Made by a program: the position numbers and the translations under genes. The notes under the pieces are model-generated. The model ran no database searches. It was given only the letters and a program-made list of their open reading frames with translations, and was not told where the DNA came from. Positions 1 through 64,000 of a DNA stretch of 64,000 bases are shown in pieces. The number at the start of each line of letters is the position of its first letter. Positions within the stretch are counted from its first letter, which is position 1. The stretch covers positions 248,001 to 312,000 of IMG/VR virus record IMGVR_UViG_3300028558_000016; one strand, written 5' to 3'.

Positions 1-138
1 TTTGAATGTGGAAGACTTAGTGAATCCATGACTAAGTTATTAGATGAAAGAGCAGACTCTGGACAGATGAATGCCATCAGTAAAAATTGTGATGGTTATG
101 GAATTCATAATACAGATCATATAAAAGCAGCCAATTAG
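1..138 (+). CDS. 3' end of a gene running in from the left edge (partial)
   Basis: Frame 1 is open from base 1 (FECGRLSES...HIKAAN) to TAG at 136-138. Confidence 0.6.
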   Translation, partial: FECGRLSESMTKLLDERADSGQMNAISKNCDGYGIHNTDHIKAAN

Positions 139-167
139 TCCATTTGGAAGATTTCCGCCTGGAAATT

Positions 168-192
168 TAACTTATTGATTATCAACAAGTTA
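168..192. promoter_or_regulatory. 25-bp palindromic operator-like site, copy 1
   Basis: taact-ta-ttga-tta-tcaa-ca-agtta; near-identical copies at 52687 and 55251. Confidence 0.6.
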
Positions 193-242
193 CGCATTAT
201 TCCACCAATTTTGATGAAATTATTTTTCTATATGGAACATAT

Positions 243-259
243 TTAGTAATTTTACATTG
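243..259 (+). promoter_or_regulatory. Putative early/host-RNAP promoter (-7-like element)
   Basis: ttagtaattttacattg; same motif at 52741, 55320, 59309 and 50244 (minus); resembles Bacteroidota TAnnTTTG. Confidence 0.55.
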
Positions 260-319
260 TTAAAGGAAAACAAATAACCTTAAAAATAAACAAAGTAAAA
301 ATTAAAAAACAAAAAAGCC

Positions 320-958
320 ATGAACAACAACAACGACACCAACGAAACAGGAACAGTAGCAACTTCAAACGAAACCGCTGCTTCAACCTCAACCGCAAAA
401 AAGCCAGCTAAGAAAGCTGCAAAAAAACCGCATGTAACAAAACCTGCCGCTAAAAAACCTGCAGCAAAGAAACCTGCTAAAAAAACAGCAAGCAAACCTG
501 CTGCTAAAAAACCGGCAAAAAAAGCTGCTAAGCCAGCTAAAAAAGTAGCTAAAAAACCTGCTGCTAAAAAACCATCAAAAAAATCAGGAAAACGTACAGC
601 CGACAATTTCGATCGTAACTTCGGTCGCATCCGTTTCAACGGTGAGTCATTCTCAAAAGGCCGTGCAGTTCATGCAGTAATCGCTGCTTTTGCTGAAAAG
701 AAAAAACCGACCGCTTCAGCGTTACAAGCTGCATTCCCGGCTGAGTTATTGAAAAACTACGGTATCGTACGCGAAGCTGCAAAAGCACGTCAATACAATG
801 TAAATGGAAAAACCCGTTTCTTTGTTGACAGCGCGGACCTTATCAAAACAAAAGATGGAAAATCTTTTGCAGTGTGTAATCAATTCTCTACTGAGAACAT
901 TAAACCATTCATCAAGCATGCGAAATCTTTAGGTTTCACCATGACTGCTGGAAAATAA
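320..958 (+). CDS. Histone H1-like Lys/Ala/Pro-rich protein fused to a globular putative DNA-binding domain
   Basis: About 65 aa of KKPAAK/KKPAKK repeats, then a folded domain (FNGESFSKGRAVHAVI...AVCNQFSTENIKPFI). Confidence 0.75.
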   Translation: MNNNNDTNETGTVATSNETAASTSTAKKPAKKAAKKPHVTKPAAKKPAAKKPAKKTASKPAAKKPAKKAAKPAKKVAKKPAAKKPSKKSGKRTADNFDRNFGRIRFNGESFSKGRAVHAVIAAFAEKKKPTASALQAAFPAELLKNYGIVREAAKARQYNVNGKTRFFVDSADLIKTKDGKSFAVCNQFSTENIKPFIKHAKSLGFTMTAGK

Positions 959-1029
959 TCAAAACCATCATCAACAAAATCAGAAGCCCAAATGAAAGTT
1001 TGGGCTTCTTTTTTAAATTAAACCCAACC

Positions 1030-1356
1030 ATGAAAAAATTTAAACATCTGAATAGAATTTCCGGAGGATCACTTGGAATGTTCATTCTCAGCATAATTTT
1101 CTTATTCATAACAGTTTCATGCACAAGCGATGAAGCTGGAAATATCTACATAGGTGGAAAACCAAAAGATGCAGAGATCAATCCATTTAAGATCAAATTT
1201 CTGTTCACTAAGGATTGTTGCTCTGTGTATAGTTTTCAAGACGAAGGAACAACACATTACTTTTGTACAAGACCAGGATCCGTTGAAAGCCAGCATCAAG
1301 TTGGAAAAATAACCAAACATGAAATAACAGAAACCTTTAATAAAGAAACGCCATGA
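1030..1356 (+). CDS. Putative lipoprotein (DUF4884-like)
   Basis: Hydrophobic signal ending TVS-C; FLFTKD..VYSFQDEGTTHYF; start moved to ATG 1030. Confidence 0.5.
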   Translation: MKKFKHLNRISGGSLGMFILSIIFLFITVSCTSDEAGNIYIGGKPKDAEINPFKIKFLFTKDCCSVYSFQDEGTTHYFCTRPGSVESQHQVGKITKHEITETFNKETP

Positions 1357-1793
1357 AAAAAATAATAATTTTAATATGTTCATCCTTAGTTGTTGCGACA
1401 ACACTCTCTATCGTTTTTTTCTACTATGGACAAAATTCGGCAAAGCCTGAAATGGAAAAAATCCACAAGGAGCTTGATTCAACAAGAATGGAGCTTTCCA
1501 ATTTTCAGGGTCTGTCATTGGCCAAAACGAGATACATCGATTCTTTGAGCAAAGTGAATTTGCTTCTATCCAAATACAGAGCATTAACTGATGCAATGAC
1601 CTACAGGGATTCAATTAGAAAGCCATTGGAATTTAGGATAGGAGAGAATGTCAGAATGAAAAGAGACTCATCACGCGTTCTCGTGGATGACATAATAGTT
1701 GGTGGAGATAAATTCAGCTATTACATTAAATACATCATTGAGCATAAGGATAAATCATTGGAAACTGTTTCACCTGAAAAATTATACAAATGA
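1353..1793 (+). CDS. Membrane-anchored hypothetical protein with coiled coil
   Basis: N-terminal TM segment; ATGA overlap with upstream gene. Confidence 0.6.
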   Translation: MKKIIILICSSLVVATTLSIVFFYYGQNSAKPEMEKIHKELDSTRMELSNFQGLSLAKTRYIDSLSKVNLLLSKYRALTDAMTYRDSIRKPLEFRIGENVRMKRDSSRVLVDDIIVGGDKFSYYIKYIIEHKDKSLETVSPEKLYK

Positions 1794-2248
1794 AGAAGAT
1801 TTTCTTTTACATAGAAACGTATGTCTCAAATTTTCCGTGCTATTTAGCTCATGAAATTTCGCACATTATTTTCGTGTTCATATTTTGGATATTTGGGATT
1901 AATTCATTTCCAAAAATGATATGGAAAAGAAAAGCAAGCATGACAATAAACAAAGATCTAACAACTTCAATGCAATCTACATATTTGTTTGTTCAATACA
2001 CGAGTTATTTTAAAAATAGAATTCCACTTCTTATTGTAAGTGCTTCTCCAGCATTATTGACTATTTTACTTTTTATATTTTCTCCATGGTACATGTACCT
2101 ATATTATATCGCTAACATAAACACGTTGTGGATGTCCGTTGGTGATACAGTGAAATGCCAAGAAATATTCATTGCATATAGAAGAGCCATCAGGATTCGT
2201 TGGCATTCTGGGCACACCATCGTAGGCAGAATATTTTCTACGAAATAA
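1790..2248 (+). CDS. Membrane zincin-like metalloprotease
   Basis: HEISH (HExxH) within hydrophobic segments; later GD motif. Confidence 0.5.
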   Translation: MKKIFFYIETYVSNFPCYLAHEISHIIFVFIFWIFGINSFPKMIWKRKASMTINKDLTTSMQSTYLFVQYTSYFKNRIPLLIVSASPALLTILLFIFSPWYMYLYYIANINTLWMSVGDTVKCQEIFIAYRRAIRIRWHSGHTIVGRIFSTK

Positions 2249-2385
2249 TTTCCATTCTGTGCACATTCTGTGCATATTTTCCATACATCTTATTGAAATT
2301 CAAATGCTTCCAATGGAAGCGTTTTTCTTTTATTCTCGAATATATAGTTATAGAAGTGGCACTCTAAAATTAACTACCATGATCG

Positions 2386-2805
2386 ATGTCAAAGAAATCC
2401 AAGGTATCAAGGTCGGTTGCTGCCAAAAGGAAGTTGAAAGATCATCTTAAGACTCACCTTGGCAAGAATTCTTCTTGTTACTTTACTCCAACGGAGTCAG
2501 TTGCTTGGTATTGGTGGAGAGTCATCAATAAGGCCGCGTTCAAAAACAAACTTCCATATCCAAAAGAAATTGTCATTAGGAAATTAAGAGGAGCATGGGG
2601 AATTTGTGACGGCAAAGCAAGGATGGACATGTGTGTCATAACAATATCGTCAGACATTACAAACAGAAAATTATTCATTGCAACAGTTGCGCATGAAATG
2701 GTTCATCAATGGCAATTCCATTACGCAGCAGGAAACCTACACCACGGATCCAATTTCAGAGATTGGGACGTATACTTTAAAAGAAACTTCGGCATCACTT
2801 TATGA
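2386..2805 (+). CDS. SprT-like zinc metalloprotease
   Basis: INKAAFKNKLP...AHEMVHQWQ...HHGSNF, a typical SprT HExxH plus HG layout. Confidence 0.8.
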   Translation: MSKKSKVSRSVAAKRKLKDHLKTHLGKNSSCYFTPTESVAWYWWRVINKAAFKNKLPYPKEIVIRKLRGAWGICDGKARMDMCVITISSDITNRKLFIATVAHEMVHQWQFHYAAGNLHHGSNFRDWDVYFKRNFGITL

Positions 2806-2996
2806 GGATAGACATAGAAAGAGTTAAGGCTCTGAAAGCAGAGATAGACTTGATAAACGGACATCCACTACATGCCATAGAACTATTTGAAAACGGAGAG
2901 AAGGTAGAAACTGATCCTCAGTTAATAGATGCCTTAGAGCACACCTCCTTAAACAATTACAACATAATCTTATCCAGGTTCTTTATTAAGCCATAA
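2802..2996 (+). CDS. Hypothetical protein
   Basis: ATGA-coupled ORF in operon. Confidence 0.55.
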   Translation: MRIDIERVKALKAEIDLINGHPLHAIELFENGEKVETDPQLIDALEHTSLNNYNIILSRFFIKP

Positions 2997-3029
2997 GGAA
3001 CAATTTCTGATGCTTATTATAGAATAGGC

Positions 3030-4700
3030 ATGGCAAATATTGATAAGATCACATCGAGCAGCACGGCAGAATACTTCTCAAAGAACCTTCAACAGGTGGG
3101 ATTCTCATCTCACACTAAAGCAGTTTTGACTGTTGTTAAGGAATCTGTAGATAATTCTCTTGATGCCTGCGAAGAAGCTGGAATACTTCCAAACATCAAC
3201 GTCATCATCGAAAAGATGGGACCTGGAACATTAACTGGTTCGGACCAAATTCGTGTTCGAGTGGAAGATAATGGTCCTGGAATAAATCAAGAAGACATTC
3301 AAAAAGTTTTCGGAGAATATCTTTCGTCATCCAAATTCGGAAGAGGTAGATGTTCGAGAGGGCAACAAGGTATAGGAATCTCTGCAGCAACCACATGGGC
3401 CCAATTGACTAATGCGATGGGCGTAAGAGTAATCACAAAAAGGAAAGAGAATAATAAAGCCATAAAATGCCTCGTTGAAGTTGACATCAAAAATAACAAG
3501 GGTGTTATCAAAGATAAGGAGTCAATAACATGGAATAAACCTCATGGCACTTGTGTTGAGTTTATATTTGACGGAAGAATACAAGCCAACGGAGAACTTG
3601 GTTTAATAAACTACCTAACAGGAACCGCACTTGTGAATCCACACATGTCCATGGATTATAAGATCTTTGGATTTGAACAGAAGGTTCTAACCCGAGTAAG
3701 CAATGACATGCCGGAAATTCCAGAGGCAGTCGAACCACATCCACACACTTTAAAACTTGGTGAATTCATAGCGCACTCACACATGTATGGGAAAACTAAA
3801 GTAGACCATTGGTTGAAAAAAGGTTTCTCCAGAATAAACGAAGGCACTCTTAAAGACATTGCTAAGCATGGAGGAAAGGGAATGATGACAAAACAAGTCG
3901 ATAGCTTAAATGATGTCGAACTTAAAACTCTATTTAAAGCAATACAAGATACAAAGCTAATGGCTCCGATGACAAAGAGCGTAATGTCGATTGGAGAGGA
4001 AGCATTTTCAAAAAGCATGAAGAGACTTGGAACAGTAAATTTCTTTTCCATAGTTTCAAGAACTCCTTGCGTATGTGATTTTAAACCAGTTCTTGTGGAA
4101 GTTGCAATTGCTCGTGTGTCAGATGGTGGACCTGAAGATTCATCCGCTCAAGTTCTAAGATTTGCAAACAGAGTTCCTCTTCAGTTTGATAAGTCGTCTT
4201 GCGCAATAGTCAAATCAATTGAGAGCGTAAATTGGAAAGCATACGGATTAAACCAACCAAAGAATTCTCTTCCATTAGGACCATACATCATAGCAGTTTC
4301 AGTTGTTTCTCCTTTCATCAAGTTTAAAAATGCTTCTAAAGAAACAATCGATGCATCAGATGAATTAGTGGAAGAAATAAGAAAAGCATTAATACAAGCA
4401 GGGCAGAGATTATCAAAACACATCAAACATGAGGATAAGGCAGCAGAGCTTGAAAAGAAGTTAAGACACATCGAACAGTTCTGTCCAATATTATTAAATG
4501 GATTGTGTCATATAACAAATGCTTCCAAGACAAGAAGAAATCAAGCAGAAAAAGGTCTTGCCAATCTTCTTGGAAGAGATGCAAAATCGACAAAGCTCGA
4601 ACTTGATCAAGCAACAAAAAGCTTAAACAAGGCTAAAGAAAAAGGAACCATCCAAAATAAAGAAAAAGGATTGGACGAAATAATGGATGATTTAATTTAA
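3030..4700 (+). CDS. top6B: DNA topoisomerase VI subunit B
   Basis: EYFSKNLQQVGF; GHKL motifs KESVDNSLDA, VEDNGPG, SSKF...RGQQGIGIS, HGT; transducer LRFANRVPL and FKNASKE. Confidence 0.93.
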   Translation: MANIDKITSSSTAEYFSKNLQQVGFSSHTKAVLTVVKESVDNSLDACEEAGILPNINVIIEKMGPGTLTGSDQIRVRVEDNGPGINQEDIQKVFGEYLSSSKFGRGRCSRGQQGIGISAATTWAQLTNAMGVRVITKRKENNKAIKCLVEVDIKNNKGVIKDKESITWNKPHGTCVEFIFDGRIQANGELGLINYLTGTALVNPHMSMDYKIFGFEQKVLTRVSNDMPEIPEAVEPHPHTLKLGEFIAHSHMYGKTKVDHWLKKGFSRINEGTLKDIAKHGGKGMMTKQVDSLNDVELKTLFKAIQDTKLMAPMTKSVMSIGEEAFSKSMKRLGTVNFFSIVSRTPCVCDFKPVLVEVAIARVSDGGPEDSSAQVLRFANRVPLQFDKSSCAIVKSIESVNWKAYGLNQPKNSLPLGPYIIAVSVVSPFIKFKNASKETIDASDELVEEIRKALIQAGQRLSKHIKHEDKAAELEKKLRHIEQFCPILLNGLCHITNASKTRRNQAEKGLANLLGRDAKSTKLELDQATKSLNKAKEKGTIQNKEKGLDEIMDDLI

Positions 4701-4704
4701 AACA

Positions 4705-5856
4705 ATGGCAAAAAATAACGACATATCAAAACTAAGCAAGGACATTTGCGAAAGACTTTTGTCAGACTTGGAAAATTCTAAGAGACCAACATTGAAAGCA
4801 ACAAAGTGTTCTTTGGACAATGCTGTGTATGATTTCAAAAAGGGATATTTGACGGCTGGACCAAAGAAAGTAATAACGGAATTGAATGTTAGCTCGGTCA
4901 AGAAGATGGCAAGAACTATATTTGTTCTTAAGATCATTTTAAGAAACATAGAGGTTGGAGCGGTCAACACTAAACGTGAGATTTATTACATCTGCAAAGG
5001 TGAAATAAAACATGATCCTTCGTTGAAACCAATAAACTTTGAAGACCAAAGCGAGTCAGACGAAATAATAGATTTCATTTGTGAGTTATTGGAATGTTAC
5101 AGAGAAGAATTGAATTGCTTCGCCAACGATAGAGGTGGACAAACATATTCGCAAAACCTAATTGTGACCGAAACATTAAATGACGGAACAATTGCAACCA
5201 TAGATCTTTCCAAATTAGGAACAACTCCTTTTCAACCTAAAAACAGACCTCAAAGCTTAAAGCTATCTTCTAACGCAGGAAAGAAGAAACCTGATTTCTG
5301 TTTGATAGTTGAGTCAGAAGGTACTGCCAACACGCTCGTGTCAAACGGTTTCACCAAAAGGAATAATTGCATTTTGTTAGGTGCTCAAGGAGTTCCATCA
5401 AATGCAGTAAGAGGTTGGTGCAAGCTTATACAGGATGATCTTAAAATTCCATTATATTTCTTTGGTGACCTTGACGCATACACCATGCAAAACATTTTCA
5501 GAACGTTGAAAGCCGGATCAGCATCAAGCATTTTAAGGAATGCAGATTTCTCTGCACCCGACGTTAAGTTCCTTGGTGTTCTTCCTAAGGACATAAAGAA
5601 ATACGATCTCAATGATTACCCGGTAAAGACAAGCGATGCTCAGGAAGTAAGAGCTTTGAAGAAAGCTGCTGATGCTTTGAAAAATGATCCTTTCTTTCAA
5701 GACAAGAACAACAAGGGGTTAACTGAGGTGTTGAAATGGTTATTAGTCAATAAGAGACGTTGCGAGCAACAATCTTTCTTCAGTGTTAATCCCAAGGATC
5801 CTATAATGCCAGAGAAGATAATTCTTGACAAGATAAAGAATGGGGATTTCTTATAA
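4705..5856 (+). CDS. top6A: DNA topoisomerase VI subunit A (Spo11-like)
   Basis: TKREIYY catalytic Tyr motif, Toprim VESEG and GDLD, C-terminal CEQQ; immediately after top6B. Confidence 0.9.
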   Translation: MAKNNDISKLSKDICERLLSDLENSKRPTLKATKCSLDNAVYDFKKGYLTAGPKKVITELNVSSVKKMARTIFVLKIILRNIEVGAVNTKREIYYICKGEIKHDPSLKPINFEDQSESDEIIDFICELLECYREELNCFANDRGGQTYSQNLIVTETLNDGTIATIDLSKLGTTPFQPKNRPQSLKLSSNAGKKKPDFCLIVESEGTANTLVSNGFTKRNNCILLGAQGVPSNAVRGWCKLIQDDLKIPLYFFGDLDAYTMQNIFRTLKAGSASSILRNADFSAPDVKFLGVLPKDIKKYDLNDYPVKTSDAQEVRALKKAADALKNDPFFQDKNNKGLTEVLKWLLVNKRRCEQQSFFSVNPKDPIMPEKIILDKIKNGDFL

Positions 5857-5917
5857 ACCGAAACTTTGCAAAATCTAACTTATAGAATGATTAAACAATC
5901 TAATACAGATATAAACC

Positions 5918-6715
5918 ATGAGCACAACAACGACAAAAACTAAGAAACAAGTTGCAACATTTAAGATCAAATCACCGAACAATTTCATTTCATTCTTAAA
6001 ACGTTTCTCTCCAATAGAGAAATCACTGTTGCTTGAATTAGCAGAAGATCCTAAGACTCCAGGCACCTATGCAATGGTGGCCAAGTCACATACACCAGAC
6101 AGATCAACAATAAAATACTCTAAGCTTCCATTAACTGAAGTTCTCGAGGGGACAGTGCCTGCAAAGAACTTAAAGGTTGCTTTGCTCGACATCAATAAGG
6201 TAGTAAACGTGTTTAGACATTTCAACGATGGTGATGAGATATTTCTCGACATCTCTTACGATGATGTTAATGATGATACATTTGCTTTCAGTTTAAAATT
6301 CTACACGAAATCATTGAAGATTAATTTGACCTGTGCTGATCCAATTCAGTTCACACATATTTCGGCTGAAGCATTAAAGAGAATTGTGAAGTCTGTGGAT
6401 GATGAAAAGATCCTCGAATTCCCTTTCCCTAAAGAAGCATTCTCGAAAATAAATTCTCTTTGCGGAATTGATGCTGGGGATGATTTACTCAAAATCAAAG
6501 TAACAGCAGAAGGTGAAGTGTTCTTCACAAGCAAATCATTCGAGTATCACATCCTCGATGTACCTGCTGGAAAAGAAGCTAACATGGCATTCTACAACAG
6601 CCAATTCGCTTTCATCGACCAAGAGGTTTCTGCTTTTCACTTAAGCCAAAACAAGTTACTCGTTAAATCAACTGATTCAAACACGATGATCATCGTTGGT
6701 AGAATCGAAAGATAA
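5918..6715 (+). CDS. DNA sliding clamp (T4 gp45-like)
   Basis: 265 aa, FLKRFSPIEKSLL start, two-domain clamp-like pattern, replication-module context. Confidence 0.65.
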   Translation: MSTTTTKTKKQVATFKIKSPNNFISFLKRFSPIEKSLLLELAEDPKTPGTYAMVAKSHTPDRSTIKYSKLPLTEVLEGTVPAKNLKVALLDINKVVNVFRHFNDGDEIFLDISYDDVNDDTFAFSLKFYTKSLKINLTCADPIQFTHISAEALKRIVKSVDDEKILEFPFPKEAFSKINSLCGIDAGDDLLKIKVTAEGEVFFTSKSFEYHILDVPAGKEANMAFYNSQFAFIDQEVSAFHLSQNKLLVKSTDSNTMIIVGRIER

Positions 6716-6720
6716 TCACA

Positions 6721-7176
6721 ATGAAAAAAGATTTGTTTGTCATAACTGGACTTTCCTGTTTTGCAAGCACGCAAGCTGACGCAAAAAAATTAACTCAAGA
6801 AATGAGAGTTAAATATAGCGGAAGAAACTGCAAGATGACGTTGAAGCGTGTTGTTGACTTAACTGCTAAAAAGATAGAAGAGTCCTCATACTTCATGCAT
6901 TGCGGAAATACTAACTATGATGGTGTTTCGAGTTTTGATCCTTATGTAAAAGGAATCAAACACATTGGCGAAAGCACTAAAGGAATTCCATTATTCATAT
7001 TGGACTCAGAGCAGATAATAAAGGGAGTCATTGTTGAAATGGAGTACAATGTGAAGAAAGTTGTTGGTAAAAAAACAGAAGATCATTTAGTTCCTGTTAA
7101 GGTAGTAAAAATAATAGGATACATGAATGTGGAAAAAGCGCAAAAAACAAAAGATAAAATAACGCCTCTATTTTAG
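6721..7176 (+). CDS. Hypothetical protein
   Basis: Co-oriented ORF, tight spacing. Confidence 0.6.
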   Translation: MKKDLFVITGLSCFASTQADAKKLTQEMRVKYSGRNCKMTLKRVVDLTAKKIEESSYFMHCGNTNYDGVSSFDPYVKGIKHIGESTKGIPLFILDSEQIIKGVIVEMEYNVKKVVGKKTEDHLVPVKVVKIIGYMNVEKAQKTKDKITPLF

Positions 7177-7177
7177 T

Positions 7178-7483
7178 ATGGACGAATTTCAAACAAGACA
7201 ATTTTGGAAAATGAAACCACAAGACATAAAACCAATAACATACAGACATCTTAAAGAATTATTAAATTCTTTGGATGAGTCACATTTAGATCACCCAGTT
7301 AGATGGGGAGGTGACAACACCAGTGGATTAATAACTGGAACTTGGCTGGTCGAAGAAGACCAAATAAATCCGTCAGGAGATGGTTGGGAGCCTAAATCAG
7401 CTTACAAAGATGATCCAGATTTTGATGTGACCGATGAACCTGTTGTTTGTCCGAGCGGATCTTTGATTTTGCTATGTGAGTAA
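7178..7483 (+). CDS. Hypothetical protein
   Basis: Co-oriented ORF, tight spacing. Confidence 0.6.
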   Translation: MDEFQTRQFWKMKPQDIKPITYRHLKELLNSLDESHLDHPVRWGGDNTSGLITGTWLVEEDQINPSGDGWEPKSAYKDDPDFDVTDEPVVCPSGSLILLCE

Positions 7484-7669
7484 ATGGGAAATTTTATGAT
7501 ACCTGTTTGTTGTGTTTGTGGAAAATCAGCTCCTCATTGGCATAACAGTGAATGGGAAAAAGCTGGTGGGCTTCAGGATTTTTGTCCTGAACATGTCAAA
7601 CTCATAAAAACAGTTCACGGAGAATTTGAAGAATATGTAGTGAATCATTTAGAAAAAGCCGTTCATTGA
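7484..7669 (+). CDS. Small putative zinc-binding protein
   Basis: CCVC...HW...CPEH. Confidence 0.5.
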   Translation: MGNFMIPVCCVCGKSAPHWHNSEWEKAGGLQDFCPEHVKLIKTVHGEFEEYVVNHLEKAVH

Positions 7670-7681
7670 GCGGCTTTTTTT
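7653..7681 (+). terminator. Intrinsic terminator
   Basis: aaaaagccg-ttcattgag-cggcttttt followed by a T run. Confidence 0.8.
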
Positions 7682-7729
7682 ATTTTAAACAATTTCGAAA
7701 CTTCGAATCTCTCACAACATAAAACATAC

Positions 7730-8944
7730 ATGAGCTTTCAATATACACAAATAGATCCAGAAACAGCTACCCCGGAAGAAATTAAGGCCGAGATAGACAG
7801 GATGAAACAACTTTCCAATGAGTGGAAAAACGAAGAACAAGCAGTAAAAATCTTAATTAATTCCATGTATGGTGCTCTTGGAAATAAGTGGCTCGTATGT
7901 TTCAACCCAGACGTTGCTGAGACCGTAACACATCAAGGACAAAACTTCTTCATGCTTGCGGAAAAATCTATAAATCATTATTTCCAAAACATGTGGGTTA
8001 AGGATACAGAGCTTCATGCAAAGCTTGGAATTGTTGGAGAAGTAAAACCCGTAAAAAAACCTGTTGTAATTGCTGGAGACACTGATAGCTGTTATGTTTG
8101 TTGGGACGAAGTAGTGGAGTCTTTCGATTGGGAAGCATCCAATGTTGAAGGTGGACCTCATGGACTCATATTGAAAATAAATGAATTCCGATTTGCTAAC
8201 TTCTTAAACACCGTGTTTGACAGATATGCAGCAAGAGAGAAAACAAAGAACTATCAAGATTTTGAACTCGAGAATATTTCTGAATCTGCTATATGGCTTG
8301 CAAAGAAGAAGTACTTATTGAATGTTGTATGGCAAGATGGAATTGACATCAATACTCTTACTCAGATCACATTCAAGGGAGTTGAATTAGCACAATCATC
8401 AACTCCTGAATTTGCGAGAGAGAAATTAAAAGATCTCGTTAAGTTCGTATTCACAAATAAGAAAGGGTTGAAGCTTAACGACATCATCGGTCTATTAAAA
8501 AAATATAAAGAAGAATTCAAGATAGCTGATCCTCAGAAAGTTTCCATGGGTAGAGGAATAACTGATTATAGCAAATACATTTTGAATGACTCAACTAAAT
8601 TTGAGGTGGCAAGCAAATGTCCAATTCACGTTAGGGCTGCAGGATATTACAATTATTTGCTTAACCAAAATCCAAAATTAAAAAGCAAGTACGAAGTAAT
8701 AAAGGCTGGTGACAAGATTAAATTCTTCCACGCTAAGACAAAGGGATGGTCCGAGAATTTAGCGAGCAACGAAGAGGATGTATTCGCATTTCTTCCAGGA
8801 TCTTTTCCTGTGGAGTTTGCTCCTCCAATTGATTATGATAATCAATTCACTAAAACTATCATTGACCCAATAAATAGGATCACCTCAGCAATGGGACTTC
8901 CAGATATTGGCCCGAATTTATTTATTGCGCATGCGCTTTTCTAA
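7730..8944 (+). CDS. polB: Family B DNA polymerase, C-terminal subunit of a split enzyme (fingers, palm and thumb)
   Basis: KILINSMYG (motif B) near the N-terminus, AGDTDS (motif C), AKKKY, KGVE; no exonuclease domain or motif A. Confidence 0.9.
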   Translation: MSFQYTQIDPETATPEEIKAEIDRMKQLSNEWKNEEQAVKILINSMYGALGNKWLVCFNPDVAETVTHQGQNFFMLAEKSINHYFQNMWVKDTELHAKLGIVGEVKPVKKPVVIAGDTDSCYVCWDEVVESFDWEASNVEGGPHGLILKINEFRFANFLNTVFDRYAAREKTKNYQDFELENISESAIWLAKKKYLLNVVWQDGIDINTLTQITFKGVELAQSSTPEFAREKLKDLVKFVFTNKKGLKLNDIIGLLKKYKEEFKIADPQKVSMGRGITDYSKYILNDSTKFEVASKCPIHVRAAGYYNYLLNQNPKLKSKYEVIKAGDKIKFFHAKTKGWSENLASNEEDVFAFLPGSFPVEFAPPIDYDNQFTKTIIDPINRITSAMGLPDIGPNLFIAHALF

Positions 8945-9239
8945 AAAATTAATTGATTGGATAACGAAGACCGTTTTAGAAACGAGAGGTGCGTCATTTC
9001 GTTACAACATCAATTACGCGAACAGCTTGATGAAACGAGTTGACCGATTGATTGAGGAAGAATATGCCCTAAACCTTCCAGGAGGAACAACATACAGTTG
9101 GCACATCAAGCATTCGTTGATGAGTGTTAGGTTTGCCATAATGAATGGCACTCTTAGCACTGACCTAATTGGAGACAGATTGGACCAGCTCTCAGACAGA
9201 ATAGATGAAGCAACAGAATTATTTAAAAGAGGAAGATAA
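8931..9239 (+). CDS. Hypothetical helical protein
   Basis: ORF overlapping the polB end; start moved to ATG 8931. Confidence 0.55.
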   Translation: MRFSKKLIDWITKTVLETRGASFRYNINYANSLMKRVDRLIEEEYALNLPGGTTYSWHIKHSLMSVRFAIMNGTLSTDLIGDRLDQLSDRIDEATELFKRGR

Positions 9240-9514
9240 TGGAATTAGTTGATTTTGTTCAAAATAAAATATTACAGAGAAGAAGGGCATTTGATAGGAA
9301 CCACGTCATTTTTAAATATGCAGATTACCTTCTTGAAAGTATAGCTAAACTTAAATTTCCATTGAAGTACGGAAGGATAGCACGTTTGATATATGATACT
9401 AACCATGATTTCTATATTGGAAAAATTTCAGAAGATGAAGCAAGAGAACATCTTGAATATTTTGCAAGTAAAATAGACACATTTCACGAACATGAAAATC
9501 GTAAAAACATTTAA
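9239..9514 (+). CDS. Hypothetical protein
   Basis: TAATG-coupled ORF. Confidence 0.55.
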   Translation: MELVDFVQNKILQRRRAFDRNHVIFKYADYLLESIAKLKFPLKYGRIARLIYDTNHDFYIGKISEDEAREHLEYFASKIDTFHEHENRKNI

Positions 9515-9908
9515 AGATGGAACAGTCCTGGTCGAATCCGACCAAGGAAGCGCCGTCATGGACCTTGACGAATATGAACGTCTAAGGCTCAAAAATTTTG
9601 ATCTCGGAGAAGAGATCTTAAAAAGATTGAAGGACACTTTTTCTCATTGCTCATTCTCAATACATGAGATGAAATCGAGAGAACACATCTACATGGATGA
9701 CTCAATAGAACTCACAAACTTGTCAATAGGGTCTCTTGAATTCTGGATACGTGACGAGAAAATGACATACGATGATATTATGAAGTATATGGACCAGAAA
9801 ATCATGCCTCCTATATTAATGGAAGTTAATAAAGTTGAATGCAAAAGGTGTCAGGATTTCATGTATTTTTTCAATCATTATGCCCGAAACAAAGGCCCTA
9901 AAGACTAA
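9492..9908 (+). CDS. Hypothetical protein
   Basis: Overlapping co-oriented ORF. Confidence 0.55.
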   Translation: MKIVKTFKDGTVLVESDQGSAVMDLDEYERLRLKNFDLGEEILKRLKDTFSHCSFSIHEMKSREHIYMDDSIELTNLSIGSLEFWIRDEKMTYDDIMKYMDQKIMPPILMEVNKVECKRCQDFMYFFNHYARNKGPKD

Positions 9909-9919
9909 TAGAATTAAAT

Positions 9920-10237
9920 ATGTTAGAGGTTTCTGCGTACATAGCAATGCTTATAGTTTTAGTTTCTTTCACGATGAAGGACATGGTGAAACTCAGGATA
10001 TTAAACAGCATTGCCTGTGCCATATTCGTGGTGTATGGAATTGCACATGACACGATGCCGATAGTAGTGATGAACATTTCTGTGATACTAATAAATGTTT
10101 ATTATTTGATCAAGACTAAACGAACAACAAAAATATTTGAGGGAAGTAAACCTCTCACTGGTTTTGAAGCTGATGTGCTTAGCGAGACTTTAAGTAAGAC
10201 CTCAAAAAGCACTCCAACACTTCCAGGAAGAAAATGA
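9920..10237 (+). CDS. YgjV-like inner-membrane protein
   Basis: SF.MK..KLRILN.IAC.IF..YG...P...N pattern; three TM helices. Confidence 0.7.
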   Translation: MLEVSAYIAMLIVLVSFTMKDMVKLRILNSIACAIFVVYGIAHDTMPIVVMNISVILINVYYLIKTKRTTKIFEGSKPLTGFEADVLSETLSKTSKSTPTLPGRK

Positions 10238-10275
10238 TCTGAACGATTATTAACAAACAAAAAACGTCAATTAAA

Positions 10276-11556
10276 ATGGCAAAAAAAGTAACAACAAAAG
10301 CAGCTTCAACGAAAGCAACAACGTCAAAAGGATTCGACTTCGGAAAATTCGATGCACAGCTATCGAAGATTGAAGGATTCGAAACAGGGTCAATTTTCGA
10401 GAACAATGTATTCTCCGAAGTGGATGAGTGGATCAGCGTAGGAAACTACTTGATGAATGCTCAATTCTCTGGAACATTGTTTGGTGGAATTCCAAACACA
10501 AGAAGCGTAGGATTTGGTGGAGATCCAGGAAGCGGTAAAACGTTCCTGTGTTTGAACATCGTACGCGAAGCACAAAAGACAGGATACTTTGTATTCTATT
10601 GTGACACAGAAGGAGCAGTGGATAGAGAACAAGCAACAAACTTTGGGATTGACACATCGAAAGTAAGGTATCAACCTATCAAGACGATTTCTCAATTCAA
10701 AACATTTGTGGTCACTGTTATTGGAATGTTGAAAGAAGAAAAGAAAAAACGTCCAGACAATGATCCGCCTAAGTTCATGATTGTGTTAGACTCTCTTGGA
10801 ATGTTAACCACAGACAAGGAACAAAAAGATGCAATCGCAGGACACAACGCGCAAGACATGGGGTCTAAAGCTAAGGAGCTTCGTTCATTGTTTAGAAACA
10901 TCACGTTAGACCTTGCAGAACACAGAGTTCCATTAATATGTACAAACCACTCTTCGTGGGGAGGTATGATGGCACCTAAGACTGTATCAGGTGGTGACGG
11001 TCCAATTTTTGCAATGTCTCTTTTGTCGATGTTAAGCACAAAACAATTGAAAGAAGGTGATGTTAAAACTGGAATCATTGTTAAGAGCAGCATGAAGAAA
11101 AGCAGATTTGCTATTCCAAGATCAATCGAAATTCACATATCATTCTTGAAAGGAATGAATCCTTTCGTTGGTCTTGAGCACTTTATAAGCTGGGAAAATT
11201 GTGGAGTGGAAAGAGGAACTATCCTAACTGCAAAAGAAGCAACAAAACAAAAAGTGGATGGAGAAGCTTACAAGACAACCTTAGTCGATGAAGAGACTGG
11301 AGAAATGTCAGAAGTTGATTTAGTGTTTGTGGCTAAAGCGACTGCAAAAACATTCGCAGTAAAACATCTTGGCAAAAATGTTTCTCCCAAAGAATTATTT
11401 TCTGAGAAAGTGTTTACTCTTGAAGTTTTAAAACAGTTAGACGAAAACGCCATCAAGCCTTACTTCTCATTCCCTTCAAAAGAAGAAGCAGAAGCGCAAG
11501 AAGCAGCACAGTACGAAGAAGTTTTAGATTCAGATGATTCTGAGTCTGAAGATTAA
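10276..11556 (+). CDS. uvsX: RecA/UvsX-like recombinase
   Basis: Walker A GDPGSGKT, CDTEGA, IVLDSLG, ICTNH, SGG, KSRF; acidic C-terminal tail. Confidence 0.9.
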   Translation: MAKKVTTKAASTKATTSKGFDFGKFDAQLSKIEGFETGSIFENNVFSEVDEWISVGNYLMNAQFSGTLFGGIPNTRSVGFGGDPGSGKTFLCLNIVREAQKTGYFVFYCDTEGAVDREQATNFGIDTSKVRYQPIKTISQFKTFVVTVIGMLKEEKKKRPDNDPPKFMIVLDSLGMLTTDKEQKDAIAGHNAQDMGSKAKELRSLFRNITLDLAEHRVPLICTNHSSWGGMMAPKTVSGGDGPIFAMSLLSMLSTKQLKEGDVKTGIIVKSSMKKSRFAIPRSIEIHISFLKGMNPFVGLEHFISWENCGVERGTILTAKEATKQKVDGEAYKTTLVDEETGEMSEVDLVFVAKATAKTFAVKHLGKNVSPKELFSEKVFTLEVLKQLDENAIKPYFSFPSKEEAEAQEAAQYEEVLDSDDSESED

Positions 11557-11645
11557 ATAAATACTATACGGTTTTACGCGTTAATAAAGATTATAAGGGC
11601 GCTTAATCTTTTTCCGTATCTTGTTTTTAACTAACACACTTTTCC

Positions 11646-11975
11646 ATGAAGGACGACAAAGAAAAGAAGAAAGAGCCTGAGATTGATTTCGAATCCAAGT
11701 ACTACCAGGCGATGAAAGAAAACGTCCTACACAAGGACAAAAAGATCTCGATAGAATTCACTGCAATAGAGATAGATTTTTTGAAGTCTGTGATGTATGA
11801 AGAGCTGTATGACGTGAGAGACCGTGCATACTTTTCCGATGATTCAGAGAATGATGAAGACAATGAAGCAATGAAAAATCTAAAACCTCAGAAGGATGTG
11901 GTTTTGAATTCAATGATCGAAGAGAAAAGAACTATGATGGAAACCATAGTAAAAAAATTACGGTTTGAAATATGA
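11646..11975 (+). CDS. Hypothetical protein
   Basis: Co-oriented ORF. Confidence 0.55.
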   Translation: MKDDKEKKKEPEIDFESKYYQAMKENVLHKDKKISIEFTAIEIDFLKSVMYEELYDVRDRAYFSDDSENDEDNEAMKNLKPQKDVVLNSMIEEKRTMMETIVKKLRFEI

Positions 11976-12289
11976 GCGACATCGTCGACAGAATAAACGA
12001 GGAGAACAGAAAGAAGTACGGAGAGGTTCAAGCATGTTGTGGACTTCATTACGAATATTGCAGATGCGAAACCAAACCTTTGAAATTTGAAAAGGATTAT
12101 TGGTTTGGAACTCCTGGTGATGGACCAGCACCTAAAATAGAAACATTGGAATGGGATCACACTGATGACGAAGTTTCAAAATGGTTTAAAAAGAAATTAA
12201 TGGAAGCAGCAGAGATGCCTTCAACTCTCGTTAAAGGAGAAAGATTTGTAAAAAAGACTTTTTGGCAACGATTAAAATTTTGGAAATGA
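11972..12289 (+). CDS. Hypothetical protein
   Basis: ATGA-coupled; CC..H...C.C cluster. Confidence 0.55.
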   Translation: MSDIVDRINEENRKKYGEVQACCGLHYEYCRCETKPLKFEKDYWFGTPGDGPAPKIETLEWDHTDDEVSKWFKKKLMEAAEMPSTLVKGERFVKKTFWQRLKFWK

Positions 12290-12591
12290 CACAAGAAAAC
12301 ATACCAGTAAAATACACAATGAACATTTGGAAAGGACTTCCTGTTTATCCAACTAAGCTCGACGTGTTGTTTGAGATCTATTCAAATCTATTCAAGAATG
12401 GAAAAACTGAATTCTCAGAGCTTACATTGAATTCCATTTGGTATGATGAAAAAGGATCTGGTAATTGGAAAGGAACTAAATACGAACATTATTTCATTGA
12501 GCTACAAAAGGATTTGACCATAAGAGAAATAAAGAATACTAATGGAAAGTCTTGGTTAGTAATCGATGATTCTAAAAATCCATTCAAATGA
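12286..12591 (+). CDS. Hypothetical protein
   Basis: ATGA-coupled start at 12286. Confidence 0.55.
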   Translation: MTQENIPVKYTMNIWKGLPVYPTKLDVLFEIYSNLFKNGKTEFSELTLNSIWYDEKGSGNWKGTKYEHYFIELQKDLTIREIKNTNGKSWLVIDDSKNPFK

Positions 12592-12860
12592 ACATTAGCA
12601 AACATTTTGAATTCGAGGATTGGCACAAATGCTTTGCCTATTTTGATGAGATGGCAAAGCAGGAAATAAAAAATCTAAGGCTTGTGATAAGCACTCATTG
12701 GGCCTCAGAAGGATATTGGATAGAAAACACAACTGAGGAAGTTTCTTCAGAAGATTACGTTTACACACCAGAAGAAGTTCCTGCACTTATGGAAAGAGTG
12801 AAAGATGGAATTGAACAAGCTAAAATACAAGGAATGCTTGGACCTGGTTTAATACTTTAA
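12588..12860 (+). CDS. Hypothetical protein
   Basis: ATGA-coupled. Confidence 0.55.
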   Translation: MNISKHFEFEDWHKCFAYFDEMAKQEIKNLRLVISTHWASEGYWIENTTEEVSSEDYVYTPEEVPALMERVKDGIEQAKIQGMLGPGLIL

Positions 12861-12872
12861 AACAATCATACA

Positions 12873-13094
12873 ATGAACATAATTCTTATTGACCTAAAAA
12901 ACCCTAAGGAAGTTGAAAAATTCGTATCATTGAATCCATCAGGCAACGGAAAGATGCTTGATAATTACATTAAGGAAGGAAGAACTGAAATAGGGTACGA
13001 CGAATCAACAGGAGATATTCTGTTGGCCATCCAAAATGGAAAATTGCTTTATCTCGAAGACAAATTGAATATTAACTTTAAAAGAATAGTATGA
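12873..13094 (+). CDS. Hypothetical protein
   Basis: Co-oriented ORF. Confidence 0.5.
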   Translation: MNIILIDLKNPKEVEKFVSLNPSGNGKMLDNYIKEGRTEIGYDESTGDILLAIQNGKLLYLEDKLNINFKRIV

Positions 13095-13345
13095 AAAAGG
13101 AAAAAAAGAAATCCGAGTTTCACGGAAAAGTAGCTGAAGCATTAAAAACAGGACCAGTGTTTGCTCAAAAAATATCATACGTTGTTGACAAAGAAGCATT
13201 GACTGAACAATTATTGAAAGATGACTCTGCCAATTGGCTTATTGAAAAAGGTGCAACAATGATTCTTAAAGGAGAAACGCCTGGAAAGAATATGATACTA
13301 ATGCTTGAACATTTGAACATCATCAAAGTACAATATCACCAATGA
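13091..13345 (+). CDS. Hypothetical protein
   Basis: ATGA-coupled. Confidence 0.5.
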   Translation: MKKEKKKSEFHGKVAEALKTGPVFAQKISYVVDKEALTEQLLKDDSANWLIEKGATMILKGETPGKNMILMLEHLNIIKVQYHQ

Positions 13346-13767
13346 GAATCTTTGGATGTGAAATATGTTCCTATAAGCCAATAGTATTTGGCGATTTAGT
13401 AGCCAATCAATTTGTCCTCTTTGAACATAAAAGATTATTTGGAATAATCTTTTTCTATTTTAAGGGAAAAATGCAGGACAGATTTCACACTCACGCTTTC
13501 AATGCAGTATCATTTAAGCTTTGGGGAACGTACCTCGAAGGAATATTAGACATCGATCATAGGAATGTCAGATATGAAATGAGGAAGAAGATAATAAAAT
13601 ACTTTCCAAGAGATTCGTATCATTCGATCAACGACTCAAATGGATGCTGCACATTATTGATACAAGGTCCTTGGAAGGAAACGTGGAAGGAATATAAGAA
13701 TGGAAAAGAAACAACATTAACCTGGCACAGAAAAGAATTGTATGAAACTATCAAAGACAAAAACTAA
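13342..13767 (+). CDS. Cupin-fold protein
   Basis: FHTHAF...E...YHSI...TLLIQGP metal-ligand pattern. Confidence 0.6.
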   Translation: MRIFGCEICSYKPIVFGDLVANQFVLFEHKRLFGIIFFYFKGKMQDRFHTHAFNAVSFKLWGTYLEGILDIDHRNVRYEMRKKIIKYFPRDSYHSINDSNGCCTLLIQGPWKETWKEYKNGKETTLTWHRKELYETIKDKN

Positions 13768-13924
13768 AGAAGACGAGTGGGACGACTTCATCAAGAAATA
13801 TAGAATTCCAGATTTTGATGGAAATACTCCTATGACTAAAGGAGAAATAAAAATGTTGAAAGCAGTTTTCTGGGGAATTCTTTTCACATGGATAGGAATG
13901 ATGATAATGATCGCAACACACTAA
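13742..13924 (+). CDS. Small membrane protein
   Basis: C-terminal hydrophobic helix. Confidence 0.45.
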   Translation: MKLSKTKTKEDEWDDFIKKYRIPDFDGNTPMTKGEIKMLKAVFWGILFTWIGMMIMIATH

Positions 13925-13927
13925 ACA

Positions 13928-14377
13928 ATGATAAAAGTATACATAGCAAGTCCATACACAATAGGTGATGTGGCAGTAAACGTAAAGAGACAGCTTGATT
14001 GTGCAGACGAATTGATGACCGCAGGGTTTGCGCCATTCGCACCATTGTACAGCCACTTCCAACACATGGCACATCCAAGACCATACACCGATTGGATTGA
14101 GATTGATTTAGTATGGGTGGAAGTTTGTGATTGCGTTTTACGATTAGATGGAGAAAGCAAAGGAGCTGATGGAGAAGTAAATCACGCTTTGAAATTAAAC
14201 AAGCCCATCTTCCATTCATTAGAAGAACTTATCAAATATTACACATATCAGAAAAGTAATTTTAATCTTAATGGATTTCCGTTAACTGATATGGATGAAG
14301 TAAAACCAATCGACGGAATACCTAAGCCAGAACTTTTATATTTTGATAATTTAAACAAAGCGAAAAATGACACCTAA
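13928..14377 (+). CDS. DUF4406/nucleoside 2-deoxyribosyltransferase-fold protein
   Basis: KVYIASPY...CDCVLRLDGESKGADGE...KPIF. Confidence 0.7.
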   Translation: MIKVYIASPYTIGDVAVNVKRQLDCADELMTAGFAPFAPLYSHFQHMAHPRPYTDWIEIDLVWVEVCDCVLRLDGESKGADGEVNHALKLNKPIFHSLEELIKYYTYQKSNFNLNGFPLTDMDEVKPIDGIPKPELLYFDNLNKAKNDT

Positions 14378-14621
14378 AAAATTTCCAGAAGCAAACGTGG
14401 TATTCGCAAAAGATCAACCACAGTATCAACCATTACCAGCATTCAGAAGCGATGCTCCTACAGGAGAAGTAGTAACATGTTGGAATCTTTCATTAAAGGA
14501 AAGATTAAGAGTTTTGTTCAAAGGAGAAATCTGGATGAGCATGATGACGTTCAACAAACCTTTGACTCCAAGTTTTATGACGACAGAGAAAAAAGAAGTA
14601 TTAACCACAAATGAAAATTAA
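14367..14621 (+). CDS. Conserved phage hypothetical protein
   Basis: FAKDQPQYQPLPA...TCWNLSLKERL pattern. Confidence 0.55.
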   Translation: MTPKKFPEANVVFAKDQPQYQPLPAFRSDAPTGEVVTCWNLSLKERLRVLFKGEIWMSMMTFNKPLTPSFMTTEKKEVLTTNEN

Positions 14622-14793
14622 AACAGATTCTGAACGAGAAGATTATTATCTTGAATTCGTTGAAGGAATATATGACAGGTTCGGAAGAGAAGGATTGTGC
14701 AGGCTCATCAATGTGGTTGACGTATTAAATGAAATAGAAATTAAACCAATAAAATATGTGGGTAAAAACAGAAAGAGAAAGAGATGTATTTAA
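14611..14793 (+). CDS. Hypothetical protein
   Basis: Overlapping co-oriented ORF. Confidence 0.4.
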   Translation: MKIKTDSEREDYYLEFVEGIYDRFGREGLCRLINVVDVLNEIEIKPIKYVGKNRKRKRCI

Positions 14794-15112
14794 CATAGAC
14801 GAAAGTTATGTTAAGACTAATGAAGATGGAACTAAAGAACGAATGAGATTTGTTCAGTATCCAAAAACTCCGAAAGGAATGGTCAATTGCTTCCATACCA
14901 AGATAAGAAAAACAAATGTAACGTTTGGTGAATTTTTTGGAAAGGATTATGCAGGAAGCGAAGAATATCTTTGGGAGACCATGTTTAATACCTCAAAAGA
15001 AATATCGTTGGAAGACGTTGAATATTATTTCGGATTCGATATTTCTTCAAACAGCAAAGTAAATAAAATAACAAAAACCATTAAAGACATTTTCAATGGA
15101 TTCAAAATATAA
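14756..15112 (+). CDS. Hypothetical protein
   Basis: Co-oriented ORF. Confidence 0.5.
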   Translation: MWVKTERERDVFNIDESYVKTNEDGTKERMRFVQYPKTPKGMVNCFHTKIRKTNVTFGEFFGKDYAGSEEYLWETMFNTSKEISLEDVEYYFGFDISSNSKVNKITKTIKDIFNGFKI

Positions 15113-15323
15113 TTCGCAATTCATGGATTGGCTATACAAGAAGTATCAAGCTGGTACATTAGACATGAACACTGGAAACCTAACTGTATCTGGTGACGAA
15201 TGGTTCGAAAACGAATACATCGAATACAAGAAATATCATCCGTATGCCGGAGTGTTCGTAAAGAATCTTTCTATGGATGAATTCGTTAATGAGATAAACA
15301 AATTAAAAAATAAATCAAAATGA
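15096..15323 (+). CDS. Hypothetical protein
   Basis: Co-oriented ORF. Confidence 0.5.
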   Translation: MDSKYNSQFMDWLYKKYQAGTLDMNTGNLTVSGDEWFENEYIEYKKYHPYAGVFVKNLSMDEFVNEINKLKNKSK

Positions 15324-15736
15324 AATTAATAAAGAACAGCATCAAGACCCCAGACGGAACAATTCTCATTTCAAGACACACGCATGATTATGTGACTCAC
15401 ACAGACTCAACAAATGGAAATGAATACGGAGTCGATGGAGGAATATCGTACTCAAGAAGGATAGGAAACACTGAGGACTGTGAGGACCTTAACGTATGGA
15501 TAGACGAAACTAAGTTTGAAGAAGAATTCACCAAGATAAGAGAATGTCTTGAATGGGGATCCCGTGGCAAAAAAGGAGATCAACCTTTGAAATGGGTTAA
15601 GATAAGCGAGATGACTGATGAACATTTAAACGCATTGGTGAATCTTTACGGAGGACCGGTCGATGAATTCTACAAGAAGAGTTTCAAGTATGAAGCTGAT
15701 TACAGAAAAGTTCATTCCATTTCAATAACAGATTAA
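15320..15736 (+). CDS. Conserved phage hypothetical protein
   Basis: SRHTHDYVTH...VDGG.SY.RR...WG motif. Confidence 0.6.
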   Translation: MKLIKNSIKTPDGTILISRHTHDYVTHTDSTNGNEYGVDGGISYSRRIGNTEDCEDLNVWIDETKFEEEFTKIRECLEWGSRGKKGDQPLKWVKISEMTDEHLNALVNLYGGPVDEFYKKSFKYEADYRKVHSISITD

Positions 15737-16041
15737 TGGAAAAGATAATAAACTTCGTGACTCGTCTAAGAAGAAAGAATTTCGTTTTATCAAACGAAAA
15801 TCTTTCAGCTATAGTTAGCAGGTATTCATTCAATTGCAATAGCAAAGAAGCAAGAAGAGCTATCGCGGCTGATATAAAAAATGCCATGAATGATCCTTAT
15901 GCAAACGTAATTGATTCAACTCTCCCATCTGAGGAAGAACAAGGAATAATGGCATTCTTGATAATGAATCCCCCAACTTGCAAGATAATATTCATTTACC
16001 CCTCTGGTAAAACTACATCATCTGAAACCTTTAAAAACTGA
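15736..16041 (+). CDS. Hypothetical protein
   Basis: TAATG-coupled. Confidence 0.5.
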   Translation: MEKIINFVTRLRRKNFVLSNENLSAIVSRYSFNCNSKEARRAIAADIKNAMNDPYANVIDSTLPSEEEQGIMAFLIMNPPTCKIIFIYPSGKTTSSETFKN

Positions 16042-16055
16042 TTAATATAATTAAT

Positions 16056-16997
16056 ATGAACATATTAGACGAAGCAAACAAGATAGTAAACGAGAGAAGC
16101 GAAGAAAAAGAAAGAGCTTATGGTTCCTTCTCAGAAGGAATGAAGAGAGCTGCTTCCATCGCATCAGGCATGACTGGGAAGGACATAACAGCAGACGACA
16201 TGTTCGCATGCATGGTTGCTTTAAAGTTCTCAAGACAATCGTTCAATCACAAGACCGATAATCTATTGGATGCCGTTGCATACATTGGAGCATGGCAAAA
16301 CTTCATTGAAGAGAGGAAAGACGCCAATGATAAATTGGATAAACTAAAACAAGAACTAAATGAGGTAAAAGAATTCTTTAAGAATGATGGGCCAACACAA
16401 GATATTCCATCTGATCTCTGGAAAGAATACGTTGCTGAAGACGTTAAACATTTATCTCCTGTGCAAGAAATTAAAGATCTCGACGAGCAAAAAGAATTCA
16501 AGCAAAAGTTTGAAGAGGAAGTATTTGGAGAAAAAACTCTTCCAAGCTGGGCTTCAATGAGACCGGCAGATGCATTTAAAGAATTGGACGAGAAGCTTCA
16601 GGTCATGACTGATTCAATAATAGCTGTTCACAACAACATGATGGACATCAAGAAGGAAGTCAACATGAATACTGAATATGCCAAATACCTTGCAGAGAAC
16701 ATAGACAAAAGCATAACGTATCAAGAATATTTAGCAGAACAGCTTGATGCTACAATTGGAAAAATCGAAACGAACGGCATCAATGAACACATTAAAACAT
16801 CATTCTTGAACGGAGACAAATACTTTCCACACAGTGCCAAGGACATTGATTCTGGAGCAATCAACTGGGAAGGAAAACCAGTTAACCTAAAAGACCATCT
16901 CGATGTTCTAACCAAATACATTGAGTATGTAGCAGAACACGTCAAGCAATTGAAAGAGAACAAGCCGGTTGATGCTGGCGATGCCGGACCAAATTGA
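16056..16997 (+). CDS. DUF6378-like domain fused to a coiled coil with scaffold-like Y..Y.AE repeats
   Basis: ILDEA..IV..R...YG...ALK.SR...H..DN..D..AY; then EYAKYLAE, TYQEYLAE, KYIEYVAE. Confidence 0.6.
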   Translation: MNILDEANKIVNERSEEKERAYGSFSEGMKRAASIASGMTGKDITADDMFACMVALKFSRQSFNHKTDNLLDAVAYIGAWQNFIEERKDANDKLDKLKQELNEVKEFFKNDGPTQDIPSDLWKEYVAEDVKHLSPVQEIKDLDEQKEFKQKFEEEVFGEKTLPSWASMRPADAFKELDEKLQVMTDSIIAVHNNMMDIKKEVNMNTEYAKYLAENIDKSITYQEYLAEQLDATIGKIETNGINEHIKTSFLNGDKYFPHSAKDIDSGAINWEGKPVNLKDHLDVLTKYIEYVAEHVKQLKENKPVDAGDAGPN

Positions 16998-16998
16998 T

Positions 16999-17022
16999 AA
17001 AAAGGCCTTCGAGGCCTTTTTT
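16999..17022 (+). terminator. Intrinsic terminator
   Basis: aaaaaggcct-tcg-aggccttttt. Confidence 0.8.
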
Positions 17023-17038
17023 CTTTTAAAATTTTCAG

Positions 17039-17045
17039 ATATATA
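17039..17045 (+). promoter_or_regulatory. Putative late promoter ATATATA
   Basis: Starts the structural-type gene cluster; AATATATA recurs at 26056, 28219, 40936 and 50823 (minus). Confidence 0.45.
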
Positions 17046-17068
17046 CATAAAATATAGACTTCATAACC

Positions 17069-17428
17069 ATGGACCAAAAAGATGTAAAAAGAAGAGACGT
17101 ACTTCCATTTAACGAATTCGTTAAAGCGAGAGACACTGCAATGAAAGCGGTGATGTCTAAAGAAGGTGTAGATCCACATCCAGGTGCACACGGCATCAAA
17201 GGAGAAGACCTATACGTTAGAAACGATGCAAACGTTTACAAGGCTGCTGGAATTCCACACAACGAAGACCAAGCTGACATCAACAACAAAGTCAATGCAA
17301 ACCAAACTGACGTGCAAGCAAAACCTCATGATGGAGAAGATCCAACAGGAGAAGATGCTAAGTCAAAGAATGTAACCATTCCTGCGACAACAAAGTTTGA
17401 TACAGATCCGTTGTTCAAAAAGAAATAA
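17069..17428 (+). CDS. Putative virion/head protein
   Basis: First gene after the late-promoter motif; N-terminal VLPFNEF resembles the shared signal. Confidence 0.55.
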   Translation: MDQKDVKRRDVLPFNEFVKARDTAMKAVMSKEGVDPHPGAHGIKGEDLYVRNDANVYKAAGIPHNEDQADINNKVNANQTDVQAKPHDGEDPTGEDAKSKNVTIPATTKFDTDPLFKKK

Positions 17429-17434
17429 TCTGAA

Positions 17435-18001
17435 ATGAAATACGTAAAACTATTCGAGGGATTTCTCTCTGAAAAAGAATCCGACGAAGAAGTAGACAGC
17501 TTCGGCAACAAGAAGAAAAAGAAAAAGGATGAAGAGGATCCCGGCACTGTTCTTTCCAATACTACTGGAATTGTTACTGCAATGGAAGTAACTGAAGCTA
17601 AAAATGAGGACATCAGCAAATGGGACGACAAGAGAGTTAATAAAATCTATGGATATTACTTAGATGGATTGTCAAACGCAGAAAGAGAAACAGAAGAGAA
17701 AAAGAAATTAAGCGTTGACAAGAAACGTGAAGTGTTGAAGAAGCAACAAGTTAAATTCGAAAAACAGTTCGAGGGATTTCTCTCAGAAGCTGAGGTAAAT
17801 GAAAACAAAAACACGTATCCTTCACATTGGACAAAAGATGATGTAATCACAGTCAATGCCATAAAAATTTCTTTGGAAGATTATGAGAGTCAAGGAGGAA
17901 AGATAACAAAGACATTAATAAAAGATTCCATAAAGGAATTTAAAGTTGATGCAAAAATTAAAAACGAAGTTCAATCGGAATTAGAAGGGATATATTTATA
18001 A
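17435..18001 (+). CDS. Putative internal head protein with two copies of the targeting motif
   Basis: MKYVKLFEGFLSE and internal KQFEGFLSE (DNA repeat ttcgagggatttctctc). Confidence 0.6.
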   Translation: MKYVKLFEGFLSEKESDEEVDSFGNKKKKKKDEEDPGTVLSNTTGIVTAMEVTEAKNEDISKWDDKRVNKIYGYYLDGLSNAERETEEKKKLSVDKKREVLKKQQVKFEKQFEGFLSEAEVNENKNTYPSHWTKDDVITVNAIKISLEDYESQGGKITKTLIKDSIKEFKVDAKIKNEVQSELEGIYL

Positions 18002-18663
18002 TGACTACAACCTACTCATACGGACCGTTAAAGAGCGACTACTTTTCTCAGTATGAGAAGATGTGGATAGAGGGCTTTTGTAAGGAAAACAAGATTGAAC
18101 TCTCTGAGTCCAATGTTTGCACAACCCTTTCAACCATTTTAAAAGGAAAGAGTCCAGAAACGGTTAATGTAAAGATCAAGGCCTTGATTACCGAAGCTGA
18201 GAAGTTCTCAAGCTATTCAAAAGACATGTTCATCAAATCATGGAACAACATCCTTGGATTCACGATGAGCACTGTAAAGCCAAACGGAACAATATCAGAG
18301 AATCAAAGAGAATCGATGAAGCTTACAAATGCTTATTGGCTTATGGAAGCTCCAAAGATCATGTCGCAAGAAATGCAATACGCATACTTCAAGAGCTTAG
18401 TAATAGAATGCCTATCTGAAAATGGAAAAGCATTGAATGAATTAAAGGATTTCAATCCAGCTAAACCAAGCAGAATAGTTGAGAACGCAAAAACATATTT
18501 CTCTTATGAGAAGGTGAAGATGAAATTTCCACCATGCAGCATAAGAACAGAAGAGATAAGAAAGAATGAGGTAGCATTAAACATGATACCAGAAGCTGAG
18601 AAGATTATTGCTATGATCTCGTGGACAGCCGAGACAACAAAACTCATGTCAATGTTCAAATGA
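18001..18663 (+). CDS. Hypothetical protein
   Basis: TAATG-coupled ORF. Confidence 0.6.
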   Translation: MTTTYSYGPLKSDYFSQYEKMWIEGFCKENKIELSESNVCTTLSTILKGKSPETVNVKIKALITEAEKFSSYSKDMFIKSWNNILGFTMSTVKPNGTISENQRESMKLTNAYWLMEAPKIMSQEMQYAYFKSLVIECLSENGKALNELKDFNPAKPSRIVENAKTYFSYEKVKMKFPPCSIRTEEIRKNEVALNMIPEAEKIIAMISWTAETTKLMSMFK

Positions 18664-18974
18664 AACACGTAAAACTATTTGAAGATCATAAACTCGACGA
18701 AGTAACAAGCGCCGAGATATGGAAAGCAGTTGACCAGGCACAGCTCGACGAATACGAGAAGAGCGGACCTAAGGAGTTAACCATCGGAGACATGGAATAT
18801 AAGATAAACAAGTATTGGATGAACGAGAATGACGTCCCTTCGCTTGAGGTGGTCAACAAAGATACAAACAGCGTTCATTATGTTCAGCTGGCATTAGTAT
18901 GGAGCGGATATGTTAATTGGAGCGCATTGGGTCCAAAGGAAAGAGAAGAACTAAGACAAAAATATTTATCGTAA
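18660..18974 (+). CDS. Putative internal head protein
   Basis: Start moved to ATG 18660, giving MKHVKLFEDHKLDE. Confidence 0.6.
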   Translation: MKHVKLFEDHKLDEVTSAEIWKAVDQAQLDEYEKSGPKELTIGDMEYKINKYWMNENDVPSLEVVNKDTNSVHYVQLALVWSGYVNWSALGPKEREELRQKYLS

Positions 18975-18991
18975 CACTTTAAAACAGAAGT

Positions 18992-19150
18992 ATGTCATTC
19001 AATAAGATTTATCTAAGAGATTTAAAAGAAGTAAAGAAAGAATTTTCAGAAGACCCTCAAGGGTTCAAAAGAAGAATGACAAAGGCGGATGCCTTGATAG
19101 GACCGGTAAGCTCGGTAAGGTTCGTGGAAAAAGTAATGAAAACAAAATGA
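18992..19150 (+). CDS. Small hypothetical protein (52 aa, not in the ORF track)
   Basis: MSFNKIYLRDLKE...KVMKTK; ATGA overlap with the next gene. Confidence 0.55.
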   Translation: MSFNKIYLRDLKEVKKEFSEDPQGFKRRMTKADALIGPVSSVRFVEKVMKTK

Positions 19151-19614
19151 AAAGAATATTCTCATACGATTCGTTCTTGAACGAAAGCAGACTGACCGAT
19201 ATGTACGATGAGAGAAAAGAACTCATCCTACAAATTGCTGACATGAGAAAAGATATGGAAAATGATCCAGAAGTCATCGAACAACCGGATGCTTCTGCGC
19301 CAGGATCAAAGGCAGATTGGTATGGTGGAGAATTAGGAAAGCTTGATGCTGAGCTTGAAAAGCTTGAAGCAAAGATAGCAAAGGCCGAAGATAGAAAAAA
19401 CCCGAAAGAATTAACTTACGAAGAAGCAGTGCACATGGATACTATTAAGACAATGAACAAAAACATCGAGGACATCAAAAAGTCTCGAGCAAGCTGGCCT
19501 GACCGATCAATGGAACAGGAAGCTGAAATATATAAGAAGCGTTACGGAATAAACGGAGACATAGAAGGAATAATCTACGCTCTTAAGAAACTACAAGACG
19601 AAAAGAAAATATAA
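19147..19614 (+). CDS. Putative internal head protein
   Basis: MKRIFSYDSFLNE; coiled coil. Confidence 0.6.
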   Translation: MKRIFSYDSFLNESRLTDMYDERKELILQIADMRKDMENDPEVIEQPDASAPGSKADWYGGELGKLDAELEKLEAKIAKAEDRKNPKELTYEEAVHMDTIKTMNKNIEDIKKSRASWPDRSMEQEAEIYKKRYGINGDIEGIIYALKKLQDEKKI

Positions 19615-19621
19615 AACAATT

Positions 19622-20752
19622 ATGGCAAAGAGATTTCACAATTTTGAAGAGTTCATTCTTGAGTCGCAAAAGGCTGAAGAAGCAATCATGTCAGCTTTAA
19701 ACAAGAGGATATGGTCTGAAGTTTTCACAAGCTCTTACTTGACTGAAGCAGAAAAGGTTTGGTTTTCCAATTTCTTAACTGAGAACAACATCCCAGTGGA
19801 CATTGACAACATCAATGAATCTGTTTGGGACACCATCAAGGCAGGAATAGAAAAGGTGAAGGACTCTGGCACTGACATTGGAAAAAAGATCTCTGACAAG
19901 ATAGGAAAAGCTTATCAAGGAGCAAAACAATTCACGGCTTACATCGGAGACCTCATCAAGAAGTCTTGGGCTAAACTATTGGATTACTTCAAAAAGAAAT
20001 TCGCAGGTGTTAAGGACATCATCAAGAAAGATTACAAGAAGGCCGTTGATGGAAAAGAAATTTCAGAAGAAAAATTAGCTGCTGAATTAGAAGCTCTTGG
20101 AGAGACAGTAGATTTCTGGACGACAAAAGTTCCAGCCAAGATAGCTGACACAGTTAAAGGAAAATTCGCTAATGCAATCGTTCAAGAATGTTTAACTCAC
20201 AACGGAGAAATCCTTAATGAGCTTTGCGCATTCGATCCAATTAAAATGGATGAGATGGTGATGAAAGCTTTAAACGAAGCTGACGACAACGCAGATGCAA
20301 ACGATCCTGAGAACAAAGGAGAAGAAGGCGGAGACGCTGCACATGGAGATACCAAAGGATTATTCGGATGGTTGAACAAGATGGCGCACAAGATCTCTGA
20401 GTATCCTCCATTCAAATGGTTACATCAAATAAAAGGATTAGCTGAAAAAGGAGTAAAAGGAATTCTTAAAAAGATTTCTGAACTTACAACTAAATTGGAC
20501 GGTCCTGGAGTTTACGATTTCGCAGTGGTATCAATGATCTCTGCTGGAGCAATAGAATATTTCATTAAGCATTGGCTCGCAGAGAAGCTTGAAAAAGGAG
20601 TGTTTGGTTCTGAACCGATATTGAAGTTCATCCCAATGGGAACAACCATATTACACACTATTGAGTGGATAGCATTGATCGTGCTCATCATAGAAACAAT
20701 CAAGGAATTAACGACCGCTGGAAAAGAAGGGGACGCCGCCCCAGCACACTAA
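19622..20752 (+). CDS. Putative internal/ejected protein with C-terminal hydrophobic helices
   Basis: MAKRFHNFEEFILE; amphipathic helices; hydrophobic C-terminus. Confidence 0.6.
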   Translation: MAKRFHNFEEFILESQKAEEAIMSALNKRIWSEVFTSSYLTEAEKVWFSNFLTENNIPVDIDNINESVWDTIKAGIEKVKDSGTDIGKKISDKIGKAYQGAKQFTAYIGDLIKKSWAKLLDYFKKKFAGVKDIIKKDYKKAVDGKEISEEKLAAELEALGETVDFWTTKVPAKIADTVKGKFANAIVQECLTHNGEILNELCAFDPIKMDEMVMKALNEADDNADANDPENKGEEGGDAAHGDTKGLFGWLNKMAHKISEYPPFKWLHQIKGLAEKGVKGILKKISELTTKLDGPGVYDFAVVSMISAGAIEYFIKHWLAEKLEKGVFGSEPILKFIPMGTTILHTIEWIALIVLIIETIKELTTAGKEGDAAPAH

Positions 20753-20754
20753 GC

Positions 20755-21963
20755 ATGAAACGCATAAAGAGATTCGAGAGCTACATAAGTGAGTCTTATC
20801 TCGGAGGCTCTCGTGCTCCGCTGTATCACACTTCTCCAATCACAAACTCATATAGCATTTTACAGGAGGACAAACTAAAGTCCACTGTGATCCCTGACAA
20901 ATTTTGGTCGGCTGATTTTCCAGCTCCATCTCTAATATCATTCACAAGAAGCAAGGAATTCGTGTATGAGGATTACCCTGTCACGTTCATCGTTGACGGA
21001 GATAAATTGGAAGCAAGATTCAAAGTTCATCCAATAGATTATTTTGCAAAGACCGTTGGGCATCACATGAAGCCTAAAAGTCTAAGACAAGAAGGAGAGT
21101 TTGAATTTGAGGAAGCCGTACAGAACAAAGAAATAAACGATCTTCACAAGTACTTAATGGAGATTCGTCTAAACGATTCCTTCTTCATGTTCTATAAAAC
21201 ATATCCAAGAAACACAAGAGAAGAATATAGAGAATCATACGAAGACCTCGTTAAAGGTTTGATAGAATACAAGAAGAAGTTTAACACCAAGGTGGTTCGC
21301 AAGAACGGTAAGGAATGGACTCTTGATGACATGGAGAATGAAGCATCTGAATTCCCTATAACAGAAAACATATATCACAAAGACTCTGGAATGAGAATGT
21401 ACGTCAGCAAGGCTGCTGATGAAGACGATTACAAGGTTTATTATTCCTCATACAATCCAATGGGTGGATTCGACTCAGACACATTTTCTAAATACCTTAA
21501 CACAAACGGAATTGAGCACACAAAGATTGGTGGCAATGCCGTAAAGATGAACAAGGCCAACGTTGACAAATTAAAGAAGAGCATGCTAACTCTCGAGAGC
21601 TTAAAGGATGGAAAGGCGTTGACAAAGGCTGAGATAAATAAGATAGAATATTTTTACCATGCAACTGCCAAGAGCAATCTTGGAAACATAATGGCAAACG
21701 GAATTAGAGTTGGACCTGAGAAAGTTGTTTACCTCAGCGACACGTACGATAATGCAGCAAGATTTTTGGTGTTCAGAGGATTACCGATAATAGTATTCAA
21801 GGTAAAGGCTTCCAAGCTTAACATGGAGAAAATGGAAGAAAGCTTTGATCACAGTTATAGCTTCTTCAAGTGTCATGCATTCATGTATTATGGAAACATA
21901 CCAAAGAGTGCCATTGATTACGATTCAATAATGAAATACAACGATGAAGATAAAGAGGTTTAA
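20755..21963 (+). CDS. Putative internal head protein with two ADP-ribosyltransferase-like domains
   Basis: MKRIKRFESYISE; LYH...ISFTR...EFEE; C-terminal YHAT...IMANGI...VYLS...IP (Tpt1/KptA-like). Confidence 0.55.
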   Translation: MKRIKRFESYISESYLGGSRAPLYHTSPITNSYSILQEDKLKSTVIPDKFWSADFPAPSLISFTRSKEFVYEDYPVTFIVDGDKLEARFKVHPIDYFAKTVGHHMKPKSLRQEGEFEFEEAVQNKEINDLHKYLMEIRLNDSFFMFYKTYPRNTREEYRESYEDLVKGLIEYKKKFNTKVVRKNGKEWTLDDMENEASEFPITENIYHKDSGMRMYVSKAADEDDYKVYYSSYNPMGGFDSDTFSKYLNTNGIEHTKIGGNAVKMNKANVDKLKKSMLTLESLKDGKALTKAEINKIEYFYHATAKSNLGNIMANGIRVGPEKVVYLSDTYDNAARFLVFRGLPIIVFKVKASKLNMEKMEESFDHSYSFFKCHAFMYYGNIPKSAIDYDSIMKYNDEDKEV

Positions 21964-22393
21964 TAATTTCATAAACGAAGAAGCTTCAACGTTGATTCCT
22001 GTAGTGAGATGGGCATCAAAGAAATACACCGCAGAAGAGTTGAAGCCTCAGAAGTTTGATTGGGGAGGATTCGAATCATTCGGTCTTTGCTTCACTCCTT
22101 TTAATGGTATGGAAGATCCAAGGATAAACTTCTGGAAGAAATTATTACAGAAGCATCACAACAAGGAATTGGTTGCTAATTTTTATTACCTCGATCTTTC
22201 CGACTTCCCGTTGAAGTCAGAAGCAGCATTGGTTGATTTCGCAAAGCTTACATATAATTCATTGAAGGCTGAACGAATGATGAAGACTGATTATAAGATA
22301 CACATGACTCTGACGAATGACTTTGGAACGGCACAGCTCGTTGAGATAAGATTATTGGAAGGTTGCACCATAAAAATATTGGACTACAAGTGA
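21944..22393 (+). CDS. Putative internal head protein
   Basis: MKIKRFNNFINEE. Confidence 0.55.
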   Translation: MKIKRFNNFINEEASTLIPVVRWASKKYTAEELKPQKFDWGGFESFGLCFTPFNGMEDPRINFWKKLLQKHHNKELVANFYYLDLSDFPLKSEAALVDFAKLTYNSLKAERMMKTDYKIHMTLTNDFGTAQLVEIRLLEGCTIKILDYK

Positions 22394-23175
22394 AGAAGAT
22401 AAAAACATATAACAATTTTCTATTAGAAAAAAAGATGGAAGCCTTTGTTGAGATTGCTAAACGCAACAACATGACAGAGGACTGCATGCATCTCGTTGTT
22501 TGGTGGGGACTAACCGGATATTTATATTACCACGGATTGCATGATAAGAATCCACCGATCACTAAAGAAGGAAAGAGAATGCTTAAAGTAATTTTTGATT
22601 CAGTGGTGAACGGAACTTATTCCGATTACATGAACCAAAGAATAACAGCAGAAGACGAGGATAACGATCCAATAGTTATGGAAGAAAACGTCTATAAGCA
22701 GATGGGAAAGAATTACATTGATGACACGTTCAATGCCAACCTTGTTGAATTGAAACACCCAATTAAAGTTTTCAAGGATTATTCCAAAGACAGATTTGTG
22801 ACTGGAAAAGATACTGCATGGTATTCATTCTCTGTAATAAAGGGGAGAGACCAAAACGCTTACGGAGATGCTTATATCTGTTACGAGCTTCCAGCAGGAT
22901 TCAAGTATCTCGATACAAGAGGCCTTGCAGAAAAAGGAGAGATACTCATAGACGGCAAAGACTTAACAGATGACATGATAATAAGCAATTCAAGCGAGAT
23001 GAAGATAGACCTTAAGAAAGGCGATGAGATATTAACTGGCAAGTGGCAGAACAAACATGATGAGGTTAAAAAGGTTGGAAAGAATGAATTAGGCCAACCA
23101 ACTATAAATGGTAAACCAATGTTGAAGTTCAGAATAAAGAGATTGATGCCAAAGAAAAAGAAGTCTGAAGAATGA
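22390..23175 (+). CDS. Putative internal head protein, possibly Alt/VIP2-like ART fold
   Basis: GTG start gives MKKIKTYNNFLLE; WYSFS...YG...EKGEILI resembles S-x-S and E-x-x-I/L motifs. Confidence 0.45.
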   Translation: MKKIKTYNNFLLEKKMEAFVEIAKRNNMTEDCMHLVVWWGLTGYLYYHGLHDKNPPITKEGKRMLKVIFDSVVNGTYSDYMNQRITAEDEDNDPIVMEENVYKQMGKNYIDDTFNANLVELKHPIKVFKDYSKDRFVTGKDTAWYSFSVIKGRDQNAYGDAYICYELPAGFKYLDTRGLAEKGEILIDGKDLTDDMIISNSSEMKIDLKKGDEILTGKWQNKHDEVKKVGKNELGQPTINGKPMLKFRIKRLMPKKKKSEE

Positions 23176-24173
23176 GACGCATAAAGCTATATGAAGAATT
23201 TGTCGTTCAACTCAATGAGCTGAACGCAAGTCCTTATTTCTGGAGATGGGACACCAACAAGACTGCAAAGTTTGAATCGCCTGACGATACTTACGAAGTA
23301 TTCTTCTTTAAAACCAAAGACGACAACACATACATAGCACATTACGAATCAAAGAAATACGGAACAAACAAATCAGGACCTGGATCAACAGGAAATGCAA
23401 TGAGAGTTCTTGCAACTGTAATGGACATCATAATAGCTTTCCTTGATCAGTTTCCTGAATACGACGTTGAATTCGTAGGAGACAAAGAAGAAGACGAGAA
23501 AGATGGTCCAACCAAGAGAGACAGAATATACAAGATGATGATGCAAGATCTTCCAGACAATTACAAATGGGAACTCGCATCAGACAAGAAAACAATTCAC
23601 ATAAGCAGGCAACACGTTTACGAAGACGTTAGCGGAATTGGTGGTGAAACATTCTACCATGGATCAACTGACAAGAATTTAGCTGGTCACAAGGGATTGC
23701 ATGTAGGAACTCGTGAGGCAGCAAAGGAAGCTCTTGAAGCAAGGATAGGAGTTCCAGCTGAAGGAGAATGGGATGGAACAAGAGAATATGGAAAGACTCT
23801 ATTAGCAGGACAAGACAGATTGAACAAGATAGAGAAGGAAGAAAAAAGATATGTGGCAACAGGTTTCAATTGTGGAAGCGATGTGCCAAAAGAAGATTAC
23901 TATCCGACAGACAGAAAGGAAAAAGCAACATACAGCGATGAGTCTGTTGTTCCAATGAACTGCAAGCCAATAATATTTCCAGTTAAAATAGTCGGTCACA
24001 TGACAAACACGCCTCAGCATCCATTGAGCGATTCCAAAGCGAATGGATTGATGAAAAGAAGCTTGACGGCAGGAAATGCTAAGAGCGGATTCTATTACAA
24101 GAACATCGGAGAGGACGAAGGGTCTATATCAGCTGTCGTTCCGGATAAGTCTTTCTTGAAACTTACCACTTAG
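23172..24173 (+). CDS. Two-domain putative internal head protein; C-terminal ART-like domain
   Basis: MRRIKLYEEF; TGNAMRVLATVMDII domain; FYHGST...GLHVGT..AA. Confidence 0.55.
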   Translation: MRRIKLYEEFVVQLNELNASPYFWRWDTNKTAKFESPDDTYEVFFFKTKDDNTYIAHYESKKYGTNKSGPGSTGNAMRVLATVMDIIIAFLDQFPEYDVEFVGDKEEDEKDGPTKRDRIYKMMMQDLPDNYKWELASDKKTIHISRQHVYEDVSGIGGETFYHGSTDKNLAGHKGLHVGTREAAKEALEARIGVPAEGEWDGTREYGKTLLAGQDRLNKIEKEEKRYVATGFNCGSDVPKEDYYPTDRKEKATYSDESVVPMNCKPIIFPVKIVGHMTNTPQHPLSDSKANGLMKRSLTAGNAKSGFYYKNIGEDEGSISAVVPDKSFLKLTT

Positions 24174-24299
24174 TTATTAACATTATAAATTCATAACTTG
24201 CTCACAAGTATGATACTAATGACGGATTAATGCCTACATTTGTGAGCCGTCAGTTTTTGGCCTTTGAGGTTCTCAGTATTAATATTTTGAATTAGTATA

Positions 24300-24488
24300 A
24301 TGCCAAAACAAATTTCAACTTATTCGTTGCAACAAGAGATTGTAGACAATGAAACCTACCATAATTTTTTCGTGAATTTCAGAAACCAAGGTGGAGATTT
24401 ATCCTTGCTTAAGGATTATTATCTCAAAGAGGAATTCCATTACAACAAGAGCTTAACCGAATCACTTAATGAAATTCCAAAGCCATGA
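24300..24488 (+). CDS. Small hypothetical protein
   Basis: ORF after an intergenic gap; ATGA-coupled to the next gene. Confidence 0.45.
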   Translation: MPKQISTYSLQQEIVDNETYHNFFVNFRNQGGDLSLLKDYYLKEEFHYNKSLTESLNEIPKP

Positions 24489-24742
24489 GACATAATAAAA
24501 CTTTTTCGGTGTATCTTATGAGATACATTTATGGAACACACTATGTTGGAGTCAATATAGATCCTGTCAAACATATTATAGAATTCAATAAAAGGAAAAA
24601 ATGTCAAGCCGTTCTCATCTATATTATATCCGATTTATCCATTATAGATGCAATAGACATTCAATTAAATCTTAAGAGTCAGAGCACCAATACTCTCGAA
24701 GAATATTTCCAAGAACACGGTAAACAAGTTATACATGTCTGA
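24485..24742 (+). CDS. Degenerate GIY-YIG (YhbQ/UPF0213-like) protein
   Basis: VYLMR...HYVG..D; canonical catalytic Arg and Glu positions hold His and Gln. Confidence 0.5.
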   Translation: MRHNKTFSVYLMRYIYGTHYVGVNIDPVKHIIEFNKRKKCQAVLIYIISDLSIIDAIDIQLNLKSQSTNTLEEYFQEHGKQVIHV

Positions 24743-24917
24743 AGATTTAAAATATAAAATGTTCTTGATTGACATCAAGAATCTGTGTGATCAACACGAC
24801 GACTTAGCGCCGATCTCTAATCTAATAAAAAATGGAATGACACGTTTGGAAAAAAAGCCTGGTCCGATCATAGAAAAAGAATTAAAGAAACCTATACCTC
24901 TTTATTTATTAAATTGA
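24735..24917 (+). CDS. Small hypothetical protein
   Basis: Overlapping co-oriented ORF. Confidence 0.45.
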   Translation: MSEDLKYKMFLIDIKNLCDQHDDLAPISNLIKNGMTRLEKKPGPIIEKELKKPIPLYLLN

Positions 24918-25278
24918 TGTGCATCTTCAGTATGTCACACAATTCCTCGCCGGCCTCTTTGAGATCGGAATCCTCGTAATACCAATTGATGGAAGCATTG
25001 TGAAACGCTTCCAATTTCCTGAATATCTTTATTAATTGCAACAGGCTTGATGGAGAGAAATATCCAAGGTCCACGTTGATCAGGAAATAAGAATTCTTGT
25101 CTTGAACTTTTAGGAAAGCATCAAGCCAATCTATTATTGGAAGATAAAATGATTTTGGATCTGTTGGAACTGAAACCCCTTTGATGTTAAAGATCCCATC
25201 CTTTGGAATGTACTCGAACGATGGAGACTTTTCTGTGGCCTTCATCCTTAAGGGGATATTGTACAAACCATCACTCAC
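24892..25278 (-). CDS. SiaC-family (DUF1987) regulatory protein
   Basis: ATEKSP...G.F.IKG.S.P.D...FY.PIIDWL...YFSPSS...LE...INWYY...EAGEE. Confidence 0.8.
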   Translation of the reverse strand: MSDGLYNIPLRMKATEKSPSFEYIPKDGIFNIKGVSVPTDPKSFYLPIIDWLDAFLKVQDKNSYFLINVDLGYFSPSSLLQLIKIFRKLEAFHNASINWYYEDSDLKEAGEELCDILKMHINLINKEV

Positions 25279-25294
25279 ATGTTAAATATACTAA

Positions 25295-26026
25295 TTATAA
25301 AGACAATCCTAAAATATTTCTATTATAAATCTTAGAAGCAAATAGATGATTGAGGACAGGGAATACGCTCTTCTTTGTGTCATAGCTTAAATCGCTCTCA
25401 ACAGCCACAAATAGATCATCAGACTTGTTCTCCTCTTCTAACACCTTAATCTTAACGTCTGTGAAATCTGCTTTGGTCGGCATGTCATAATATTTATGCA
25501 ATGAGAAAGTAACGTCCTTAAATGTGGAATCATAGATGAACTTGTAACACTCGAACACAGGTGAACCCGCATATCTCAATAACAAATATCCGGTGCTCTT
25601 GTCCAATGTTTTTCCAATGTAATAAAGCTTGATGTGTGATTCGATCTTCTTGAAAACCTCACCGCCCTGCTTTATGGATTCCTGCAATTTTTTTAATGAC
25701 CACTTAGCGATCTTAATTGCTTCCATCAAATCAGGATTGTTATCAGGTTGAGAGGCAACCTTCTTGAAATATTCTCTTTGTTCATCTGTAGGTGATGGAA
25801 CGTCTCTCAATTCGAGAAGAGATCTTATTGTAAGAAAGCATTCGATGTTTTTCGAATGGTATCGTGTTTCCTGCAGATAATCTGCAAGGTTGTTTCTCTT
25901 GAAACCTCTTTCCACCTTTTGAAGATAATCCATTAAAATGTACTGCTTATGCTCGAAATCGATAGGCGATTCGAGGAACCAAATGGGTGATAGTTTCATG
26001 CCGTTTGTAGTTTTCTTGCGTGCCAT
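25295..26026 (-). CDS. Conserved hypothetical protein of Bacteroidota type
   Basis: WFLESPIDFEHKQYILMDYLQ N-terminal motif. Confidence 0.6.
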   Translation of the reverse strand: MARKKTTNGMKLSPIWFLESPIDFEHKQYILMDYLQKVERGFKRNNLADYLQETRYHSKNIECFLTIRSLLELRDVPSPTDEQREYFKKVASQPDNNPDLMEAIKIAKWSLKKLQESIKQGGEVFKKIESHIKLYYIGKTLDKSTGYLLLRYAGSPVFECYKFIYDSTFKDVTFSLHKYYDMPTKADFTDVKIKVLEEENKSDDLFVAVESDLSYDTKKSVFPVLNHLFASKIYNRNILGLSL

Positions 26027-26033
26027 GTTTCAG

Positions 26034-26063
26034 TTTATATATTCATTAAATTTTCAATATATA
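26034..26063. promoter_or_regulatory. Back-to-back AATATATA motifs (divergent late promoters)
   Basis: tttatatattca (minus) and caatatatagg (plus) between divergent genes. Confidence 0.5.
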
Positions 26064-26090
26064 GGATAAGTAAAACCCATCAATCCATTC

Positions 26091-28211
26091 ATGAACGGTG
26101 CTCAATTAAAAATCAAACAAATCAAGGGTCTCAACGCAGAGCTCGCTGATAAGCTTTCAAAGAGTTTAGGCGGAACTGTTACCGGACCATTGACGATAGG
26201 TGGACCATTAGTGGTCACTGGGCCAACCATCATAAACACTGATCTTTCTTTACAAGGAGCTATAGTGGATTTTTATGGAAGTCCTGGACCTCCAGGATGG
26301 GTGCTAACCTCCACAGGAACAGCAACACAATGGGTGGATCCTTTAGGACCATTAGGTGTTTCAGGATTTAGTGGAACATCAGGTATCTCAGGTTACAGCG
26401 GAACATCAGGTGTTTCTGGTTACACAGGTGTAAGCGGTTATTCAGGTGTAAGCGGATTCTCTGGATATTCCGGAGACAGCGGTACAAGTGGAACAACAGG
26501 TATTTCAGGAACAAGCGGTGTTTCAGGTTTTTCTGGATACTCAGGCGTATCAGGATACTCTGGAACTTCTGGTATTTCAGGAACGAGCGGTATAAGTGGA
26601 ACAACAGGTGTAAGCGGATTTTCAGGATACACTGGAGCTTCAGGAACTTCTGGATTTACTGGTGTGTCAGGTTTTTCTGGATACTCAGGCGTGAGTGGTT
26701 TTTCTGGATACACAGGAACTTCTGGTATTTCAGGAACAAGCGGTATTAGTGGAACTTCTGGAATTTCTGGATACAGTGGTGTTTCAGGTTTTTCTGGTGT
26801 TAGTGGATGGTCAGGATCAAGCGGTATTTCTGGATTCAGTGGTTATTCAGGTGTAAGTGGATTCACAGGTGTGAGCGGTTACACTGGTGTTTCTGGATTC
26901 ACTGGAACTTCTGGTATTTCTGGATCATCTGGATATTTTGGACAAGATGGTATGTCAGGTTTTTCTGGATTCTCTGGATTCGGAATTTCTGGTTACTCAG
27001 GATATTCTGGAAACAATGGAGTTGCCGGTGGAGCTTTATACTATTTAAGAGATGAAGACTCAGATGTCCCAGGCTTTAAAGAATTAGATATAAATCCAGA
27101 TGGAATAGATCCTGAAGGATCTTATACAGCTGCTTGCGATAATACAACCGGCGAAGTATTAATAAAACAATTCTTAACTTTTCCATCAAACCCAGATCAG
27201 CTTTATATTTCAGGTGGTTCATGGATATTCGATACTTATGCCTCAGTAGACAACTCAGGCGGAGTTTCAAATATCGTAATAAGATTTTACAAGAGAGATC
27301 AATTTGGTATTGAGACTGAATTGTTCAACGTAACGACTGCAGAGATAAATGTCGTATCTCCTACATTATTTTCAAAAGAAATTCTCCAAGGAGAATTCAA
27401 TATAGCATTAACTGATAGATTATTAGTAAAGTATTTTGCAAAAACTACTTCAACGACAACAATTAACGTCAGCATTTATTTAGAAGGAAATACGCATGCA
27501 ACACATATTCACTCTCCTGTATCTTTCATAGGAGCTTCAGGTTTCTCTGGATGGTCAGGTTTTAGTGGAACTTCAGGAACTTCTGGATTCACAGGAGTTT
27601 CAGGATTTACGGGTGTGAGCGGATATAGCGGTGTTTCAGGTTTTTCTGGTGTAAGCGGATTCACAGGTGTCAGTGGTGTTTCAGGTTTCTCTGGATATTC
27701 TGGAACAAGTGGAACATCTGGTTATAGTGGAACATCTGGTTTTTCAGGCGTGTCAGGTTACTCTGGAACTTCTGGATTCTCTGGATATTCTGGAACATCA
27801 GGCTTCACAGGCGTCAGCGGTTTCTCAGGTATTTCTGGAGACTCAGGTGTTAGCGGATTCACAGGAGCAAGTGGAACATCCGGTTTTTCAGGCGTGTCAG
27901 GTTACTCTGGAACTTCTGGATTCTCTGGATATTCTGGAACAAGTGGAACATCCGGTTATAGTGGATTTAGCGGAGTTTCTGGATATTCTGGTGTAAGTGG
28001 ATTCTCAGGTGTTTCAGGATTTAGCGGATACTCAGGAACATCCGGATTCTCTGGTTACAGCGGAACAAGTGGATTTACCGGTGTCAGTGGATTCAGCGGC
28101 GTTAGCGGATTTTCAGGAACCTCTGGATTATCTGGAACTTCTGGATTTTCAGGAACCTCTGGATTTGATGCAGGTATTCTTGCATTGATCATCAATAGTC
28201 TTGGCTTGTAA
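26091..28211 (+). CDS. Collagen-like (Gly-X-Ser)n fibre protein with a central globular domain
   Basis: Two long [12 protein letters not shown] tracts flanking a roughly 170 aa beta-rich domain. Confidence 0.75.
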   Translation: MNGAQLKIKQIKGLNAELADKLSKSLGGTVTGPLTIGGPLVVTGPTIINTDLSLQGAIVDFYGSPGPPGWVLTSTGTATQWVDPLGPLGVSGFSGTSGISGYSGTSGVSGYTGVSGYSGVSGFSGYSGDSGTSGTTGISGTSGVSGFSGYSGVSGYSGTSGISGTSGISGTTGVSGFSGYTGASGTSGFTGVSGFSGYSGVSGFSGYTGTSGISGTSGISGTSGISGYSGVSGFSGVSGWSGSSGISGFSGYSGVSGFTGVSGYTGVSGFTGTSGISGSSGYFGQDGMSGFSGFSGFGISGYSGYSGNNGVAGGALYYLRDEDSDVPGFKELDINPDGIDPEGSYTAACDNTTGEVLIKQFLTFPSNPDQLYISGGSWIFDTYASVDNSGGVSNIVIRFYKRDQFGIETELFNVTTAEINVVSPTLFSKEILQGEFNIALTDRLLVKYFAKTTSTTTINVSIYLEGNTHATHIHSPVSFIGASGFSGWSGFSGTSGTSGFTGVSGFTGVSGYSGVSGFSGVSGFTGVSGVSGFSGYSGTSGTSGYSGTSGFSGVSGYSGTSGFSGYSGTSGFTGVSGFSGISGDSGVSGFTGASGTSGFSGVSGYSGTSGFSGYSGTSGTSGYSGFSGVSGYSGVSGFSGVSGFSGYSGTSGFSGYSGTSGFTGVSGFSGVSGFSGTSGLSGTSGFSGTSGFDAGILALIINSLGL
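26352..27010 (+). repeat. Coding 9-nt-period Gly-X-Ser repeat tract (limits approximate)
   Basis: Translation [14 protein letters not shown]... Confidence 0.85.
27531..28165 (+). repeat. Coding Gly-X-Ser repeat tract containing an exact 60-nt direct repeat
   Basis: 27738-27797 is identical to 27882-27941 (144 nt apart). Confidence 0.85.
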
Positions 28212-28233
28212 AGATCAAAATATATAAAAGAGA

Positions 28234-29001
28234 ATGATCAGGTTAGACACAGTAAATAAGTCGATTAGAATTTATTCGGATGCTACAGCAACTACGAATG
28301 AACCAAATTATGCAACATCATGGGATGACATAAGAGTGGTAAACCCGCAGTTCACGCCAGGCAGTCAAGATGGAGCTTTAAATGGAACAACGCCGATTGC
28401 AGTAATTTCTGCGCCGGCTTCTTCAATATACAGAAATATAAAATACATCCATGTTGCGAATGTAGACACAGTTCAACACGTAATAACAGTTGAGCTTTTA
28501 AATAATGGAACACAAAGAACTCTTTTAAAAGTAACGCTTGGAATAGGAGAAGAATTAATATTCAACGATGGTTCTGGCTGGATGACGTTAGACAATATTG
28601 GCGAACTGAAAATCACCGGTAATTCCGGAGCTAACATCAAGGTTGGTCAAATAGGTTTCGGCATCGATAACAATGGAAGTGTATTAACAACAGGAACAAA
28701 AGCTTATGCAGTAGTCCCTTTCTCAGGAACGATAGTCTCATGGGAATTGTTTTCAGATGTTGCAGGAAACGTTGTGATAGATGTTTGGAAAGCTCCCTAT
28801 GCGAGTTATCCGCCAACAGTGGCAAACACCATAACAGGAACAGATAAGCCAACGCTCTCTTCTCAACAGAAGAATGTTGACACGGTTCTTACTGGATGGG
28901 GAAACCAAGTAGTCAATGCAGGAGATATTTTTGCGTTCAATATAGATTCAGTATCAACGATAACGAGACTCAACGTGAGCCTCAAAATAATTAAAGACTA
29001 A
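28234..29001 (+). CDS. Virion/fibre-associated protein, paralog of 31300..32691
   Basis: Shared roughly 130 aa N-domain MIRLDT.NKS.RI.SDATATT.EP; C-domain DVWKAPYASYPPT. Confidence 0.7.
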   Translation: MIRLDTVNKSIRIYSDATATTNEPNYATSWDDIRVVNPQFTPGSQDGALNGTTPIAVISAPASSIYRNIKYIHVANVDTVQHVITVELLNNGTQRTLLKVTLGIGEELIFNDGSGWMTLDNIGELKITGNSGANIKVGQIGFGIDNNGSVLTTGTKAYAVVPFSGTIVSWELFSDVAGNVVIDVWKAPYASYPPTVANTITGTDKPTLSSQQKNVDTVLTGWGNQVVNAGDIFAFNIDSVSTITRLNVSLKIIKD

Positions 29002-29005
29002 AAGC

Positions 29006-31132
29006 ATGTCAAAGAAAGCAATAGATTTCGTATTCACAGGAGCAACCACACCAATCGCTTCTTACGATTCAACAAAGACCAACATTGGAACTTTGATCAA
29101 ACAATATACAGGAGCTCTCGCAACAGATAAGTTTGCAGGCCCAGAAATAGTTTCTGTCGCAAGACCAGGTGAAGCTTCCACTTCCATATTCGGAGGATTT
29201 CCATATATCGTACAATTTTCTACGACAATTGATTGGGTTTTCCTTGCAGAAAACTCTGCTGCCGCTGTGACAAGAAGAATAATCTGGTATGAATTTAATA
29301 AGACTACTCAAGTCTTTACGTGGAAAGGATTCATCACACTAACATACCCAGCTGCGACCGCACACACCATAAGAGGTTTAAGCGTAACAAAAGATAATTA
29401 CACCACTGGAACTGTAGCCGTCTCAGGAACTACTGTGACTGGAACAGGTTCTTTATGGTTAACTGAACCACAATCATTAGGTTCAAGAATAGGATTTGGA
29501 ACAACCGATCCAACCGCTGTAACAACGTGGTTTGAAATCTCTGCTATAGGATCAGACACATCCATAACATTAACATCAACTGCAGGAAGCATACCTGCTG
29601 GAACTGCTTATGTCATTGAAGATTTAAGAGTCTATACTGCGACAACAAATGCTACATTAACCAATGGCGGTTTATTTGTTACTAAAGGTTTAAGAATAGA
29701 AAACTTTTCAACGGGTGGAACAACAATTTCAGCTGCTGTAACAACCGATAACATAAGAGCTGTTTACTGGTTGGCTGATGCTTCAACTGTCACAAATACT
29801 GTAGCAGGTGGTTTATATGTCGACACGAGATCTTCATGGACTAACCAAGTTGCTTACATCGTCAACGTGACAGCTGCGACAACTCCAGCTATTTATGTCT
29901 ATAATACAAGAGCAGCCTTAACGCTTGCCGCAGGAAAAGACACAACAACAAACACCATAAAGACCGGAGTTCAAACCGTAACAGGTAACGTTTCTCAGGT
30001 AGGAAATGGAATTCTTGCAACGCTTTCTCATGGACCCGGTTCAGGAGTTAAGTGTCTTTATTTTGCAACAACCTCAAGAATAATCAGAGTAGACCTTGCA
30101 AATATTACCGCAGCTTCTACAACTTTCGTATCAGACTCGATGGTTGAGGTTCCACCAGGATCTTCGACAACATATCCTTTGACTGCAGTAATGTCTCATG
30201 TTTTATATTCTTCGATGATCGACAGACTTGTAATTCTTACGACCTCAGCAGCAGGACAAAGAGGTTATGTTACACAATACAACACGACCTCAGCACAATT
30301 CGATCACATATTTTTAATAGATGACAAGAACCAGGATCAATCAACTGCTGCGGTAGGATCAATTCCTTATCCATCTCTTTCAAACACGCAGATGGTAGGA
30401 GGGATGCTAAATGGAAGAATGTTTATTGTAAGAAACTCTGCTGCGGCAACTTTAAACCAGATGTACAATCTTCCAATAGGAGCACATTGGGCTTATACTT
30501 CTACATCAAATCAGGTCTTGATAACTCCAAGCATTCCAACAACGAATGCCTTGAAATTCTATAGACTTTATGTAAACGAGATAAAAAGATTAGGAACAGA
30601 TCCTTATGTAATTCAACCGGAACCTTACAAAATGTATGCAAGAACTTCTGGTATTTCTACAAATTTAGGAACATGGACTCTCATAAACGATGATGGAGAT
30701 CTTTCAGGATTAACACCTACTTCCGAAATACAAATCAAATTGGAATTCAACATTCTTGGAAGATATTGCATTCCTTCGAGAATAATGTCTTTGGCAGTCG
30801 TCTTTGAAGACACCACGACGGATTCACACTATGAACCTTCTATCGCGAACTCGAATGTTTCTACAAACGTATTCGCCTTCAGACAATCAACGGCTTTCGG
30901 ATCAAACATCCCTAACTTAAGGATTCAATTGTTCAACGCTGTAACAGGAGTTCCTATAATAGATGACAACGTAACGTCTTCAGCTTTTGGAACTTTCCAG
31001 TATTCTTCTAACAACGGATTATCGTGGAATGCATGGAGCAATACCCAGGATGTTGTAGGAAATTACATAAGATATACAGCAACTTCTCTGCCAGGATCTA
31101 CGAGAATTAGAGCTCTATTGACGCAAGCATAA
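29006..31132 (+). CDS. Large Thr-rich beta-structured virion/tail protein
   Basis: 708 aa, T/S/G/A-rich; YTTGTVAVSGTTVTGTG tail-protein-like motif. Confidence 0.65.
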   Translation: MSKKAIDFVFTGATTPIASYDSTKTNIGTLIKQYTGALATDKFAGPEIVSVARPGEASTSIFGGFPYIVQFSTTIDWVFLAENSAAAVTRRIIWYEFNKTTQVFTWKGFITLTYPAATAHTIRGLSVTKDNYTTGTVAVSGTTVTGTGSLWLTEPQSLGSRIGFGTTDPTAVTTWFEISAIGSDTSITLTSTAGSIPAGTAYVIEDLRVYTATTNATLTNGGLFVTKGLRIENFSTGGTTISAAVTTDNIRAVYWLADASTVTNTVAGGLYVDTRSSWTNQVAYIVNVTAATTPAIYVYNTRAALTLAAGKDTTTNTIKTGVQTVTGNVSQVGNGILATLSHGPGSGVKCLYFATTSRIIRVDLANITAASTTFVSDSMVEVPPGSSTTYPLTAVMSHVLYSSMIDRLVILTTSAAGQRGYVTQYNTTSAQFDHIFLIDDKNQDQSTAAVGSIPYPSLSNTQMVGGMLNGRMFIVRNSAAATLNQMYNLPIGAHWAYTSTSNQVLITPSIPTTNALKFYRLYVNEIKRLGTDPYVIQPEPYKMYARTSGISTNLGTWTLINDDGDLSGLTPTSEIQIKLEFNILGRYCIPSRIMSLAVVFEDTTTDSHYEPSIANSNVSTNVFAFRQSTAFGSNIPNLRIQLFNAVTGVPIIDDNVTSSAFGTFQYSSNNGLSWNAWSNTQDVVGNYIRYTATSLPGSTRIRALLTQA

Positions 31133-31150
31133 AAATAAAATATTAAAAAT

Positions 31151-31300
31151 ATGCCAGTAGATGATATAGTTTTCCAAAGCAATCCACCATTCATTTTAGA
31201 AGTTCCCGCACAGACACCAGGAACAATAAGAGCATTATCGCTTGATGGAGTATTCGATTTTACAAATGCTACTGAAATAATAACGATTCAAATCAGCTAA
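31151..31300 (+). CDS. Small protein (49 aa, not in the ORF track)
   Basis: MPVDDIVFQSNPPF...ITIQIS; TAATG-coupled to the next gene. Confidence 0.5.
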   Translation: MPVDDIVFQSNPPFILEVPAQTPGTIRALSLDGVFDFTNATEIITIQIS

Positions 31301-32691
31301 TGATTAGATTAGACACCATAAACAAATCACTAAGGATCTTCTCAGATGCCACAGCAACGACAACAGAACCAGTCTTTGTTACGGCATTCGATGACATCAA
31401 TTCCACGACTCCGGTGTTAACGCCTGGAAGCAGTGATGGTGCAACTGTTGGAAATACTCCACAAACTGCAGTAGCTTCTCCGGTAGCTTCCATCTACAGA
31501 AATGTAAAATATGTAAACGTATTCAACAGTGACACAGTTTCACACGTCATCACCGTTGAACTATTAAACAATGCTACCACCAGAACCTTAATAAAAGTAA
31601 CACTTAAAACGAGTGAGCAATTAATATACAATGATGGAGATGGCTGGGGAGTTATCACAGCTTTAGGAGAAAAGAAAGTAACCGGTGTTTCAGGATTCAG
31701 TGGATTCTCAGGAGTTTCTGGAATTGGAACCTCAGGATTTTCTGGATATTCTGGAGTAAGCGGCTTCTCAGGTGTTTCAGGTTTTTCTGGAATTTCTGGA
31801 TATTCCGGTGTTTCTGGATTCTCTGGAACCTCAGGATTTTCTGGATATTCTGGAGTAAGCGGTTATTCTGGTGTCAGCGGATTCTCTGGTTATTCTGGAG
31901 TTTCTGGATTTACTGGAGTCTCCGGACAAACAGGTGTTTCGGGTTTCTCTGGAATTTCTGGTCAATCTGGCGTTAGCGGATTCACAGGAGTTTCTGGATT
32001 TTCCGGCTACACAGGCGTTTCAGGTTTTACGGGTGTTAGCGGATTTTCAGGCATTTCTGGTGATTCAGGTGTTAGTGGTTTTACTGGATATTCTGGAATT
32101 TCTGGATACAGCGGAACTTCCGGTTTCTCTGGATATTCTGGAATAAGTGGAACTTCAGGCATCTCAGGTTTTACAGGAGTAAGCGGTTACACAGGTGTTT
32201 CAGGTTTCACGGGAGTCAGCGGATTCTCTGGATATTCTGGAGTGTCGGGCTATTCCGGAACTTCAGGATTCTCAGGTTATTCCGGTACTTCCGGCTTCAC
32301 AGGAACCTCAGGTTTTTCTGGAATTTCTGGAGATCCTTCTCTTGGATTAATCACAATGAGAGCATCAAGAGCTTCAGCAAATACCACAAACATTTATCTG
32401 AGAGATATGGATGGCAATCCAATGAACCAAGCTCCTTTGGTGATGCCATACAATGGAACGATAATAAATATTTCTGCATCATCTAACACTGCTGGTCCTG
32501 GCGCATGGTCTGCAGAAGTAAGAGATAATGGAACTTTAATAGCAGGAGCAGTGATAAATATGACAGCAGTTCAAACATCAAACTTTGGAACATATTCGGT
32601 GAACGTTAATGCTGGTGCACTTCTAATGATATTCATGACAGGAACTTCCATAGATAGACCTGCAATAACAGTATTAATAAAGAGAAGATAA
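31300..32691 (+). CDS. Collagen-like (Gly-X-Ser)n fibre protein
   Basis: Paralogous N-domain, repeat tract at about 31684-32331, C-terminal beta domain. Confidence 0.75.
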   Translation: MIRLDTINKSLRIFSDATATTTEPVFVTAFDDINSTTPVLTPGSSDGATVGNTPQTAVASPVASIYRNVKYVNVFNSDTVSHVITVELLNNATTRTLIKVTLKTSEQLIYNDGDGWGVITALGEKKVTGVSGFSGFSGVSGIGTSGFSGYSGVSGFSGVSGFSGISGYSGVSGFSGTSGFSGYSGVSGYSGVSGFSGYSGVSGFTGVSGQTGVSGFSGISGQSGVSGFTGVSGFSGYTGVSGFTGVSGFSGISGDSGVSGFTGYSGISGYSGTSGFSGYSGISGTSGISGFTGVSGYTGVSGFTGVSGFSGYSGVSGYSGTSGFSGYSGTSGFTGTSGFSGISGDPSLGLITMRASRASANTTNIYLRDMDGNPMNQAPLVMPYNGTIINISASSNTAGPGAWSAEVRDNGTLIAGAVINMTAVQTSNFGTYSVNVNAGALLMIFMTGTSIDRPAITVLIKRR

Positions 32692-32699
32692 ACATATAA

Positions 32700-34937
32700 A
32701 TGGCTCCATATTTTAAAATAACTACAACAGGAACAAGCCCATCAACGGTCATTTTATATGATCTTGGTGAGAGAACTTTTACACATCCTACTGTAGATTT
32801 AGATCTTCTTTTAGAATTTTCTTTAGAAGAAATCCAGAATTCTCTGGATCTTATTACTGCAATAGATGCTGGAAGATTAACGGCAAATTTAGACGGAACA
32901 TCCGTAACTACTGCCGATCAATTCTATGCAAACCTCACGAGCGTTTCAGGATATTCTGGAATAAGTGGAACTTCAGGATTCTCTGGATACTCAGGGGTTT
33001 CTGGATATTCTGGAACTTCTGGAATAAGTGGAACATCAGGAATTTCTGGATATTCCGGAGTTTCTGGTTACACGGGCGTTTCAGGTTTTAGCGGCGTATC
33101 AGGTTTTTCTGGCGTAAGCGGATGGTCAGGAACATCGGGAATTTCTGGGTTTAGTGGAATTTCTGGATGGTCGGGAACAAGCGGAATTTCAGGAACCTCT
33201 GGTATTTCAGGAACTTCAGGAGTATCCGGATTTTCAGGAACCTCTGGATATTCTGGAACTTCCGGCTTCTCAGGTTACTCAGGAACCTCAGGTTTTTCTG
33301 GATATTCTGGAATAAGTGGAACATCAGGAATCTCCGGATTTTCTGGAGTTTCAGGTTTCACTGGAGTATCTGGTCTATCGGGTTTCTCTGGAAAAGCAGA
33401 CAGATATTTAACTTCCTCAACAACTTCTTTAACGATACCTGTTGGATCTCCAGCAGTGCAAACATTAACCGTTGAAGCAGGATTAGCATATTCAGTTGGA
33501 CAAGGCATTGTAGTTGCAAATGATTCAACACATTTATTCACAGGAGAAGTTCAATCTTACAATAATGTTTCTGGAGTTTTAGTTGTTATAGTTCAAACAG
33601 AATTAGGAACAGGAACATTTACTTCATGGACAGTTAACCTCGACGGAGTTCAAGGCGTTCAAGGAAATTCCGGTATTTCTGGATTTTCTGGAATAGCCGT
33701 ATCAGGTTTCTCTGGATATTCTGGTGTTAGCGGTTTTAGTGGAGTTTCTGGATTTACAGGAGTTTCTGGTTATTCTGGCTTCACAGGAGTTTCAGGATTC
33801 AGCGGATATTCTGGTGTGAGCGGTTACAGTGGAACATCAGGATTTTCTGGTGTTTCAGGTTTTTCAGGTTACAGCGGAGTCTCTGGATTTTCTGGAGTTT
33901 CAGGTTATTCTGGAACATCAGGCGTTAGCGGATTTTCAGGAATTAGCGGATATAGTGGAACTTCAGGTTTCACAGGAACTTCAGGCGTATCAGGTTATTC
34001 AGGCGTATCAGGTTTCACGGGAGTCTCCGGATTTAGTGGATATTCTGGTGTTAGCGGATTCACAGGTGTGAGCGGTTATTCCGGATTTTCTGGTGTGAGC
34101 GGTTACAGTGGAACATCGGGTTACTCAGGAACTTCCGGTTATTCTGGAACTTCTGGTACATCCGGTTTTTCGGGAGTTAGTGGATATTCTGGAGTTTCAG
34201 GATTTACCGGAGCTTCAGGTGTCTCTGGATTTAGCGGTGTTTCTGGTTACAGTGGAACATCAGGATTTAGTGGATATTCTGGAGTGAGCGGATATAGTGG
34301 AACTTCCGGTTTCTCTGGATATTCCGGTGTTTCAGGTTATTCTGGAGTTTCAGGATTTACCGGAGCTTCAGGTGTTTCAGGATTCACTGGAGCAAGCGGT
34401 GTTTCAGGTTTTTCAGGCGTGAGTGGATTCTCTGGATATTCTGGAGTTTCTGGATTCTCAGGTACATCTGGAAAGAGCGGATTTTCTGGAGTTTCTGGAA
34501 ATCCTCCGACATCTTCTTATGCAGAAATGTACATGACTGGTAATGGAACTGCGACAGCAGTTGTTACTGTTTCTGTTCCATTAAAAGTTGCAGGAACTAC
34601 GACAGCAGGAGATAAGACTTCTGATTGGACCCATGCTTCTAATAAGCTAACATATACCGGAACAACTACACAGGAGTTCTTCTTGAATGTTTCTTTCTCA
34701 GCAAATTCTGCTTCGGCTTCAAAGAGCTTTAGCTTCTTTGTTTACAAGAATGGTTCAGCTGTTTCAAAGTCTCAGATCAATAACTTCTTAAGAAGTTCTG
34801 GTGATGATTTTGCTGGAGGCGTTTCATGTTTGATCTCTTTAGCAACAAATGATTTTGTTGAACTGTGGACACAGAACAATACTTCGGCATCGGATGTTAC
34901 GGTATCTTATATGAATTTTAACCTTACAAGAATATAA
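32700..34937 (+). CDS. Collagen-like (Gly-X-Ser)n fibre protein with a C1q/TNF-like head
   Basis: Two repeat tracts around [13 protein letters not shown]...GLAYSVGQ; C-terminal [13 protein letters not shown]. Confidence 0.75.
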
Positions 34938-34938
34938 A

Positions 34939-36963
34939 ATGAGGATAGCAGTTTTAAATAGCGACGGATTAAAGACCACACAGGACGATCAGCTTAAGTA
35001 TTATTTTACTGTGGCAGATGGAACAGTTTTTCCAGGATCTCCTGCGATGACTGATGTTACTTCGCCAGATACTTTATATCTTTTCTTCAGATTTAATAGA
35101 CTCGATTATTTTATTTTTAAAGCTTCTGCTGTGTTATATGTGATTCCGAATTGGAATAGTTTGACATCGATTCAACAGGGTTATTATACGTCGAATTACA
35201 TATTTCCAGGTGGCCATACTATATTAGATTATTATACGCAAACAGAAGTATATGAACTTAATCAGGATTTATTTTTAAGACCAGACGTAGTTTCTTTTGA
35301 TCCTACGTTGTTGACTGCTCCACTTGTCATACAGCTTCCAGATACTGGATTGACTGGAAAAATGATTACTACTCAGAACTTATCTGATGGTATCGGAGCA
35401 TCGGGAGTTTCTGGATTTACGGGAGTTTCTGGTAAAAGTGGAGTATCTGGTTATTCTGGATTTACGGGAGTTTCTGGTTTTTCTGGATACAGTGGAGTAT
35501 CAGGTTTTTCTGGATATTCTGGAATAAGTGGTTACTCTGGAACATCCGGTTATTCTGGATTTACGGGAGTATCTGGATATTCTGGAGCTTCAGGAACATC
35601 CGGTTTGCAAGGTCCTAATGGACTTTCTGGTGTTAGCGGTGTTAGCGGTTATTCAGGAGTTTCGGGCTTCTCTGGGGTCTCAGGATTCAGTGGGTCTGGT
35701 GTTTCTGGGTTTAGCGGTTATTCAGGTGTTAGCGGTTTTAGTGGGTATTCTGGAGTTTCCGGTTTTTCAGGAACTTCAGGTGTTAGTGGATTTTCGGGGA
35801 TCGGGACATCTGGATTTACGGGGGTTTCTGGATTTAGTGGTTACTCAGGGGTTTCTGGTTTTTCTGGAATTAATGGAACTAATGGTACAAATGGAACATC
35901 TGGTTTTTCTGGTGTTAGCGGATATTCAGGAACTTCTGGAATAGGAACTTCAGGTTTTTCTGGAATAGGAACATCTGGTTTCTCTGGATATTCTGGAGTT
36001 AGTGGATATTCCGGAGTTTCAGGATACACTGGAACTTCTGGAGCAACTGGTCCAACAGGAACTTCAGGATTTAGTGGATATTCAGGTGTTAGTGGTTACT
36101 CAGGTGTTAGTGGATTTACAGGAGCTTCCGGTGTTTCCGGTTTTTCAGGAGCATCTGGGAAATCTGGTTTCTCTGGTACTAATGGAACTAACGGTGCTGT
36201 TGGAACTTCTGGAACTTCCGGATTTAGTGGTTACACAGGTGTATCTGGATTTTCAGGAATTAATGGAACTAACGGAACTTCAGGTTTCTCTGGAACAAGT
36301 GGAGTTTCAGGATTTAGTGGTTTCTCTGGAAAATCTGGATTCTCAGGAACTAACGGAACAAATGGTGCTGCAGGTACTTCTGGAACTTCAGGTGTTAGCG
36401 GATTTTCTGGAGTCATTGCTCCTGTCTTGACGACCAAAGGAGATATATTAACTTTTTCAACAGTGAATGCAAGATTACCTGTTGGAACTAATGGACAGAT
36501 ATTGTTTTCGGATTCTACACAAACTAACGGAATTAAATGGTCTAATGGAGCAAATGCACAATCATCTCCTACAGATCCAGCGACAACAGCTTCAACAACT
36601 GGTGTTATGATGGGATTAGCAGGAACTATCACACCGGTTACAACAGGAACTATAATGGTAATTATTTCTGGAGATTATGATATTACTGGAACAGGAGATT
36701 CAGGCCAAATTCAAATGAGAACAGGAACAGGAACAGCTCCTACAAATGGAGCTGCTTTAACAGGAACTACAAGAGGTGGTCTCGTTAAATTTTTAAATGG
36801 ATCAAGTGCACCGGCTTCTTCAAAAAGAGAAGCATGGAGTTTAAATTGTATAATAACAGGATTGACAGTTGGAACAGCAGTATGGATCGATGTAAGTCAG
36901 GCTTCTCCATCAGGTGGTACTTTTAGAGCAAGGGACATAAGCATCTCAGCAATTGAAATATAA
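34939..36963 (+). CDS. Collagen-like (Gly-X-Ser/Asn)n fibre protein
   Basis: Repeat tract at about 35395-36410; LTTKGDIL...RLPVGTNGQIL fibre motif; C-terminal beta head. Confidence 0.75.
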   Translation: MRIAVLNSDGLKTTQDDQLKYYFTVADGTVFPGSPAMTDVTSPDTLYLFFRFNRLDYFIFKASAVLYVIPNWNSLTSIQQGYYTSNYIFPGGHTILDYYTQTEVYELNQDLFLRPDVVSFDPTLLTAPLVIQLPDTGLTGKMITTQNLSDGIGASGVSGFTGVSGKSGVSGYSGFTGVSGFSGYSGVSGFSGYSGISGYSGTSGYSGFTGVSGYSGASGTSGLQGPNGLSGVSGVSGYSGVSGFSGVSGFSGSGVSGFSGYSGVSGFSGYSGVSGFSGTSGVSGFSGIGTSGFTGVSGFSGYSGVSGFSGINGTNGTNGTSGFSGVSGYSGTSGIGTSGFSGIGTSGFSGYSGVSGYSGVSGYTGTSGATGPTGTSGFSGYSGVSGYSGVSGFTGASGVSGFSGASGKSGFSGTNGTNGAVGTSGTSGFSGYTGVSGFSGINGTNGTSGFSGTSGVSGFSGFSGKSGFSGTNGTNGAAGTSGTSGVSGFSGVIAPVLTTKGDILTFSTVNARLPVGTNGQILFSDSTQTNGIKWSNGANAQSSPTDPATTASTTGVMMGLAGTITPVTTGTIMVIISGDYDITGTGDSGQIQMRTGTGTAPTNGAALTGTTRGGLVKFLNGSSAPASSKREAWSLNCIITGLTVGTAVWIDVSQASPSGGTFRARDISISAIEI

Positions 36964-36971
36964 ATACTAAA

Positions 36972-37631
36972 ATGAAGATAGCAAAACTTAAAACAACAGA
37001 TGTCCAAGAAACAAGCCAAGGAATCTTGGACAATTATTATGCAGTTCAAGACACACACGTGTTTGATATAACAGAAGATGATGTTACTTCTGTGACCACT
37101 CTTTCTGTATTCAATCAAGGATATGTGTTCGATTATCAAGTGTTCAGAGACTCGTTGATGACAAACATTGTTCCACAGTGGGCCAACATCTTATATGAGG
37201 ACAGAAAGAAATGTGTTCAACATTACAAATATCCTGCAAACATAAGCCAGGAAGAATTCGATAATTACTTCACACAAGCTGACCACGAAAAGAACTGGAG
37301 CGTCATAACAACTTTATCAAGAGCGACAAGGCTTCAGAGATTGTTTGCCGCTTTCCAAAAAATTTCTTATGAATTGACGCAAGCACAGGTTGCTACAATA
37401 TACATGACGACAAAGATGATGTTGATCGATTACTACTACGCGAATCTTCCACATATTTTATTTTGGATTCAGAACGGAGTTTATCCTCCAATGGGCATTA
37501 ATTTTACGACAAATGGTTTTCAACAAATGAGCGGCTTCTCTCCTACTTTGGAGATGCAACTCTTGGACATCCTCGTTAATGGTAATTATATAAACACCAG
37601 CAATGAGATAACTGGAATAAAAGTATTTTAA
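36972..37631 (+). CDS. Hypothetical protein of the fibre module
   Basis: Co-oriented, directly after the fibre genes. Confidence 0.6.
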   Translation: MKIAKLKTTDVQETSQGILDNYYAVQDTHVFDITEDDVTSVTTLSVFNQGYVFDYQVFRDSLMTNIVPQWANILYEDRKKCVQHYKYPANISQEEFDNYFTQADHEKNWSVITTLSRATRLQRLFAAFQKISYELTQAQVATIYMTTKMMLIDYYYANLPHILFWIQNGVYPPMGINFTTNGFQQMSGFSPTLEMQLLDILVNGNYINTSNEITGIKVF

Positions 37632-37648
37632 AAGAACAAACCAAGACA

Positions 37649-38227
37649 ATGCAACTGTTTTTATCATCCGGCAAATCAACACCTCCACAAAAATATCTTG
37701 ATCACAGATCAGAGATAAAGAATGGAGATTTACTTCTTTACAGAGGTTCAAGCTTAGTTTCAAGGGGGATACAATACTTTGATAAAGCATATTACAACCA
37801 CATAGGCGTTGTTTGGATTCCAGAAAATTCCGGAAGAGTTCTTACGTTAGACATGTGGTCAGGTGGATTGACATGTCTTCCTCTTTCAAGAAGAATGTCA
37901 GGCTACAACGATTTTTGCATCTTGAGACCTAAGGTAGATGCTTCCATATCTTTCGAGGCTGTTAAATCTGTTCTTGGAATGTGGGATGGAAGAAGTGTTA
38001 ATTATGATTTCGGTTTATTGCTGAGATTCATAATCATCAAGAAGACTGGAATAGACATAACAGGTCTAAGCGAGAAGGGAACTTACATCTGCAGCCAGTT
38101 CGCACAATACTACTGTCAGCTGCTTGGAATAAACATCTTCGACGGCATCGACATGATCACTCCACAAGACTTTTTAAGGAAGATGGACTTGAACTTTTTT
38201 GACGTGCTTTTACAAGAGAACAAATAA
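37649..38227 (+). CDS. Permuted papain-like NlpC/P60 (YiiX/YebB-like) enzyme
   Basis: GDLLLYRG...YNHIGVV...YDF...YICSQF (His before Cys). Confidence 0.8.
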   Translation: MQLFLSSGKSTPPQKYLDHRSEIKNGDLLLYRGSSLVSRGIQYFDKAYYNHIGVVWIPENSGRVLTLDMWSGGLTCLPLSRRMSGYNDFCILRPKVDASISFEAVKSVLGMWDGRSVNYDFGLLLRFIIIKKTGIDITGLSEKGTYICSQFAQYYCQLLGINIFDGIDMITPQDFLRKMDLNFFDVLLQENK

Positions 38228-38265
38228 TTATCAGGCGCGTATAACAAGAAAACGCGCCTGATACT

Positions 38266-39510
38266 ATGAGCATTCCAAAGCCTTCTAAAGAATCTGCTCT
38301 TCAACAGAGAGCAATAAATCTGGAAAAGATCCACTACAAATTTCCAGAAGAAGATCCTGACATCATTCACTCGTTCATACAACACAATGGAACAACTCCG
38401 TCCCTTCATAAGGTGTGCGGTCCTTTCATCTATAACGAAGTCATCGACATCATTAAAACTTATTACGAAGGAAAAGAATTCGTCCAAGAATGGGAGATGG
38501 ATGACGATTACCACAAGTCATCAAGCTATAAAGTTCTTGATAATGGAAAATATACATTCATAAGAATAAAGAAGAGCTATCTTGCAATTGAGACTGATTA
38601 TCTTATCACTGCAAAGAAGAACAAGTATAAGGATAAAAGATACGGTTGGTTGATCACGTCTGAGATAGAAATATTCTTTGATTTTCCAACAGGAAAACCG
38701 CAGGACCTCATTGACAAATTAAAGAAGCTTGAGCTTGAGGTGAACAACGAACACAACAAGATCGGACTTATTTGCCAGGATACCGATGGTGGTTTATACA
38801 CCAAGGACTTCCCATTACTGAAGAACGATTTCGATTTCGATTTGAACCTTCATTACGGCTCTGGATTCTCTACGTTTCACGACATCACAATAAAGAGAAT
38901 AGATGATTCCGAAAAAGGAATCATACTGTTGCATGGGACTCCTGGCACCGGAAAATCCTATTACATAAGGAGATTGATCAGAGACCTCATGCGAAGGAAT
39001 AAGAAGATTCTATATCTTCCAAACAACATCGTCGATCTATTGGGAACCCCGCACTTCAATAACTTCTTATTGGACTTTGTTGATGATGCAATTGAATCAG
39101 GAAACAGAAAAGGTTTATTGATGGTCATTGAGGATGCTGAGAAGGTCCTATTAAAGAGAGAAAGCAATCCATACGGTGGTTCAGGCGTTTCAAACATATT
39201 GAACTGCACAGATGGAATATTGAACGACTTCTTAAACATTCAGATCCTTGCCACGTTCAACACCAACATCGAGAACATTGATGAGGCTATTCTTAGAAAG
39301 AAGAGAGCCATCTCAGTTAAAGAGTTTGGAAAGCTTTCAATAGAGGATTCTCAGAAGCTTATCGACAGCTTGAACATCGAATACACCGCAACAGAAGAGA
39401 TGTGTCTTGCCGATATTTATTCCATTAAACAGGAAGAGGAAGACAAAATCTTATTAGGAGATAAAAAGAAAGCGACGAAGGTTTTAGGATTCGGTTCAGC
39501 AAAAAGATGA
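38266..39510 (+). CDS. AAA+ ATPase
   Basis: LLHGTPGTGKS, MVIEDAE, LNCTDGIL, TFN...IDEAILRKKR. Confidence 0.85.
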   Translation: MSIPKPSKESALQQRAINLEKIHYKFPEEDPDIIHSFIQHNGTTPSLHKVCGPFIYNEVIDIIKTYYEGKEFVQEWEMDDDYHKSSSYKVLDNGKYTFIRIKKSYLAIETDYLITAKKNKYKDKRYGWLITSEIEIFFDFPTGKPQDLIDKLKKLELEVNNEHNKIGLICQDTDGGLYTKDFPLLKNDFDFDLNLHYGSGFSTFHDITIKRIDDSEKGIILLHGTPGTGKSYYIRRLIRDLMRRNKKILYLPNNIVDLLGTPHFNNFLLDFVDDAIESGNRKGLLMVIEDAEKVLLKRESNPYGGSGVSNILNCTDGILNDFLNIQILATFNTNIENIDEAILRKKRAISVKEFGKLSIEDSQKLIDSLNIEYTATEEMCLADIYSIKQEEEDKILLGDKKKATKVLGFGSAKR

Positions 39511-39722
39511 AATACAAATACATAACGATAAGACAAGTTGATGGAGAGTTGTTTGAGCAACGTCCTGTCTTCAGGATCTTTAATAACAAAAGCAACGATC
39601 AGATAGGAATAATTTCATGGTATAAGCCGTGGAAGGAATTTGTATTCTCTTCAAAGGAAAATTGCGTGTTCAACAACACATGCTTGAGAGACGTTCTTGA
39701 TTTCATAGAAAAACAAATATAA
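39507..39722 (+). CDS. Hypothetical protein
   Basis: ATGA-coupled. Confidence 0.55.
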   Translation: MKYKYITIRQVDGELFEQRPVFRIFNNKSNDQIGIISWYKPWKEFVFSSKENCVFNNTCLRDVLDFIEKQI

Positions 39723-39723
39723 C

Positions 39724-40053
39724 ATGGAAGCACAAAAATTCTTAACAGACAAGAAGAAGAAATCATTCGTTGAAGAATTTCTTACGAATGGATTTGAGGA
39801 TTTCTCTTTTGAGAACACCATGATGAAGGTCGTCAACGTGGACATTCACACATTGGTCGAAGGAGATCTAACCACAGTGATCATCACATACAAGGATGCT
39901 GTTGTCAACTTTGGAAAGCTTGAGGACAAATACTTCACCAAGCACATCCTCATTGACAAGAACCTTAACGTGTTGACTAACTTGACTTCAGAAGATGTGG
40001 TTTATTTAAAAGAACTGTTTGACAGATTTAAAACCGAATACATCTTGAACTAA
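39724..40053 (+). CDS. Hypothetical protein
   Basis: Co-oriented ORF. Confidence 0.55.
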   Translation: MEAQKFLTDKKKKSFVEEFLTNGFEDFSFENTMMKVVNVDIHTLVEGDLTTVIITYKDAVVNFGKLEDKYFTKHILIDKNLNVLTNLTSEDVVYLKELFDRFKTEYILN

Positions 40054-40346
40054 TGAACCCGACGAAGATATACCACCATACTGGAAAGCTTCCTAAGATC
40101 CACTGTGAACAAGATTACAGGGACATTCGCATTTACATCAACAACATGTTGCACATCATAATACCTCGTCCAATTGTTTCTGAGGTGACCAAGGACAGCA
40201 TAAGGCTTCAGTCCTATCTTGTTGGAAGCAGAGCAGCAAAAAGATATTTCATTGAGGTCGGTTCAGGCGAGAATGCAGACTATTACGGATACGACAACTT
40301 CGAGATGTGGAAGAAGGTATTGGAACTGCTTGATGAAAATATATAA
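40053..40346 (+). CDS. Hypothetical protein
   Basis: TAATG-coupled. Confidence 0.55.
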   Translation: MNPTKIYHHTGKLPKIHCEQDYRDIRIYINNMLHIIIPRPIVSEVTKDSIRLQSYLVGSRAAKRYFIEVGSGENADYYGYDNFEMWKKVLELLDENI

Positions 40347-40349
40347 TTC

Positions 40350-40937
40350 ATGGAGTACAAAGAATTCAAGGATAAACACAAAGGGCAAAAGATCATGGTG
40401 GTTGGTTGTGGGACTTCAACTGGAACGTTGACCAACCCACAAGACTACATCACAGTTGGCGTCAACGATCTATCGCGCCTCTTTCATCCCAACTACCTCG
40501 TTGTGTTGAATGACAAATCAAGCTTTGAACACGACAGATGGCAATGGATCGAAGGAACACATTGCCCACACATATTCACACACATAAGAAATTTAGCAGT
40601 CAAGGAAGAATCAAGGATACCATTGCAGCTTGGAAGATATGGCGGAACAGACCTTAACAAGGATGCCGTCGATTACACTTCAAATTCCACCTACGTCGCC
40701 TGCATCATTGCGGCTTACATGGGAGCTTCCAAGATAGGATTGCTTGGTGTTGATTTCACTCTCAATCATTTCTTCGCACAATCAGGAGAGCATTCATTGG
40801 CTAAGAAGGCAAACGTGATCAACATGGAATACGCAGCATTGAAGGTTGCGATGGACATGAAGGGAATAGAGTTTGTGAATCTTTCTCAAACGTCAAAGAT
40901 TACTGCTTTGCCTAAGCAAACAATAGAAGAATTTTAA
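40350..40937 (+). CDS. Maf/DUF115-like glycosyltransferase-fold protein
   Basis: KDKHKGQKIMVVGCGTS...ITVGVND...NSTY.A...AAYMGASKIGLLGVDF. Confidence 0.7.
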   Translation: MEYKEFKDKHKGQKIMVVGCGTSTGTLTNPQDYITVGVNDLSRLFHPNYLVVLNDKSSFEHDRWQWIEGTHCPHIFTHIRNLAVKEESRIPLQLGRYGGTDLNKDAVDYTSNSTYVACIIAAYMGASKIGLLGVDFTLNHFFAQSGEHSLAKKANVINMEYAALKVAMDMKGIEFVNLSQTSKITALPKQTIEEF

Positions 40938-40949
40938 TATATAAACCGA

Positions 40950-41059
40950 TTTTGCTTCTGTAAAGATACGGGAAGAAGTAGGGAATAGCTTTCACCTTCA
41001 CTATGCCGTGGTTAAGACGATAATAATGTCTCACGAGCGAACAGGTAGCCCCAGCAAAG
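40950..41059 (+). ncRNA. Candidate structured RNA or 5' leader (family unknown)
   Basis: Closing stem tttgct/agcaaa around three hairpins, directly after AATATATA at 40936. Confidence 0.3.
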
Positions 41060-41085
41060 TCTTTTTAAAAATAACATTTGATTCC

Positions 41086-41466
41086 ATGCGAATAAAACTA
41101 TTTGAAGAATATCTAAATGAAGGTGAAGATATTATTTCCAAGATCAAGACTGACATGGAATCTTTTAAGGTGGATGGTCAGCGACCACAAGGAGACTTAT
41201 CAGTTGGAAAAGATTCGGTTTCCGTTAGCTTCAAGCATGTTGGTAATTGGGTTCATGATGAAGAGAGACACAGCGAGGAAGAAACAGAGGATGAGGATTG
41301 GAGAGAGGATGATGACCAAATGATTTGGGCACATGGAGAATATAAGAAGTATATGGCACAGTTTGATGAATGGGCAAAAGGAAAATCATGGTATTCAAAA
41401 GTAAAATTAGGAATTGACACAGGTGAGAAAAACTGGACTGAGTTTTCAGTAACAATCAAAAAGTAA
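41086..41466 (+). CDS. Putative internal head protein
   Basis: Start moved to ATG 41086, giving MRIKLFEEYLNE. Confidence 0.65.
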   Translation: MRIKLFEEYLNEGEDIISKIKTDMESFKVDGQRPQGDLSVGKDSVSVSFKHVGNWVHDEERHSEEETEDEDWREDDDQMIWAHGEYKKYMAQFDEWAKGKSWYSKVKLGIDTGEKNWTEFSVTIKK

Positions 41467-41477
41467 AATGATTTAGA

Positions 41478-41711
41478 ATGACGTACAAGGTTCAGAACAA
41501 ATTCAGAATACGCGAATCATGTGGTGGATCTTATGTCGTAGTTTTCTTCTTCGAGAAGATGGTGGAAGTTACTCTGGAAACCTTGTTGGATGAATGCCCT
41601 ATAGAACAATACTACATCATCAAGGAGAAGAATCAGATCGCATTCAGACTAAAAAATTACGATGACTTTGATAAGATAGGAGATTTCGTGGAAATTAAGA
41701 ACCCTCAATGA
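41478..41711 (+). CDS. Hypothetical protein
   Basis: Co-oriented ORF ending in the terminator. Confidence 0.5.
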   Translation: MTYKVQNKFRIRESCGGSYVVVFFFEKMVEVTLETLLDECPIEQYYIIKEKNQIAFRLKNYDDFDKIGDFVEIKNPQ

Positions 41712-41726
41712 CTGAGGGTTTTTTTA
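41700..41726 (+). terminator. Terminator at the convergence of the plus and minus blocks
   Basis: aaccctca-atgac-tgagggtt followed by a T tract. Confidence 0.75.
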
Positions 41727-42134
41727 TTTTTTTGATATTGATTCTTCGAGTTCGTTTACCCAATCAGGCTTTGCAGATACAAGAACAACTATTTCATCTG
41801 TGTTTTCAACAAACTCCAATGAATTTTCTTTAGAATTCAAATTCATTCCAAATTTTTTATTTATTACATTTATAAATTCTTTTTCTGTTTCATAGTGTTT
41901 TTTTATCCAAGCTTCATTTATTCTATCAAATTCAGTTTCTTTTAACAGATCTTCTTTTGGAAATACATTTCCGATCTCTTCTGTAGACATTTCATTTAAT
42001 TCAGAAGTGATTCTTATCTGATAAGCGAGATCATCTGATATTTCCATAGAAAAACATTCCACATCTTTAATTTTTTCAATAAAAAATGGATCGCCTTCAT
42101 TATCAGGATCTAAATATATTTTAACTTGTTTCAT
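41724..42134 (-). CDS. Hypothetical protein
   Basis: Start moved to ATG 42134 (MKQVKIYL), ATGA-coupled. Confidence 0.55.
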   Translation of the reverse strand: MKQVKIYLDPDNEGDPFFIEKIKDVECFSMEISDDLAYQIRITSELNEMSTEEIGNVFPKEDLLKETEFDRINEAWIKKHYETEKEFINVINKKFGMNLNSKENSLEFVENTDEIVVLVSAKPDWVNELEESISKK

Positions 42135-42316
42135 TGTTCTTCTTCTCTTGCAAGCCATGCCCACAGAAGTCCAAGTGGAACTCCAAACATTCCTGCAATC
42201 ATTAATGCCTTTTCTGTCGTAACATCTTTCCTTGCTAATGATCCTATGCATGATATAACCACCACAACAAGGAACACGCTCCAGTTAAACGATTTAAAGT
42301 ATTTTATTATTTTCAT
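42131..42316 (-). CDS. Small two-TM membrane protein
   Basis: Two hydrophobic helices. Confidence 0.55.
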   Translation of the reverse strand: MKIIKYFKSFNWSVFLVVVVISCIGSLARKDVTTEKALMIAGMFGVPLGLLWAWLAREEEQ

Positions 42317-42744
42317 AATACGTCTTGATGTTTAAAATCGTCTTCAATGCTGTATTGCTTTATTTTTCTGTACAACGTTCTCTCGCTCATGGTAAGAAGC
42401 AAAGCCGCTTTCTTTCTATTTCCATTACATTGTTTCAATGCTCTTAAGACCAAGGTTTTTTCCCAATCAACACCCAAAGGAATTTCTTCTATGACGCTGA
42501 ATGTTTCCATTTTTTTAAGATGAGGAGAATAGTCTGGATCGTTTCTCAGTATAGCATTTGCCAATTCATTATAATCGATCACAAGCTTGGTGTAATCAAC
42601 TTTTGCGTCTCCTACTATTTCAGGTCCATTGATCAGGTCCAATAATTGGTCTTCAGCAGCATCCTGTGTGATGTCTCTGTTTCTGAACTTGATAAGAATA
42701 TTTCTTACCACAGCTGAATATTTCATTTCGTCAAATCCTGTCAT
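42313..42744 (-). CDS. Fis/NtrC-type helix-turn-helix protein
   Basis: EKTLVLRALKQCNGNRKKAALLLTMSERTLYRKIKQY. Confidence 0.8.
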   Translation of the reverse strand: MTGFDEMKYSAVVRNILIKFRNRDITQDAAEDQLLDLINGPEIVGDAKVDYTKLVIDYNELANAILRNDPDYSPHLKKMETFSVIEEIPLGVDWEKTLVLRALKQCNGNRKKAALLLTMSERTLYRKIKQYSIEDDFKHQDVL

Positions 42745-43082
42745 AACATTATATTACCTTCACTTCCATTTACTGTAACCACCTCATCGTTGAATGAACC
42801 TGGCATTATCATTGCAGTTGACTCTATTCCCATCATGACAACTGGTTTAAGGTTGGTGATGAACATGAAGCTCTTAGGACATAGTTTGTCTTTCCATAAT
42901 TCTCCCAATTGAGGCTTTATGTTTGTCACAACTGTTCTTGTATCACCGTCTCCAAACTCAACTGTCAGCTTTAACAGCTTGGATGATTTTGGAACTTCTT
43001 CTGCATGGGTGATGAATCCAACTTTAATCTCAAGCTTCTTTTCAAGCTCAAGGAATTCCGTAAATTCTATTTGTTCTTTCAT
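42741..43082 (-). CDS. Stand-alone tRNA-binding OB-fold protein (Trbp111/CsaA/MetRS-C-like)
   Basis: IEFTEF...EIKVG.I..AE.V..SSKLLKL.V.FG...R.VV...NLKP..MMG.ES..MI. Confidence 0.8.
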   Translation of the reverse strand: MKEQIEFTEFLELEKKLEIKVGFITHAEEVPKSSKLLKLTVEFGDGDTRTVVTNIKPQLGELWKDKLCPKSFMFITNLKPVVMMGIESTAMIMPGSFNDEVVTVNGSEGNIML

Positions 43083-43083
43083 A

Positions 43084-44055
43084 TTATTCTGTTTCAGTTT
43101 CTTTTGTTATTTCTTTTACTGCTCCTTCTCCAAGGAACTCAATCACCTTCTCGAGGGTGAGATCACAATATTCGTCAATCCAATCTCCGATGTAATAAAG
43201 CTTTCTGCTTCCAATAACAACCCCAAACAGGATTGGATCTCTTTTTCTTGCAGTCTCTATAATCTTTTCTTCAACGGTTTGTTCGCTTCCTTTTCCATCT
43301 GGATCGTAATGAAGCACGACGTAGTTGTCGAATATGTGGCGGTCATCTGCTTTAATCTTCTTCTCTGCAACGTCATCTGGAATGATCCTCACGAAGTTCT
43401 TTATCCAATCAAGGCGAAGAGCCTTAGGGGATTTCTTTATGAACTTAATTATGTTGTCTTCTGACAAGTACTTGGTCATTCCAATTGCATACAACTGAGC
43501 TTCGGCCCTGTACATCTCGATGTCAAATGCCATTGACTGCATCAACGATACTTGTCCAAGTTGTTTAAGCTTTTTAATTGCGGCATCGTAACCTTCTATT
43601 TTTTCTCTTACGAGAACGATTTCTTCCACGCTGTTCTTAACAGAGTTAAAGAATTCTTCTACAGACATTTCAGGTTGAGGTTCTTCTTCTGGCAGCTTGT
43701 GTATTTCCATGTTTGGCACTTGCGCCATGTCCTGCTCCATGCGTATTCGTTCTGCTTCCTTCTTCCTCTTGGACTTACCAAATATCCTTTCAATTATTCC
43801 GGGCTTGTTTCCTGAGTCTCCCATTCCTCCAGCCTGGAATGATCCAGACACAGTTGTTATTGGCCAACCAATAGGAGTGATAAACGAATCGCTTCCTACA
43901 ACCAATTTGCCTTCAGGATTTCTTGTGATGTTGTTGTATATCATCATGTGAGCTCCTTCTTCCATTCGGTGTCTCCACTTAGGAAGTTGATAATCCACCT
44001 CGAATGCTTCAAACACTCTTAATGATTTCTTGTCGTGTGCTAATGTGCTGCTCAT
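43084..44055 (-). CDS. Conserved phage hypothetical protein
   Basis: FDNYVVLHYDPDG...RDPILFG...SRKLYYIGDWIDEYCDLTL. Confidence 0.6.
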   Translation of the reverse strand: MSSTLAHDKKSLRVFEAFEVDYQLPKWRHRMEEGAHMMIYNNITRNPEGKLVVGSDSFITPIGWPITTVSGSFQAGGMGDSGNKPGIIERIFGKSKRKKEAERIRMEQDMAQVPNMEIHKLPEEEPQPEMSVEEFFNSVKNSVEEIVLVREKIEGYDAAIKKLKQLGQVSLMQSMAFDIEMYRAEAQLYAIGMTKYLSEDNIIKFIKKSPKALRLDWIKNFVRIIPDDVAEKKIKADDRHIFDNYVVLHYDPDGKGSEQTVEEKIIETARKRDPILFGVVIGSRKLYYIGDWIDEYCDLTLEKVIEFLGEGAVKEITKETETE

Positions 44056-44285
44056 TTTATCCTTGCGTTAATTCGTTTAGTAATACGTTTGACCACCTTT
44101 TCCAATCCAGCCATGTCTCCAAGTTCTTCCGGATTCTTCAAAGCTTTCTTAATTAAGTCAGGTTTGAAAAATGAAGGATCAACATCGCCCCAATCATCTT
44201 TCTTAAACTCATCATAGATGATCTTGGATATTTCTTCTTCTGTGAACTGCTTCACTTCCTTTTGTTTTGTTCCTGGGAATGCCAT
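44052..44285 (-). CDS. Hypothetical protein
   Basis: ATGA-coupled. Confidence 0.5.
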   Translation of the reverse strand: MAFPGTKQKEVKQFTEEEISKIIYDEFKKDDWGDVDPSFFKPDLIKKALKNPEELGDMAGLEKVVKRITKRINARIK

Positions 44286-44731
44286 TAGTTCTTTTTATGT
44301 TTTGTTACTACCACTTCAATGTCATTGAATTTTCCAACATTGGATAAGAGAGTTGAAACTTCGTTTGTGTCGTCGTCGCCCCAATATTCTATGTTGAGCT
44401 TCCAATCAGTAAGCGTTATGTTAACGTTCAAATGATTTTCAAATGCGTCATTTTTCTTCTGCTTGGTTGTTATGTAAAAATTTGCTTCTTTGAACGTAAG
44501 GTCTCTTGGATATGGAAGTGATATTAGCTTCAACAGCTTTTCCTTTGTTGGTTCTTCTATTGCTGCTTCTATTCGAGACGAAACTTTATATGCCAACGTT
44601 GGGTGATCTGCCTGACGGGTTAGAACTCCTTCAACGCTTGTCACGAAAGCTTTTATGGAGCTTGGCTCAGGTAGAAATTTTAAGATTCCTTCCATTGTTG
44701 CGTAATTTGCTGGTGATATTACTTGAAACAT
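44285..44731 (-). CDS. Hypothetical protein
   Basis: TAATG-coupled. Confidence 0.55.
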   Translation of the reverse strand: MFQVISPANYATMEGILKFLPEPSSIKAFVTSVEGVLTRQADHPTLAYKVSSRIEAAIEEPTKEKLLKLISLPYPRDLTFKEANFYITTKQKKNDAFENHLNVNITLTDWKLNIEYWGDDDTNEVSTLLSNVGKFNDIEVVVTKHKKN

Positions 44732-44732
44732 T

Positions 44733-45224
44733 TTATTTTGCTTTAATTTTTAAATACTCATCATGCAAGTCTGCTAACACCGGTGCTGTCAAAAATAACA
44801 ATCCAAACACTGCCAAGCTTATTATGCTTAATATAGGAGTTGATAATCCCAACGCTGCAAGCAATAACCATTTGGCCAAATATATTCCGCATACAACAGT
44901 TCTAATTCTCGAGGTCTTTCTTTGTCTTGGAGTTCCTCTTACAGCAGTCTCCATTCTATCCATATCCTCATGCATTTTTCTAAGAAGATCTTTCAACGCG
45001 GCATCATATTCCGCTTGCGTGTATTCTCTATTTGACATTGGTCCTGTTCCAGGTTTCTTTAAAAGAATTTCCTTTGCAGACAAAAGCTTTTTGAAGTTCT
45101 CTTCACTTCCACCTTTATCTGGGTGGTGTTTCATTGCAAGTTTCTTAAAGGCTTTATTTATTTCCTTTTCATCCTTGCATGTAGTTGGAAGTTCCAACAG
45201 CTTGTATGCATTTTCCTTCGTCAT
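44733..45224 (-). CDS. J-domain protein with C-terminal membrane anchor
   Basis: AYKLLEL...INKAFKKLAMKHHPDKGG.EE.F; hydrophobic C-terminal hairpin. Confidence 0.85.
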   Translation of the reverse strand: MTKENAYKLLELPTTCKDEKEINKAFKKLAMKHHPDKGGSEENFKKLLSAKEILLKKPGTGPMSNREYTQAEYDAALKDLLRKMHEDMDRMETAVRGTPRQRKTSRIRTVVCGIYLAKWLLLAALGLSTPILSIISLAVFGLLFLTAPVLADLHDEYLKIKAK

Positions 45225-45226
45225 CG

Positions 45227-45910
45227 TTAAATATTGTCTGCTATTCCGTTGTCTACTTCGATTGTTATAGAACCGTCTAAAATTCCATCAACAAGTCCTT
45301 GAATATCTGCGCTTGGTCCGCTCCCATACGATTTGCCATACTTGCTTCCTTCCGGAATTTGAAAGTCAAATGATTTGGTGTAGGTCTTGCTCTGAATCTT
45401 TTCCTTCATGCAATGAATTGTTTCTTCTGGAATCTCATGTATGTCACCAAGAACTTGCACAGCCTTTAATAATCCATCCATTGGATCATCTTCTCTTCTG
45501 GAATTTCTTTCTTGATTTGCTATTCCACATTCTGTTATTCTGTTCTTTTCAAATGCAGCTTCGATCCTTTCTATTTCATTTGCAGTATATCCGGTTAATT
45601 CAGCTTGTTGCAATGCTACATCTTCTCTGTAGTTGAATCTTCCATTCCTTCTGAAATATTCTGAGTCTTGGACTTGACTTATGTTATCCTTGTTTATTCC
45701 GGTCAATACTCTTTCACGAATGACGTTCATCAATGCCACCCAAGCTCCAACGGTTCCTCCTGTTTTTGCGTCATAGTTATAAGTTCCTTGTGAGTATGCA
45801 ATTAGATTTCCAACAGCACAGTTGCAAGGAGACAAGTGTCTTAAATTTCCGTTCTCGTATGCGTCAACTAATATGTCAACGCTTCTTACGAATTGTTCAG
45901 GGTTTTTCAT
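45227..45910 (-). CDS. Hypothetical protein
   Basis: LVDAYENG...CNCAVGNLIA motif. Confidence 0.55.
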   Translation of the reverse strand: MKNPEQFVRSVDILVDAYENGNLRHLSPCNCAVGNLIAYSQGTYNYDAKTGGTVGAWVALMNVIRERVLTGINKDNISQVQDSEYFRRNGRFNYREDVALQQAELTGYTANEIERIEAAFEKNRITECGIANQERNSRREDDPMDGLLKAVQVLGDIHEIPEETIHCMKEKIQSKTYTKSFDFQIPEGSKYGKSYGSGPSADIQGLVDGILDGSITIEVDNGIADNI

Positions 45911-46533
45911 ATATTGTAAAATAATCTGTTCTTAAACATCTCCAACATTTCTAATTTTCTTTTTTCTGTCAGTTCAGGAAGTTTTCCCCATTTCTTAGGA
46001 ATGTCCTGATCATCTTTTACGTCCCATGGTTTTCCAATCAACATCAATGAAACACAAACACCATCAATAGGTCTTACATAATGCCAACCCAATGGATCGA
46101 GCATCTCATAATAATTATTTCCTGTCATTTCAACTTTTGCAATCTCTCTAACAACAACGGTGTGTTTATTCTCGTCTTCTCCAACCACCTTCAAAGCTTT
46201 GCTTACTTTATCCTTATGCTTTTCCCAATCAGAAGAATCTTGTCTCAACACATTTAATTCAACGAATCCTGGAGAGTGTCTCGTTCCTAATCCCATCTCA
46301 TATTTTCCAGACAACACATGCATTGCAGATGGCCATGGATGAGGATGGTATAAAGCTTCCTCTGGTTTGCATGGATGAATCACGTGCAACATCAATCGTG
46401 CATCAACGATTTGCGTCCACAGACGTTCAACTCTTGGATGGTGATAATTCACATCAAGAGTGTTCCATATTGATGGGTTCCTTAAAAGGTCCATCAATAC
46501 GGTTTGCTCTATATGTTTTAAGTCTTCGATCAT
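45907..46533 (-). CDS. Cupin-fold protein (cysteine-dioxygenase-like)
   Basis: YHPHPWPSAMHVLSG.YE...WHYVRP...SLML. Confidence 0.6.
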   Translation of the reverse strand: MIEDLKHIEQTVLMDLLRNPSIWNTLDVNYHHPRVERLWTQIVDARLMLHVIHPCKPEEALYHPHPWPSAMHVLSGKYEMGLGTRHSPGFVELNVLRQDSSDWEKHKDKVSKALKVVGEDENKHTVVVREIAKVEMTGNNYYEMLDPLGWHYVRPIDGVCVSLMLIGKPWDVKDDQDIPKKWGKLPELTEKRKLEMLEMFKNRLFYNI

Positions 46534-46538
46534 ATTAA

Positions 46539-47774
46539 TTACATTAAGTGTGTATAGTCACCTGTGTAGCTTTGTTTGTATTTCCAATTAACAGTGTCGG
46601 CCGATTCAACACGGTACACAGTGTGCTTGATTGTGATTTTCGGTTTTTGTTTAGGTTCTTTTGTTGCTTTAGCCGGATCAGAAACTTCTTCAGATCCTTT
46701 TGCCACCCTGCGTCTTGCTTTTCTGATTGGTTTTCCATCTTCTTCTCTTGACTCAACCTTAATGGTGCAATAATCTATAACCTCTATGATTATTCCAAGG
46801 TTGTCGTTTCCTGCATAGAAATAGTTTCCAAGGATTTGTTCTTCCTCTACATCGATCTTACGAGGAGAAATCACGGCACCCTTTTTGAATTCAGTCAGAT
46901 TTCCTTGTTCATCAACTATGGAGATGTTGAACTTGCCTGTTATCTTCTTAACGTTGAACACGTCTTTGAACATCGCAGTGGACTCATTGTGGATGTTGAC
47001 CTCATCAATGATGGAATTAACTATGTCAACCGTTATGAGCTCAAGATTAGAAATGAACTTCATGCAATCATCCTTGAATTTCTTGTGGATGAGTCTGTCG
47101 TCTATGATCTCTTCAACAATCTCTGCTGGAAGATCTCCAAACGTTTTCAGGTAACGAATCCTTCCTGGGCGTTGTAATAAGTTTTCGTTTATGTATAGCT
47201 TATTTGTCGTAAGCATGAATGCTCTTCTGCAATCAGAATTCAGTGCTCCATCCATTATGGTTAGCATGTCAGCTTCTTCTCCGAACACCTTCTCATATTC
47301 GTCTATGAATATGATGATGTCTTGTGGAATTGAGTTCAAGAAGAAATGGGATCCATCTATGAAGTGAGTCACCAAGATGATTGGCATCTTTAATTCGTTG
47401 CAAATTATCTTTGCCGTGACGGTCTTTCCAGTTCCTTTAACTCCATTGAAAAGCATTCCAAGATTTCCTTTAGTTGCACTGTAAGTCTTGGTTGCTCTTT
47501 TTACAAGCGCAGTTTCCAAACCATACAGCTTGTAATCGAAAGAAAAGAATTCTTCCTTCTTCTCGAGATAGAATCCGTAGATGTCTATTTCAAGAGTGTA
47601 CACAGCATTTTCCAATTTTGGTTGCTGCTTTGCAAGGTCCTTGAGCCTGAACACGTCGCCGTTCTCATGCCAAACCTTGTCTACTCTTATACGGCGTTTT
47701 CCTCTTGGCGGTGCGTATTCCATTTTTAGTGCTGAAACATTTACTTCTCCTGTTTCTTCTGCTCTTGTGCCCAT
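46539..47774 (-). CDS. AAA+ ATPase
   Basis: LFNGVKGTGKT, IFIDEYEK, MDG, LTTN, RPGRIRY. Confidence 0.85.
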   Translation of the reverse strand: MGTRAEETGEVNVSALKMEYAPPRGKRRIRVDKVWHENGDVFRLKDLAKQQPKLENAVYTLEIDIYGFYLEKKEEFFSFDYKLYGLETALVKRATKTYSATKGNLGMLFNGVKGTGKTVTAKIICNELKMPIILVTHFIDGSHFFLNSIPQDIIIFIDEYEKVFGEEADMLTIMDGALNSDCRRAFMLTTNKLYINENLLQRPGRIRYLKTFGDLPAEIVEEIIDDRLIHKKFKDDCMKFISNLELITVDIVNSIIDEVNIHNESTAMFKDVFNVKKITGKFNISIVDEQGNLTEFKKGAVISPRKIDVEEEQILGNYFYAGNDNLGIIIEVIDYCTIKVESREEDGKPIRKARRRVAKGSEEVSDPAKATKEPKQKPKITIKHTVYRVESADTVNWKYKQSYTGDYTHLM

Positions 47775-47777
47775 AAT

Positions 47778-48173
47778 TTATATTTGTTTTAGTGTTAGTT
47801 TTCCGTCTTCGTCTCTTTCAATTGAATCTTTTGAATAGTAGCCATTTCCAATTTCGTAATCCTTTCCGTCTGTCATGAATACGTATTGTCCTATTTTAGG
47901 ATCATTCTCGTTTTCAAATCTTGCTGCCATCTCAGGTAAAACCCATATCTTCTTCTTGATGGCCAATGCAATCTTCCTTAGTGCAATCTCATCAAGCGTT
48001 ATGTCAAGGTCGCCAAACCAAACCTTCTCAAGTTTTCCATCAGACTCAGCGACTATGTTGGCGTTGAATACTGCTATGCTCTTTGGATTTTGTTTTCTAT
48101 AACCAGACTTGCTTCCTGAGATCATTCTTCCATTTATTCCTAAGTGCTCAAGAAATATTTTATCCGTTTTCAT
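47778..48173 (-). CDS. Conserved phage hypothetical protein
   Basis: GRMISGSKSGY...VFNANI...WFGDLD. Confidence 0.6.
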   Translation of the reverse strand: MKTDKIFLEHLGINGRMISGSKSGYRKQNPKSIAVFNANIVAESDGKLEKVWFGDLDITLDEIALRKIALAIKKKIWVLPEMAARFENENDPKIGQYVFMTDGKDYEIGNGYYSKDSIERDEDGKLTLKQI

Positions 48174-48421
48174 TTGTCACATGAGTTGCCGACGTTGCTA
48201 ATAGAATCTGACTTCCAAGTATATTTTGCTTCCTGCGTGATTATCTTTGACGAATCAATCTGCCAAACATATTTCGTTTGCATGGTTTGTTCGTGTGCCT
48301 GTTTTGTTTTTTCTTGTTCTCGTTTTACCTTTCCATCGGAAATAATATCCAATCCTATAATAGAAACAAAACTTGCGGCGACTATTCCTATGATGTAAAC
48401 TATTGCTCTATTATGTTCCAT
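48170..48421 (-). CDS. Small membrane-anchored protein
   Basis: N-terminal TM helix. Confidence 0.5.
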   Translation of the reverse strand: MEHNRAIVYIIGIVAASFVSIIGLDIISDGKVKREQEKTKQAHEQTMQTKYVWQIDSSKIITQEAKYTWKSDSISNVGNSCDK

Positions 48422-48789
48422 TACATTGTTGGGTTTTTAGGGGTTAAGAATCCACAGCTGTGCAACCTAACGAGATTGTCAACGTATGAAATTCCATTTT
48501 TCGTCAATTCATTTTCTGCTTCTTCTTTTCCGTTCATGCACACCCATAACGCGTATGGTTTATCTTCTTCATCTTGAGGATGAAATGCTCTTAGCTTTCC
48601 TCCAAACGCATTTATTGGAATTGCTATTAAATGTATTCGACTATTAATGTCTCTTAGCATTTGTTCAGCCTCAGGCAAACTTCCATTTCCTTGCTTCAGT
48701 TCATCTACAAGAATCTGTCCAACAAATCCAGCATGGTTGTTCTCCTGGTTGTTGACTGCCAAATTCATTCTATTGATTACGTCTTTCAT
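48421..48789 (-). CDS. Hypothetical protein
   Basis: TAATG-coupled. Confidence 0.55.
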   Translation of the reverse strand: MKDVINRMNLAVNNQENNHAGFVGQILVDELKQGNGSLPEAEQMLRDINSRIHLIAIPINAFGGKLRAFHPQDEEDKPYALWVCMNGKEEAENELTKNGISYVDNLVRLHSCGFLTPKNPTM

Positions 48790-49916
48790 TTGAAAATTTT
48801 TCTTATTCCATTATTTAATTTCTCACACAGACCTGGTTCAACCTCTTCAGGAAGATTAAAATTGTTGTCATACAGAGTTTTAAGCTCCTTCAACTTGCTG
48901 TCGCAAGTGTCAAGCAATTCTTGCAATGAAACTTCTCCCTTGCGTATCTTAAGAAGCTCAGTGGCTTCCGGCCTGCGTGATACAATTCCTTTTCCAAGTG
49001 CAATGTCCGTTGCCATGTTGATAAGACGTTGCATGTGAAGCATATTCTTTCCATCAATCTTTTGTTCGTGACCTTGAACGTCCACCCATCTCGCTTCATT
49101 CTTTTCTTTTAACCACGTTTGATAAGATCTGTATTCATCACAATGCAGCATCCAAGCGCTTTCATTAAACATTAAAACTGCAACAGGCTCTGCCTCTACG
49201 GAAACTTCTGACACTCTCAAAGATGTCGATGACTCGTCATCGTTGGTCATTCCTCTTCCTTCGCCCACATATATTCCAAAGTTGTGGTGAGTATGTGGAA
49301 GTCTTACAAGACCTATTTTTGTTGAATCTATTAATGGATTCTTATCAAGCCATTCTTTAATGGTAATGGTTCCTTGCTTATAGGATACGTAGCAGAAATC
49401 AAGAATTGTTTTTCTCTCAAATCTTTCCTTTTCCCAATTCTGTTTCTTATTTTTTCCATGTGCCTTTGCGGTTTGCTCCATTGCATATCCGCTAAAACTC
49501 AGGAATGATTTCTTTGTTATGAACTTCTTGTGATTGAGCAGTATGCTATCCATCAAAGGATGTTTGTATACAATGCAATCCTCAGGTATGTCAAATATCT
49601 CAAGCGAGTTAGGATTGTTCTTCTCAAGCATTTGAAGAAACTTTCTCAGCTCATAGAATTTCATCTCACATTCTTTTCCATCAGGTAGTTCAAATTTGCC
49701 GGTCTCAACCTCTTCCCAATCGGGAGTGTAGTTAAGATCTGAGAAATCCTCGTCAGGCATTATGAATATTCCTTTGTGATCAACGTCAGAGTCAGGACGG
49801 TTTGTTCCATACATCTGCGAACCTGAGACGTACTCCAAAAGAATGAGGCCTTTTTTTCTGAGATCATCAACGGTGTATCTCCGTTTCTTTATTTTATTTT
49901 CCGTCTTTGCTACCAT
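48786..49916 (-). CDS. Pol-beta superfamily nucleotidyltransferase (RlaP/YcgL-like)
   Basis: VSGSQMYGTNRPDSDVDHKGIF; NNPNSLE; DGKNMLH..RL; L..IRKG. Confidence 0.8.
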   Translation of the reverse strand: MVAKTENKIKKRRYTVDDLRKKGLILLEYVSGSQMYGTNRPDSDVDHKGIFIMPDEDFSDLNYTPDWEEVETGKFELPDGKECEMKFYELRKFLQMLEKNNPNSLEIFDIPEDCIVYKHPLMDSILLNHKKFITKKSFLSFSGYAMEQTAKAHGKNKKQNWEKERFERKTILDFCYVSYKQGTITIKEWLDKNPLIDSTKIGLVRLPHTHHNFGIYVGEGRGMTNDDESSTSLRVSEVSVEAEPVAVLMFNESAWMLHCDEYRSYQTWLKEKNEARWVDVQGHEQKIDGKNMLHMQRLINMATDIALGKGIVSRRPEATELLKIRKGEVSLQELLDTCDSKLKELKTLYDNNFNLPEEVEPGLCEKLNNGIRKIFK

Positions 49917-50227
49917 GGTAGTTTTCCAAAATTGTCTTTATCGTTTTGTTTCATTTTTCCAGACTTCACCAAATCATTCTTGGCTGAGTCAATCACCATG
50001 CACGCAACATTCGTGCTGTCGGAGTGGTAGTAATATAAAAATTCTCCAAGTCGTTTTGCATCTGACTTAAAAAGAATCTTCAATGCTTCACCGCGAAATT
50101 CTTTTGCGACGAGCTTATTCACTATCTTCTCTAATTGGATTTTCAGCTTGCTGTTCACCACGGGTGGCTTTGGCGAATTCTTAATTTTGGCCAAAGCTTC
50201 TTTCATGGTATAAACTTTCTTTCTCAT
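49910..50227 (-). CDS. Hypothetical protein
   Basis: First gene after the promoter at 50244. Confidence 0.55.
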   Translation of the reverse strand: MRKKVYTMKEALAKIKNSPKPPVVNSKLKIQLEKIVNKLVAKEFRGEALKILFKSDAKRLGEFLYYYHSDSTNVACMVIDSAKNDLVKSGKMKQNDKDNFGKLPW

Positions 50228-50243
50228 CAGTGATAATTAGAAA

Positions 50244-50255
50244 CAAATATACTAA
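50244..50255 (-). promoter_or_regulatory. Bacteroidota-type -7 promoter element
   Basis: ttagtatatttg on the minus strand (TAnnTTTG). Confidence 0.6.
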
Positions 50256-50268
50256 GAAAAAAGAAAAT

Positions 50269-50292
50269 AAAAAACCCGCTTATCAGCGGGTT
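50269..50292 (-). terminator. Intrinsic terminator
   Basis: aacccgct-gata-agcgggtt followed by a T run on the minus strand. Confidence 0.75.
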
Positions 50293-50298
50293 AATTAA

Positions 50299-50544
50299 TT
50301 ATGATTTAGGTGTTTCTGTGACTGGATCTTCTTTTTTGACCTCGACGAATTCTGTTGGTTTTACTAAGGTCAACTGTATCTTGTTGTTGGGGTCATTCTT
50401 ATCAATGATCATGAGTATCAAATCCTTCTCTGACCATTCATTCATGTAGACCGTAACTTCTTCAAACGATAGAGAACCGTTATGTCCGAGTTCTATGACT
50501 GCGGTGCCTTTTACTTCTTTTTGAATCTTGAGTTGAGCTGACAT
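50299..50544 (-). CDS. Hypothetical protein
   Basis: Co-oriented ORF. Confidence 0.55.
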   Translation of the reverse strand: MSAQLKIQKEVKGTAVIELGHNGSLSFEEVTVYMNEWSEKDLILMIIDKNDPNNKIQLTLVKPTEFVEVKKEDPVTETPKS

Positions 50545-50765
50545 AATTTGCTTTTAAAATAGTTAATCACTGCGAATATAGGATTAGTTCCCGAGAAATA
50601 AAAATATAGACCAAAAAATAGTCCCGCTACACAATAGAAGATCCCAGTAGCTTTCCAATAGCTTCCTGTCGCATCCAGTGCCATTTTGAAAAGTACATCG
50701 AAGCCAAAGGGATTGAAAAACATTCCCAACATCAGGCAGAGGATCGCTATTTTTTGTCTGCTCAC
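50511..50765 (-). CDS. Small membrane protein
   Basis: Two TM segments, FFNPFGFD motif; downstream of AATATATA at 50823. Confidence 0.55.
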   Translation of the reverse strand: MSRQKIAILCLMLGMFFNPFGFDVLFKMALDATGSYWKATGIFYCVAGLFFGLYFYFSGTNPIFAVINYFKSKLCQLNSRFKKK

Positions 50766-50828
50766 TTAAACTATCGTATTCCATTTATGTTTGTTACTCC
50801 GTAGAGTGTTTTGTTTTCAACCTATATA

Positions 50829-51263
50829 TTAGTACAACCAGGGTTTTTCCGGAGAAACTCCAAGATCTTTACATGAGCAAGCAAATTTTCCATCCTTAAA
50901 CGTCATCACGCAATATCGGTCTGGATCATCGTGCAGATTAAATGTCTCGCCATACTTTTTAATCATGGCTTCATCTTCACTCATTAGCATTTCATGCTTT
51001 TGTTCGTCTGTGTACTTGTCTGCTTCGATCTTGTTTGCTATGGCTTTTGATTTTAATTCCATCATCTTCTTTACAGTCTCATCCTCGTTAGAAGAAGCAA
51101 ACACAAGTTCCTCAATTCCTTCATAACCGCAATAAACAATTACGTTTATATTCTTCTTGTCTTGATGGAACAAGTTCAATTGTGATGGATTGATCTGAGA
51201 CTCGTTGTTTGAAAGTTTTGAATTTTCCCAAGGATAAAAATCCTTTATTGCTTGTGTGTTCAT
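50829..51263 (-). CDS. Hypothetical protein
   Basis: ATGA-coupled. Confidence 0.55.
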   Translation of the reverse strand: MNTQAIKDFYPWENSKLSNNESQINPSQLNLFHQDKKNINVIVYCGYEGIEELVFASSNEDETVKKMMELKSKAIANKIEADKYTDEQKHEMLMSEDEAMIKKYGETFNLHDDPDRYCVMTFKDGKFACSCKDLGVSPEKPWLY

Positions 51264-51580
51264 GCTCTGTTGTTGAATATTATGTTGTTCAATGGAATTC
51301 CTGCCTTGACGAGAGTTTTATAATCTATGGCAACAATTAATTCAATCTTCATGAATCCATTTTTAGGATTGTAATCTGTCACCTTTCCAACCACTTCATT
51401 TGAGTCATAGGCAGAATAGACAGGTCCATCGACTACGTCTCTCTTTAATAAGCCTGGGTCCGTTTTCACGAAATATTTATTTATCATGTGCATGCTTGAA
51501 GAATTTAGTTTAAACAGAATCCCTTCTTGATGTTCACTGCTTTGCCCTTTACTATAAACTCTATCTTTTCCTTTTGACAT
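51260..51580 (-). CDS. Hypothetical protein
   Basis: Co-oriented ORF. Confidence 0.55.
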   Translation of the reverse strand: MSKGKDRVYSKGQSSEHQEGILFKLNSSSMHMINKYFVKTDPGLLKRDVVDGPVYSAYDSNEVVGKVTDYNPKNGFMKIELIVAIDYKTLVKAGIPLNNIIFNNRA

Positions 51581-51662
51581 TGTTTTGCTTTTTCTAAGTA
51601 ATCGGATGTAGGAAGTCCTATGACGCGTCTCACGGCAGTTAGTCTCTCGTACAAATCCAAGT

Positions 51663-51935
51663 CTATTGTAAATTTATCAGACATTCTTCTTTAGTGATTT
51701 CTTCTAAAGTATCTATCTCAGTTATGTTTATGAATCTCGTATGGTCCCAAGATATTTCTTTCCCACTTGGAAGATTTCCCCCATGGATTTCTTCTAACAA
51801 ATATCCATCATGTCCTTTGCTTTTAACCACTTCCCTTACGGTGTATTCTTCCATTTGTATTGGACGTTCTTTGACGAACTTCATTGAATTTTCTCTAACG
51901 TTAGAGAAATCATCATTAATGCACAAGACTCTCAT
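51663..51935 (-). CDS. Hypothetical protein
   Basis: MRVLCIND...YTVR...GYLLEEI motif. Confidence 0.55.
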   Translation of the reverse strand: MRVLCINDDFSNVRENSMKFVKERPIQMEEYTVREVVKSKGHDGYLLEEIHGGNLPSGKEISWDHTRFINITEIDTLEEITKEECLINLQ

Positions 51936-52632
51936 GTTTCGGTTGTGTTATTTCTATTAATTTATTTGCTACTTCCATTGTTGCTCTTACGTCGCCTTCA
52001 CAATATGTTTTGATCAGTTCAACTCCCTGTTCTCTCCAATAAGAACCATGTACCATTGAACCTTTTAATTCTCCTTTTGGAGTTTCAACATCGAATATTG
52101 CGCTCATTGTATCAAGCGACGTAAAGCTTTCCTTCCATGAACCATCGCTCCATACTTTAGCGATGTCAAAGAACTTAGTTTCCCATGGTTTCTTATCCCA
52201 AACGCTTATGATGTTTGGCGGAGTTATTCCGTTTGCAAGCATTCTTTTCCAAAGAAACGGTATGTCGAATCTTTCAATAGTGTGACCTCCAAGAAACATT
52301 CCTTTCTTGTCTGCATTGTTCATCACACCTGCACATTTTGTGAGTATTTCTTTTTCATTGAAGCCATAAAAAGAAGTTATTTTCATGTTCATTTCAGGAT
52401 CATAATATCCAAAAGAAGCACATATAACTTTTCCATATTCAGCGTGTAATCCAGCTTTGTTTTCCCACAGTTCGTTGAGTGATAAATCACCGTTGCTTTC
52501 TTTATATTTCTCTTGCCACACCTCCCATAATTTTCCCATGCGAGGATTGTCTCTTAAGAACTCATCGTGTGTTGAAGATCTTCCAACAGTTTCGATGTCA
52601 AAGAATAAAATCTTTCTAATGTTAGTATCCAT
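51916..52632 (-). CDS. Stand-alone DEDDy 3'-5' exonuclease (PolB-exo-like)
   Basis: FFDIET; GHTIERFDIPF; YCEGDV. Confidence 0.85.
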   Translation of the reverse strand: MDTNIRKILFFDIETVGRSSTHDEFLRDNPRMGKLWEVWQEKYKESNGDLSLNELWENKAGLHAEYGKVICASFGYYDPEMNMKITSFYGFNEKEILTKCAGVMNNADKKGMFLGGHTIERFDIPFLWKRMLANGITPPNIISVWDKKPWETKFFDIAKVWSDGSWKESFTSLDTMSAIFDVETPKGELKGSMVHGSYWREQGVELIKTYCEGDVRATMEVANKLIEITQPKHESLVH

Positions 52633-52686
52633 GTTTTTAAGTTTATCGTTTTATTAGTGAACACGCTAATGGTTTCAGAGTCTTTG

Positions 52687-52711
52687 TAACTTATTGAATA
52701 TCAATACTTTA
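52687..52711. promoter_or_regulatory. 25-bp palindromic operator-like site, copy 2
   Basis: taact-ta-ttga-ata-tcaa-ta-cttta in the divergent intergenic region. Confidence 0.55.
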
Positions 52712-52740
52712 AAATGATTGTTTTTATAGGTGGAAATTAG

Positions 52741-52757
52741 TTAGTATATTTACATTG
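52741..52757 (+). promoter_or_regulatory. Putative early promoter element
   Basis: ttagtatatttacattg. Confidence 0.55.
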
Positions 52758-52775
52758 ATAACAACCAACCAAAAG

Positions 52776-53309
52776 ATGAATAGAAAACACAAAAAAGGCG
52801 ATGTCTTAGTTTTATCTCCTGACGTCCAAAAAATAAGGAATGAAATCCTCGGCAAATGCGAAGATTTAAGTCCATTGGTAAACAAGATAGTTGAATTTGA
52901 AATCTACGATTCAATTCACATCAAGAAGCAAAATGAAATTCACATGTGCCGGGTGATCGGACAAAAATTGCCTCCACGAAAAGGCGAAACACCTTTGCCA
53001 ATAGACATCAGAGAATTTTTAATTCCTGAGACTGCACTAATCACCGCGAAAGATCATTTAATACACCTCACGAAAACAACAGAGCTCCAAGGCATTTACA
53101 AACATCTTATAAAGAATGCAAACAAGGATTTTGATTACTTGTTGTTTTCGCTGGAAATTTCTCAGCAAGCGCAAGGTGGCGCAAGATCTGGAATTGAAAA
53201 TTGCGTAGGAAAAGAAATAGTAGAATTGTCCATGAGCATTTTTCCTAATGCAAGGCTTGGCGACATCATACCAGAAGAATATTACCAAAGATTTAATCAA
53301 CCAAAATAA
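52776..53309 (+). CDS. Hypothetical protein
   Basis: Start moved to ATG 52776. Confidence 0.6.
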   Translation: MNRKHKKGDVLVLSPDVQKIRNEILGKCEDLSPLVNKIVEFEIYDSIHIKKQNEIHMCRVIGQKLPPRKGETPLPIDIREFLIPETALITAKDHLIHLTKTTELQGIYKHLIKNANKDFDYLLFSLEISQQAQGGARSGIENCVGKEIVELSMSIFPNARLGDIIPEEYYQRFNQPK

Positions 53310-53310
53310 A

Positions 53311-53487
53311 ATGGCAAAAGCAACAACAGTCGAAAATCAAAACGGAGGATTAGATCTTCTCGTTGAGAAAGATGCTGGTAATGAAATAAGAATTTCTACT
53401 GGCGACGAAAAAAACAGTTTAAAGTTCTGGCAACACATGAAAGAATTGTGTGAAGGAGCTATTCATGAATTAAAAGACAAAGAATAA
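53311..53487 (+). CDS. Small hypothetical protein
   Basis: Start moved to ATG 53311. Confidence 0.5.
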   Translation: MAKATTVENQNGGLDLLVEKDAGNEIRISTGDEKNSLKFWQHMKELCEGAIHELKDKE

Positions 53488-53488
53488 T

Positions 53489-53851
53489 ATGACAATATAT
53501 CATGGTACGGACAAAGAATCCGCAGAAAAAATACAACAGGATAAAATCCTGAAAGGCTCAGGAAGTTTTGGGCCTGGAATATGTCTCACACTCGAAAGAG
53601 CATTAAACTATTCAGCAGTCAAATGTGGAAAGCATGGTCCACAAGCAAAAAACATTGGACGAATAGTAATGATCGAAAATATTCCATCTCAAATATTGAA
53701 CACCGCTTCAAAGGATGCTCCTGAAGGTTTCACTCTTAACGATGAGTTTGGAAAACCATCAAGAGGATTGCATTTACAAAAGGTGAGAATCCTATCCATC
53801 AAAGAAGCACAATGCATGATGTCAATGGAACATGAATTTAATAGCAATTAA
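53489..53851 (+). CDS. Minimal ADP-ribosyltransferase-like protein
   Basis: IYHGT...I...G.FGPGICL...A.NYS. Confidence 0.55.
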   Translation: MTIYHGTDKESAEKIQQDKILKGSGSFGPGICLTLERALNYSAVKCGKHGPQAKNIGRIVMIENIPSQILNTASKDAPEGFTLNDEFGKPSRGLHLQKVRILSIKEAQCMMSMEHEFNSN

Positions 53852-53853
53852 AA

Positions 53854-54291
53854 ATGCAAAAATTTGAACGAATAGAAATTTCTGAAGAAAGAGCCAAACA
53901 GCTTGGAACAGATGAGGTGTGGGTAAATGAAACTCATCAGGTAATTGTTTACAGAGATCCTAAAGAAGCTCCTGAGCTTCCACAAAATTCAAATCCAAAA
54001 GATTGGCCAGCGATGATTTGGCTATCAATAAAACGTGTTGACAGGGAAGCGATGCATGATTGGAGAGAACTACAGGAAATAAAGAACATGATCGTCGGCC
54101 CAGAAAACGAAGCAGTAGAAGTTTATCCTGCTGAATCAAGATTGGTTGACACTTCAAACCAATATCACCTGTGGGTTTTTGCTGACAAGGAAGTAAGATT
54201 TCCATTTGGATTTACTTCACGAGGTGTAGCTGATCCTGAACTTGCCGAAAAGATGGGTGCAAAACAAAGACCGTTTAATAAACATAACTAA
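53854..54291 (+). CDS. Conserved phage protein (DUF7694-like)
   Basis: WLSIKR.DR...HDWRELQEIKN...E.EAVEVYPAESRLVD..NQYHLW. Confidence 0.7.
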   Translation: MQKFERIEISEERAKQLGTDEVWVNETHQVIVYRDPKEAPELPQNSNPKDWPAMIWLSIKRVDREAMHDWRELQEIKNMIVGPENEAVEVYPAESRLVDTSNQYHLWVFADKEVRFPFGFTSRGVADPELAEKMGAKQRPFNKHN

Positions 54292-54539
54292 TGAGAGTAA
54301 AAACAAAATATGGAAATGGCACCTTGATTGGTGTTTCCTCCAACGGTGGAATAAATTTAAGTTTTAAAGTATTATTGGACAATACTTTTCCTTCTGATTT
54401 GCCTGAAGAAGAAAAAGAATTAAATGAAATCAAGAATGCTGAAAGCAGGATATACAATTGTTTATCTGTTGATGTATTAACTGATGATGGACAAGTAATA
54501 GAACTTGGAAAAGATATAATAATTAAATTTGTAAAATGA
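54291..54539 (+). CDS. Hypothetical protein
   Basis: TAATG-coupled. Confidence 0.55.
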   Translation: MRVKTKYGNGTLIGVSSNGGINLSFKVLLDNTFPSDLPEEEKELNEIKNAESRIYNCLSVDVLTDDGQVIELGKDIIIKFVK

Positions 54540-54868
54540 TGAAAGAGTCAGAAAAATTAAAACAACAATCAGCGGAAGAAGATAACGATCTTATTGCGAT
54601 GGGTATTGGAAAGAAAATCATCCGCGAAGAACGAATAGAAAAGTTCGAGGAGAAATGGTTGAAGAAATTTCAATTGAAGTTTGGGGATAACATTAATTGG
54701 GTTCCTACAATGTATTGTTATAGAATTAATGATAACGGAAAGATAATTGATTTCTATCCAAAGGCCAACAAGCTATTCATCAAAGAAAAGAATAATTGGG
54801 TTAAACCAGGATTAAAATTTTTAGTTAAAATGTATTTCACCGCTGACGAAATCAACGCTGCAATATAA
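54536..54868 (+). CDS. Hypothetical protein
   Basis: ATGA-coupled; IDFYPKANK motif. Confidence 0.55.
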   Translation: MMKESEKLKQQSAEEDNDLIAMGIGKKIIREERIEKFEEKWLKKFQLKFGDNINWVPTMYCYRINDNGKIIDFYPKANKLFIKEKNNWVKPGLKFLVKMYFTADEINAAI

Positions 54869-54927
54869 AGAATTCGCTATTTTTTTGTATTTTTACTTAG
54901 TATGCTTACTGATAAAAATCCAAAATT

Positions 54928-55248
54928 ATGGCAACACTACTGAAAGAAAAAACGAGGCACGTATTCATAAGTGCAATGAATTTTGTTAGAGTTAGATTAT
55001 TTGAAGGAACAGAATTAAATACGCCTGAGAAAAAAATCAGGGATGAAAAGGAAAAGGAAAAAGCTTTAGTTCATTATGAAAAGATCATGAAGAACATTGG
55101 TACATGTCAAAATAAATTGCAAATTGATACAGCTCATGTAATGATAGATCAATTTTATTCAAGATATGGAAGACTGTGCCATGATAAGTATTTGAACCTA
55201 CAAGAGAAGATGAATGAACGCAAAGACCAATTATGCATGTACTTTTAA
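54928..55248 (+). CDS. Hypothetical helical protein
   Basis: Isolated ORF with an upstream AT-rich gap. Confidence 0.55.
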   Translation: MATLLKEKTRHVFISAMNFVRVRLFEGTELNTPEKKIRDEKEKEKALVHYEKIMKNIGTCQNKLQIDTAHVMIDQFYSRYGRLCHDKYLNLQEKMNERKDQLCMYF

Positions 55249-55250
55249 TG

Positions 55251-55275
55251 TAACTGCTTGATTATCAATAAGTTA
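55251..55275. promoter_or_regulatory. 25-bp palindromic operator-like site, copy 3
   Basis: taact-gc-ttga-tta-tcaa-ta-agtta upstream of PARP; promoter-like ttagtaatttta at 55320. Confidence 0.6.
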
Positions 55276-55352
55276 TATTTCCATTATTTAATGGAAATAT
55301 TTTTATTTATGGCTAATTATTAGTAATTTTATAGTAAATAAATCAACCAAAT

Positions 55353-56801
55353 ATGGCAACAAAATCATCAACAATGTCCGGCGAGGACATTAAAAAAACA
55401 GCGATCGATAAAGGATTAAAGGTCGCAATACTCGTATGTGTGTCAGATGACAACAATAACAAGTATTTCAATATGTACGAACAAGGAGATGGAACTTACA
55501 TGGTAATCCGCGGAAGAGTGGACGTTACCGAAATAATCGAAGGTCCATACCCAATGTCAAAATGGGATGTTCATTACAAGGACAAAACAAAAGCAAACAA
55601 AAAACCAAAACCTTACACTGATCAAACTCATTTGTTCTCTGAACAAAAGAAAAGCGATGGTGCAGGAAAGAAAAAAGAAAAATCATCGAACTTCCATTCA
55701 AAGAGAACTGCAATGGTAATTGATTTCGTGAAACAACTTCAAAAATTCGCAAATCAATCGGTAGAAGAAAACTACACGGTATCAGCCGCAAACGTTACTA
55801 AGAAGCAAGTTGATTTCGCTCAACAAACTTTAAATCAAATTAGCGACATGGTTAAGAAAGGCGCAGAGGTTGGTCCAATCAATGACAAACTAATGGAGCT
55901 TTATCAAATCATTCCTCGTCGTATGAAACATGTGAATAACCACCTCATCATTACAGATGAAATGGAAAAAACACTTGGTAAAGTTGAGAAGACCGACAAA
56001 GAAAAAATGAAAGAGGCGAAAGCTAAAACATATTCAATGAAGATTAAATCTGATGCCGAGTTACAAAAAGCGCATGACATGATTGCCGGTGAGCAAGATA
56101 CTCTTGACGTTATGGCAGGTCAGGTTGCTGTTGAAGAACAGGAAAAGAAAGATCACGTTGAAACCCCAGGTGCTAAAAAAGAATACGATTTATTGCACGC
56201 AATGAAACTTGATATGGAAGATTGCGATAAGTATGAAATTGCAATGCTTAAGAATATGCTTGATCAAAACGCTAAAGCCGGCCACGAAAAGAATTCAAAC
56301 CTTTTCAAACGTGCATATCGCGTTAAGAACGATAGCACTGAAGTTGCTTACAACAATTTCATGGGTAAAGTTAAAAACAAGAAGAAGGAATTATTGTGGC
56401 ATGGAAGTCGCAATGAAAACTGGTGGAGCATTTTCCAACAAGGTTTAGTTCTTCGTCCTACCAATGCAGTAATCACCGGTAAGATGTTTGGTTACGGATT
56501 ATATTTCGCTGACAAGGCGCAAAAATCCATAAACTACTCTTCTTATTCTGGAGCATCACGCTCTTACACAGGGGGTTCATCAAGGAATGCAATTCTTGCG
56601 GTATATGAAGTTCACCAAGGAGATCAATTGGTAATTAAACGTCATGAGCACTCACACTCACAATTGACTGATAAACAAATGGAAAAACACGGTAAAGATT
56701 CTGTGTTCGCTCAAGGCGGTTATGACCTTGTGAATAACGAATACATTGTGTACAAGCAACAACAATGTACTATAAAATATCTTGTTGAAATTGGGAACTA
56801 A
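55353..56801 (+). CDS. Poly(ADP-ribose) polymerase-like protein (WGR-like, regulatory and catalytic domains)
   Basis: NNKYFNM...IRGRV; LMELYQIIPR; LLWHGSR, GKMFGYGLYFADKAQKSINY, NEYIVY (H-Y-E triad). Confidence 0.9.
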   Translation: MATKSSTMSGEDIKKTAIDKGLKVAILVCVSDDNNNKYFNMYEQGDGTYMVIRGRVDVTEIIEGPYPMSKWDVHYKDKTKANKKPKPYTDQTHLFSEQKKSDGAGKKKEKSSNFHSKRTAMVIDFVKQLQKFANQSVEENYTVSAANVTKKQVDFAQQTLNQISDMVKKGAEVGPINDKLMELYQIIPRRMKHVNNHLIITDEMEKTLGKVEKTDKEKMKEAKAKTYSMKIKSDAELQKAHDMIAGEQDTLDVMAGQVAVEEQEKKDHVETPGAKKEYDLLHAMKLDMEDCDKYEIAMLKNMLDQNAKAGHEKNSNLFKRAYRVKNDSTEVAYNNFMGKVKNKKKELLWHGSRNENWWSIFQQGLVLRPTNAVITGKMFGYGLYFADKAQKSINYSSYSGASRSYTGGSSRNAILAVYEVHQGDQLVIKRHEHSHSQLTDKQMEKHGKDSVFAQGGYDLVNNEYIVYKQQQCTIKYLVEIGN

Positions 56802-57217
56802 TGGAAGAAAACAAAAACGATATAGAAGAAATCGACGGTGTCCAAGAAGAGAGGGGTGAATTCCCTCCCTTCTTTGGCTTGTTTAGAATGACAAGATTTG
56901 AACGTGTACTTCATGCTTCCATCATTGGATTAATTGGAGCAGCATTCATCGCATACACTCTGTGGAGCAAAATCATTCCAGGACAAAACCCAACTAAGGA
57001 AATGCTACAGATGAATGATTGGTATGTTATACCATGTTTCGTATTATCTGTTTTGCTTCTGTTGTCTGGATTTCCAGTTGTAATGAAAGACAGAAGTTTT
57101 GGAAACATGATGCTTCAACAATTGCTTAGATGCTTCATGGCGATAATATGGATGGTCTTATATTTTGAAGCAAGTCAAATATTATTCATAATTTTTTACA
57201 GACACTTACCAGCATGA
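56801..57217 (+). CDS. Three-TM membrane protein
   Basis: Three hydrophobic helices; TAATG-coupled to PARP. Confidence 0.6.
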   Translation: MEENKNDIEEIDGVQEERGEFPPFFGLFRMTRFERVLHASIIGLIGAAFIAYTLWSKIIPGQNPTKEMLQMNDWYVIPCFVLSVLLLLSGFPVVMKDRSFGNMMLQQLLRCFMAIIWMVLYFEASQILFIIFYRHLPA

Positions 57218-57714
57218 GTAAAGAAAAACATAATCATAAGGAAGGCTTTGAATGTGAAGCTTGCAAAATTGGAATGAAAGCAATGAAAGAAAAAGAAGCT
57301 GGATTCCTAAAAAATCCAGGTTGGTTCGCTCATTATGTTCCAGATCCTACATATCCAAATGGAATGAATGTGCACACCCACGGTCTTGAAGAAAATTTCA
57401 AGCATCTTGATTTGCAAATATGTCTTGCTATGGATCAACGTATATGCCATCAAATTTTAAACAATGCCATTGGAGAAATAAAGGCAGGAAAGAAATTTGA
57501 GGCCGGAGAAAAATACGATGATGTCATTGAAGCAAGTCCAGCATACAAAGACCTTAAACTAAAGGTTCTTTTCCTTGAAGCCGAGGAAGGTGGAAGAAAA
57601 GTTCTTCGCATGATTTTTCCTGAAAAAGATGGAAGTTTTATGGGGCAAATGTCATCCAAACAAATGGAAGGTTGTAAGGTTCCAGAGGATTTAATCTTAT
57701 ATTATACGTTATGA
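57214..57714 (+). CDS. DUF4262-like protein
   Basis: GWFAHYV...NVHTHGL...HLDLQI. Confidence 0.55.
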   Translation: MSKEKHNHKEGFECEACKIGMKAMKEKEAGFLKNPGWFAHYVPDPTYPNGMNVHTHGLEENFKHLDLQICLAMDQRICHQILNNAIGEIKAGKKFEAGEKYDDVIEASPAYKDLKLKVLFLEAEEGGRKVLRMIFPEKDGSFMGQMSSKQMEGCKVPEDLILYYTL

Positions 57715-57944
57715 ATTCACACCTATTGATGACAGAAACTTCCAACATAGATTGGAAAGAAAACAGAGTTATTGACAATGATAAGCTTGAAAAAACGGTT
57801 ATTCCATGGGAAGATAACATTGAGGTAACCAATGGTCTTGATGGAGAAAAGAAGACAATTAAGATGAAAACTGTGTCTTTATATGAACATATTATGTTAA
57901 AAGATGGAAAAAAATACAAAATATTGCACATGTTATCAAAATAA
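57711..57944 (+). CDS. Hypothetical protein
   Basis: ATGA-coupled. Confidence 0.5.
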   Translation: MNSHLLMTETSNIDWKENRVIDNDKLEKTVIPWEDNIEVTNGLDGEKKTIKMKTVSLYEHIMLKDGKKYKILHMLSK

Positions 57945-58008
57945 TGTGTAATTTAGCACTATAATTAAAATTAAAATAATAATATAAACAACAAAAAAAG
58001 AAACAATT

Positions 58009-58830
58009 ATGAGTACAACAGCCACAAAAAAAATCGACAAGGATGCTGTTTTTAAAACAGCAGTTAAATTAATGACTGACAATGGAAAAACTTCTTCATT
58101 GGAAGTAAAAGAAGAATTACGTAAAGATGGGTATTGGGCAAAACAAGAACCCGTTCGTGATTTGCTTCGCGAATTAAAAAGTGAACACAATTGGAACGTG
58201 AATGATGTTGGTCACATTGAATATTCTCTTCCAACAGCAACATCCGCAGCAACAACCGGTCCTTCTCCAATTGAAGGTGACATCATCGATTTAATCGTTG
58301 AGACAACCAACATTGACGAAGATGATGTTGAAACTACAAGCATTCTTACTACAGATCTTTCAATGGACCATCTTGATATTATTTCATTGCAAATGGCCAT
58401 CGACAAAAAATTCAGTGTTGACTCTTCTAAAGATTGGAACAATATCAACACCGTTGACGATGTTATTAAGTTGGTGGAAAAGCTTACAGCCGGAACTCCT
58501 TTTGCGAAAGCTCCAACTACTTCTTTACATTCAGTTATGAATCCAAAAACAACTGGAAAACCAAGAAAACCAAAAATGGTTATTAATGATTCTCAAAATC
58601 CATCAACGGATCCTCGTGTTACAATCAACATTGATTACAAGAAGATTGTTACAGGCACGAAAGATGCCAAAGACACATGTGATGGAAAAGACTGGTATGT
58701 TTCTAACAAAGGAACTGATCCGGTAATTTATGATCAAAAATACAATTCCAACAACGTGAGAACCGTATATGCTCGTTTGAAAGGAATTAAGATACAGGAA
58801 GTTCGCGCAGCTCGCGTTGAACATCTATAG
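58009..58830 (+). CDS. Three-domain protein with a central acyl-carrier-protein domain lacking the phosphopantetheine Ser
   Basis: aa 88-160 align with ACP (IIDLIVE...DLSMDHLDIISLQMAIDKKFSV...INTVDDVI); DSL is DHL. Confidence 0.8.
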   Translation: MSTTATKKIDKDAVFKTAVKLMTDNGKTSSLEVKEELRKDGYWAKQEPVRDLLRELKSEHNWNVNDVGHIEYSLPTATSAATTGPSPIEGDIIDLIVETTNIDEDDVETTSILTTDLSMDHLDIISLQMAIDKKFSVDSSKDWNNINTVDDVIKLVEKLTAGTPFAKAPTTSLHSVMNPKTTGKPRKPKMVINDSQNPSTDPRVTINIDYKKIVTGTKDAKDTCDGKDWYVSNKGTDPVIYDQKYNSNNVRTVYARLKGIKIQEVRAARVEHL

Positions 58831-58884
58831 GAAAACGGTAAACCCATGGTTGCCATGGTTGGTTGTCCTTTGGGTATTATCGTG

Positions 58885-58913
58885 AAAGGGTGGGAGGAAA
58901 CTTCCACCCTTTT
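58885..58913 (+). terminator. Intrinsic terminator
   Basis: aaagggtgg...gaaa...ccacccttt. Confidence 0.75.
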
Positions 58914-58963
58914 AATTTTCCATGACTTTAAGAAGTATATAGCTTTAAATAACCAACACAGTC

Positions 58964-59113
58964 ATGGCCAAAGCAAAAGCAGCCTCCACCAACTCAGTAA
59001 GGGCTTTAAACAGTTCAAAGAAGAACAGACCCGGAGTTCATTCCAAAAAGAAGAATTCAAGTCTTAAATCATCTAAAAACTATAAAAAGGCATATAGAGG
59101 ACAGGGTAGATGA
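58964..59113 (+). CDS. 49-aa highly basic peptide ending YRGQGR (not in the ORF track)
   Basis: MAKAKAASTNSVRALNSSKKNRPGVHSKKKNSSLKSSKNYKKAYRGQGR; preceded by gtatata. Confidence 0.7.
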   Translation: MAKAKAASTNSVRALNSSKKNRPGVHSKKKNSSLKSSKNYKKAYRGQGR

Positions 59114-59230
59114 AACATTGTTTTGAGATTAGGGTATAGCTTTAGAAGGTTGCATCCAGCAAAAACAACTATCGTCTATGGCTTCGGCCTTCGATGATCC
59201 TACGACCTAAGCAATCTGTGTTAGTTTCAT
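59110..59230 (+). ncRNA. Candidate structured RNA downstream of the basic peptide
   Basis: Nested stems atgaaac/gtttcat, agatt/aatct, ttagg/cctaa, atcgtc/gatgat, ggc-TTCG-gcc. Confidence 0.35.
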
Positions 59231-59259
59231 TTGTTTTATTTTTATTAAAAGTGTAAGAG

Positions 59260-59290
59260 TCCAGGCCCCGTAAGGCCTGGATTTCTTATT
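59260..59290 (+). terminator. Intrinsic terminator
   Basis: tccaggcc-ccgtaa-ggcctgga followed by a T-rich run. Confidence 0.75.
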
Positions 59291-59308
59291 TTTCTTATAA
59301 GTAGATTA

Positions 59309-59320
59309 TTGGTATATTTG
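59309..59320 (+). promoter_or_regulatory. Bacteroidota-type -7 promoter element
   Basis: ttggtatatttg, ending 7 nt before the ATG. Confidence 0.55.
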
Positions 59321-59327
59321 CATTATA

Positions 59328-60485
59328 ATGCAGATACCTAAAGACATAGCAGAAATTCAACAAAAATTCATCGCCGCTGGAAAAGAAATTTTCCTCGTTG
59401 GTGGATGTGTTCGTGATTTCAAGCTTGGTCTTGAGCCCAAAGATTTGGACATGGCAACCAATGCCTTTCCAGAAGAAATTGAAACCATCCTCAAAGGAGT
59501 TGAGATGGACCTTACAGGCAAAAGTTTTGGAGTCATGCGGGTTCGCAGTGAGTTCGATCCAAACGGATACGAAATTGCCACATACAGAGAAGATGAGAGT
59601 GCTGGAAGAAAACCGACCGTAAAGATCGGATCAACCATGGAAAACGATGCGTGGAGAAGAGACTTCACGATCAACGCTCTTTACTATGATATTTCCAACA
59701 AGACTATAATTGATCACACTGGCGGGCTCAATGATTTAGAAAACAAAATCATTCGTGCTTGTGGCGATCCTGCGAAAAGAATTAACGATGATGCTTTGAG
59801 AATGCTTAGGGCAGTTCGTTTCAAAAATACTATTGGTGGAACTATTGATGTTGACTTGCATAATGCAATGTTGGCCAATCCTGTTTTACAAGGTCCAGAC
59901 AAAGATGGAAATATAGTACCAATATCACAGGAGAGAATAGCTGAGGAATTCCTTAAAGGTCTTTCCAAAAGCTACAACATGGATCTCGTTGACCAATATG
60001 TGAAAGATTTAATGACATACCAATTTCTTGGACAAGTGTTCAGAGGACTTCACGTAAATGATAATTTTACATGCAACTCAAGAAAGCCTGAGATAATGAT
60101 TGCGGATCTTTTACGTTTTAATACGAATCACAAGGATTTATTTAATAAGCTTGTTTATGATTGCAAATTCAGTATTGATATTGCCGAAGGAGTTATTTTT
60201 CTTTTGAGCCTTGAAGATATTGATGAGGACAAAGTGTACAAGCTAAGAAAAAGAATGGACAGCAAAACCAAATTAAATAAGGATGATCTTATTATTTATT
60301 CAGGTTTAATGGTAGAGAATGGAATGATTGGAAGAGTTGCTTATGTACATGCATTCACTAAATATTCCATAACAACAAGCGGAGATGAATTAAAAGAAAA
60401 GGAAGGATTTGTTGATGGAGCAGAACTTGGAGCAGAGATAGCAAAAAGAGAGAAAAACAATTTTTTAAAAATATTTACACAATGA
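59328..60485 (+). CDS. cca: Class II CCA-adding tRNA nucleotidyltransferase / poly(A) polymerase family
   Basis: VGGCVRD...KDLDMAT; EIATYR; DAWRRDFTINAL; DDALRMLRAVRF; ERI..E. Confidence 0.85.
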   Translation: MQIPKDIAEIQQKFIAAGKEIFLVGGCVRDFKLGLEPKDLDMATNAFPEEIETILKGVEMDLTGKSFGVMRVRSEFDPNGYEIATYREDESAGRKPTVKIGSTMENDAWRRDFTINALYYDISNKTIIDHTGGLNDLENKIIRACGDPAKRINDDALRMLRAVRFKNTIGGTIDVDLHNAMLANPVLQGPDKDGNIVPISQERIAEEFLKGLSKSYNMDLVDQYVKDLMTYQFLGQVFRGLHVNDNFTCNSRKPEIMIADLLRFNTNHKDLFNKLVYDCKFSIDIAEGVIFLLSLEDIDEDKVYKLRKRMDSKTKLNKDDLIIYSGLMVENGMIGRVAYVHAFTKYSITTSGDELKEKEGFVDGAELGAEIAKREKNNFLKIFTQ

Positions 60486-61174
60486 ACGAATCAAAAGACT
60501 TAAAAAGTTTAATAGCATCCTTGCAGGAAGGAAGCGAGTTTTGTGATTTCATGATAACAAAGCTTCTTCACATGGATGGGTCCACCGATGCCGATCTTAA
60601 AAAAGATTACAGAAAACTCTTTAAAGAAGGAGGAGCTGATGCTTTTAAAGATGACATGAAAAATGGAAAGAAATTAAAGTATACAGAAGAAGAGCTTGAA
60701 ATGATCGAGGAAAAAATAAATGAAATTTTTCCAGAAGGTCATGAGCCACTCACAACAACAATGATACCATTCGGTTTTTATCTTGGACAATTATTAAGAA
60801 AGAAGATACCAGGTGCTGAATGGAAAGTGACAGATGAGGTTAACAAGAAAAACAGTATATGGGATGTCTTTATTGAATTTAAAAATTCTGACGGATATAC
60901 CATGCAGGCTAAACCGTTCATGCGCGTTGATAAATTTTGGAGAAGGAGAGAAGATAAGATGTCAGCATTCGTTAAGATGATTGAAATGACATCTGAAATT
61001 AAAATGGATCCTGAGTATTGGAATAAACGCGCAGATGATGAAGGTTGGATTGAAACCGCTAACGAAATGTCGTTCAGGGTTTTTCAAGGAAGCAAGAAAG
61101 ATAAAATAGATGGAGATTTCTCTAAAGCAAAGGGAATGTTTCATAACGGAAAATTTGGAGATGGAAAATATTAA
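60482..61174 (+). CDS. Hypothetical protein (weakly DUF3806-like)
   Basis: FGFYLGQLL...GAEW motif; ATGA-coupled. Confidence 0.5.
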   Translation: MNESKDLKSLIASLQEGSEFCDFMITKLLHMDGSTDADLKKDYRKLFKEGGADAFKDDMKNGKKLKYTEEELEMIEEKINEIFPEGHEPLTTTMIPFGFYLGQLLRKKIPGAEWKVTDEVNKKNSIWDVFIEFKNSDGYTMQAKPFMRVDKFWRRREDKMSAFVKMIEMTSEIKMDPEYWNKRADDEGWIETANEMSFRVFQGSKKDKIDGDFSKAKGMFHNGKFGDGKY

Positions 61175-62501
61175 TAAAATAAAAGACATACACTCGAGTG
61201 ATGCCTATGGAATTCTGGTAGAGACTGGATGTGGTCTTGCGGTATCTAATGAATTGCTTGAAGTCAGCGGTGCATCTAATACGGTTTATTTTGCTGAATG
61301 TCCATACAGCAAGGAATATCAAACATTCAAGTATGGCGAAACCAATGCGAGAGCGGTTTCAATGGAAAACATAAAGCACATAATGAATTATCATAAAGCT
61401 TTAGATAAACCAGAAAACGTTAACTTCATTTATGCTTCATCCTTTCAAGTAGGAGAACACAACGATAAATCAACTCATGGATGGATAGGTCTTTCATTAA
61501 AAGAAGATGACAGACGTTATTTCCACATCTCAATACATGAGTCATTAACACGAAAACAATACATCGATAAAATATCTAAGATAGGAATTGACATTTTACA
61601 TTTTTACATAAACAAATCAACTGGTACAAATTTCATACCGAGCAATTGTTGCATTGACATAGTACTTAATGGAAAAGGTGAACAGGTCAATTTAACTGAT
61701 ATGTTTGTTTCTCTTAGATATGAAGACGATGAAAACTTCTTATGCTTCAAAGAAGGAAAATTAGTTAGAATGGAAGATCTTTTCAGAGATCAAAAGAACA
61801 TAGTATTATTCAAGGGAAGCTTTAATCCAATCCATGCCGCTCACATACACACTGCACAATTAGCAAAGGATGAATATGGAATTGAACCTGTGTTTGTTAT
61901 TAGTTCTTCAGTGTATCAAAAAGGATGGATAGAACCTGAGGATCTTAAGAACCGAGTGGAAACATTAAACGAACTTGGCTATCCTGTTATAATAACTAAA
62001 GATGGTTACTTTAACAAGAACACGTCCTATATTAGACGTAAATTCAAACAACCTTTGATATACGTAGTTGGTTCGGATACATTAAACAGAATATTGGAAA
62101 GCTCATATAACATTTTAAATCCAGAACTTAGCGAGAGATATAATCATTACGTCAATCAATTGATTTCCATGAAGCCTGAGAATGAACTGATAACAGACGA
62201 AGAATTGGATGAAATAGAAAAAATGGCATTACAACATTATTTAAGAAGATTCAAAGAGGATTTCAAAGATGTAAAATTCTTCGTTGTAAATAGACCAGGG
62301 AGCGAATTGCACGAAGATGCAAAACGAATAGAAGAATTTTATTCAATGGTTGAAGAACATCCTGAGTATTTCCATATAAGCTCAACTAAAATTCGTGCCA
62401 TGCTTATAGCTGGAGATTATGAGACAATTAAAAAATTGATACCAGAAAAAATATTTGAAAAGTATATTAACCAAAAAACAAACAACCATGTCAACAACTA
62501 A
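61161..62501 (+). CDS. CinA-like domain fused to an NMNAT-like (HxGH-class) nucleotidyltransferase
   Basis: N-terminal ETGCG...LL.VSGASNTV...PYS; C-terminal FKGSFNPIHAAH, VVGSDT..R, F.V..R, ISSTKIR. Confidence 0.75.
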   Translation: MENINKIKDIHSSDAYGILVETGCGLAVSNELLEVSGASNTVYFAECPYSKEYQTFKYGETNARAVSMENIKHIMNYHKALDKPENVNFIYASSFQVGEHNDKSTHGWIGLSLKEDDRRYFHISIHESLTRKQYIDKISKIGIDILHFYINKSTGTNFIPSNCCIDIVLNGKGEQVNLTDMFVSLRYEDDENFLCFKEGKLVRMEDLFRDQKNIVLFKGSFNPIHAAHIHTAQLAKDEYGIEPVFVISSSVYQKGWIEPEDLKNRVETLNELGYPVIITKDGYFNKNTSYIRRKFKQPLIYVVGSDTLNRILESSYNILNPELSERYNHYVNQLISMKPENELITDEELDEIEKMALQHYLRRFKEDFKDVKFFVVNRPGSELHEDAKRIEEFYSMVEEHPEYFHISSTKIRAMLIAGDYETIKKLIPEKIFEKYINQKTNNHVNN

Positions 62502-62787
62502 AACAAAAAAGTCAAAGAAAGAAAAAATTGAAATCAACAACTTCACAATCCATCGTTCGATGGGAGAGAGTTTTGATTGGAAAAAACTCGATCTTAAAAA
62601 GAAACACATTGAAGCTCTTAATGAAATAGGAAATTCAGGAAAGTTAAAAGGCAAAAAAATAACCATCAGCGAATACTTTGAAAGGTATCTTAATGGAAAA
62701 GGTCTTAAACACGAAGTGACATCTATGAAATCCAATAACATGGAATTTACAGACACGCTTTTAATAACAAGAGTTAAAGTAAATTAA
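62488..62787 (+). CDS. Hypothetical protein
   Basis: Start moved to ATG 62488. Confidence 0.55.
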   Translation: MSTTKTKKSKKEKIEINNFTIHRSMGESFDWKKLDLKKKHIEALNEIGNSGKLKGKKITISEYFERYLNGKGLKHEVTSMKSNNMEFTDTLLITRVKVN

Positions 62788-62797
62788 AAATTAAAAC

Positions 62798-63157
62798 ATG
62801 GCAGCTTTTTACATATTGTTAGGAGTTATGTGTGGAGTAGTTGGAATTTTCATATTCGGTTATTATGCTTCAAAGAAGGATAACAAAAAATTTGATGCAA
62901 CCGAAACAATGAATAAAACTGTAACTGAAAGCTCAGGCCCAATTTGGCCTGAGCCTGGTTACATGAGCGAACCTATATGGCAATCAACAAGGATTGAAAC
63001 AACGTTCGTCAATGCTGGAAAAGGTTCAGAAAAAAAGTCAGACAAGAATGCAAAAGAAAAACCTCTTGAAGACCAATTGAAAGAAGCTCTTGAAAATGAA
63101 TGGTACGAAAAGGCTGCAGAAATTAGAGATAAAATTAATAACGCTAAAACCAAATAA
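62798..63157 (+). CDS. Membrane-anchored protein with a C-terminal UVR (UvrB/UvrC/ClpC) motif
   Basis: N-terminal TM; LEDQLKEALENEWYEKAAEIRDKI. Confidence 0.7.
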   Translation: MAAFYILLGVMCGVVGIFIFGYYASKKDNKKFDATETMNKTVTESSGPIWPEPGYMSEPIWQSTRIETTFVNAGKGSEKKSDKNAKEKPLEDQLKEALENEWYEKAAEIRDKINNAKTK

Positions 63158-64000
63158 ATGTATAACATAAAATACCCGGTCGCATTCCACCCAGTGGATA
63201 TGGCCATAACAAGAATACACGAAGGAAGAATACAAGTTCTCCTTGCGCAAAAAGTAAAAGACACAGAAGGTGGAGCTAACATTGTTAGATTCCCTGGAGG
63301 TTTCCTTGATGTGTGTGACTCGTGTGCTGAAGAAGCAGCATTGAGAGAAGCAATGGAAGAAACAGGAATGAGATTTGGAAACTCTGCTATGGCAGATTAT
63401 TTCATCGGATACTTTGCTAAGAAGAAACCATTTACCGATAAGTTGAACAAACTTATAGAATCAAACGGTGATGCAAAGGAAATAACTGAAACCATCAACC
63501 AATTGCATGCAATCAAAATATCCGATGATGCTTTAGCATGGTTGAGAACAAGAACAACTTACATTGGTTCAACTAAGATTGATGATGCAAGATATGCTGA
63601 CACAGATCACAAAGTAATCACAAGCTTTTATGAGCTACATCCAAATCCAAAATTCGATAAGGATGGTGAAGGTCCATTTGATGACATCGCAAGAACAAAA
63701 TGGTTTTTCCTTTCAGACATTAAAGAAGAAATCATGCACAAGTCGCATGTTCCATTGTTCAACATGTTATTTGAAAAATACAAAGCAGAGAGACTTGCAG
63801 ACAACGTGTTTAACGCTGCTGAAGAGGTATTCAAATCAACAGAGGAAATGTTCAACACCTTCAAAAAAGAAACTGATGAGATTTTTGATGGAATAAAAAA
63901 GAAAATGCCTGAATACGAAAAGAAAGTGGATGAAGCAATGCAAGGCATGGGAAAGAAAATGGATAAGTTCTTTAGCGGTTTAGAAGATATTTTAAAATCT
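63158..64000 (+). CDS. Nudix hydrolase (ADP-ribose pyrophosphatase-like), running off the window end; not in the ORF track
   Basis: RFPGGFLDVCDSCAEEAALREAMEETG Nudix box; later DDARY and DDIARTKW; frame open to 64000. Confidence 0.85.
   Translation, partial: MYNIKYPVAFHPVDMAITRIHEGRIQVLLAQKVKDTEGGANIVRFPGGFLDVCDSCAEEAALREAMEETGMRFGNSAMADYFIGYFAKKKPFTDKLNKLIESNGDAKEITETINQLHAIKISDDALAWLRTRTTYIGSTKIDDARYADTDHKVITSFYELHPNPKFDKDGEGPFDDIARTKWFFLSDIKEEIMHKSHVPLFNMLFEKYKAERLADNVFNAAEEVFKSTEEMFNTFKKETDEIFDGIKKKMPEYEKKVDEAMQGMGKKMDKFFSGLEDILKS

What the first reader, a model, noticed from the sequence alone, without database searches (positions are those of the whole stretch)
3030..5856. Complete two-subunit topoisomerase VI in a phage replication module
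Seen: intact top6B (GHKL motifs) and top6A (REIYY Tyr, Toprim E and DxD), directly upstream of the clamp and close to polB and uvsX. Established: T4-like phages use type IIA topoisomerases (gp39/52/60); topo VI (type IIB) is typical of archaea, plants and a few bacterial lineages. Inference: the SSTAEYFSKNLQQVGF start reminds me of bacterial Bdellovibrionota/Myxococcota-type Top6B, implying acquisition from a lineage other than the probable host. It may functionally replace the usual phage topoisomerase and would not be a target of gyrase-type inhibitors.
Basis: partly seen in the sequence, partly recalled or inferred. Interest (0 to 1): 0.8.

Follow-up and report, generated by a model that had tools for sequence, protein, structure and literature searches.

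The report
Huge phage carrying topoisomerase VI
A 482-kb bacteriophage carries, inside its DNA-replication gene cluster, an intact two-subunit topoisomerase VI captured long ago from Bdellovibrionota-type bacteria; in the papers I could search, this enzyme is reported only from cellular chromosomes, not from viruses.

Summary
ORFs 3030-4700 (Top6B, 556 aa) and 4705-5856 (Top6A, 383 aa) are intact and align end to end with solved archaeal topo VI. Every catalytic residue I checked is present.

The window is part of IMG/VR contig IMGVR_UViG_3300028558_000016 (482,156 bp), a tailed huge phage. The gene order SprT-like > Top6B > Top6A > sliding clamp > PolB > UvsX recurs in more than ten independent metagenome contigs, so this is not a chimera.

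In that phage clade both genes are under strong purifying selection (dN/dS 0.03-0.07). Their codon composition has shifted to match the phage.

The only close cellular relatives (73-81% identity for A, 57-71% for B) are Bdellovibrionota. The phage sequences form one clade on a long stem. The best tree nests it among non-Oligoflexales Bdellovibrionota, but a basal position is not rejected (AU p = 0.27).

The phage uses leaders without Shine-Dalgarno motifs, as Lak phages of Bacteroidota do, whereas the donor lineage uses them. This gives some support to the idea that donor and host differ.

No phage-embedded topo VI turned up in 50,697 GenBank phages, in PHROGs, elsewhere in IMG/VR, or in the literature I searched. 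Whether it replaces a type IIA enzyme is untested, because only about 69 kb of the 482 kb was examined.

The parts
2302..2324 (+). Terminator-like hairpin followed by a T-run. It is the last one on the + strand before 8811, so SprT-like through PolB may be one transcription unit.
   Evidence: consensus scan only, so this is an inference.
2386..2805 (+). SprT-like zinc metalloprotease (139 aa, HEMVH motif at residues 103-107). It sits directly upstream of Top6B in every phage-clade contig.
   Evidence: Pfam SprT-like 1.8e-8. Motif seen. Synteny. No homologue within +-6 kb of cellular top6 loci.
3030..4700 (+). top6B: GHKL ATPase, H2TH and transducer domains, then a ~60-aa Lys/Glu-rich tail. There is no M. 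mazei-type C-terminal domain.
4705..5856 (+). top6A: 5Y-CAP/winged helix with R91 and Y95, Toprim E203/D255/D257, and T2BI box R352-E354-S357.
5918..6715 (+). Sliding clamp (PCNA/gp45 fold), divergent in sequence.
   Evidence: Atlas structure match TM 0.73-0.75 to PCNA and gp45 clusters. 80-85% conserved in the phage clade. Homologue next to PolB in huge phage LR756500.
7730..8944 (+). Family-B DNA polymerase, C-terminal (palm/thumb) part only. The N-terminal/exonuclease part is not in the window.
   Evidence: PHROG 1918/262 at 1e-68, matching profile positions 491-839 of 856. Pfam DNA_pol_B. Best tblastn hits are huge phages and Lak at ~36% identity.
10276..11556 (+). UvsX/RecA-type recombinase.
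   Evidence: PHROG 97 at 8e-52, Pfam RecA.

Best explanation
The two genes most likely encode a working A2B2 type IIB topoisomerase (topo VI), made by the phage together with its replication proteins.

Expected mechanism, from established topo VI biochemistry:
- ATP binding dimerises the Top6B GHKL domains and traps one DNA duplex.
- The transducer, through switch lysine K437, signals to Top6A.
- Top6A Y95, with Mg2+ held by E203/D255/D257, cuts a second duplex.
- The first duplex passes through the break and the break is resealed.

In the phage this would relax supercoils and unlink the tangled replication products of a 482-kb genome before packaging.

Origin: the two-gene cassette was captured once, long ago, from the Bdellovibrionota-type topo VI lineage. 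It was inserted upstream of a conserved clamp-PolB-UvsX core and has since been inherited vertically in a narrow clade of huge phages.

Shown here: gene integrity, catalytic residues, phage context, single origin, purifying selection, adaptation of composition and of translation leaders.

Inferred: enzymatic activity, the role in replication and decatenation, and co-transcription.
For: Identity and intactness:
- Pfam domains and full-length alignments to solved topo VI.
- All catalytic, ATPase and T2BI residues are invariant in phage and cellular copies.
- Only three conservative phage-fixed changes per subunit at otherwise conserved sites.

Function retained in the phage:
- dN/dS is 0.026-0.068 between phage copies, with synonymous sites near saturation.
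- Top6A is 90-95% conserved between contigs whose PolB is 75-84% and UvsX 53-92% identical, and the order of relatedness is the same for all three.

Adaptation to the phage:
- GC3 is 0.21-0.38 against a cellular median of 0.60.
- 63 of 80 cellular top6A genes have a Shine-Dalgarno motif upstream; the phage copy has none, like the rest of the phage genome.

Phage context:
- Conserved synteny in independent assemblies.
- No terminator-like site between 2324 and 8811.
- Distant relative LR756500 keeps clamp-PolB-UvsX but has ribonucleotide reductase and an ATP-grasp gene where topo VI sits here. No flanking phage gene is found near cellular top6 loci.

Single origin from the Bdellovibrionota type:
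- Phage clade supported 100/100 on a stem of 0.60 substitutions per site.
- It lies inside the non-Oligoflexales clade at 98/86 in the careful concatenated tree. The separate A and B trees agree.
- The next cellular family outside this group is only 54% identical, then 34% or less.
Against: - No biochemical or expression data exist.
- Only ~69 kb of the 482 kb could be examined. The phage may also carry a type IIA enzyme, in which case topo VI would be an addition and not the main decatenase.
- The nested placement is not statistically secure. A tree with the phage clade outside all cellular sequences is only 6.4 lnL units worse (AU p = 0.27). With distant outgroups it was even preferred over a shallow search.
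- The long stem, especially for Top6B (0.72), could reflect some change of function.
Confidence: 0.75

Rival explanations
1. The enzyme is mainly a conflict or bypass device and not the phage's routine decatenase. It would supply type II topoisomerase activity that is insensitive to gyrase/topo IV poisons, to the phage's own shut-off of host topoisomerases, or to host defences that target type IIA enzymes. This overlaps with the main explanation.
For: Topo VI has a different DNA-cleavage subunit from gyrase and topo IV (established knowledge). The cassette is a clade-specific addition to an older replication core. T4-type and jumbo phages normally use type IIA enzymes.
Against: No toxin, inhibitor or defence gene was recognised next to it. 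It sits in the middle of replication genes. Nothing here tells this role apart from a plain replicative one.
Confidence: 0.12
2. Top6A/B acts like Spo11, making programmed double-strand breaks that feed UvsX-dependent, recombination-primed replication, and does not pass strands.
For: UvsX lies 4.4 kb downstream in the same orientation. Top6A is the ancestor of Spo11.
Against: Top6B keeps the full ATPase motifs, the H2TH region and the switch lysine. According to PMC11302465 these features are lost or degraded in the Spo11 partners. The protein is nearly indistinguishable from the cellular enzymes.
Confidence: 0.04
3. The transfer went the other way. A phage lineage carried this divergent topo VI first and donated it to an ancestor of Bdellovibrionota.
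For: The AU test does not reject the phage clade lying outside all sampled cellular sequences. The Bdellovibrionota enzyme is strongly divergent from other topo VI (54%, then 34% or less). Its B subunit was flagged as anomalously placed in PMC11302465.
Against: The best careful tree nests the phage clade inside non-Oligoflexales Bdellovibrionota at 98/86. The phage is closer to those cells than to Oligoflexales. The phage clade is narrow (85-99% identity for A), while the cellular family spans the phylum. The 54% outgroup sits in a cellular-looking context. Related huge phages lack the cassette.
Confidence: 0.07
4. It is an artefact: a mis-assembly joining phage and Bdellovibrionota DNA, or a cellular contig wrongly called viral.
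For: IMG/VR does contain such cases. The only other contig with the Top6B G2-box motif (L090) is a prophage-chromosome junction whose topo VI belongs to the host.
Against: The same junctions on both sides appear in more than ten independent contigs from four data sources. Composition is uniform across the region. The genes are ameliorated and lack Shine-Dalgarno motifs like their neighbours. The phage clade is distinct from every cellular sequence.
Confidence: 0.01

Closest known systems
Chromosomal topoisomerase VI of Bdellovibrionota (for example B. bacteriovorus Bd2864/Bd2865 and Oligoflexus tunisiensis)
   Same: Same two-gene B>A cassette and same lengths. Identity is 73-81% for A and 57-71% for B. 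All catalytic residues are identical.
   Different: The phage copy is phage-borne and flanked by an SprT-like gene and a sliding clamp. It sits on a long private branch, its GC3 has shifted to phage values, and the Shine-Dalgarno motif before top6A has been lost.
Archaeal topo VI with solved structures (M. mazei 2Q2E, S. shibatae 2ZBK, M. jannaschii Top6A 1D3Y)
   Same: Same domain order and active-site residues. The alignments are end to end (E = 4e-85 for B, 3e-32 for A).
   Different: Identity is only ~25-45%. The M. mazei-type C-terminal domain of Top6B is missing, replaced by a short charged tail.
T4-type phage topoisomerase II (gp39/gp60/gp52, type IIA), the usual type II enzyme of T4-like and jumbo phages
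   Same: Presumably the same job (ATP-dependent strand passage during phage replication) and the same genomic neighbourhood type. The GHKL ATPase fold is shared (PHROG 543 hit at 8.5e-10 over residues 28-185 of Top6B).
   Different: The cleavage subunit is unrelated. T4 gp39 finds nothing in the window. Jumbo-phage surveys list only type IIA-like and type IB enzymes.
Mini-A (viral stand-alone Top6A-like proteins) and Topo VIII (plasmid-borne fused type IIB enzymes)
   Same: They are type IIB relatives carried by mobile elements.
   Different: Mini-A has no B subunit and has an xWELDAL box. Topo VIII is a single B-A fusion with an RVELNAM box. Here there are two separate full-length subunits, and the T2BI box has the topo VI form, R-C-E-Q-Q-S.

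Membership tests
Topoisomerase VI (type IIB), A subunit | 5Y-CAP/winged-helix domain with a catalytic tyrosine and its partner arginine | tested here: met
   Pfam TP6A_N 6e-16. R91 and Y95 align to M. jannaschii R99 and Y103 and are invariant across diverse Top6A and in all phage and cellular copies.
Topoisomerase VI (type IIB), A subunit | Toprim domain with the acidic Mg2+-binding residues E...DxD | tested here: met
   Pfam TOP6A-Spo11_Toprim 1e-37. E203, D255 and D257 are invariant.
Topoisomerase VI (type IIB), A subunit | T2BI box of the topo VI/Spo11 form (R/K-x-E-x-x-A/S), not RVELNAM or xWELDAL | tested here: met
   R352-C-E354-Q-Q-S357. R and E are invariant; S in phages, A or S in cells.
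Topoisomerase VI (type IIB), B subunit | A separate B subunit with the GHKL/Bergerat ATPase motifs (N-box, G1, G2) | tested here: met
   Pfam HATPase_c. E38, N42, D80/G82/G84 and G111/G114/G116 are invariant.
Topoisomerase VI (type IIB), B subunit | An H2TH region and a transducer domain with the switch lysine. These distinguish true Top6B from the meiotic Top6B-like proteins. | tested here: met
   Topo-VIb_trans 2e-44 over the full profile. The alignment to M. mazei Top6B runs continuously through residues ~228-310. K437 is invariant. The H2TH criterion comes from PMC11302465.
Topoisomerase VI (type IIB) | Adjacent, co-oriented B then A genes | tested here: met
   4-nt gap in the window; -1 and 8 nt in related phages; mostly -4 to +5 nt in cells.
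Topoisomerase VI (type IIB) | A2B2 assembly and ATP-dependent relaxation and decatenation | not testable with these tools
   Needs purified protein.
T4-type topoisomerase II (type IIA; gp39/gp52/gp60) | A GyrB-like ATPase-Toprim subunit plus a GyrA-like cleavage subunit | tested here: not met
   The only similarity is the shared GHKL fold (PHROG 543). T4 gp39 tblastn against the window plus L001 gives nothing below E = 3. No such Pfam or PHROG hit in any window ORF of 200 aa or more.
Mini-A | A stand-alone A-like protein without a B subunit, with an xWELDAL box | tested here: not met
   A full B subunit lies immediately upstream, and the box is RCEQQS.
Topo VIII | A single polypeptide fusing the B and A moieties, with an RVELNAM box | tested here: not met
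   Two ORFs separated by a stop codon, and the box is RCEQQS.

The most novel reading that the evidence does not exclude
This would be the first canonical topo VI encoded by a virus, and it would serve as the phage's only type II topoisomerase. It would have crossed phyla: from predatory Bdellovibrionota into a huge phage whose host initiates translation without Shine-Dalgarno motifs, probably a Bacteroidota. One conceivable route is an encounter between predator, prey and phage inside the same prey cell. A still bolder version, not excluded by the AU test, is that this phage lineage is sister to the oddly divergent Bdellovibrionota topo VI and could have been its vector.
Probability: 0.22. 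Interest if true: 0.75.

Novelty: new member of a known kind. Interest (0 to 1): 0.6.

Why it matters
Published frameworks for type IIB topoisomerases assign Topo VIII to plasmids, Mini-A to viruses and topo VI to non-mobile chromosomal genes (PMC7671362, PMC11302465). A conserved, selected, complete topo VI inside a phage replication module is an exception to that scheme. It shows that canonical topo VI can travel on viruses. That bears on how topo VI reached scattered bacterial lineages and on the long-running idea that topoisomerases move between viruses and cells.

It also offers a natural test of whether a type IIB enzyme can support replication of a very large phage genome in a bacterial cell. 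The phage enzyme is small and soluble-looking and has many natural variants available for biochemistry. The Bdellovibrionota signal in a phage that otherwise looks like a relative of Bacteroidota phages is a lead on host range or on cross-phylum gene flow.

Tried and rejected
1. 'Nested in Bdellovibrionia' from quick trees. An AU test with distant outgroups actually favoured the phage clade lying outside all cells. After adding a closer outgroup (L091) and running a careful concatenated search, the nested tree is best, but the basal alternative is still not rejected. I therefore report the donor only as 'Bdellovibrionota-type lineage'.

2. Host = Bdellovibrionota, assumed simply because the donor is. 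This was weakened by the Shine-Dalgarno contrast and by PolB affinity to predicted Bacteroidetes phages.

3. Host probes that gave no signal:
- Atlas search of the upstream OmpA/NMT1 binding protein and ABC ATPase; both families are already common in phages.
- CCA-adding enzyme homologues, which form a smooth phage continuum.
- Bin names of NCBI-deposited clade members; none were available.
- Pfam domains of the tail fibres; collagen repeats only.
- tblastn of all window ORFs against 0.85 Mb of Bdellovibrionota DNA; only top6 matched.

4. Enrichment of the Bacteroidota promoter motif TAnnTTTG. There was none in the window, but also none in the Lak-A2 control, so the test is uninformative.

5. 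IMG/VR scan with a diverse Top6A alignment failed for lack of conserved stretches. The narrower A and B alignments found only the window's own contig. The G2-box DNA pattern found one more contig, which proved to be host DNA beside a prophage integrase.

6. Single-sequence AlphaFold model of the putative clamp was too poor to use (pLDDT 44). The Atlas model was used instead.

7. The crAssphage control could not be fetched under two accessions.

8. I did not walk the rest of the 482-kb contig to look for a type IIA enzyme. The remaining look-ups would have added at most ~100 kb.
Full report
**What is there.** The window has two adjacent + strand ORFs at exactly the reported coordinates: 3030-4700 (556 aa) and 4705-5856 (383 aa), 4 nt apart.

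The first carries Pfam HATPase_c and a full-length Topo-VIb_trans domain (2e-44). The second carries TP6A_N and TOP6A-Spo11_Toprim (1e-37).

Against solved structures, Top6B aligns over residues 8-498 with M. mazei Top6B (E = 4e-85), through the GHKL, H2TH and transducer regions. Top6A aligns with M. jannaschii and S. shibatae Top6A (3e-32, 6e-22).

The functional residues are all present:
- Top6B: E38, N42, D80/G82/G84, K102, G111/G114/G116 and the switch lysine K437.
- Top6A: R91, Y95, E203, D255, D257.

In an alignment of diverse Top6A proteins, Y95 is invariant and Y94 is not. R91 and Y95 correspond to M. jannaschii R99 and Y103.

The C-terminal T2BI box, which PMC7671362 uses to separate topo VI from Topo VIII and Mini-A, has the topo VI form, R352-C-E354-Q-Q-S357.

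**What genome this is.** The window is part of IMG/VR contig IMGVR_UViG_3300028558_000016, 482,156 bp. It is a tailed phage:
- four large collagen-repeat tail-fibre genes (PHROG E down to 1e-109; Pfam Collagen);
- a T4-type family-B polymerase fragment and UvsX;
- a 265-aa protein whose Atlas model superposes on PCNA and gp45 clamps at TM 0.73-0.75.

Its polymerase is only ~36% identical to the best database hits. Those hits are the 634-642 kb metagenomic huge phages and Lak megaphages. There is no nucleotide-level match to any deposited phage.

**Not a chimera.** Homologues at 81-99% identity occur on more than ten short-to-medium contigs from JGI, ENA, Logan and NCBI.

Where context is available, the order is always SprT-like > Top6B > Top6A > ~257-aa clamp > ... 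> PolB > ... > UvsX. One contig has a terminase 6 kb upstream.

GC content is uniform across the junctions (0.38 and 0.37 against 0.375 for the window). No flanking phage gene has a homologue within 6 kb of any of 80 cellular top6 loci.

The distant huge phage LR756500 keeps the clamp-PolB-UvsX core. Upstream of the clamp it has ribonucleotide reductase and an ATP-grasp gene. So the two-gene cassette is an insertion specific to a narrow phage clade.

**Functional in the phage.**
- Between phage copies, dN/dS is 0.026-0.068 for both genes, while synonymous sites are nearly saturated.
- All catalytic residues are invariant in 10 (A) and 9 (B) phage-context sequences. Only three conservative phage-fixed substitutions per subunit fall at sites that are 95% or more conserved in cells.
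- Top6A is better conserved among clade members (90-95%) than PolB (75-84%) or UvsX (53-92%). The order of relatedness is the same for all three, as expected for vertical inheritance.
- GC3 has drifted to phage values (0.21-0.38 against a cellular median of 0.60).
- No terminator-like site lies on the + strand between 2324 and 8811. Co-transcription with the clamp and polymerase is therefore plausible, but this is an inference.

**Where it came from.** In a 5.8-billion-protein search, everything outside the phage clade above ~66% identity that carries a name is Bdellovibrionota.

In one genome per GTDB species there are 390 relatives. The best 80 (73-81% identity) are Bdellovibrionia, Bacteriovoracaceae and Oligoflexia MAGs plus the isolate Oligoflexus tunisiensis. 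A few odd labels look like old names or binning errors.

An exhaustive representative search shows the family is sharply bounded. The next full-length relative is 54% identical, then 34% or less.

The phage sequences form one clade in the A, B and concatenated trees (support 100). The stems are long: 0.38 for A, 0.72 for B, 0.60 concatenated.

The careful concatenated tree is rooted with the 54% relative, which comes from a cellular-looking contig. It puts Oligoflexales at the base and the phage clade inside the remaining Bdellovibrionota at 98/86. Pairwise identities agree with this placement.

However, the AU test does not reject a tree with the phage clade outside all sampled cellular sequences (delta lnL 6.4, p = 0.27). 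With very distant outgroups that tree even beat a shallow free search.

I therefore claim a single old capture from the Bdellovibrionota-type lineage, not a specific donor. I keep the reverse direction as a low-probability rival.

**Host.** A donor is usually a host, but an independent signature points elsewhere. I scored each gene start, taken as the first ATG, for a 4-mer Shine-Dalgarno (SD) motif at -18 to -4. The first four rows are the phages of interest, the last four the comparison sets.

| Sequence set | Genes with SD motif | Random background |
|---|---|---|
| Window phage | 1 of 56 (2%) | 13% |
| Two related phage contigs | 0 of 25 | 8% |
| Lak-A2 (Prevotella host) | 2-3% | 6% |
| LR756500 | 7% | 8% |
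| T4 (E. coli host) | 48% | 5% |
| 80 Bdellovibrionota loci | 31% | 11% |
| Low-GC Bdellovibrionota loci | 37% | 8% |
| Cellular top6A genes | 63 of 80 | not applicable |

The phage top6A leader is A-rich with no SD motif.

PMC7162821 predicts Bacteroidetes hosts for the genomes above 634 kb and for the Lak phages, which are this phage's nearest PolB relatives. The same paper cautions that huge phages encoding S1-like proteins rarely have SD motifs, so the trait may belong to the phage and not the host.

Other host probes gave nothing. My rough split is:
- host from an SD-poor lineage such as Bacteroidota: ~0.5;
- Bdellovibrionota: ~0.3;
- other: ~0.2.

**Is it known?**
- Top6A has no tblastn hit in 50,697 GenBank phage records and no PHROG family.
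- Protein-pattern scans of 2.9 million IMG/VR contigs with A and B alignments returned only this contig.
- A DNA pattern for the near-universal Top6B G2 box found one other contig. There the topo VI genes lie beyond a serine-recombinase integrase and a transketolase, so they are host DNA next to a prophage.
- PMC7671362 assigns topo VI to 'non-mobile chromosomal' genes and only Mini-A to viruses.
- The 2024 distribution survey PMC11302465 mentions viruses only for Mini-A. The Asgard-virus preprint reports Mini-A only.
- A detailed jumbo-phage comparison lists only type IIA-like and type IB topoisomerases.
- No paper in the library links topo VI with huge or jumbo phages.

Within these limits, a phage-encoded canonical topo VI appears undocumented.

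**What remains open.** No type IIA topoisomerase is present in the window plus 5 kb upstream. Activity, expression and host are all inferred.

**Verdict.** This is a real, intact, selected topo VI in a huge-phage replication module. The enzyme itself is ordinary. Its carrier is new, and the donor and host may be different phyla.

Noticed in passing
whole window (56 scored gene starts); also L082, L084: The genome almost completely lacks Shine-Dalgarno motifs: 2% of starts against 13% random background. Leaders are A-rich (50% A). Lak-A2 looks the same; T4 (48%) and the Bdellovibrionota loci (31-37%) do not.
   Followed up: yes
window 2386-2805 (+): An SprT-like zinc protease with an intact HEMVH motif is conserved immediately upstream of Top6B in all phage-clade contigs and absent near cellular top6 loci. 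SprT/Spartan-family proteases clear DNA-protein crosslinks, so it might remove trapped Top6A-DNA adducts. This is speculation.
   Followed up: partly
window 7730-8944 (+) and 51916-52632 (-): The family-B polymerase ORF covers only the palm/thumb half (profile positions ~491-839). No N-terminal/exonuclease half is in the window. A separate 238-aa PolB-exonuclease-like/RNase H-fold ORF lies 43 kb away on the other strand.
   Followed up: no
window 55353-56801 (+): A 482-aa protein with a C-terminal PARP catalytic domain (Pfam PARP 4.6e-26).
   Followed up: no
window 48786-49916 (-), 59328-60485 (+), 61110-62501 (+): A cluster of RNA/nucleotide enzymes: an RlaP-type nucleotidyltransferase, a CCA-adding/poly(A) polymerase-family enzyme whose homologues form a continuum across other 370-440 kb contigs, and a cytidylyltransferase-like protein.
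   Followed up: partly
window 26091-36963 (+): Five consecutive large genes of 463-745 aa. Four carry long collagen triple-helix repeats, presumably tail fibres. GC is higher here (~0.41) and AT skew is reversed compared with the flanks.
   Followed up: no
L001 280-4610 (contig 242,984-247,314, just upstream of the window): The phage carries a 611-aa binding protein fused to an OmpA domain (NMT1/phosphonate-binding-like fold), an ABC permease, an ABC ATPase and a UPF0114 protein. The same block is in L082 and the P0004 contig. The Atlas shows these families are common in Uroviricota.
   Followed up: partly
window 41724-52632: A block of genes on the minus strand with reversed GC and AT skew. 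It includes a PHROG 'transposase' (43084-44055), a DnaJ-domain protein (44733-45224) and an AAA ATPase resembling a clamp loader (46539-47774).
   Followed up: no
L090 (IMGVR_UViG_3300037657_000197, first 14.5 kb): This IMG/VR 'viral' contig ends in a large serine recombinase followed by transketolase, Top6B and Top6A of a high-GC bacterium. It is a prophage-host junction, so its topo VI is not viral.
   Followed up: yes
L094 (LR756500.1 243,734-262,438): In this 462-kb huge phage, the clamp-PolB-UvsX core is interrupted by DUF7487/REase-like (homing-endonuclease-type) ORFs. The neighbouring ribonucleotide reductase is split and shows an intein signature.
   Followed up: no
L091 / L092 (Logan contigs): A second, cellular-looking lineage of Bdellovibrionota-like topo VI, only 54% identical in Top6A, sits next to an SfsA gene. 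It is the sole intermediate between this family and all other topo VI (34% or less).
   Followed up: partly

Follow-up and report, generated by a model that had tools for sequence, protein, structure and literature searches.

Nine genes in the 64,000-nucleotide stretch of DNA analysed here (the window), which is part of the 482,156-bp genome of an uncultured T4-related phage, begin with a leader of 13 residues, whose consensus is M-K-h-[IV]-K-l-[FY]-E-x-[FY]-[IL]-n-E followed by a small or polar residue. Sequence comparison makes it likely that this is a T4-type capsid-targeting and maturation-cleavage leader, three residues longer than the T-even form, and as such it probably marks proteins that are loaded into the phage head and delivered to the host at infection. 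The mechanism is a known one, found here in a new and greatly expanded version.

A conserved leader at gene starts

The sequence-only reading had listed nine N-termini sharing the motif and an internal copy in one of the genes. All nine are present at ORF starts, as is the internal copy (Table 1). A position-specific scoring matrix (PSSM) built exclusively from tags of other contigs recovers them; at a cut-off of at least 8 bits it gave 10 matches in the window, all on the plus strand and at the listed places, versus 0.1-0.2 in shuffled sequences. A six-frame scan with the regular expression M.{3,7}[FY][DENS].[FY][ILV].E gave seven matches versus 0.25 in shuffles (largest shuffle, three).

Table 1. 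Tagged genes of the window and neighbouring untagged genes; the array spans 17069-24173
Coordinates	Strand	Length (aa)	Leader	Next residue(s)	PSSM (bits)	Remarks
16056-16997	+		untagged			directly upstream of array; N-terminal DUF6378 (Pfam)
17069-17428			untagged			within array span
17435-18001	+	188	MKYVKLFEGFLSE		30.4	leader at 17435-17473
17750-17788			KQFEGFLSE	AEV	18.2	internal copy in 17435-18001
18001-18663	+	220	untagged			within array span
18660-18974	+	104	MKHVKLFEDHKLDE		14.3	weak tag
18992-19150			untagged			within array span
19147-19614	+	155	MKRIFSYDSFLNE	S	16.8	
19622-20752	+	376	MAKRFHNFEEFILE	S	14.7	hydrophobic C-terminal end
20755-21963	+	402	MKRIKRFESYISE	S		
21944-22393	+	149	MKIKRFNNFINE	E	17.8	12-residue form
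22390-23175	+	261	KKIKTYNNFLLE	K	23.3	leader given after initiator
23172-24173	+	333	MRRIKLYEEFVVQLNE	L	8.8	weak, longer tag
41086-41466	+	126	MRIKLFEEYLNE	G	25.5	isolated

Each of the nine window tags begins at the initiator codon, and over 2.5 Mb of fetched loci 355 of 401 PSSM matches lie directly after a start codon (ATG or GTG). Every window tag has F or Y at positions 7 and 10 except that of 18660, which has H at position 10, and seven of the nine end in [L/I]-x-E. This ending is shifted or degenerate in 18660, whose tag keeps its first half (MKHVKLFED) while the second is degenerate (HKLDE), and in 23172. The start codon of 22390-23175 is GTG rather than ATG, and one gene caller places the start 15 codons downstream, so that the tag is missed. 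No obvious Shine-Dalgarno sequences precede the tagged genes, which lie close together or overlap; the stop codon of 17435-18001 overlaps the start of the next gene.

The bodies behind the tags had been described as otherwise unrelated, and all-against-all BLASTP agrees, with the exception of an untagged gene, 18001-18663. Over 180 aa this gene matches tagged 19622-20752, its paralogue (E 6e-14), and it also weakly matches 22390-23175. The extent of the family had been understated. A motif scan of the genome, a check named beforehand, covered ca. 121 kb (ca. 25%) of the contig and revealed 25 further tagged genes beyond the nine of the window, hence at least 34, in arrays; about one third of the tags in this genome (second array) keep the first half only (MKHIKLFE.F), without [IL]-x-E.

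A search of IMG/VR with one DNA pattern for the tag returned at least 120 stretches and at least 159 ORF starts (consensus MKHIKLFEQFINE), and columns left free by the pattern were still strongly conserved among the tags. In prokaryotic genomes (596 Gb) this pattern was matched 112 times, approximately chance level, with half of the matches in ORFs shorter than 60 aa that deviate from the consensus at the free positions. We conclude that the tag pattern is phage-specific. Leader lengths vary from 12 to 16 aa, with [ILV]-x-E at the end. The tagged lineage has no cultured member and is distant from known phages, its UvsX being less than 40% identical to any record in a collection of 50,697 phage records.

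The T-even sequence, head modules and scaffold repeats

As the sequence-only reading had stated, T4 internal proteins carry a capsid-targeting sequence that is removed by the gp21 protease: in the T4 record, IPII and IPIII start with MKTYQEFIAE followed by A. The first 10 residues of IPIII are sufficient for packaging, and mutagenesis assigned targeting to Y4 and F7 and cleavage to I8 and E10 (PMC9026906). The tag aligns with the T-even sequence over its last seven residues, and IPIII positions 4, 7, 8 and 10 fall on tag positions 7, 10, 11 and 13, which are the most conserved core positions. Both sequences start with M-K, have two aromatics three residues apart, and end in [IL]-x-E followed by a small residue; both are borne by unrelated bodies whose genes form small arrays. 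The tag differs in an extra insert, x-[IV]-K, which is conserved (position 5 is a basic K, and positions 3 and 6 are usually H and L, respectively), and the mature tagged cargos are mostly acidic (pI ca. 5), whereas T-even internal proteins are basic. By the IPIII Asp10 result (PMC9026906), tags lacking [IL]-x-E would be targeted but uncut.

Related sites are found elsewhere in T4-type heads. The maturation site of T4 gp23 is FGSFLTE/AEI (T4 record; slash, cut), and internal proteins of S16 start with MKTYEDFINE, then A, and MKTYEEFINE, then S. When the tag consensus was used in tblastn against the 50,697 phage records, the only matches were S16-group internal-protein genes; because their E-values were 3-6, this match rests on context, not score. 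Phmmer searches of all fetched ORFs with T4 IPI, IPII, IPIII, Alt, gp67 and gp68 gave no matches, and no PHROG or Pfam match to internal-protein families was found among the tagged bodies. Assignment to the IPI/IPII/IPIII body family was rejected, since no homology of the mature proteins was seen with phmmer, PHROG or Pfam.

The tag is also found in head modules. In 13 tag-bearing loci the gene order is gp4, gp2, portal, a tagged ORF of 112-125 aa, a gp21-like protease-scaffold fusion and a gp23-like capsid protein, the last two matching Pfam Peptidase_S77 and Gp23, respectively, in related tag-bearing contigs. When 80 loci were gathered via the capsid protein only, tags were present in 36 of them, mostly 2.5-2.8 kb upstream of the capsid gene. 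A tagged gene in the head module is absent from LR756500, a 128-kb relative and Lak-A1, and neither the head-module tagged ORF nor the ADP-ribosyltransferase (ART)-like cargo described below has a match among the 50,697 phage records. The capsid proteins of tag-found loci start with MANL[IL]NE, then AEI, ending like the tag and resembling T4 gp24 (MAKINELLRE, then S); we assume that they would be cleaved after LINE.

The scaffold parts of the relatives' fusions contain two to eight copies of [FY]xx[FY][ILV]xE, versus ca. 0.1 in shuffles. The tag motif is repeated along this lineage's scaffold in the way that gp21 sites are repeated along T4 gp22, while protease and scaffold, unlike in the T4 core, are fused into one protein of 550-790 aa. 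Within the surveyed part of our genome the scaffold-repeat homologue is 16056-16997. Its C-terminal residues ca. 198-298 are homologous to the repeat region of the relatives' fusion (BLASTP within a set of seven sequences, E 5e-11 to 1e-5; phmmer E 4.6e-5), and it holds three copies of the motif (YAKYLAE, YQEYLAE and YIEYVAE) versus 0.04 in shuffles. A 138-aa protein of this genome matches the C-terminal part of a head-protease PHROG; none of the phage's genes for protease, scaffold, portal or capsid turned up in the ca. 121 kb (25%) of the contig that was surveyed.

The T-even match, the head-module place, the scaffold repeats and the modular use of the tag all support the capsid-targeting reading proposed earlier, and from them we infer docking, cleavage, packaging and injection of the tagged proteins. 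The leader would be a flexible N-terminal extension. Its aromatics at positions 7 and 10 would attach the protein to the scaffold core while the prohead assembles, probably by mimicking one unit of the scaffold's own repeats. After shell closure, a gp21-family (S77) prohead protease would cut after Glu 13, the mature protein would be freed inside the head, and it would leave with the DNA at infection. One address would in this way serve dozens of proteins that are unrelated to one another and for the most part small and uncharacterised. The number of different packaged proteins this implies, at least 34 in a quarter of one genome, lies far beyond T4 and counts against the explanation, as do the acidic cargos, the tags that lack [IL]-x-E and the head modules with no tagged gene; in T-evens the sequence is found on a handful of genes.

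Tagged cargos and alternative explanations

BLAST clustering of 299 tagged bodies produced 193 clusters, with 23 bodies from this genome all in different ones, and ca. 85% of the cargo families have no PHROG match. The C-terminal ca. 100 aa of 20755-21963 resemble RNA 2'-phosphotransferase (Tpt1/KptA) and PARP-like domains of the ADP-ribosyltransferase superfamily: the protein matches phrog_38345 (E 3.7e-14) and phrog_5470, an RNA 2'-phosphotransferase (E 1.5e-4), in tblastn a phage PARP-domain protein (3e-8) and the Dp-1/MS1 RNA 2'-phosphotransferase (4e-11), and in PDB Tpt1 (8tfz, E 0.0023), with no Pfam match above threshold.

The product of 23172-24173 consists of a DUF6934-like N-terminal domain and a C-terminal domain (ca. 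160-333), which shares 60-76% identity with hundreds of metagenomic proteins of ca. 190 aa. The predicted fold of this C-terminal domain is ADP-ribosyltransferase-like; of the 37 best structural matches nearly all are ART-fold, as is every match at Z of at least 5, with Z values of 3-5.8 and Foldseek E of at least 0.04. Cargos of this conserved type carry many different leaders, nearly all ending in [ILV]-x-E and one of them T-even-like (MKKYKEFINE). In an AlphaFold model of the conserved cargo (overall pLDDT 89.7), residues 1-10 have a pLDDT of 48, and the leader is predicted to lie outside the folded domain. LPD11, Tad3, GNAT, CHAP and ATP-grasp domains were found on further tagged cargos. 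The ART-like domains, LPD11, Tad3, GNAT and CHAP make these cargo types fit injected effectors, and the ADP-ribosyltransferase-like enzymes would parallel T4 Alt.

The tag could instead bind the prohead core while most tagged proteins are assembly-core parts that are degraded and expelled (compare T4 gp67, gp68 and gp22). The most conserved tagged gene takes the exact slot of gp67/gp68, between portal and protease, but shows no sequence similarity to them by phmmer. Many tagged proteins are, like core proteins, small and acidic, and two have extra internal motif copies that might be further cut sites. Most tagged proteins, however, have a single N-terminal site, the extreme diversity and rapid turnover of their bodies set them apart from structural core proteins, and enzyme or counter-defence cargos (ART-like, Tad3, GNAT, CHAP and ATP-grasp) are implausible as filler. 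We therefore consider a disposable core unlikely.

Still less probable, in our judgement, is a role away from the capsid, such as serving as a recognition site for another protease or for a chaperone, marking proteins for degradation, or directing them to a membrane or an intracellular compartment. The leader is a short amphipathic stretch (helical hydrophobic moment 1.63 versus 0.91 in shuffles, 7.6% of which reach 1.63). Such a role would also accord with the very large number of tagged genes, with the failure to find the phage's own protease in the surveyed quarter of the contig, and with the lack of enrichment of the T4 late promoter TATAAATA, which leaves late expression of tagged genes unsupported. 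Yet the match to the T-even sequence is residue for residue at functionally mapped positions, the tag adjoins the S77 protease in head modules and is repeated in scaffolds, and its consensus lacks both a hydrophobic core of the secretion-signal type and the double glycine of bacteriocin-type leaders.

Conservation in the nucleic acid, as a 5' element for Shine-Dalgarno-free initiation or a cassette recombination site with the peptide as a by-product, would suit the apparent lack of Shine-Dalgarno sequences, the tight packing, the resemblance to cassette arrays and the fact that T-even internal-protein loci are recombination hot spots, but is very improbable: pairwise tag identity is 0.68 at codon positions 1 and 2, falls well below that at position 3 (0.46) and amounts to 0.30-0.34 in the flanking DNA (upstream DNA at background, 0.34), synonymous codons occur at about equal frequency (GAG 12/GAA 10, TTC 11/TTT 10, Leu CTA 9/TTA 7/TTG 2), and protein-level substitutions are conservative (F/Y, I/V/L). 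Because positions 1 and 2 exceed position 3 and synonymous codons are mixed, we conclude that the tag is selected at the protein level.

Returning to the capsid-targeting leader, we advance tentatively, as one joint claim, that it may act as a legible postal code, labelling the injected proteome of a T4-like branch that is large and uncultured and includes huge phages; that sequence alone may list dozens of head-packaged effectors per genome, in at least 190 unrelated and mostly unknown families; that these may be enriched for host-takeover and anti-defence functions; and that different phage lineages may have leader flavours that can be told apart and that fit the scaffold and protease of each.

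Significance and comparison with known systems

Head-carried phage proteins act before any phage gene expression, and the known examples T4 IPI* and Alt are counter-defence and host-takeover factors. If our reading is true, metagenomic surveys could list the early effectors of uncultured phages by their address tag, and leader flavours on one conserved cargo could mark a phage's scaffold-protease system. The T4 capsid-targeting principle would hold beyond the T-evens, for an environmental lineage that is deep and abundant and for genomes of ca. 0.5 Mb; such a spread would suggest an ancient origin of the mechanism within the T4 superfamily. Protein packaging in phage capsids would also gain a second leader of natural origin.

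T4 Alt and injected polyvalent proteins likewise involve the ADP-ribosyltransferase superfamily and are carried in the head, as the cargos described here would be; the likeness to Alt draws on weak sequence matches and on fold matches at Z 5-5.8. LPD and ART-PolyVal-type domains of polyvalent proteins recur among tagged cargos or their relatives. Whereas a polyvalent protein is one giant multidomain chain, here each domain is a small separate protein with a tag of its own.

In phiKZ-like giant phages (SPN3US, 201phi2-1), a gp21-family protease processes many head-internal proteins, and the propeptides of ejection and inner-body proteins, which include many paralogous cargos, are thought to target the prohead (PMC5694885). 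Most of those propeptides run to 80-160 residues and have A/S/G-x-E sites, and they share little sequence (PMC5694885), whereas the tag is short (12-16 residues), strongly conserved and portable, and ends in [IL]-x-E. A phiKZ-type ejection-protein propeptide was rejected on leader length and on the [ILV]-x-E ends. Encapsulin cargo-loading peptides, which are likewise short and portable and direct unrelated cargo to an HK97-fold shell, may be compared as a functional analogy; in contrast to the proposed role of the tag, they sit at the C-terminus, attach to the shell itself and stay uncleaved.

Tagged genes of the window and of its source genome

Eleven genes, all on one strand and tightly packed, occupy the span 17069-24173. 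The sequence-only reading had listed nine proteins that open with the tag, and all nine tagged N-termini were borne out: eight are on genes of this span and the ninth lies at a distance, at 41086. The tag is strong in seven genes (17435, 19147, 19622, 20755, 21944, 22390, and 41086) and weaker in two, its second half being degenerate in gene 18660 and its glutamate displaced by three residues in gene 23172. Gene 22390 has a GTG start, and one public gene call begins 15 codons later and thus misses the tag; an ESM Atlas look-up with this gene returned nothing informative. The second, internal tag copy claimed for gene 17435 was also present. The claim that the tagged bodies are unrelated to each other held in an all-against-all BLASTP comparison, with the exception that an untagged gene of the span is paralogous to tagged gene 19622 (E 6e-14).

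A loose regular expression for the motif matched the window seven times versus 0.25 times in shuffled sequences, and a degenerate DNA pattern matched twice versus 0.00. A position matrix derived solely from tags on other contigs gave ten matches, precisely at the reported sites, versus 0.1-0.2 in shuffles. A chance origin of the motif is ruled out by the shuffles and by a scan of 596 Gb of prokaryotic genomes.

The window covers positions 248,001-312,000 of the source contig (IMGVR_UViG_3300028558_000016, or Ga0265326_10000002), which is viral and 482,156 bp long; another assembly, 482,059 bp in length, represents a circular permutation of this contig. No close DNA relatives of the window or the contig were found among 50,697 phage records. 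The UvsX-like recombinase of the window is nearest to those of LR756500, a 462-kb metagenomic phage (39%), and of Lak megaphages (37%), and synteny between the source contig and LR756500 is nearly nil. The window and its flanks contain T4-style genes for a RecA/UvsX homologue and a split family-B DNA polymerase, and collagen-like tail fibres are among the structural genes; a T4-type large terminase and a tail sheath are encoded elsewhere on the contig. The T4 late promoter (TATAAATA) is not enriched upstream of tag arrays (three matches versus 2.97 expected, none usefully placed). Other genes of the region are collected in the table; among them, the NAD-metabolism cluster looks like an NAD-restoring counter-defence set.

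When the motif scan was extended beyond the window, to 121 kb (25%) of the source genome, 34 N-terminal tags were found, more than the nine originally listed; 32 were detected by script and two in a one-residue-shorter register. In a second array, located directly after the terminase and sheath genes, about 20 of about 35 small genes begin with MKHIKLFE(G/N/Q)FLNE or a near variant, and three additional tagged genes lie across the terminase from it. About one third of the second-array tags keep MKHIKLFE.F and have lost the [IL]-x-E end. A 138-aa protein encoded near the terminase has an internal tag copy, behind a 56-residue extension. No tags were found in contig stretches 238-248, 312-321, and 444-454 kb.

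Coordinates of features in the window, elsewhere on the source contig, and in relatives (L numbers are retrieved loci)
Feature	Location	Remarks
Topoisomerase VI subunits B and A	window 3030-5856	adjacent pair; Pfam HATPase_c, Topo-VIb_trans (B) and TP6A_N, Toprim (A); archaeal-type Topo VI in a phage
Family-B DNA polymerase, exonuclease/N-terminal part	L220 1-530	just upstream of window; ~17 kb and many genes before C-terminal part
Family-B DNA polymerase, C-terminal part	window 7730-8944	404 aa
Gene with scaffold-type motifs	window 16056-16997	immediately upstream of first array
Internal tag copy	window 17750-17788	in gene 17435
Untagged paralogue	window 18001-18663	paralogous to tagged 19622-20752
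SiaC-family gene	window 24892-25278 (-)	PF09345
Tail-fibre genes	window 26091-36963	immediately after tag array; four large paralogous collagen-repeat genes (706, 463, 745, 674 aa); a fifth large gene (708 aa) with one weak tail-fibre PHROG match and no collagen-repeat matches
Transposase-like gene	window 43084-44055 (-)	phrog_10081, E 1.5e-23
PARP-domain protein	window 55353-56801	482 aa
NAD-metabolism gene cluster	L221 11504-17247 (contig 312-318 kb)	just beyond window end; NAMPT/NAPRTase, cytidylyltransferase-like NMNAT candidate, two NUDIX proteins, NADAR
Second and third tag arrays	L210 4666-16800, L215 2027-8055 (contig ~457-482 kb)	flanking terminase/sheath
IS200/IS605 pair	L216 4963-6623	Y1 transposase and OrfB/TnpB-like; ahead of portal
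Two large paralogous ORFs of LR756500	L129 13514-15127, 21754-23553	flank head genes

The tag as a protein signal and its distribution

Pairwise identity among 24 tags of the source genome was 0.68 at codon positions 1 and 2 and 0.46 at position 3, synonymous codons being used roughly evenly; in the flanks of the same tags (30 nt upstream, 36 nt downstream) it was 0.30-0.34. Judged from its sequence, then, the tag is a protein signal and no DNA or RNA element. Readings as a secretion signal or a double-glycine leader were ruled out on composition.

A scan of IMG/VR with one degenerate DNA tag pattern matched at least 120 stretches. Among the matches listed, there were at least 159 sites, 157 of which open an ORF of at least 60 aa, often several per locus and in one locus ten. 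At the four codons that the pattern leaves free, a strong residue bias persists (His 43%, Leu 62%, Gln/Glu/Asp, and Asn 63%). The consensus reads MKHIKLFEQFINE, and the next residue is A, S, K, or G. Applied to 2.5 Mb of retrieved viral loci, the matrix found 401 sites, 355 of them immediately after a start codon, with a median tagged ORF of 136 aa.

The 596 Gb of bacterial and archaeal genomes yielded only 112 pattern sites, half of them in ORFs shorter than 60 aa, with a mean free-column score of -5.1 versus +7.7 for viral sites. About a dozen prokaryotic sites appear genuine, and about half of this dozen are on contigs of Bacteroidota metagenome bins. An identical 13-codon ORF, MKKMKRFNLFLIE plus stop, is present in six Bacillus species of the B. 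subtilis group (L233, L234, L240, L274, L279, and L287); it matched the DNA pattern by chance, and may be a leader peptide or micro-ORF. DPANN and other archaeal metagenome-assembled genomes (L237, L255, L296, L297, L299, L307, L327, L330, and L332) encode a family of about 145 aa that opens with MK.IK.F.EFI.EGIVKK.SPD; its likeness to the tag is probably superficial, the N-terminus being an unrelated conserved helix.

The tagged cargos

Clustering by BLAST of 299 distinct tagged bodies produced 193 clusters, 157 of them singletons, and each of the 23 source-genome bodies included in the clustering fell into a different cluster. Only about two dozen of 150 cluster representatives matched PHROG at 1e-5. 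Pfam domains among the cargos include Tad3, a Thoeris-defence inhibitor (E 4.5e-21), and, scattered, GNAT, CHAP, ATP-grasp, LRR, cREC_REC, cytidylyltransferase, PAP2, AAA, and methyltransferase domains. One of the tagged second-array genes encodes LPD11, a domain type that occurs in injected polyvalent proteins.

Hundreds of metagenomic proteins of about 190 aa share 60-76% identity with the C-terminal half of gene 23172. In 104 homologues, a near-invariant core starting from FYHG is preceded by 13-30 variable residues, and nearly all of these leaders terminate in [ILV]-x-E. The leader flavours found on this core are MKHIKLFE..., the T-even-like MKKYKEFINE, MELRKFIATTIREYLNE, MDIRKAIRSVLQE, and MKFQSFKNWLNE; at least five flavours on one core of about 170 aa (homologues P0003-P0119) may mark different phage lineages. 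Fusions to GNAT or ART-PolyVal domains occur in some of these homologues. One family member modelled with AlphaFold had a pLDDT of 89.7 and a pTM of 0.84, with a pLDDT of only 48 for residues 1-10. Structural matches of the core were almost all to proteins of ADP-ribosyltransferase (ART) fold (RES, NatT, AcrIF11, ParT, MbcT, PARP, and diphtheria toxin), at Z scores of only 5-5.8; Foldseek searches of a cargo model against PDB and AlphaFold clusters revealed nothing significant. The C-terminal domain of gene 20755 gave weak, consistent matches to RNA 2'-phosphotransferase and PARP-like proteins. The ART assignment of the domains of genes 20755 and 23172 is likely, though unproven; if true, these cargos would be functional parallels of T4 Alt. 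A tblastn search of cultured phages with the ART-like cargo gave no match.

Head-assembly genes and the T-even capsid-targeting sequence

In 13 loci found through the tag, homologues of T4 gp4, gp2, and portal gp20 are followed by a tagged ORF (112-125 aa), a fusion protein of 600-790 aa with a gp21-protease match at its N-terminus, and a capsid protein resembling gp23. Precomputed Pfam assignments for one relative identify the fusion as Peptidase_S77 and the capsid protein as Gp23. As with the window UvsX, the capsid protein of the tag-bearing group is nearest to those of LR756500 (52%) and Lak phages (39%). When 80 loci were gathered through the capsid protein (the best 80 of 307 relatives), 36 had tags, most of which lie on the gene immediately preceding the protease-scaffold fusion, 2.5-2.8 kb upstream of the capsid gene; because the capsid protein alone was used for collection, this is tag-independent evidence. 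Of all tagged clusters, this head-module family is the largest, with 29 members from 29 loci. It occupies the slot of T4 prohead-core genes 67 and 68; no sequence similarity to gp67 or gp68 was found, and tblastn with the head-module ORF gave no match in cultured phages. The collection of 50,697 phage records holds no cultured representative of the lineage.

The scaffold parts of the fusions contain two to eight copies of [FY]xx[FY][ILV]xE (for example, YSSYLAE, YAEYIAE, and FFKFISE) versus about 0.1 in shuffles, and the capsid proteins of the tag-found loci all begin with MANL[IL]NE|AEI. The leader could imitate one scaffold repeat and co-assemble with the prohead core; the protease that takes the scaffold apart would then also cut the leader. 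Searches with phmmer, using T4 and lineage proteins, did not find the source genome's own protease, portal, or capsid genes in the window and the surveyed parts of the contig, nor did walking along the contig reach them, and the source contig ranks outside the best 80 of 307 relatives in the IMG/VR capsid search. Two genes hint at its head module. Gene 16056, with three [FY]xx[FY][ILV]xE motifs, aligns with the scaffold repeats and, by this alignment, is a relative of the lineage scaffold region; the 138-aa protein resembles a head-protease PHROG over the C-terminal part of the latter (E 2e-6).

The head modules of LR756500, L216, and Lak-A1 contain no tagged gene, and no tags were found within the 42 kb surrounding the LR756500 and Lak-A1 capsid genes; on L016, an IMG/VR contig that shares its capsid protein with LR756500 at 100% identity, tags occur elsewhere. 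Mobile elements interrupt head modules of relatives (L216 and L129), the flanking ORFs of LR756500 looking like homing endonucleases in translation.

In a limited literature search, the tag strings were in no paper found, and an extended leader of this kind was not in reviews of T4 heads or jumbo phages; since the search was limited, this is weak evidence of novelty. Within that literature we did not find described the 13-residue extended form, its occurrence in a deep uncultured T4-like branch reaching 0.48-Mb genomes, its scale (34 genes or more within one quarter of a single genome), its sharing by at least about 190 unrelated cargo families, the link between leader and scaffold repeat, or lineage-specific leader flavours on one cargo.

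In the T4 record, IPII and IPIII start with MKTYQEFIAE|A, gp24 starts with MAKINELLRE|S, and the gp23 maturation site is FGSFLTE|AEI. When a seven-column sub-matrix was applied to 66 kb of T4, the leaders of IPII and IPIII ranked, together with the gp23 site, within its ten best six-frame matches. A tblastn search of the 50,697 phage records with a 25-residue tag query matched nine records and no others; in all nine, S16-like T4 relatives, the match falls on the start of the internal-protein gene that neighbours the lysozyme gene, and the encoded proteins open with MKTYEDFINE|A or MKTYEEFINE|S. With E-values of 3-6, the matches are not significant by themselves; what counts is that internal-protein leaders were the sole matches. 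The tag therefore amounts to the T-even sequence plus an x-[IV]-K insertion behind Met-Lys. Published mutagenesis of IPIII assigned targeting by its leader mainly to residues 4 and 7 and processing to residues 8 and 10, and Asp at position 10 blocked cleavage and left targeting intact (PMC9026906). The tag counterparts of these four residues are positions 7, 10, 11, and 13, the conserved core; by this comparison, source-genome tags that keep MKHIKLFE.F and lack [IL]-x-E are predicted to be targeted yet uncut.

Mature cargos are mostly acidic, whereas T-even internal proteins are basic. The principle is established in T-even phages, in which diverse internal proteins reach the T4 prohead by way of a short N-terminal leader that gp21 removes, and reviews already suggest leader targeting as a general protein-loading route of T4-like phages. 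The tag described here probably works as a capsid-targeting and cleavage leader.

What the first reader, a model, noticed from the sequence alone, without database searches (positions are those of the whole stretch)
24892..25278. SiaC homolog whose phospho-acceptor Thr is replaced by Pro
Seen: the SiaC/DUF1987 pattern is intact, but YFNTSS reads YFSPSS (Pro76, codon 25053-25051), and no SiaA, SiaB or SiaD gene is in the window. Established: in Pseudomonas SiaABCD, SiaC is phosphorylated on this Thr by SiaB and the unphosphorylated form activates the diguanylate cyclase SiaD. Inference: a non-phosphorylatable mimic that could lock host aggregation/biofilm or second-messenger signalling, or trap the kinase. 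Same logic as the pseudo-ACP.
Basis: partly seen in the sequence, partly recalled or inferred. Interest (0 to 1): 0.7.

Follow-up and report, generated by a model that had tools for sequence, protein, structure and literature searches.

The report
Phage SiaC-like switch protein lacking phospho-site
A 482-kb phage from rhizosphere metagenomes carries a lone copy of a bacterial "partner-switch" signalling protein (SiaC family) whose phosphorylated threonine is replaced by proline, so it probably cannot be switched off by the usual kinase; its target is unknown.

Summary
ORF 24892-25278(-) is a SiaC/DUF1987 protein (Pfam 82.5 bits; AF2 pLDDT 93; TM 0.82 to P. aeruginosa SiaC). Pro76 (CCA, 25053-25051) aligns with the phospho-acceptor Thr68 and is the first residue of helix alpha2. 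The 482-kb phage genome has no SiaB-like kinase (DUF6272), HATPase_c_2, PP2C, GGDEF or Hanks kinase.

The substitution is unusual. 109 of 110 cellular Bacteroidales domains have Thr/Ser there and none has Pro; most of these genes sit beside, or are fused to, a SiaB-like kinase gene. All 15 other viral copies from IMG/VR also have Thr/Ser. The gene belongs to a 10-member clade found only on phage-like contigs, and 7 members lost the hydroxyl (4 Pro, 3 Ile). The gene is under purifying selection (dN/dS about 0.13), and Pro is kept with a synonymous codon change.

A constitutively unphosphorylated decoy or antagonist is the best reading, with only weak in-silico support for kinase binding (0.39 against controls 0.00). 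The c-di-GMP/SiaD/biofilm output is not supported: five SiaC-rich Bacteroidales genomes have no GGDEF gene, and the protein fails the SiaC equivalog cut-off. Host and target are unknown, and Ser75 could be an alternative acceptor.

The parts
24892..25278 (-). Gene for a 128-aa orphan SiaC-family (DUF1987) protein
   Evidence: ORF. Pfam PF09345 at 82.5 bits. AF2 model with pLDDT 93.3. Foldseek top hits are SiaC 6kko/6kkp/7e6g with TM 0.82 and rmsd 1.7. dN/dS 0.12-0.14 against L002 and L003.
25051..25053 (-). Codon CCA for Pro76, at the position of the SiaC phospho-acceptor Thr68
   Evidence: Sequence. Alignment to 6kko_C and 6k4f. Pro codons are CCA, CCA and CCG in the window, L002 and L003. 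No variant at this codon in runs X2, X3 and X5.
25054..25056 (-). Codon TCT for Ser75, the N-cap of helix alpha2 and a possible alternative acceptor; it replaces the family's usual Asn
   Evidence: Ser is at this column in 9 of 10 phage-clade members, whereas Asn is there in 131 of 175 representative domains.
25012..25053 (-). Helix alpha2 (residues 76-89), the most conserved segment within the Pro subclade; in SiaC this helix carries Thr68 and contacts SiaD
   Evidence: DSSP on the model gives H76-89. Invariant P76, S78, L82, I83, K84, I85, F86, K88 and L89 in alignment A1. Role of alpha2 in SiaC from PMC8457831.
25295..26026 (-). Co-oriented 243-aa gene of unknown function, ending 16 nt upstream of the SiaC-like start; probably co-transcribed
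   Evidence: ORF. The same pair is found in related phages L002 and L003. Homologues also occur without a SiaC-like gene downstream. No Pfam, PHROG or PADLOC hit. AF2 pLDDT 89 with no informative fold match.
26027..26090 (.). Divergent intergenic region between the 243-aa/SiaC-like pair and the collagen-like tail-fibre gene (26091-28211, +); it holds one sigma-70-like consensus match on the minus strand (26083-26056)
   Evidence: consensus match only, no enrichment over shuffles. Tail-fibre PHROG hits.

Best explanation
The gene encodes an orphan, phage-borne member of the SiaC (DUF1987) family of partner-switch proteins. It keeps the fold and the conserved alpha2 face, but the canonical phospho-acceptor is replaced by Pro76.

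In bacteria these proteins are switched by a cognate SiaB-like kinase (DUF6272) and a PP2C phosphatase; the unphosphorylated form is the one that binds partners. The most likely mechanism is therefore that the phage protein is expressed in the infected cell as a permanently 'unphosphorylated' SiaC-like protein. It would either occupy a host SiaB-like kinase as a dead-end pseudo-substrate, or bind the downstream target of a host SiaC-like protein without being switched off. Either way it would lock one host partner-switch pathway in one state.

Shown here: family, fold, Pro at the acceptor, orphan status, rarity of the substitution, its derived state within a phage clade, and purifying selection. 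Inferred: that it meets host kinases or targets, and the direction of the effect. The output is unknown and is probably not c-di-GMP.
For: Family and fold:
- Pfam match, alignment to solved SiaC, AF2 model and Foldseek hits.

The acceptor is normally kept:
- 109 of 110 unique DUF1987 domains from 8 Bacteroidales-type genomes have Thr/Ser; none has Pro.
- 105 of 114 single-domain representatives have Thr/Ser.
- 15 of 15 non-redundant IMG/VR viral copies have Thr/Ser, although none has a kinase gene within 4 kb. The acceptor is therefore not simply free to drift in phages.

The loss is clade-specific:
- The query lies in a 10-member clade (support 0.92-0.94), all on phage-like contigs. Four members have Pro, three Ile and three Thr.
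- Fisher p=1.6e-8 against cellular domains and p=2.5e-4 against other viral copies. These are raw counts, and the losses represent only about two independent events.

Selection:
- dN/dS is 0.12-0.14 with dS about 1.8. Pro is retained through a CCA-to-CCG change.
- alpha2 is the most conserved segment in the Pro subclade.

Cellular logic:
- DUF6272 is the SiaB homologue (6kko_A, E=5e-14).
- It is immediately adjacent to DUF1987 in 75 of 79 loci, and adjacent or fused in 44 of 75.
- Thr68 phosphorylation blocks partner binding in SiaC (PMC8457831; bioRxiv 10.1101/674879).

The phage lacks a kinase, phosphatase or cyclase of its own.

Predicted complex with a Bacteroidales DUF6272 kinase:
- ipSAE 0.39 (three runs: 0.38-0.39), best of 3 controls 0.00. 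The tool's verdict is 'weak support'.
- The mark was reached by 58 of 80 solved complexes and 2 of 110 mismatched pairs. At a score of 0.60 or under, only 7 of those 80 solved complexes reached it, as did both mismatches that passed.
- The three runs agree in at least 80% of contacts, and the partner's pLDDT is at least 82.

From established knowledge, not tested here: acceptor-to-Ala mutants of SpoIIAA and RsbV are constitutively active antagonists.
Against: - The host is unidentified. Only the lack of Shine-Dalgarno motifs (5% of genes, below the 12% background) points to Bacteroidota.
- Across that phylum the family was found in only 3 of 61 genomes, so the host may not have such modules.
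- The complex score is weak, and it may only reflect family likeness to the solved SiaB-SiaC complex.
- Pro is not Ala, so it may alter the kinase or target interface. In SiaC the Thr68 side chain itself hydrogen-bonds SiaD.
- Ser75, Ser77 and Ser78 remain available as possible acceptors.
- There is no expression data; no RNA run was found to hold the sequence.
- The gene is an accessory insert that is absent from several related phages, so it is not essential to the phage.
Confidence: 0.4

Rival explanations
1. Neofunctionalised scaffold. The SiaC fold has been recruited for a phage-internal role, such as binding the co-transcribed 243-aa protein or another phage protein, perhaps linked to the adjacent tail-fibre module. 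It has no link to host partner-switch signalling. The acceptor was lost because phosphorylation is irrelevant in this lineage.
For: - The 243-aa gene lies 16-17 nt upstream on the same strand in the window and in L002, with a 64-nt gap in L003.
- The acceptor column varies across the clade (Thr, Ile, Pro), as expected if it is not needed.
- The host is unknown, and the family is patchy in Bacteroidota.
- The phage encodes two sigma factors that could be internal targets.
Against: - Homologues of the 243-aa protein at 49-66% identity occur without any SiaC-like gene, so the pair is not obligate.
- The 243-aa model has no informative fold match.
- All other nearly invariant family positions are retained.
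- The other orphan phage lineages keep Thr/Ser, 15 of 15, which argues that phage copies usually remain coupled to kinases.
Confidence: 0.3
2. Still phospho-regulated. The acceptor has shifted by one residue to Ser75 (or to Ser77/Ser78), so the protein is an ordinary switchable SiaC-like protein used by the phage to read host signalling.
For: - Ser75 replaces the usual Asn in 9 of 10 clade members. That includes the three that still have Thr76 (YFSTKS, FFSTQS), so Ser75 arose before the Thr was lost.
- Ser75 is the N-cap of alpha2, directly next to the canonical site.
- Ser78 is nearly invariant in the family.
Against: - In SiaC only Thr68 was found phosphorylated, although Ser69 and Ser70 are adjacent (bioRxiv 10.1101/674879).
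- Cellular members with Ser at position 75 still keep Thr/Ser at position 76.
- Ser and Asn are interchangeable N-cap residues, so Ser75 needs no phospho role (general structural knowledge).
Confidence: 0.15
3. One reading: a SiaC mimic that locks a SiaD-type diguanylate cyclase, and hence c-di-GMP, aggregation or biofilm formation.
For: Same family and fold as P. aeruginosa SiaC, where the unphosphorylated form activates SiaD.
Against: - Identity to SiaC is only about 18-22%, and the protein fails the SiaC equivalog cut-off (45.7 against 150 bits).
- There are 0 GGDEF genes in five Bacteroidales genomes that hold 11-23 SiaC-like genes each.
- No GGDEF gene was seen among the 20 neighbours of DUF1987 genes scanned in G126.
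- In SiaC the N67/T68/S69 triad contacts SiaD, and here it reads S-P-S.
Confidence: 0.05
4. Decaying passenger gene with no function.
For: It is an accessory gene missing from related phages, and no RNA evidence was found.
Against: - dN/dS is 0.12-0.14 at saturated dS.
- The ORF is intact in four diverged relatives.
- pLDDT is 93.
- All core family residues are kept.
Confidence: 0.03

Closest known systems
SiaC (PA0170) of the Pseudomonas aeruginosa SiaABCD partner-switch system (PDB 6KKO, 6KKP, 6K4F, 7E6G)
   Same: Same Pfam family (PF09345) and same fold (TM 0.82, rmsd 1.7 A). Same size. The conserved motif lies at the start of alpha2.
   Different: - Identity is about 18-22%, and the protein fails the equivalog model.
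- The acceptor Thr68 is replaced by Pro, and Asn67 by Ser.
- There is no siaA, siaB or siaD partner in the genome.
- It is encoded by a phage.
- The likely host lineages lack GGDEF cyclases.
Cellular Bacteroidales DUF6272-DUF1987 (SiaB-like kinase / SiaC-like) modules, uncharacterised
   Same: Closest cellular sequence relatives (about 33-40% identity). Same domain and same conserved positions.
   Different: - Cellular copies keep Thr/Ser (109 of 110).
- They are adjacent or fused to the kinase gene.
- The phage copy has Pro and no kinase.
Orphan SiaC-like genes of other large phages in IMG/VR (L196-L215, contigs up to 676 kb)
   Same: Phage-borne single-domain DUF1987 proteins of 123-136 aa with no kinase gene within 4 kb.
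   Different: - They belong to other lineages in the tree.
- All keep Thr/Ser.
- Two of the five records searched encode their own DUF6272 kinase elsewhere in the genome.
Non-phosphorylatable STAS antagonists: SpoIIAA-S58A and RsbV-S56A mutants (from established knowledge, not tested here)
   Same: Same logic: loss of the acceptor at the N-terminus of the equivalent helix makes the antagonist insensitive to its kinase.
   Different: - A different, only structurally related family: STAS hits have TM 0.43-0.48.
- Those are laboratory mutants to Ala. This is a natural Pro variant in a virus.

Membership tests
SiaC family / DUF1987 (Pfam PF09345) | Sequence match above the Pfam gathering score over the whole domain | tested here: met
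   82.5 bits against a cut-off of 24.5, profile positions 1-119 of 120.
SiaC family / DUF1987 (Pfam PF09345) | SiaC fold (STAS-like alpha/beta) | tested here: met
   AF2 pLDDT 93.3. Foldseek 6kko_D E=3.3e-9, TM 0.82, rmsd 1.7.
SiaC family / DUF1987 (Pfam PF09345) | Phospho-acceptor Thr/Ser at the N-terminus of helix alpha2 (Thr68 in SiaC) | tested here: not met
   Pro76 aligns with Thr68 and is the first residue of alpha2. Thr/Ser is present in 109 of 110 cellular domains.
SiaC proper (NCBIfam NF038265 equivalog, biofilm regulation phosphoprotein) | Score above the equivalog cut-off | tested here: not met
   45.7 bits against a cut-off of 150.
SiaABCD-type partner-switch system | Cognate SiaB-like kinase (DUF6272/GHKL) encoded nearby | tested here: not met
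   No PF19788 or PF13581 match in the whole 482-kb phage record. The neighbours have no such domain.
SiaABCD-type partner-switch system | PP2C phosphatase (SiaA-like, SpoIIE domain) | tested here: not met
   No PF07228 match in the phage.
SiaABCD-type partner-switch system | GGDEF diguanylate cyclase output (SiaD) | tested here: not met
   No PF00990 match in the phage, and none in five SiaC-rich Bacteroidales genomes.
SiaABCD-type partner-switch system | Physical binding to a SiaB-like kinase | tested here: inconclusive
   Complex prediction gave ipSAE 0.39 with best control 0.00, verdict 'weak support'. The mark was reached by 58 of 80 solved complexes and 2 of 110 mismatched pairs; at 0.60 or under, by only 7 of the 80 solved complexes and by both mismatches that passed. 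The three runs agree in at least 80% of contacts, and the partner's pLDDT is at least 82. The kinase is from an arbitrary Bacteroidales genome, not the host.
SiaABCD-type partner-switch system | Reversible phosphorylation in vivo or in vitro | not testable with these tools
   Needs a kinase assay or mass spectrometry.

The most novel reading that the evidence does not exclude
Large phages of Shine-Dalgarno-less (probably Bacteroidota) hosts repeatedly capture SiaC-like partner-switch proteins. In one phage-only clade the protein evolved into a kinase-proof decoy (Thr to Pro or Ile) that jams or permanently triggers a host SiaB/SiaC/PP2C pathway. This would be the first viral takeover of a bacterial partner-switching network, and a natural pseudo-substrate inhibitor of a SiaB-type kinase.
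Probability: 0.3. Interest if true: 0.8.

Novelty: new variant of a known kind. Interest (0 to 1): 0.55.

Why it matters
Partner-switch modules (kinase, phosphatase, antagonist) are a main way for bacteria to make stress and lifestyle decisions. The SiaB/SiaC type is greatly expanded in some Bacteroidales: up to 23 SiaC-like and 70 PP2C genes per genome here. It is unstudied there; the paper library holds one paper that mentions DUF1987 and none that mentions DUF6272.

No PHROG family, GenBank phage record or BFVD structure matched this phage protein. A phage-encoded, kinase-insensitive antagonist would show that viruses target this regulatory layer. It would also give a natural tool, a pseudo-substrate, for finding what these modules control. 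If instead Ser75 is phosphorylated, that would reveal plasticity of the acceptor site in the family.

Tried and rejected
- The word-indexed homologue search found only 3 close relatives.
- The search for related loci in viral contigs with the close-relative alignment found nothing. Alignments that included the query had no conserved stretch for genome contigs, so a cellular-only alignment was used. That makes loci L012-L091 pattern-biased towards YFNTSSS. They were used only for gene context and as a genome handle, not for motif statistics.
- The genome search 'of' does not accept a taxon name.
- The 243-aa neighbour gave no Pfam, NCBIfam, PHROG or PADLOC hit, and no significant PDB fold match. 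There is one uncharacterised AFDB cluster match (TM 0.73) and weak COMMD-like hits with probability at or below 0.23. It was rejected as an obligate partner because its homologues occur without the SiaC-like gene.
- The PADLOC Csn2 hit for the SiaC-like protein (E=0.0013, 16.5 bits) was judged to be chance.
- Host identification failed. The window has no tRNA. The TAnnTTTG motif is only mildly enriched upstream of genes. The sister cellular genome of P0063 is not held. Cluster look-ups gave no taxonomy.
- No RNA run was shown to hold the locus, so expression is untested.
- The promoter/terminator scan showed no enrichment over shuffles.

Full report
**1. What is there**

The window is bases 248001-312000 of a 482,156-bp IMG/VR virus record that CheckV rates 100% complete. 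The record has 36.8% G+C. Only 5% of its genes have a Shine-Dalgarno-like motif, below the 12% background, which suggests a Bacteroidota-type host but does not prove one. The same DNA occurs in at least six rhizosphere metagenome runs.

The minus strand at 24892-25278 holds a 128-aa ORF with a GTG start. It matches Pfam PF09345 (SiaC family, formerly DUF1987) over the full profile at 82.5 bits. phmmer against the PDB aligns it with P. aeruginosa SiaC, placing YFSPSS over YLNTSS, so Pro76 (CCA, 25053-25051) corresponds to Thr68. Thr68 is the residue phosphorylated by SiaB and dephosphorylated by SiaA, and its phosphorylation blocks binding to SiaD (PMC8457831; bioRxiv 10.1101/674879).

An AlphaFold2 model built on 73 homologues has pLDDT 93.3. 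Helix alpha2 spans residues 76-89, so Pro76 is its first residue and Ser75 is its N-cap. This matches the position of Thr68 at the N-terminus of SiaC alpha2. Foldseek's eight best PDB hits are all SiaC chains, with TM up to 0.82 and rmsd 1.7 A. STAS antagonists follow far behind at TM 0.43-0.48.

**2. Orphan status**

The whole phage record has a single DUF1987 copy. It has no HATPase_c_2, SpoIIE/PP2C, GGDEF, DUF6272 or Hanks-kinase match. It does encode two sigma-70-family proteins far from this locus.

The gene lies 16 nt downstream of a co-oriented 243-aa gene (25295-26026). That pair is divergent from a block of collagen-like tail-fibre genes. The same 243-aa-plus-SiaC-like pair is found in two related phage contigs, L002 and L003. 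Three other homologues of the 243-aa protein, at 49-66% identity, have no SiaC-like gene downstream. The SiaC-like gene is therefore an accessory insert at a variable slot. The 243-aa protein models well (pLDDT 89) but has no informative family or fold match.

**3. Is the Pro unusual?**

- *Representative proteins.* An exhaustive phmmer search of 1.84 billion representatives found 2,296 relatives. In the best 150 (175 domains), the acceptor column is Thr in 95, Ser in 46 and Pro in 8. Three of the Pro cases are the phage's own close relatives, and the other five are degenerate domains of tandem proteins. Among 114 single-domain representatives outside the phage clade, 105 have Thr/Ser and none has Pro.
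- *Cellular genomes.* The family is patchy in Bacteroidota: 3 of 61 genomes phylum-wide. It is strongly expanded in one order, in 68 of 151 genomes, with up to 23 paralogues each. I fetched essentially all matches from eight such genomes. That gave 110 unique domains: Thr 78, Ser 31, Gly 1, Pro 0.
- *Other phages.* An IMG/VR scan found 20 further viral loci (15 non-redundant), several on contigs of 313-676 kb. All have Thr/Ser at the site, and none has a kinase gene within 4 kb. They fall into several separate lineages in the tree.

**4. A phage-only clade that lost the acceptor**

In FastTree trees of 285 and 300 domains, the query and its three close relatives (all Pro) sit in a 10-member clade with support 0.92-0.94. 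The other members are P0033, P0042 and P0028 (Thr) and P0027, P0030 and P0059 (Ile). Every member lies on a contig of densely packed, mostly unannotated small genes without a DUF6272 neighbour. Several of these contigs share other genes with this phage.

Seven of the ten members lack a hydroxyl at the site, compared with 1 of 110 cellular and 0 of 15 other viral copies. Fisher tests give p=1.6e-8 and p=2.5e-4. These are raw counts, and phylogenetically they amount to about two events.

The gene is under purifying selection: dN/dS is 0.12-0.14 at dS about 1.8. The Pro codon differs synonymously among relatives (CCA, CCA, CCG). Within the Pro subclade, alpha2 is the most conserved segment. All other nearly invariant family positions are retained.

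**5. What the cellular relatives do**

In the Bacteroidales genome G126, the genes flanking DUF1987 genes are mostly DUF6272 proteins. These occur as single proteins (180-193 aa), as tandem proteins (about 380 aa), or fused as DUF6272x2-SiaC (441-503 aa). One flanking gene is a SpoIIE PP2C phosphatase. DUF6272 is the SiaB family: the protein at L148:3392-3973 matches 6kko chain A at E=5e-14.

Across the fetched loci, a DUF6272 gene is immediately adjacent to the DUF1987 gene in 75 of 79 cases in the pattern-selected set. In the unbiased paralogue set it is adjacent or fused in 44 of 75. The five genomes checked hold 8-70 PP2C genes each and no GGDEF gene.

These are therefore kinase/phosphatase/antagonist partner-switch modules whose output is not c-di-GMP. 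No paper in the library mentions DUF6272, and only the SiaC-SiaD structure paper mentions DUF1987.

**6. Mechanism**

The best-supported reading is a kinase-insensitive SiaC-like protein. It would act either as a pseudo-substrate that ties up a host SiaB-like kinase, or as an antagonist that stays bound to the pathway's target. This follows from three points:
- the family's logic, in which the unphosphorylated form is the binding form;
- the clade-specific, selected loss of the acceptor;
- retention of the rest of the conserved surface.

A complex prediction with an arbitrary Bacteroidales DUF6272 kinase gave ipSAE 0.39 (three runs, 0.38-0.39) against 0.00 for the best of three controls. The tool's verdict is 'weak support'. 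The mark was reached by 58 of 80 solved complexes and 2 of 110 mismatched pairs. At scores of 0.60 or below it was reached by only 7 of those 80 solved complexes, and by both mismatches that passed. The runs agree in at least 80% of contacts, and the partner's pLDDT is at least 82. The pass may simply reflect likeness to the solved SiaB-SiaC complex.

Rivals, in order of weight:
- a phage-internal role unrelated to host signalling;
- a shifted acceptor at Ser75. Ser75 is a clade hallmark that arose before Thr76 was lost, so this cannot be dismissed;
- gene decay, which the selection analysis effectively refutes.

**7. Verdict**

The protein is a member of the SiaC Pfam family by sequence and fold. 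It is not a SiaC orthologue (45.7 bits against 150). It also fails the family's functional hallmark, the acceptor residue, and lacks the system context.

It is a new variant of a known kind: a natural, phage-borne, acceptor-less partner-switch protein. No PHROG family, GenBank phage record or BFVD structure matched it. Interest is moderate to good. The pattern is clear and testable, but the host, the partner and the direction of the effect are all inferred.

Noticed in passing
L196-L215 (IMG/VR contigs); L216 and L217 (records G211 and G212): Twenty IMG/VR viral contigs, including phages of 313-676 kb, carry orphan DUF1987 genes with an intact Thr/Ser acceptor. Two huge phages (640 kb with terminal repeats, and 676 kb) also encode their own DUF6272 SiaB-like kinase about 50 kb from the SiaC-like gene. 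Some phages therefore carry a kinase-substrate pair.
   Followed up: partly
G126, G001, G133, G136, G076 (loci L092-L191): Some Bacteroidales-type genomes hold 11-23 SiaC-like genes, 8-70 SpoIIE PP2C genes and no GGDEF gene. They also have DUF6272x2-SiaC fusion proteins of 441-503 aa. This is a large partner-switch expansion that appears to be unstudied.
   Followed up: partly
window 25224: Run X3 carries a G>T variant on the + strand, which changes Pro19 to Thr in the SiaC-like protein. Pro19 is a nearly invariant family position, so this is a strain variant at a conserved residue.
   Followed up: no
proteins P0040, P0093, P0150, P0167: Four single-domain DUF1987 representatives have Asp at the acceptor column (for example FFNDDS). 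These may be natural phosphomimics, the opposite locked state. Their genomic context was not checked.
   Followed up: no
window 25295-26026 (-): A 243-aa protein conserved in at least 20 metagenomic relatives (49-81% identity, plus one at about 31%). It models confidently (pLDDT 89: a helical N-terminal half and an alpha/beta C-terminal half). It has no family or fold assignment beyond one uncharacterised AFDB cluster (TM 0.73).
   Followed up: partly
L002 5780-6526; L003 635-1081: A GIY-YIG/NUMOD3 homing-endonuclease-like gene sits just upstream of the 243-aa gene in two related phages. It is absent at that place in this window, which marks the locus as a variable region.
   Followed up: no
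window 26091-28211, 29006-31132 and 31300-32691 (+): The 26091-28211 and 31300-32691 genes are long collagen-like (G-x-S/T repeat) tail-fibre genes with many PHROG tail-fibre hits. The 29006-31132 gene has only one weak tail-fibre hit. The repeats are also the only part of the 24000-27000 stretch searched that matches the 735-kb uncultured phages LR756501 and LR756503 (63% identity).
   Followed up: no
window 20665-21963 (+): The C-terminal part of this 432-aa ORF weakly matches an RNA 2'-phosphotransferase PHROG (phrog_5470, E=1.7e-4) and matches phrog_38345 at E=4e-14.
   Followed up: no
G000 448436-448636 and 12651-12827 (outside the window): The phage encodes two sigma-70 region-2 proteins (ORFs of 354 and 210 aa). 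These could be targets of a phage-internal regulatory circuit.
   Followed up: no
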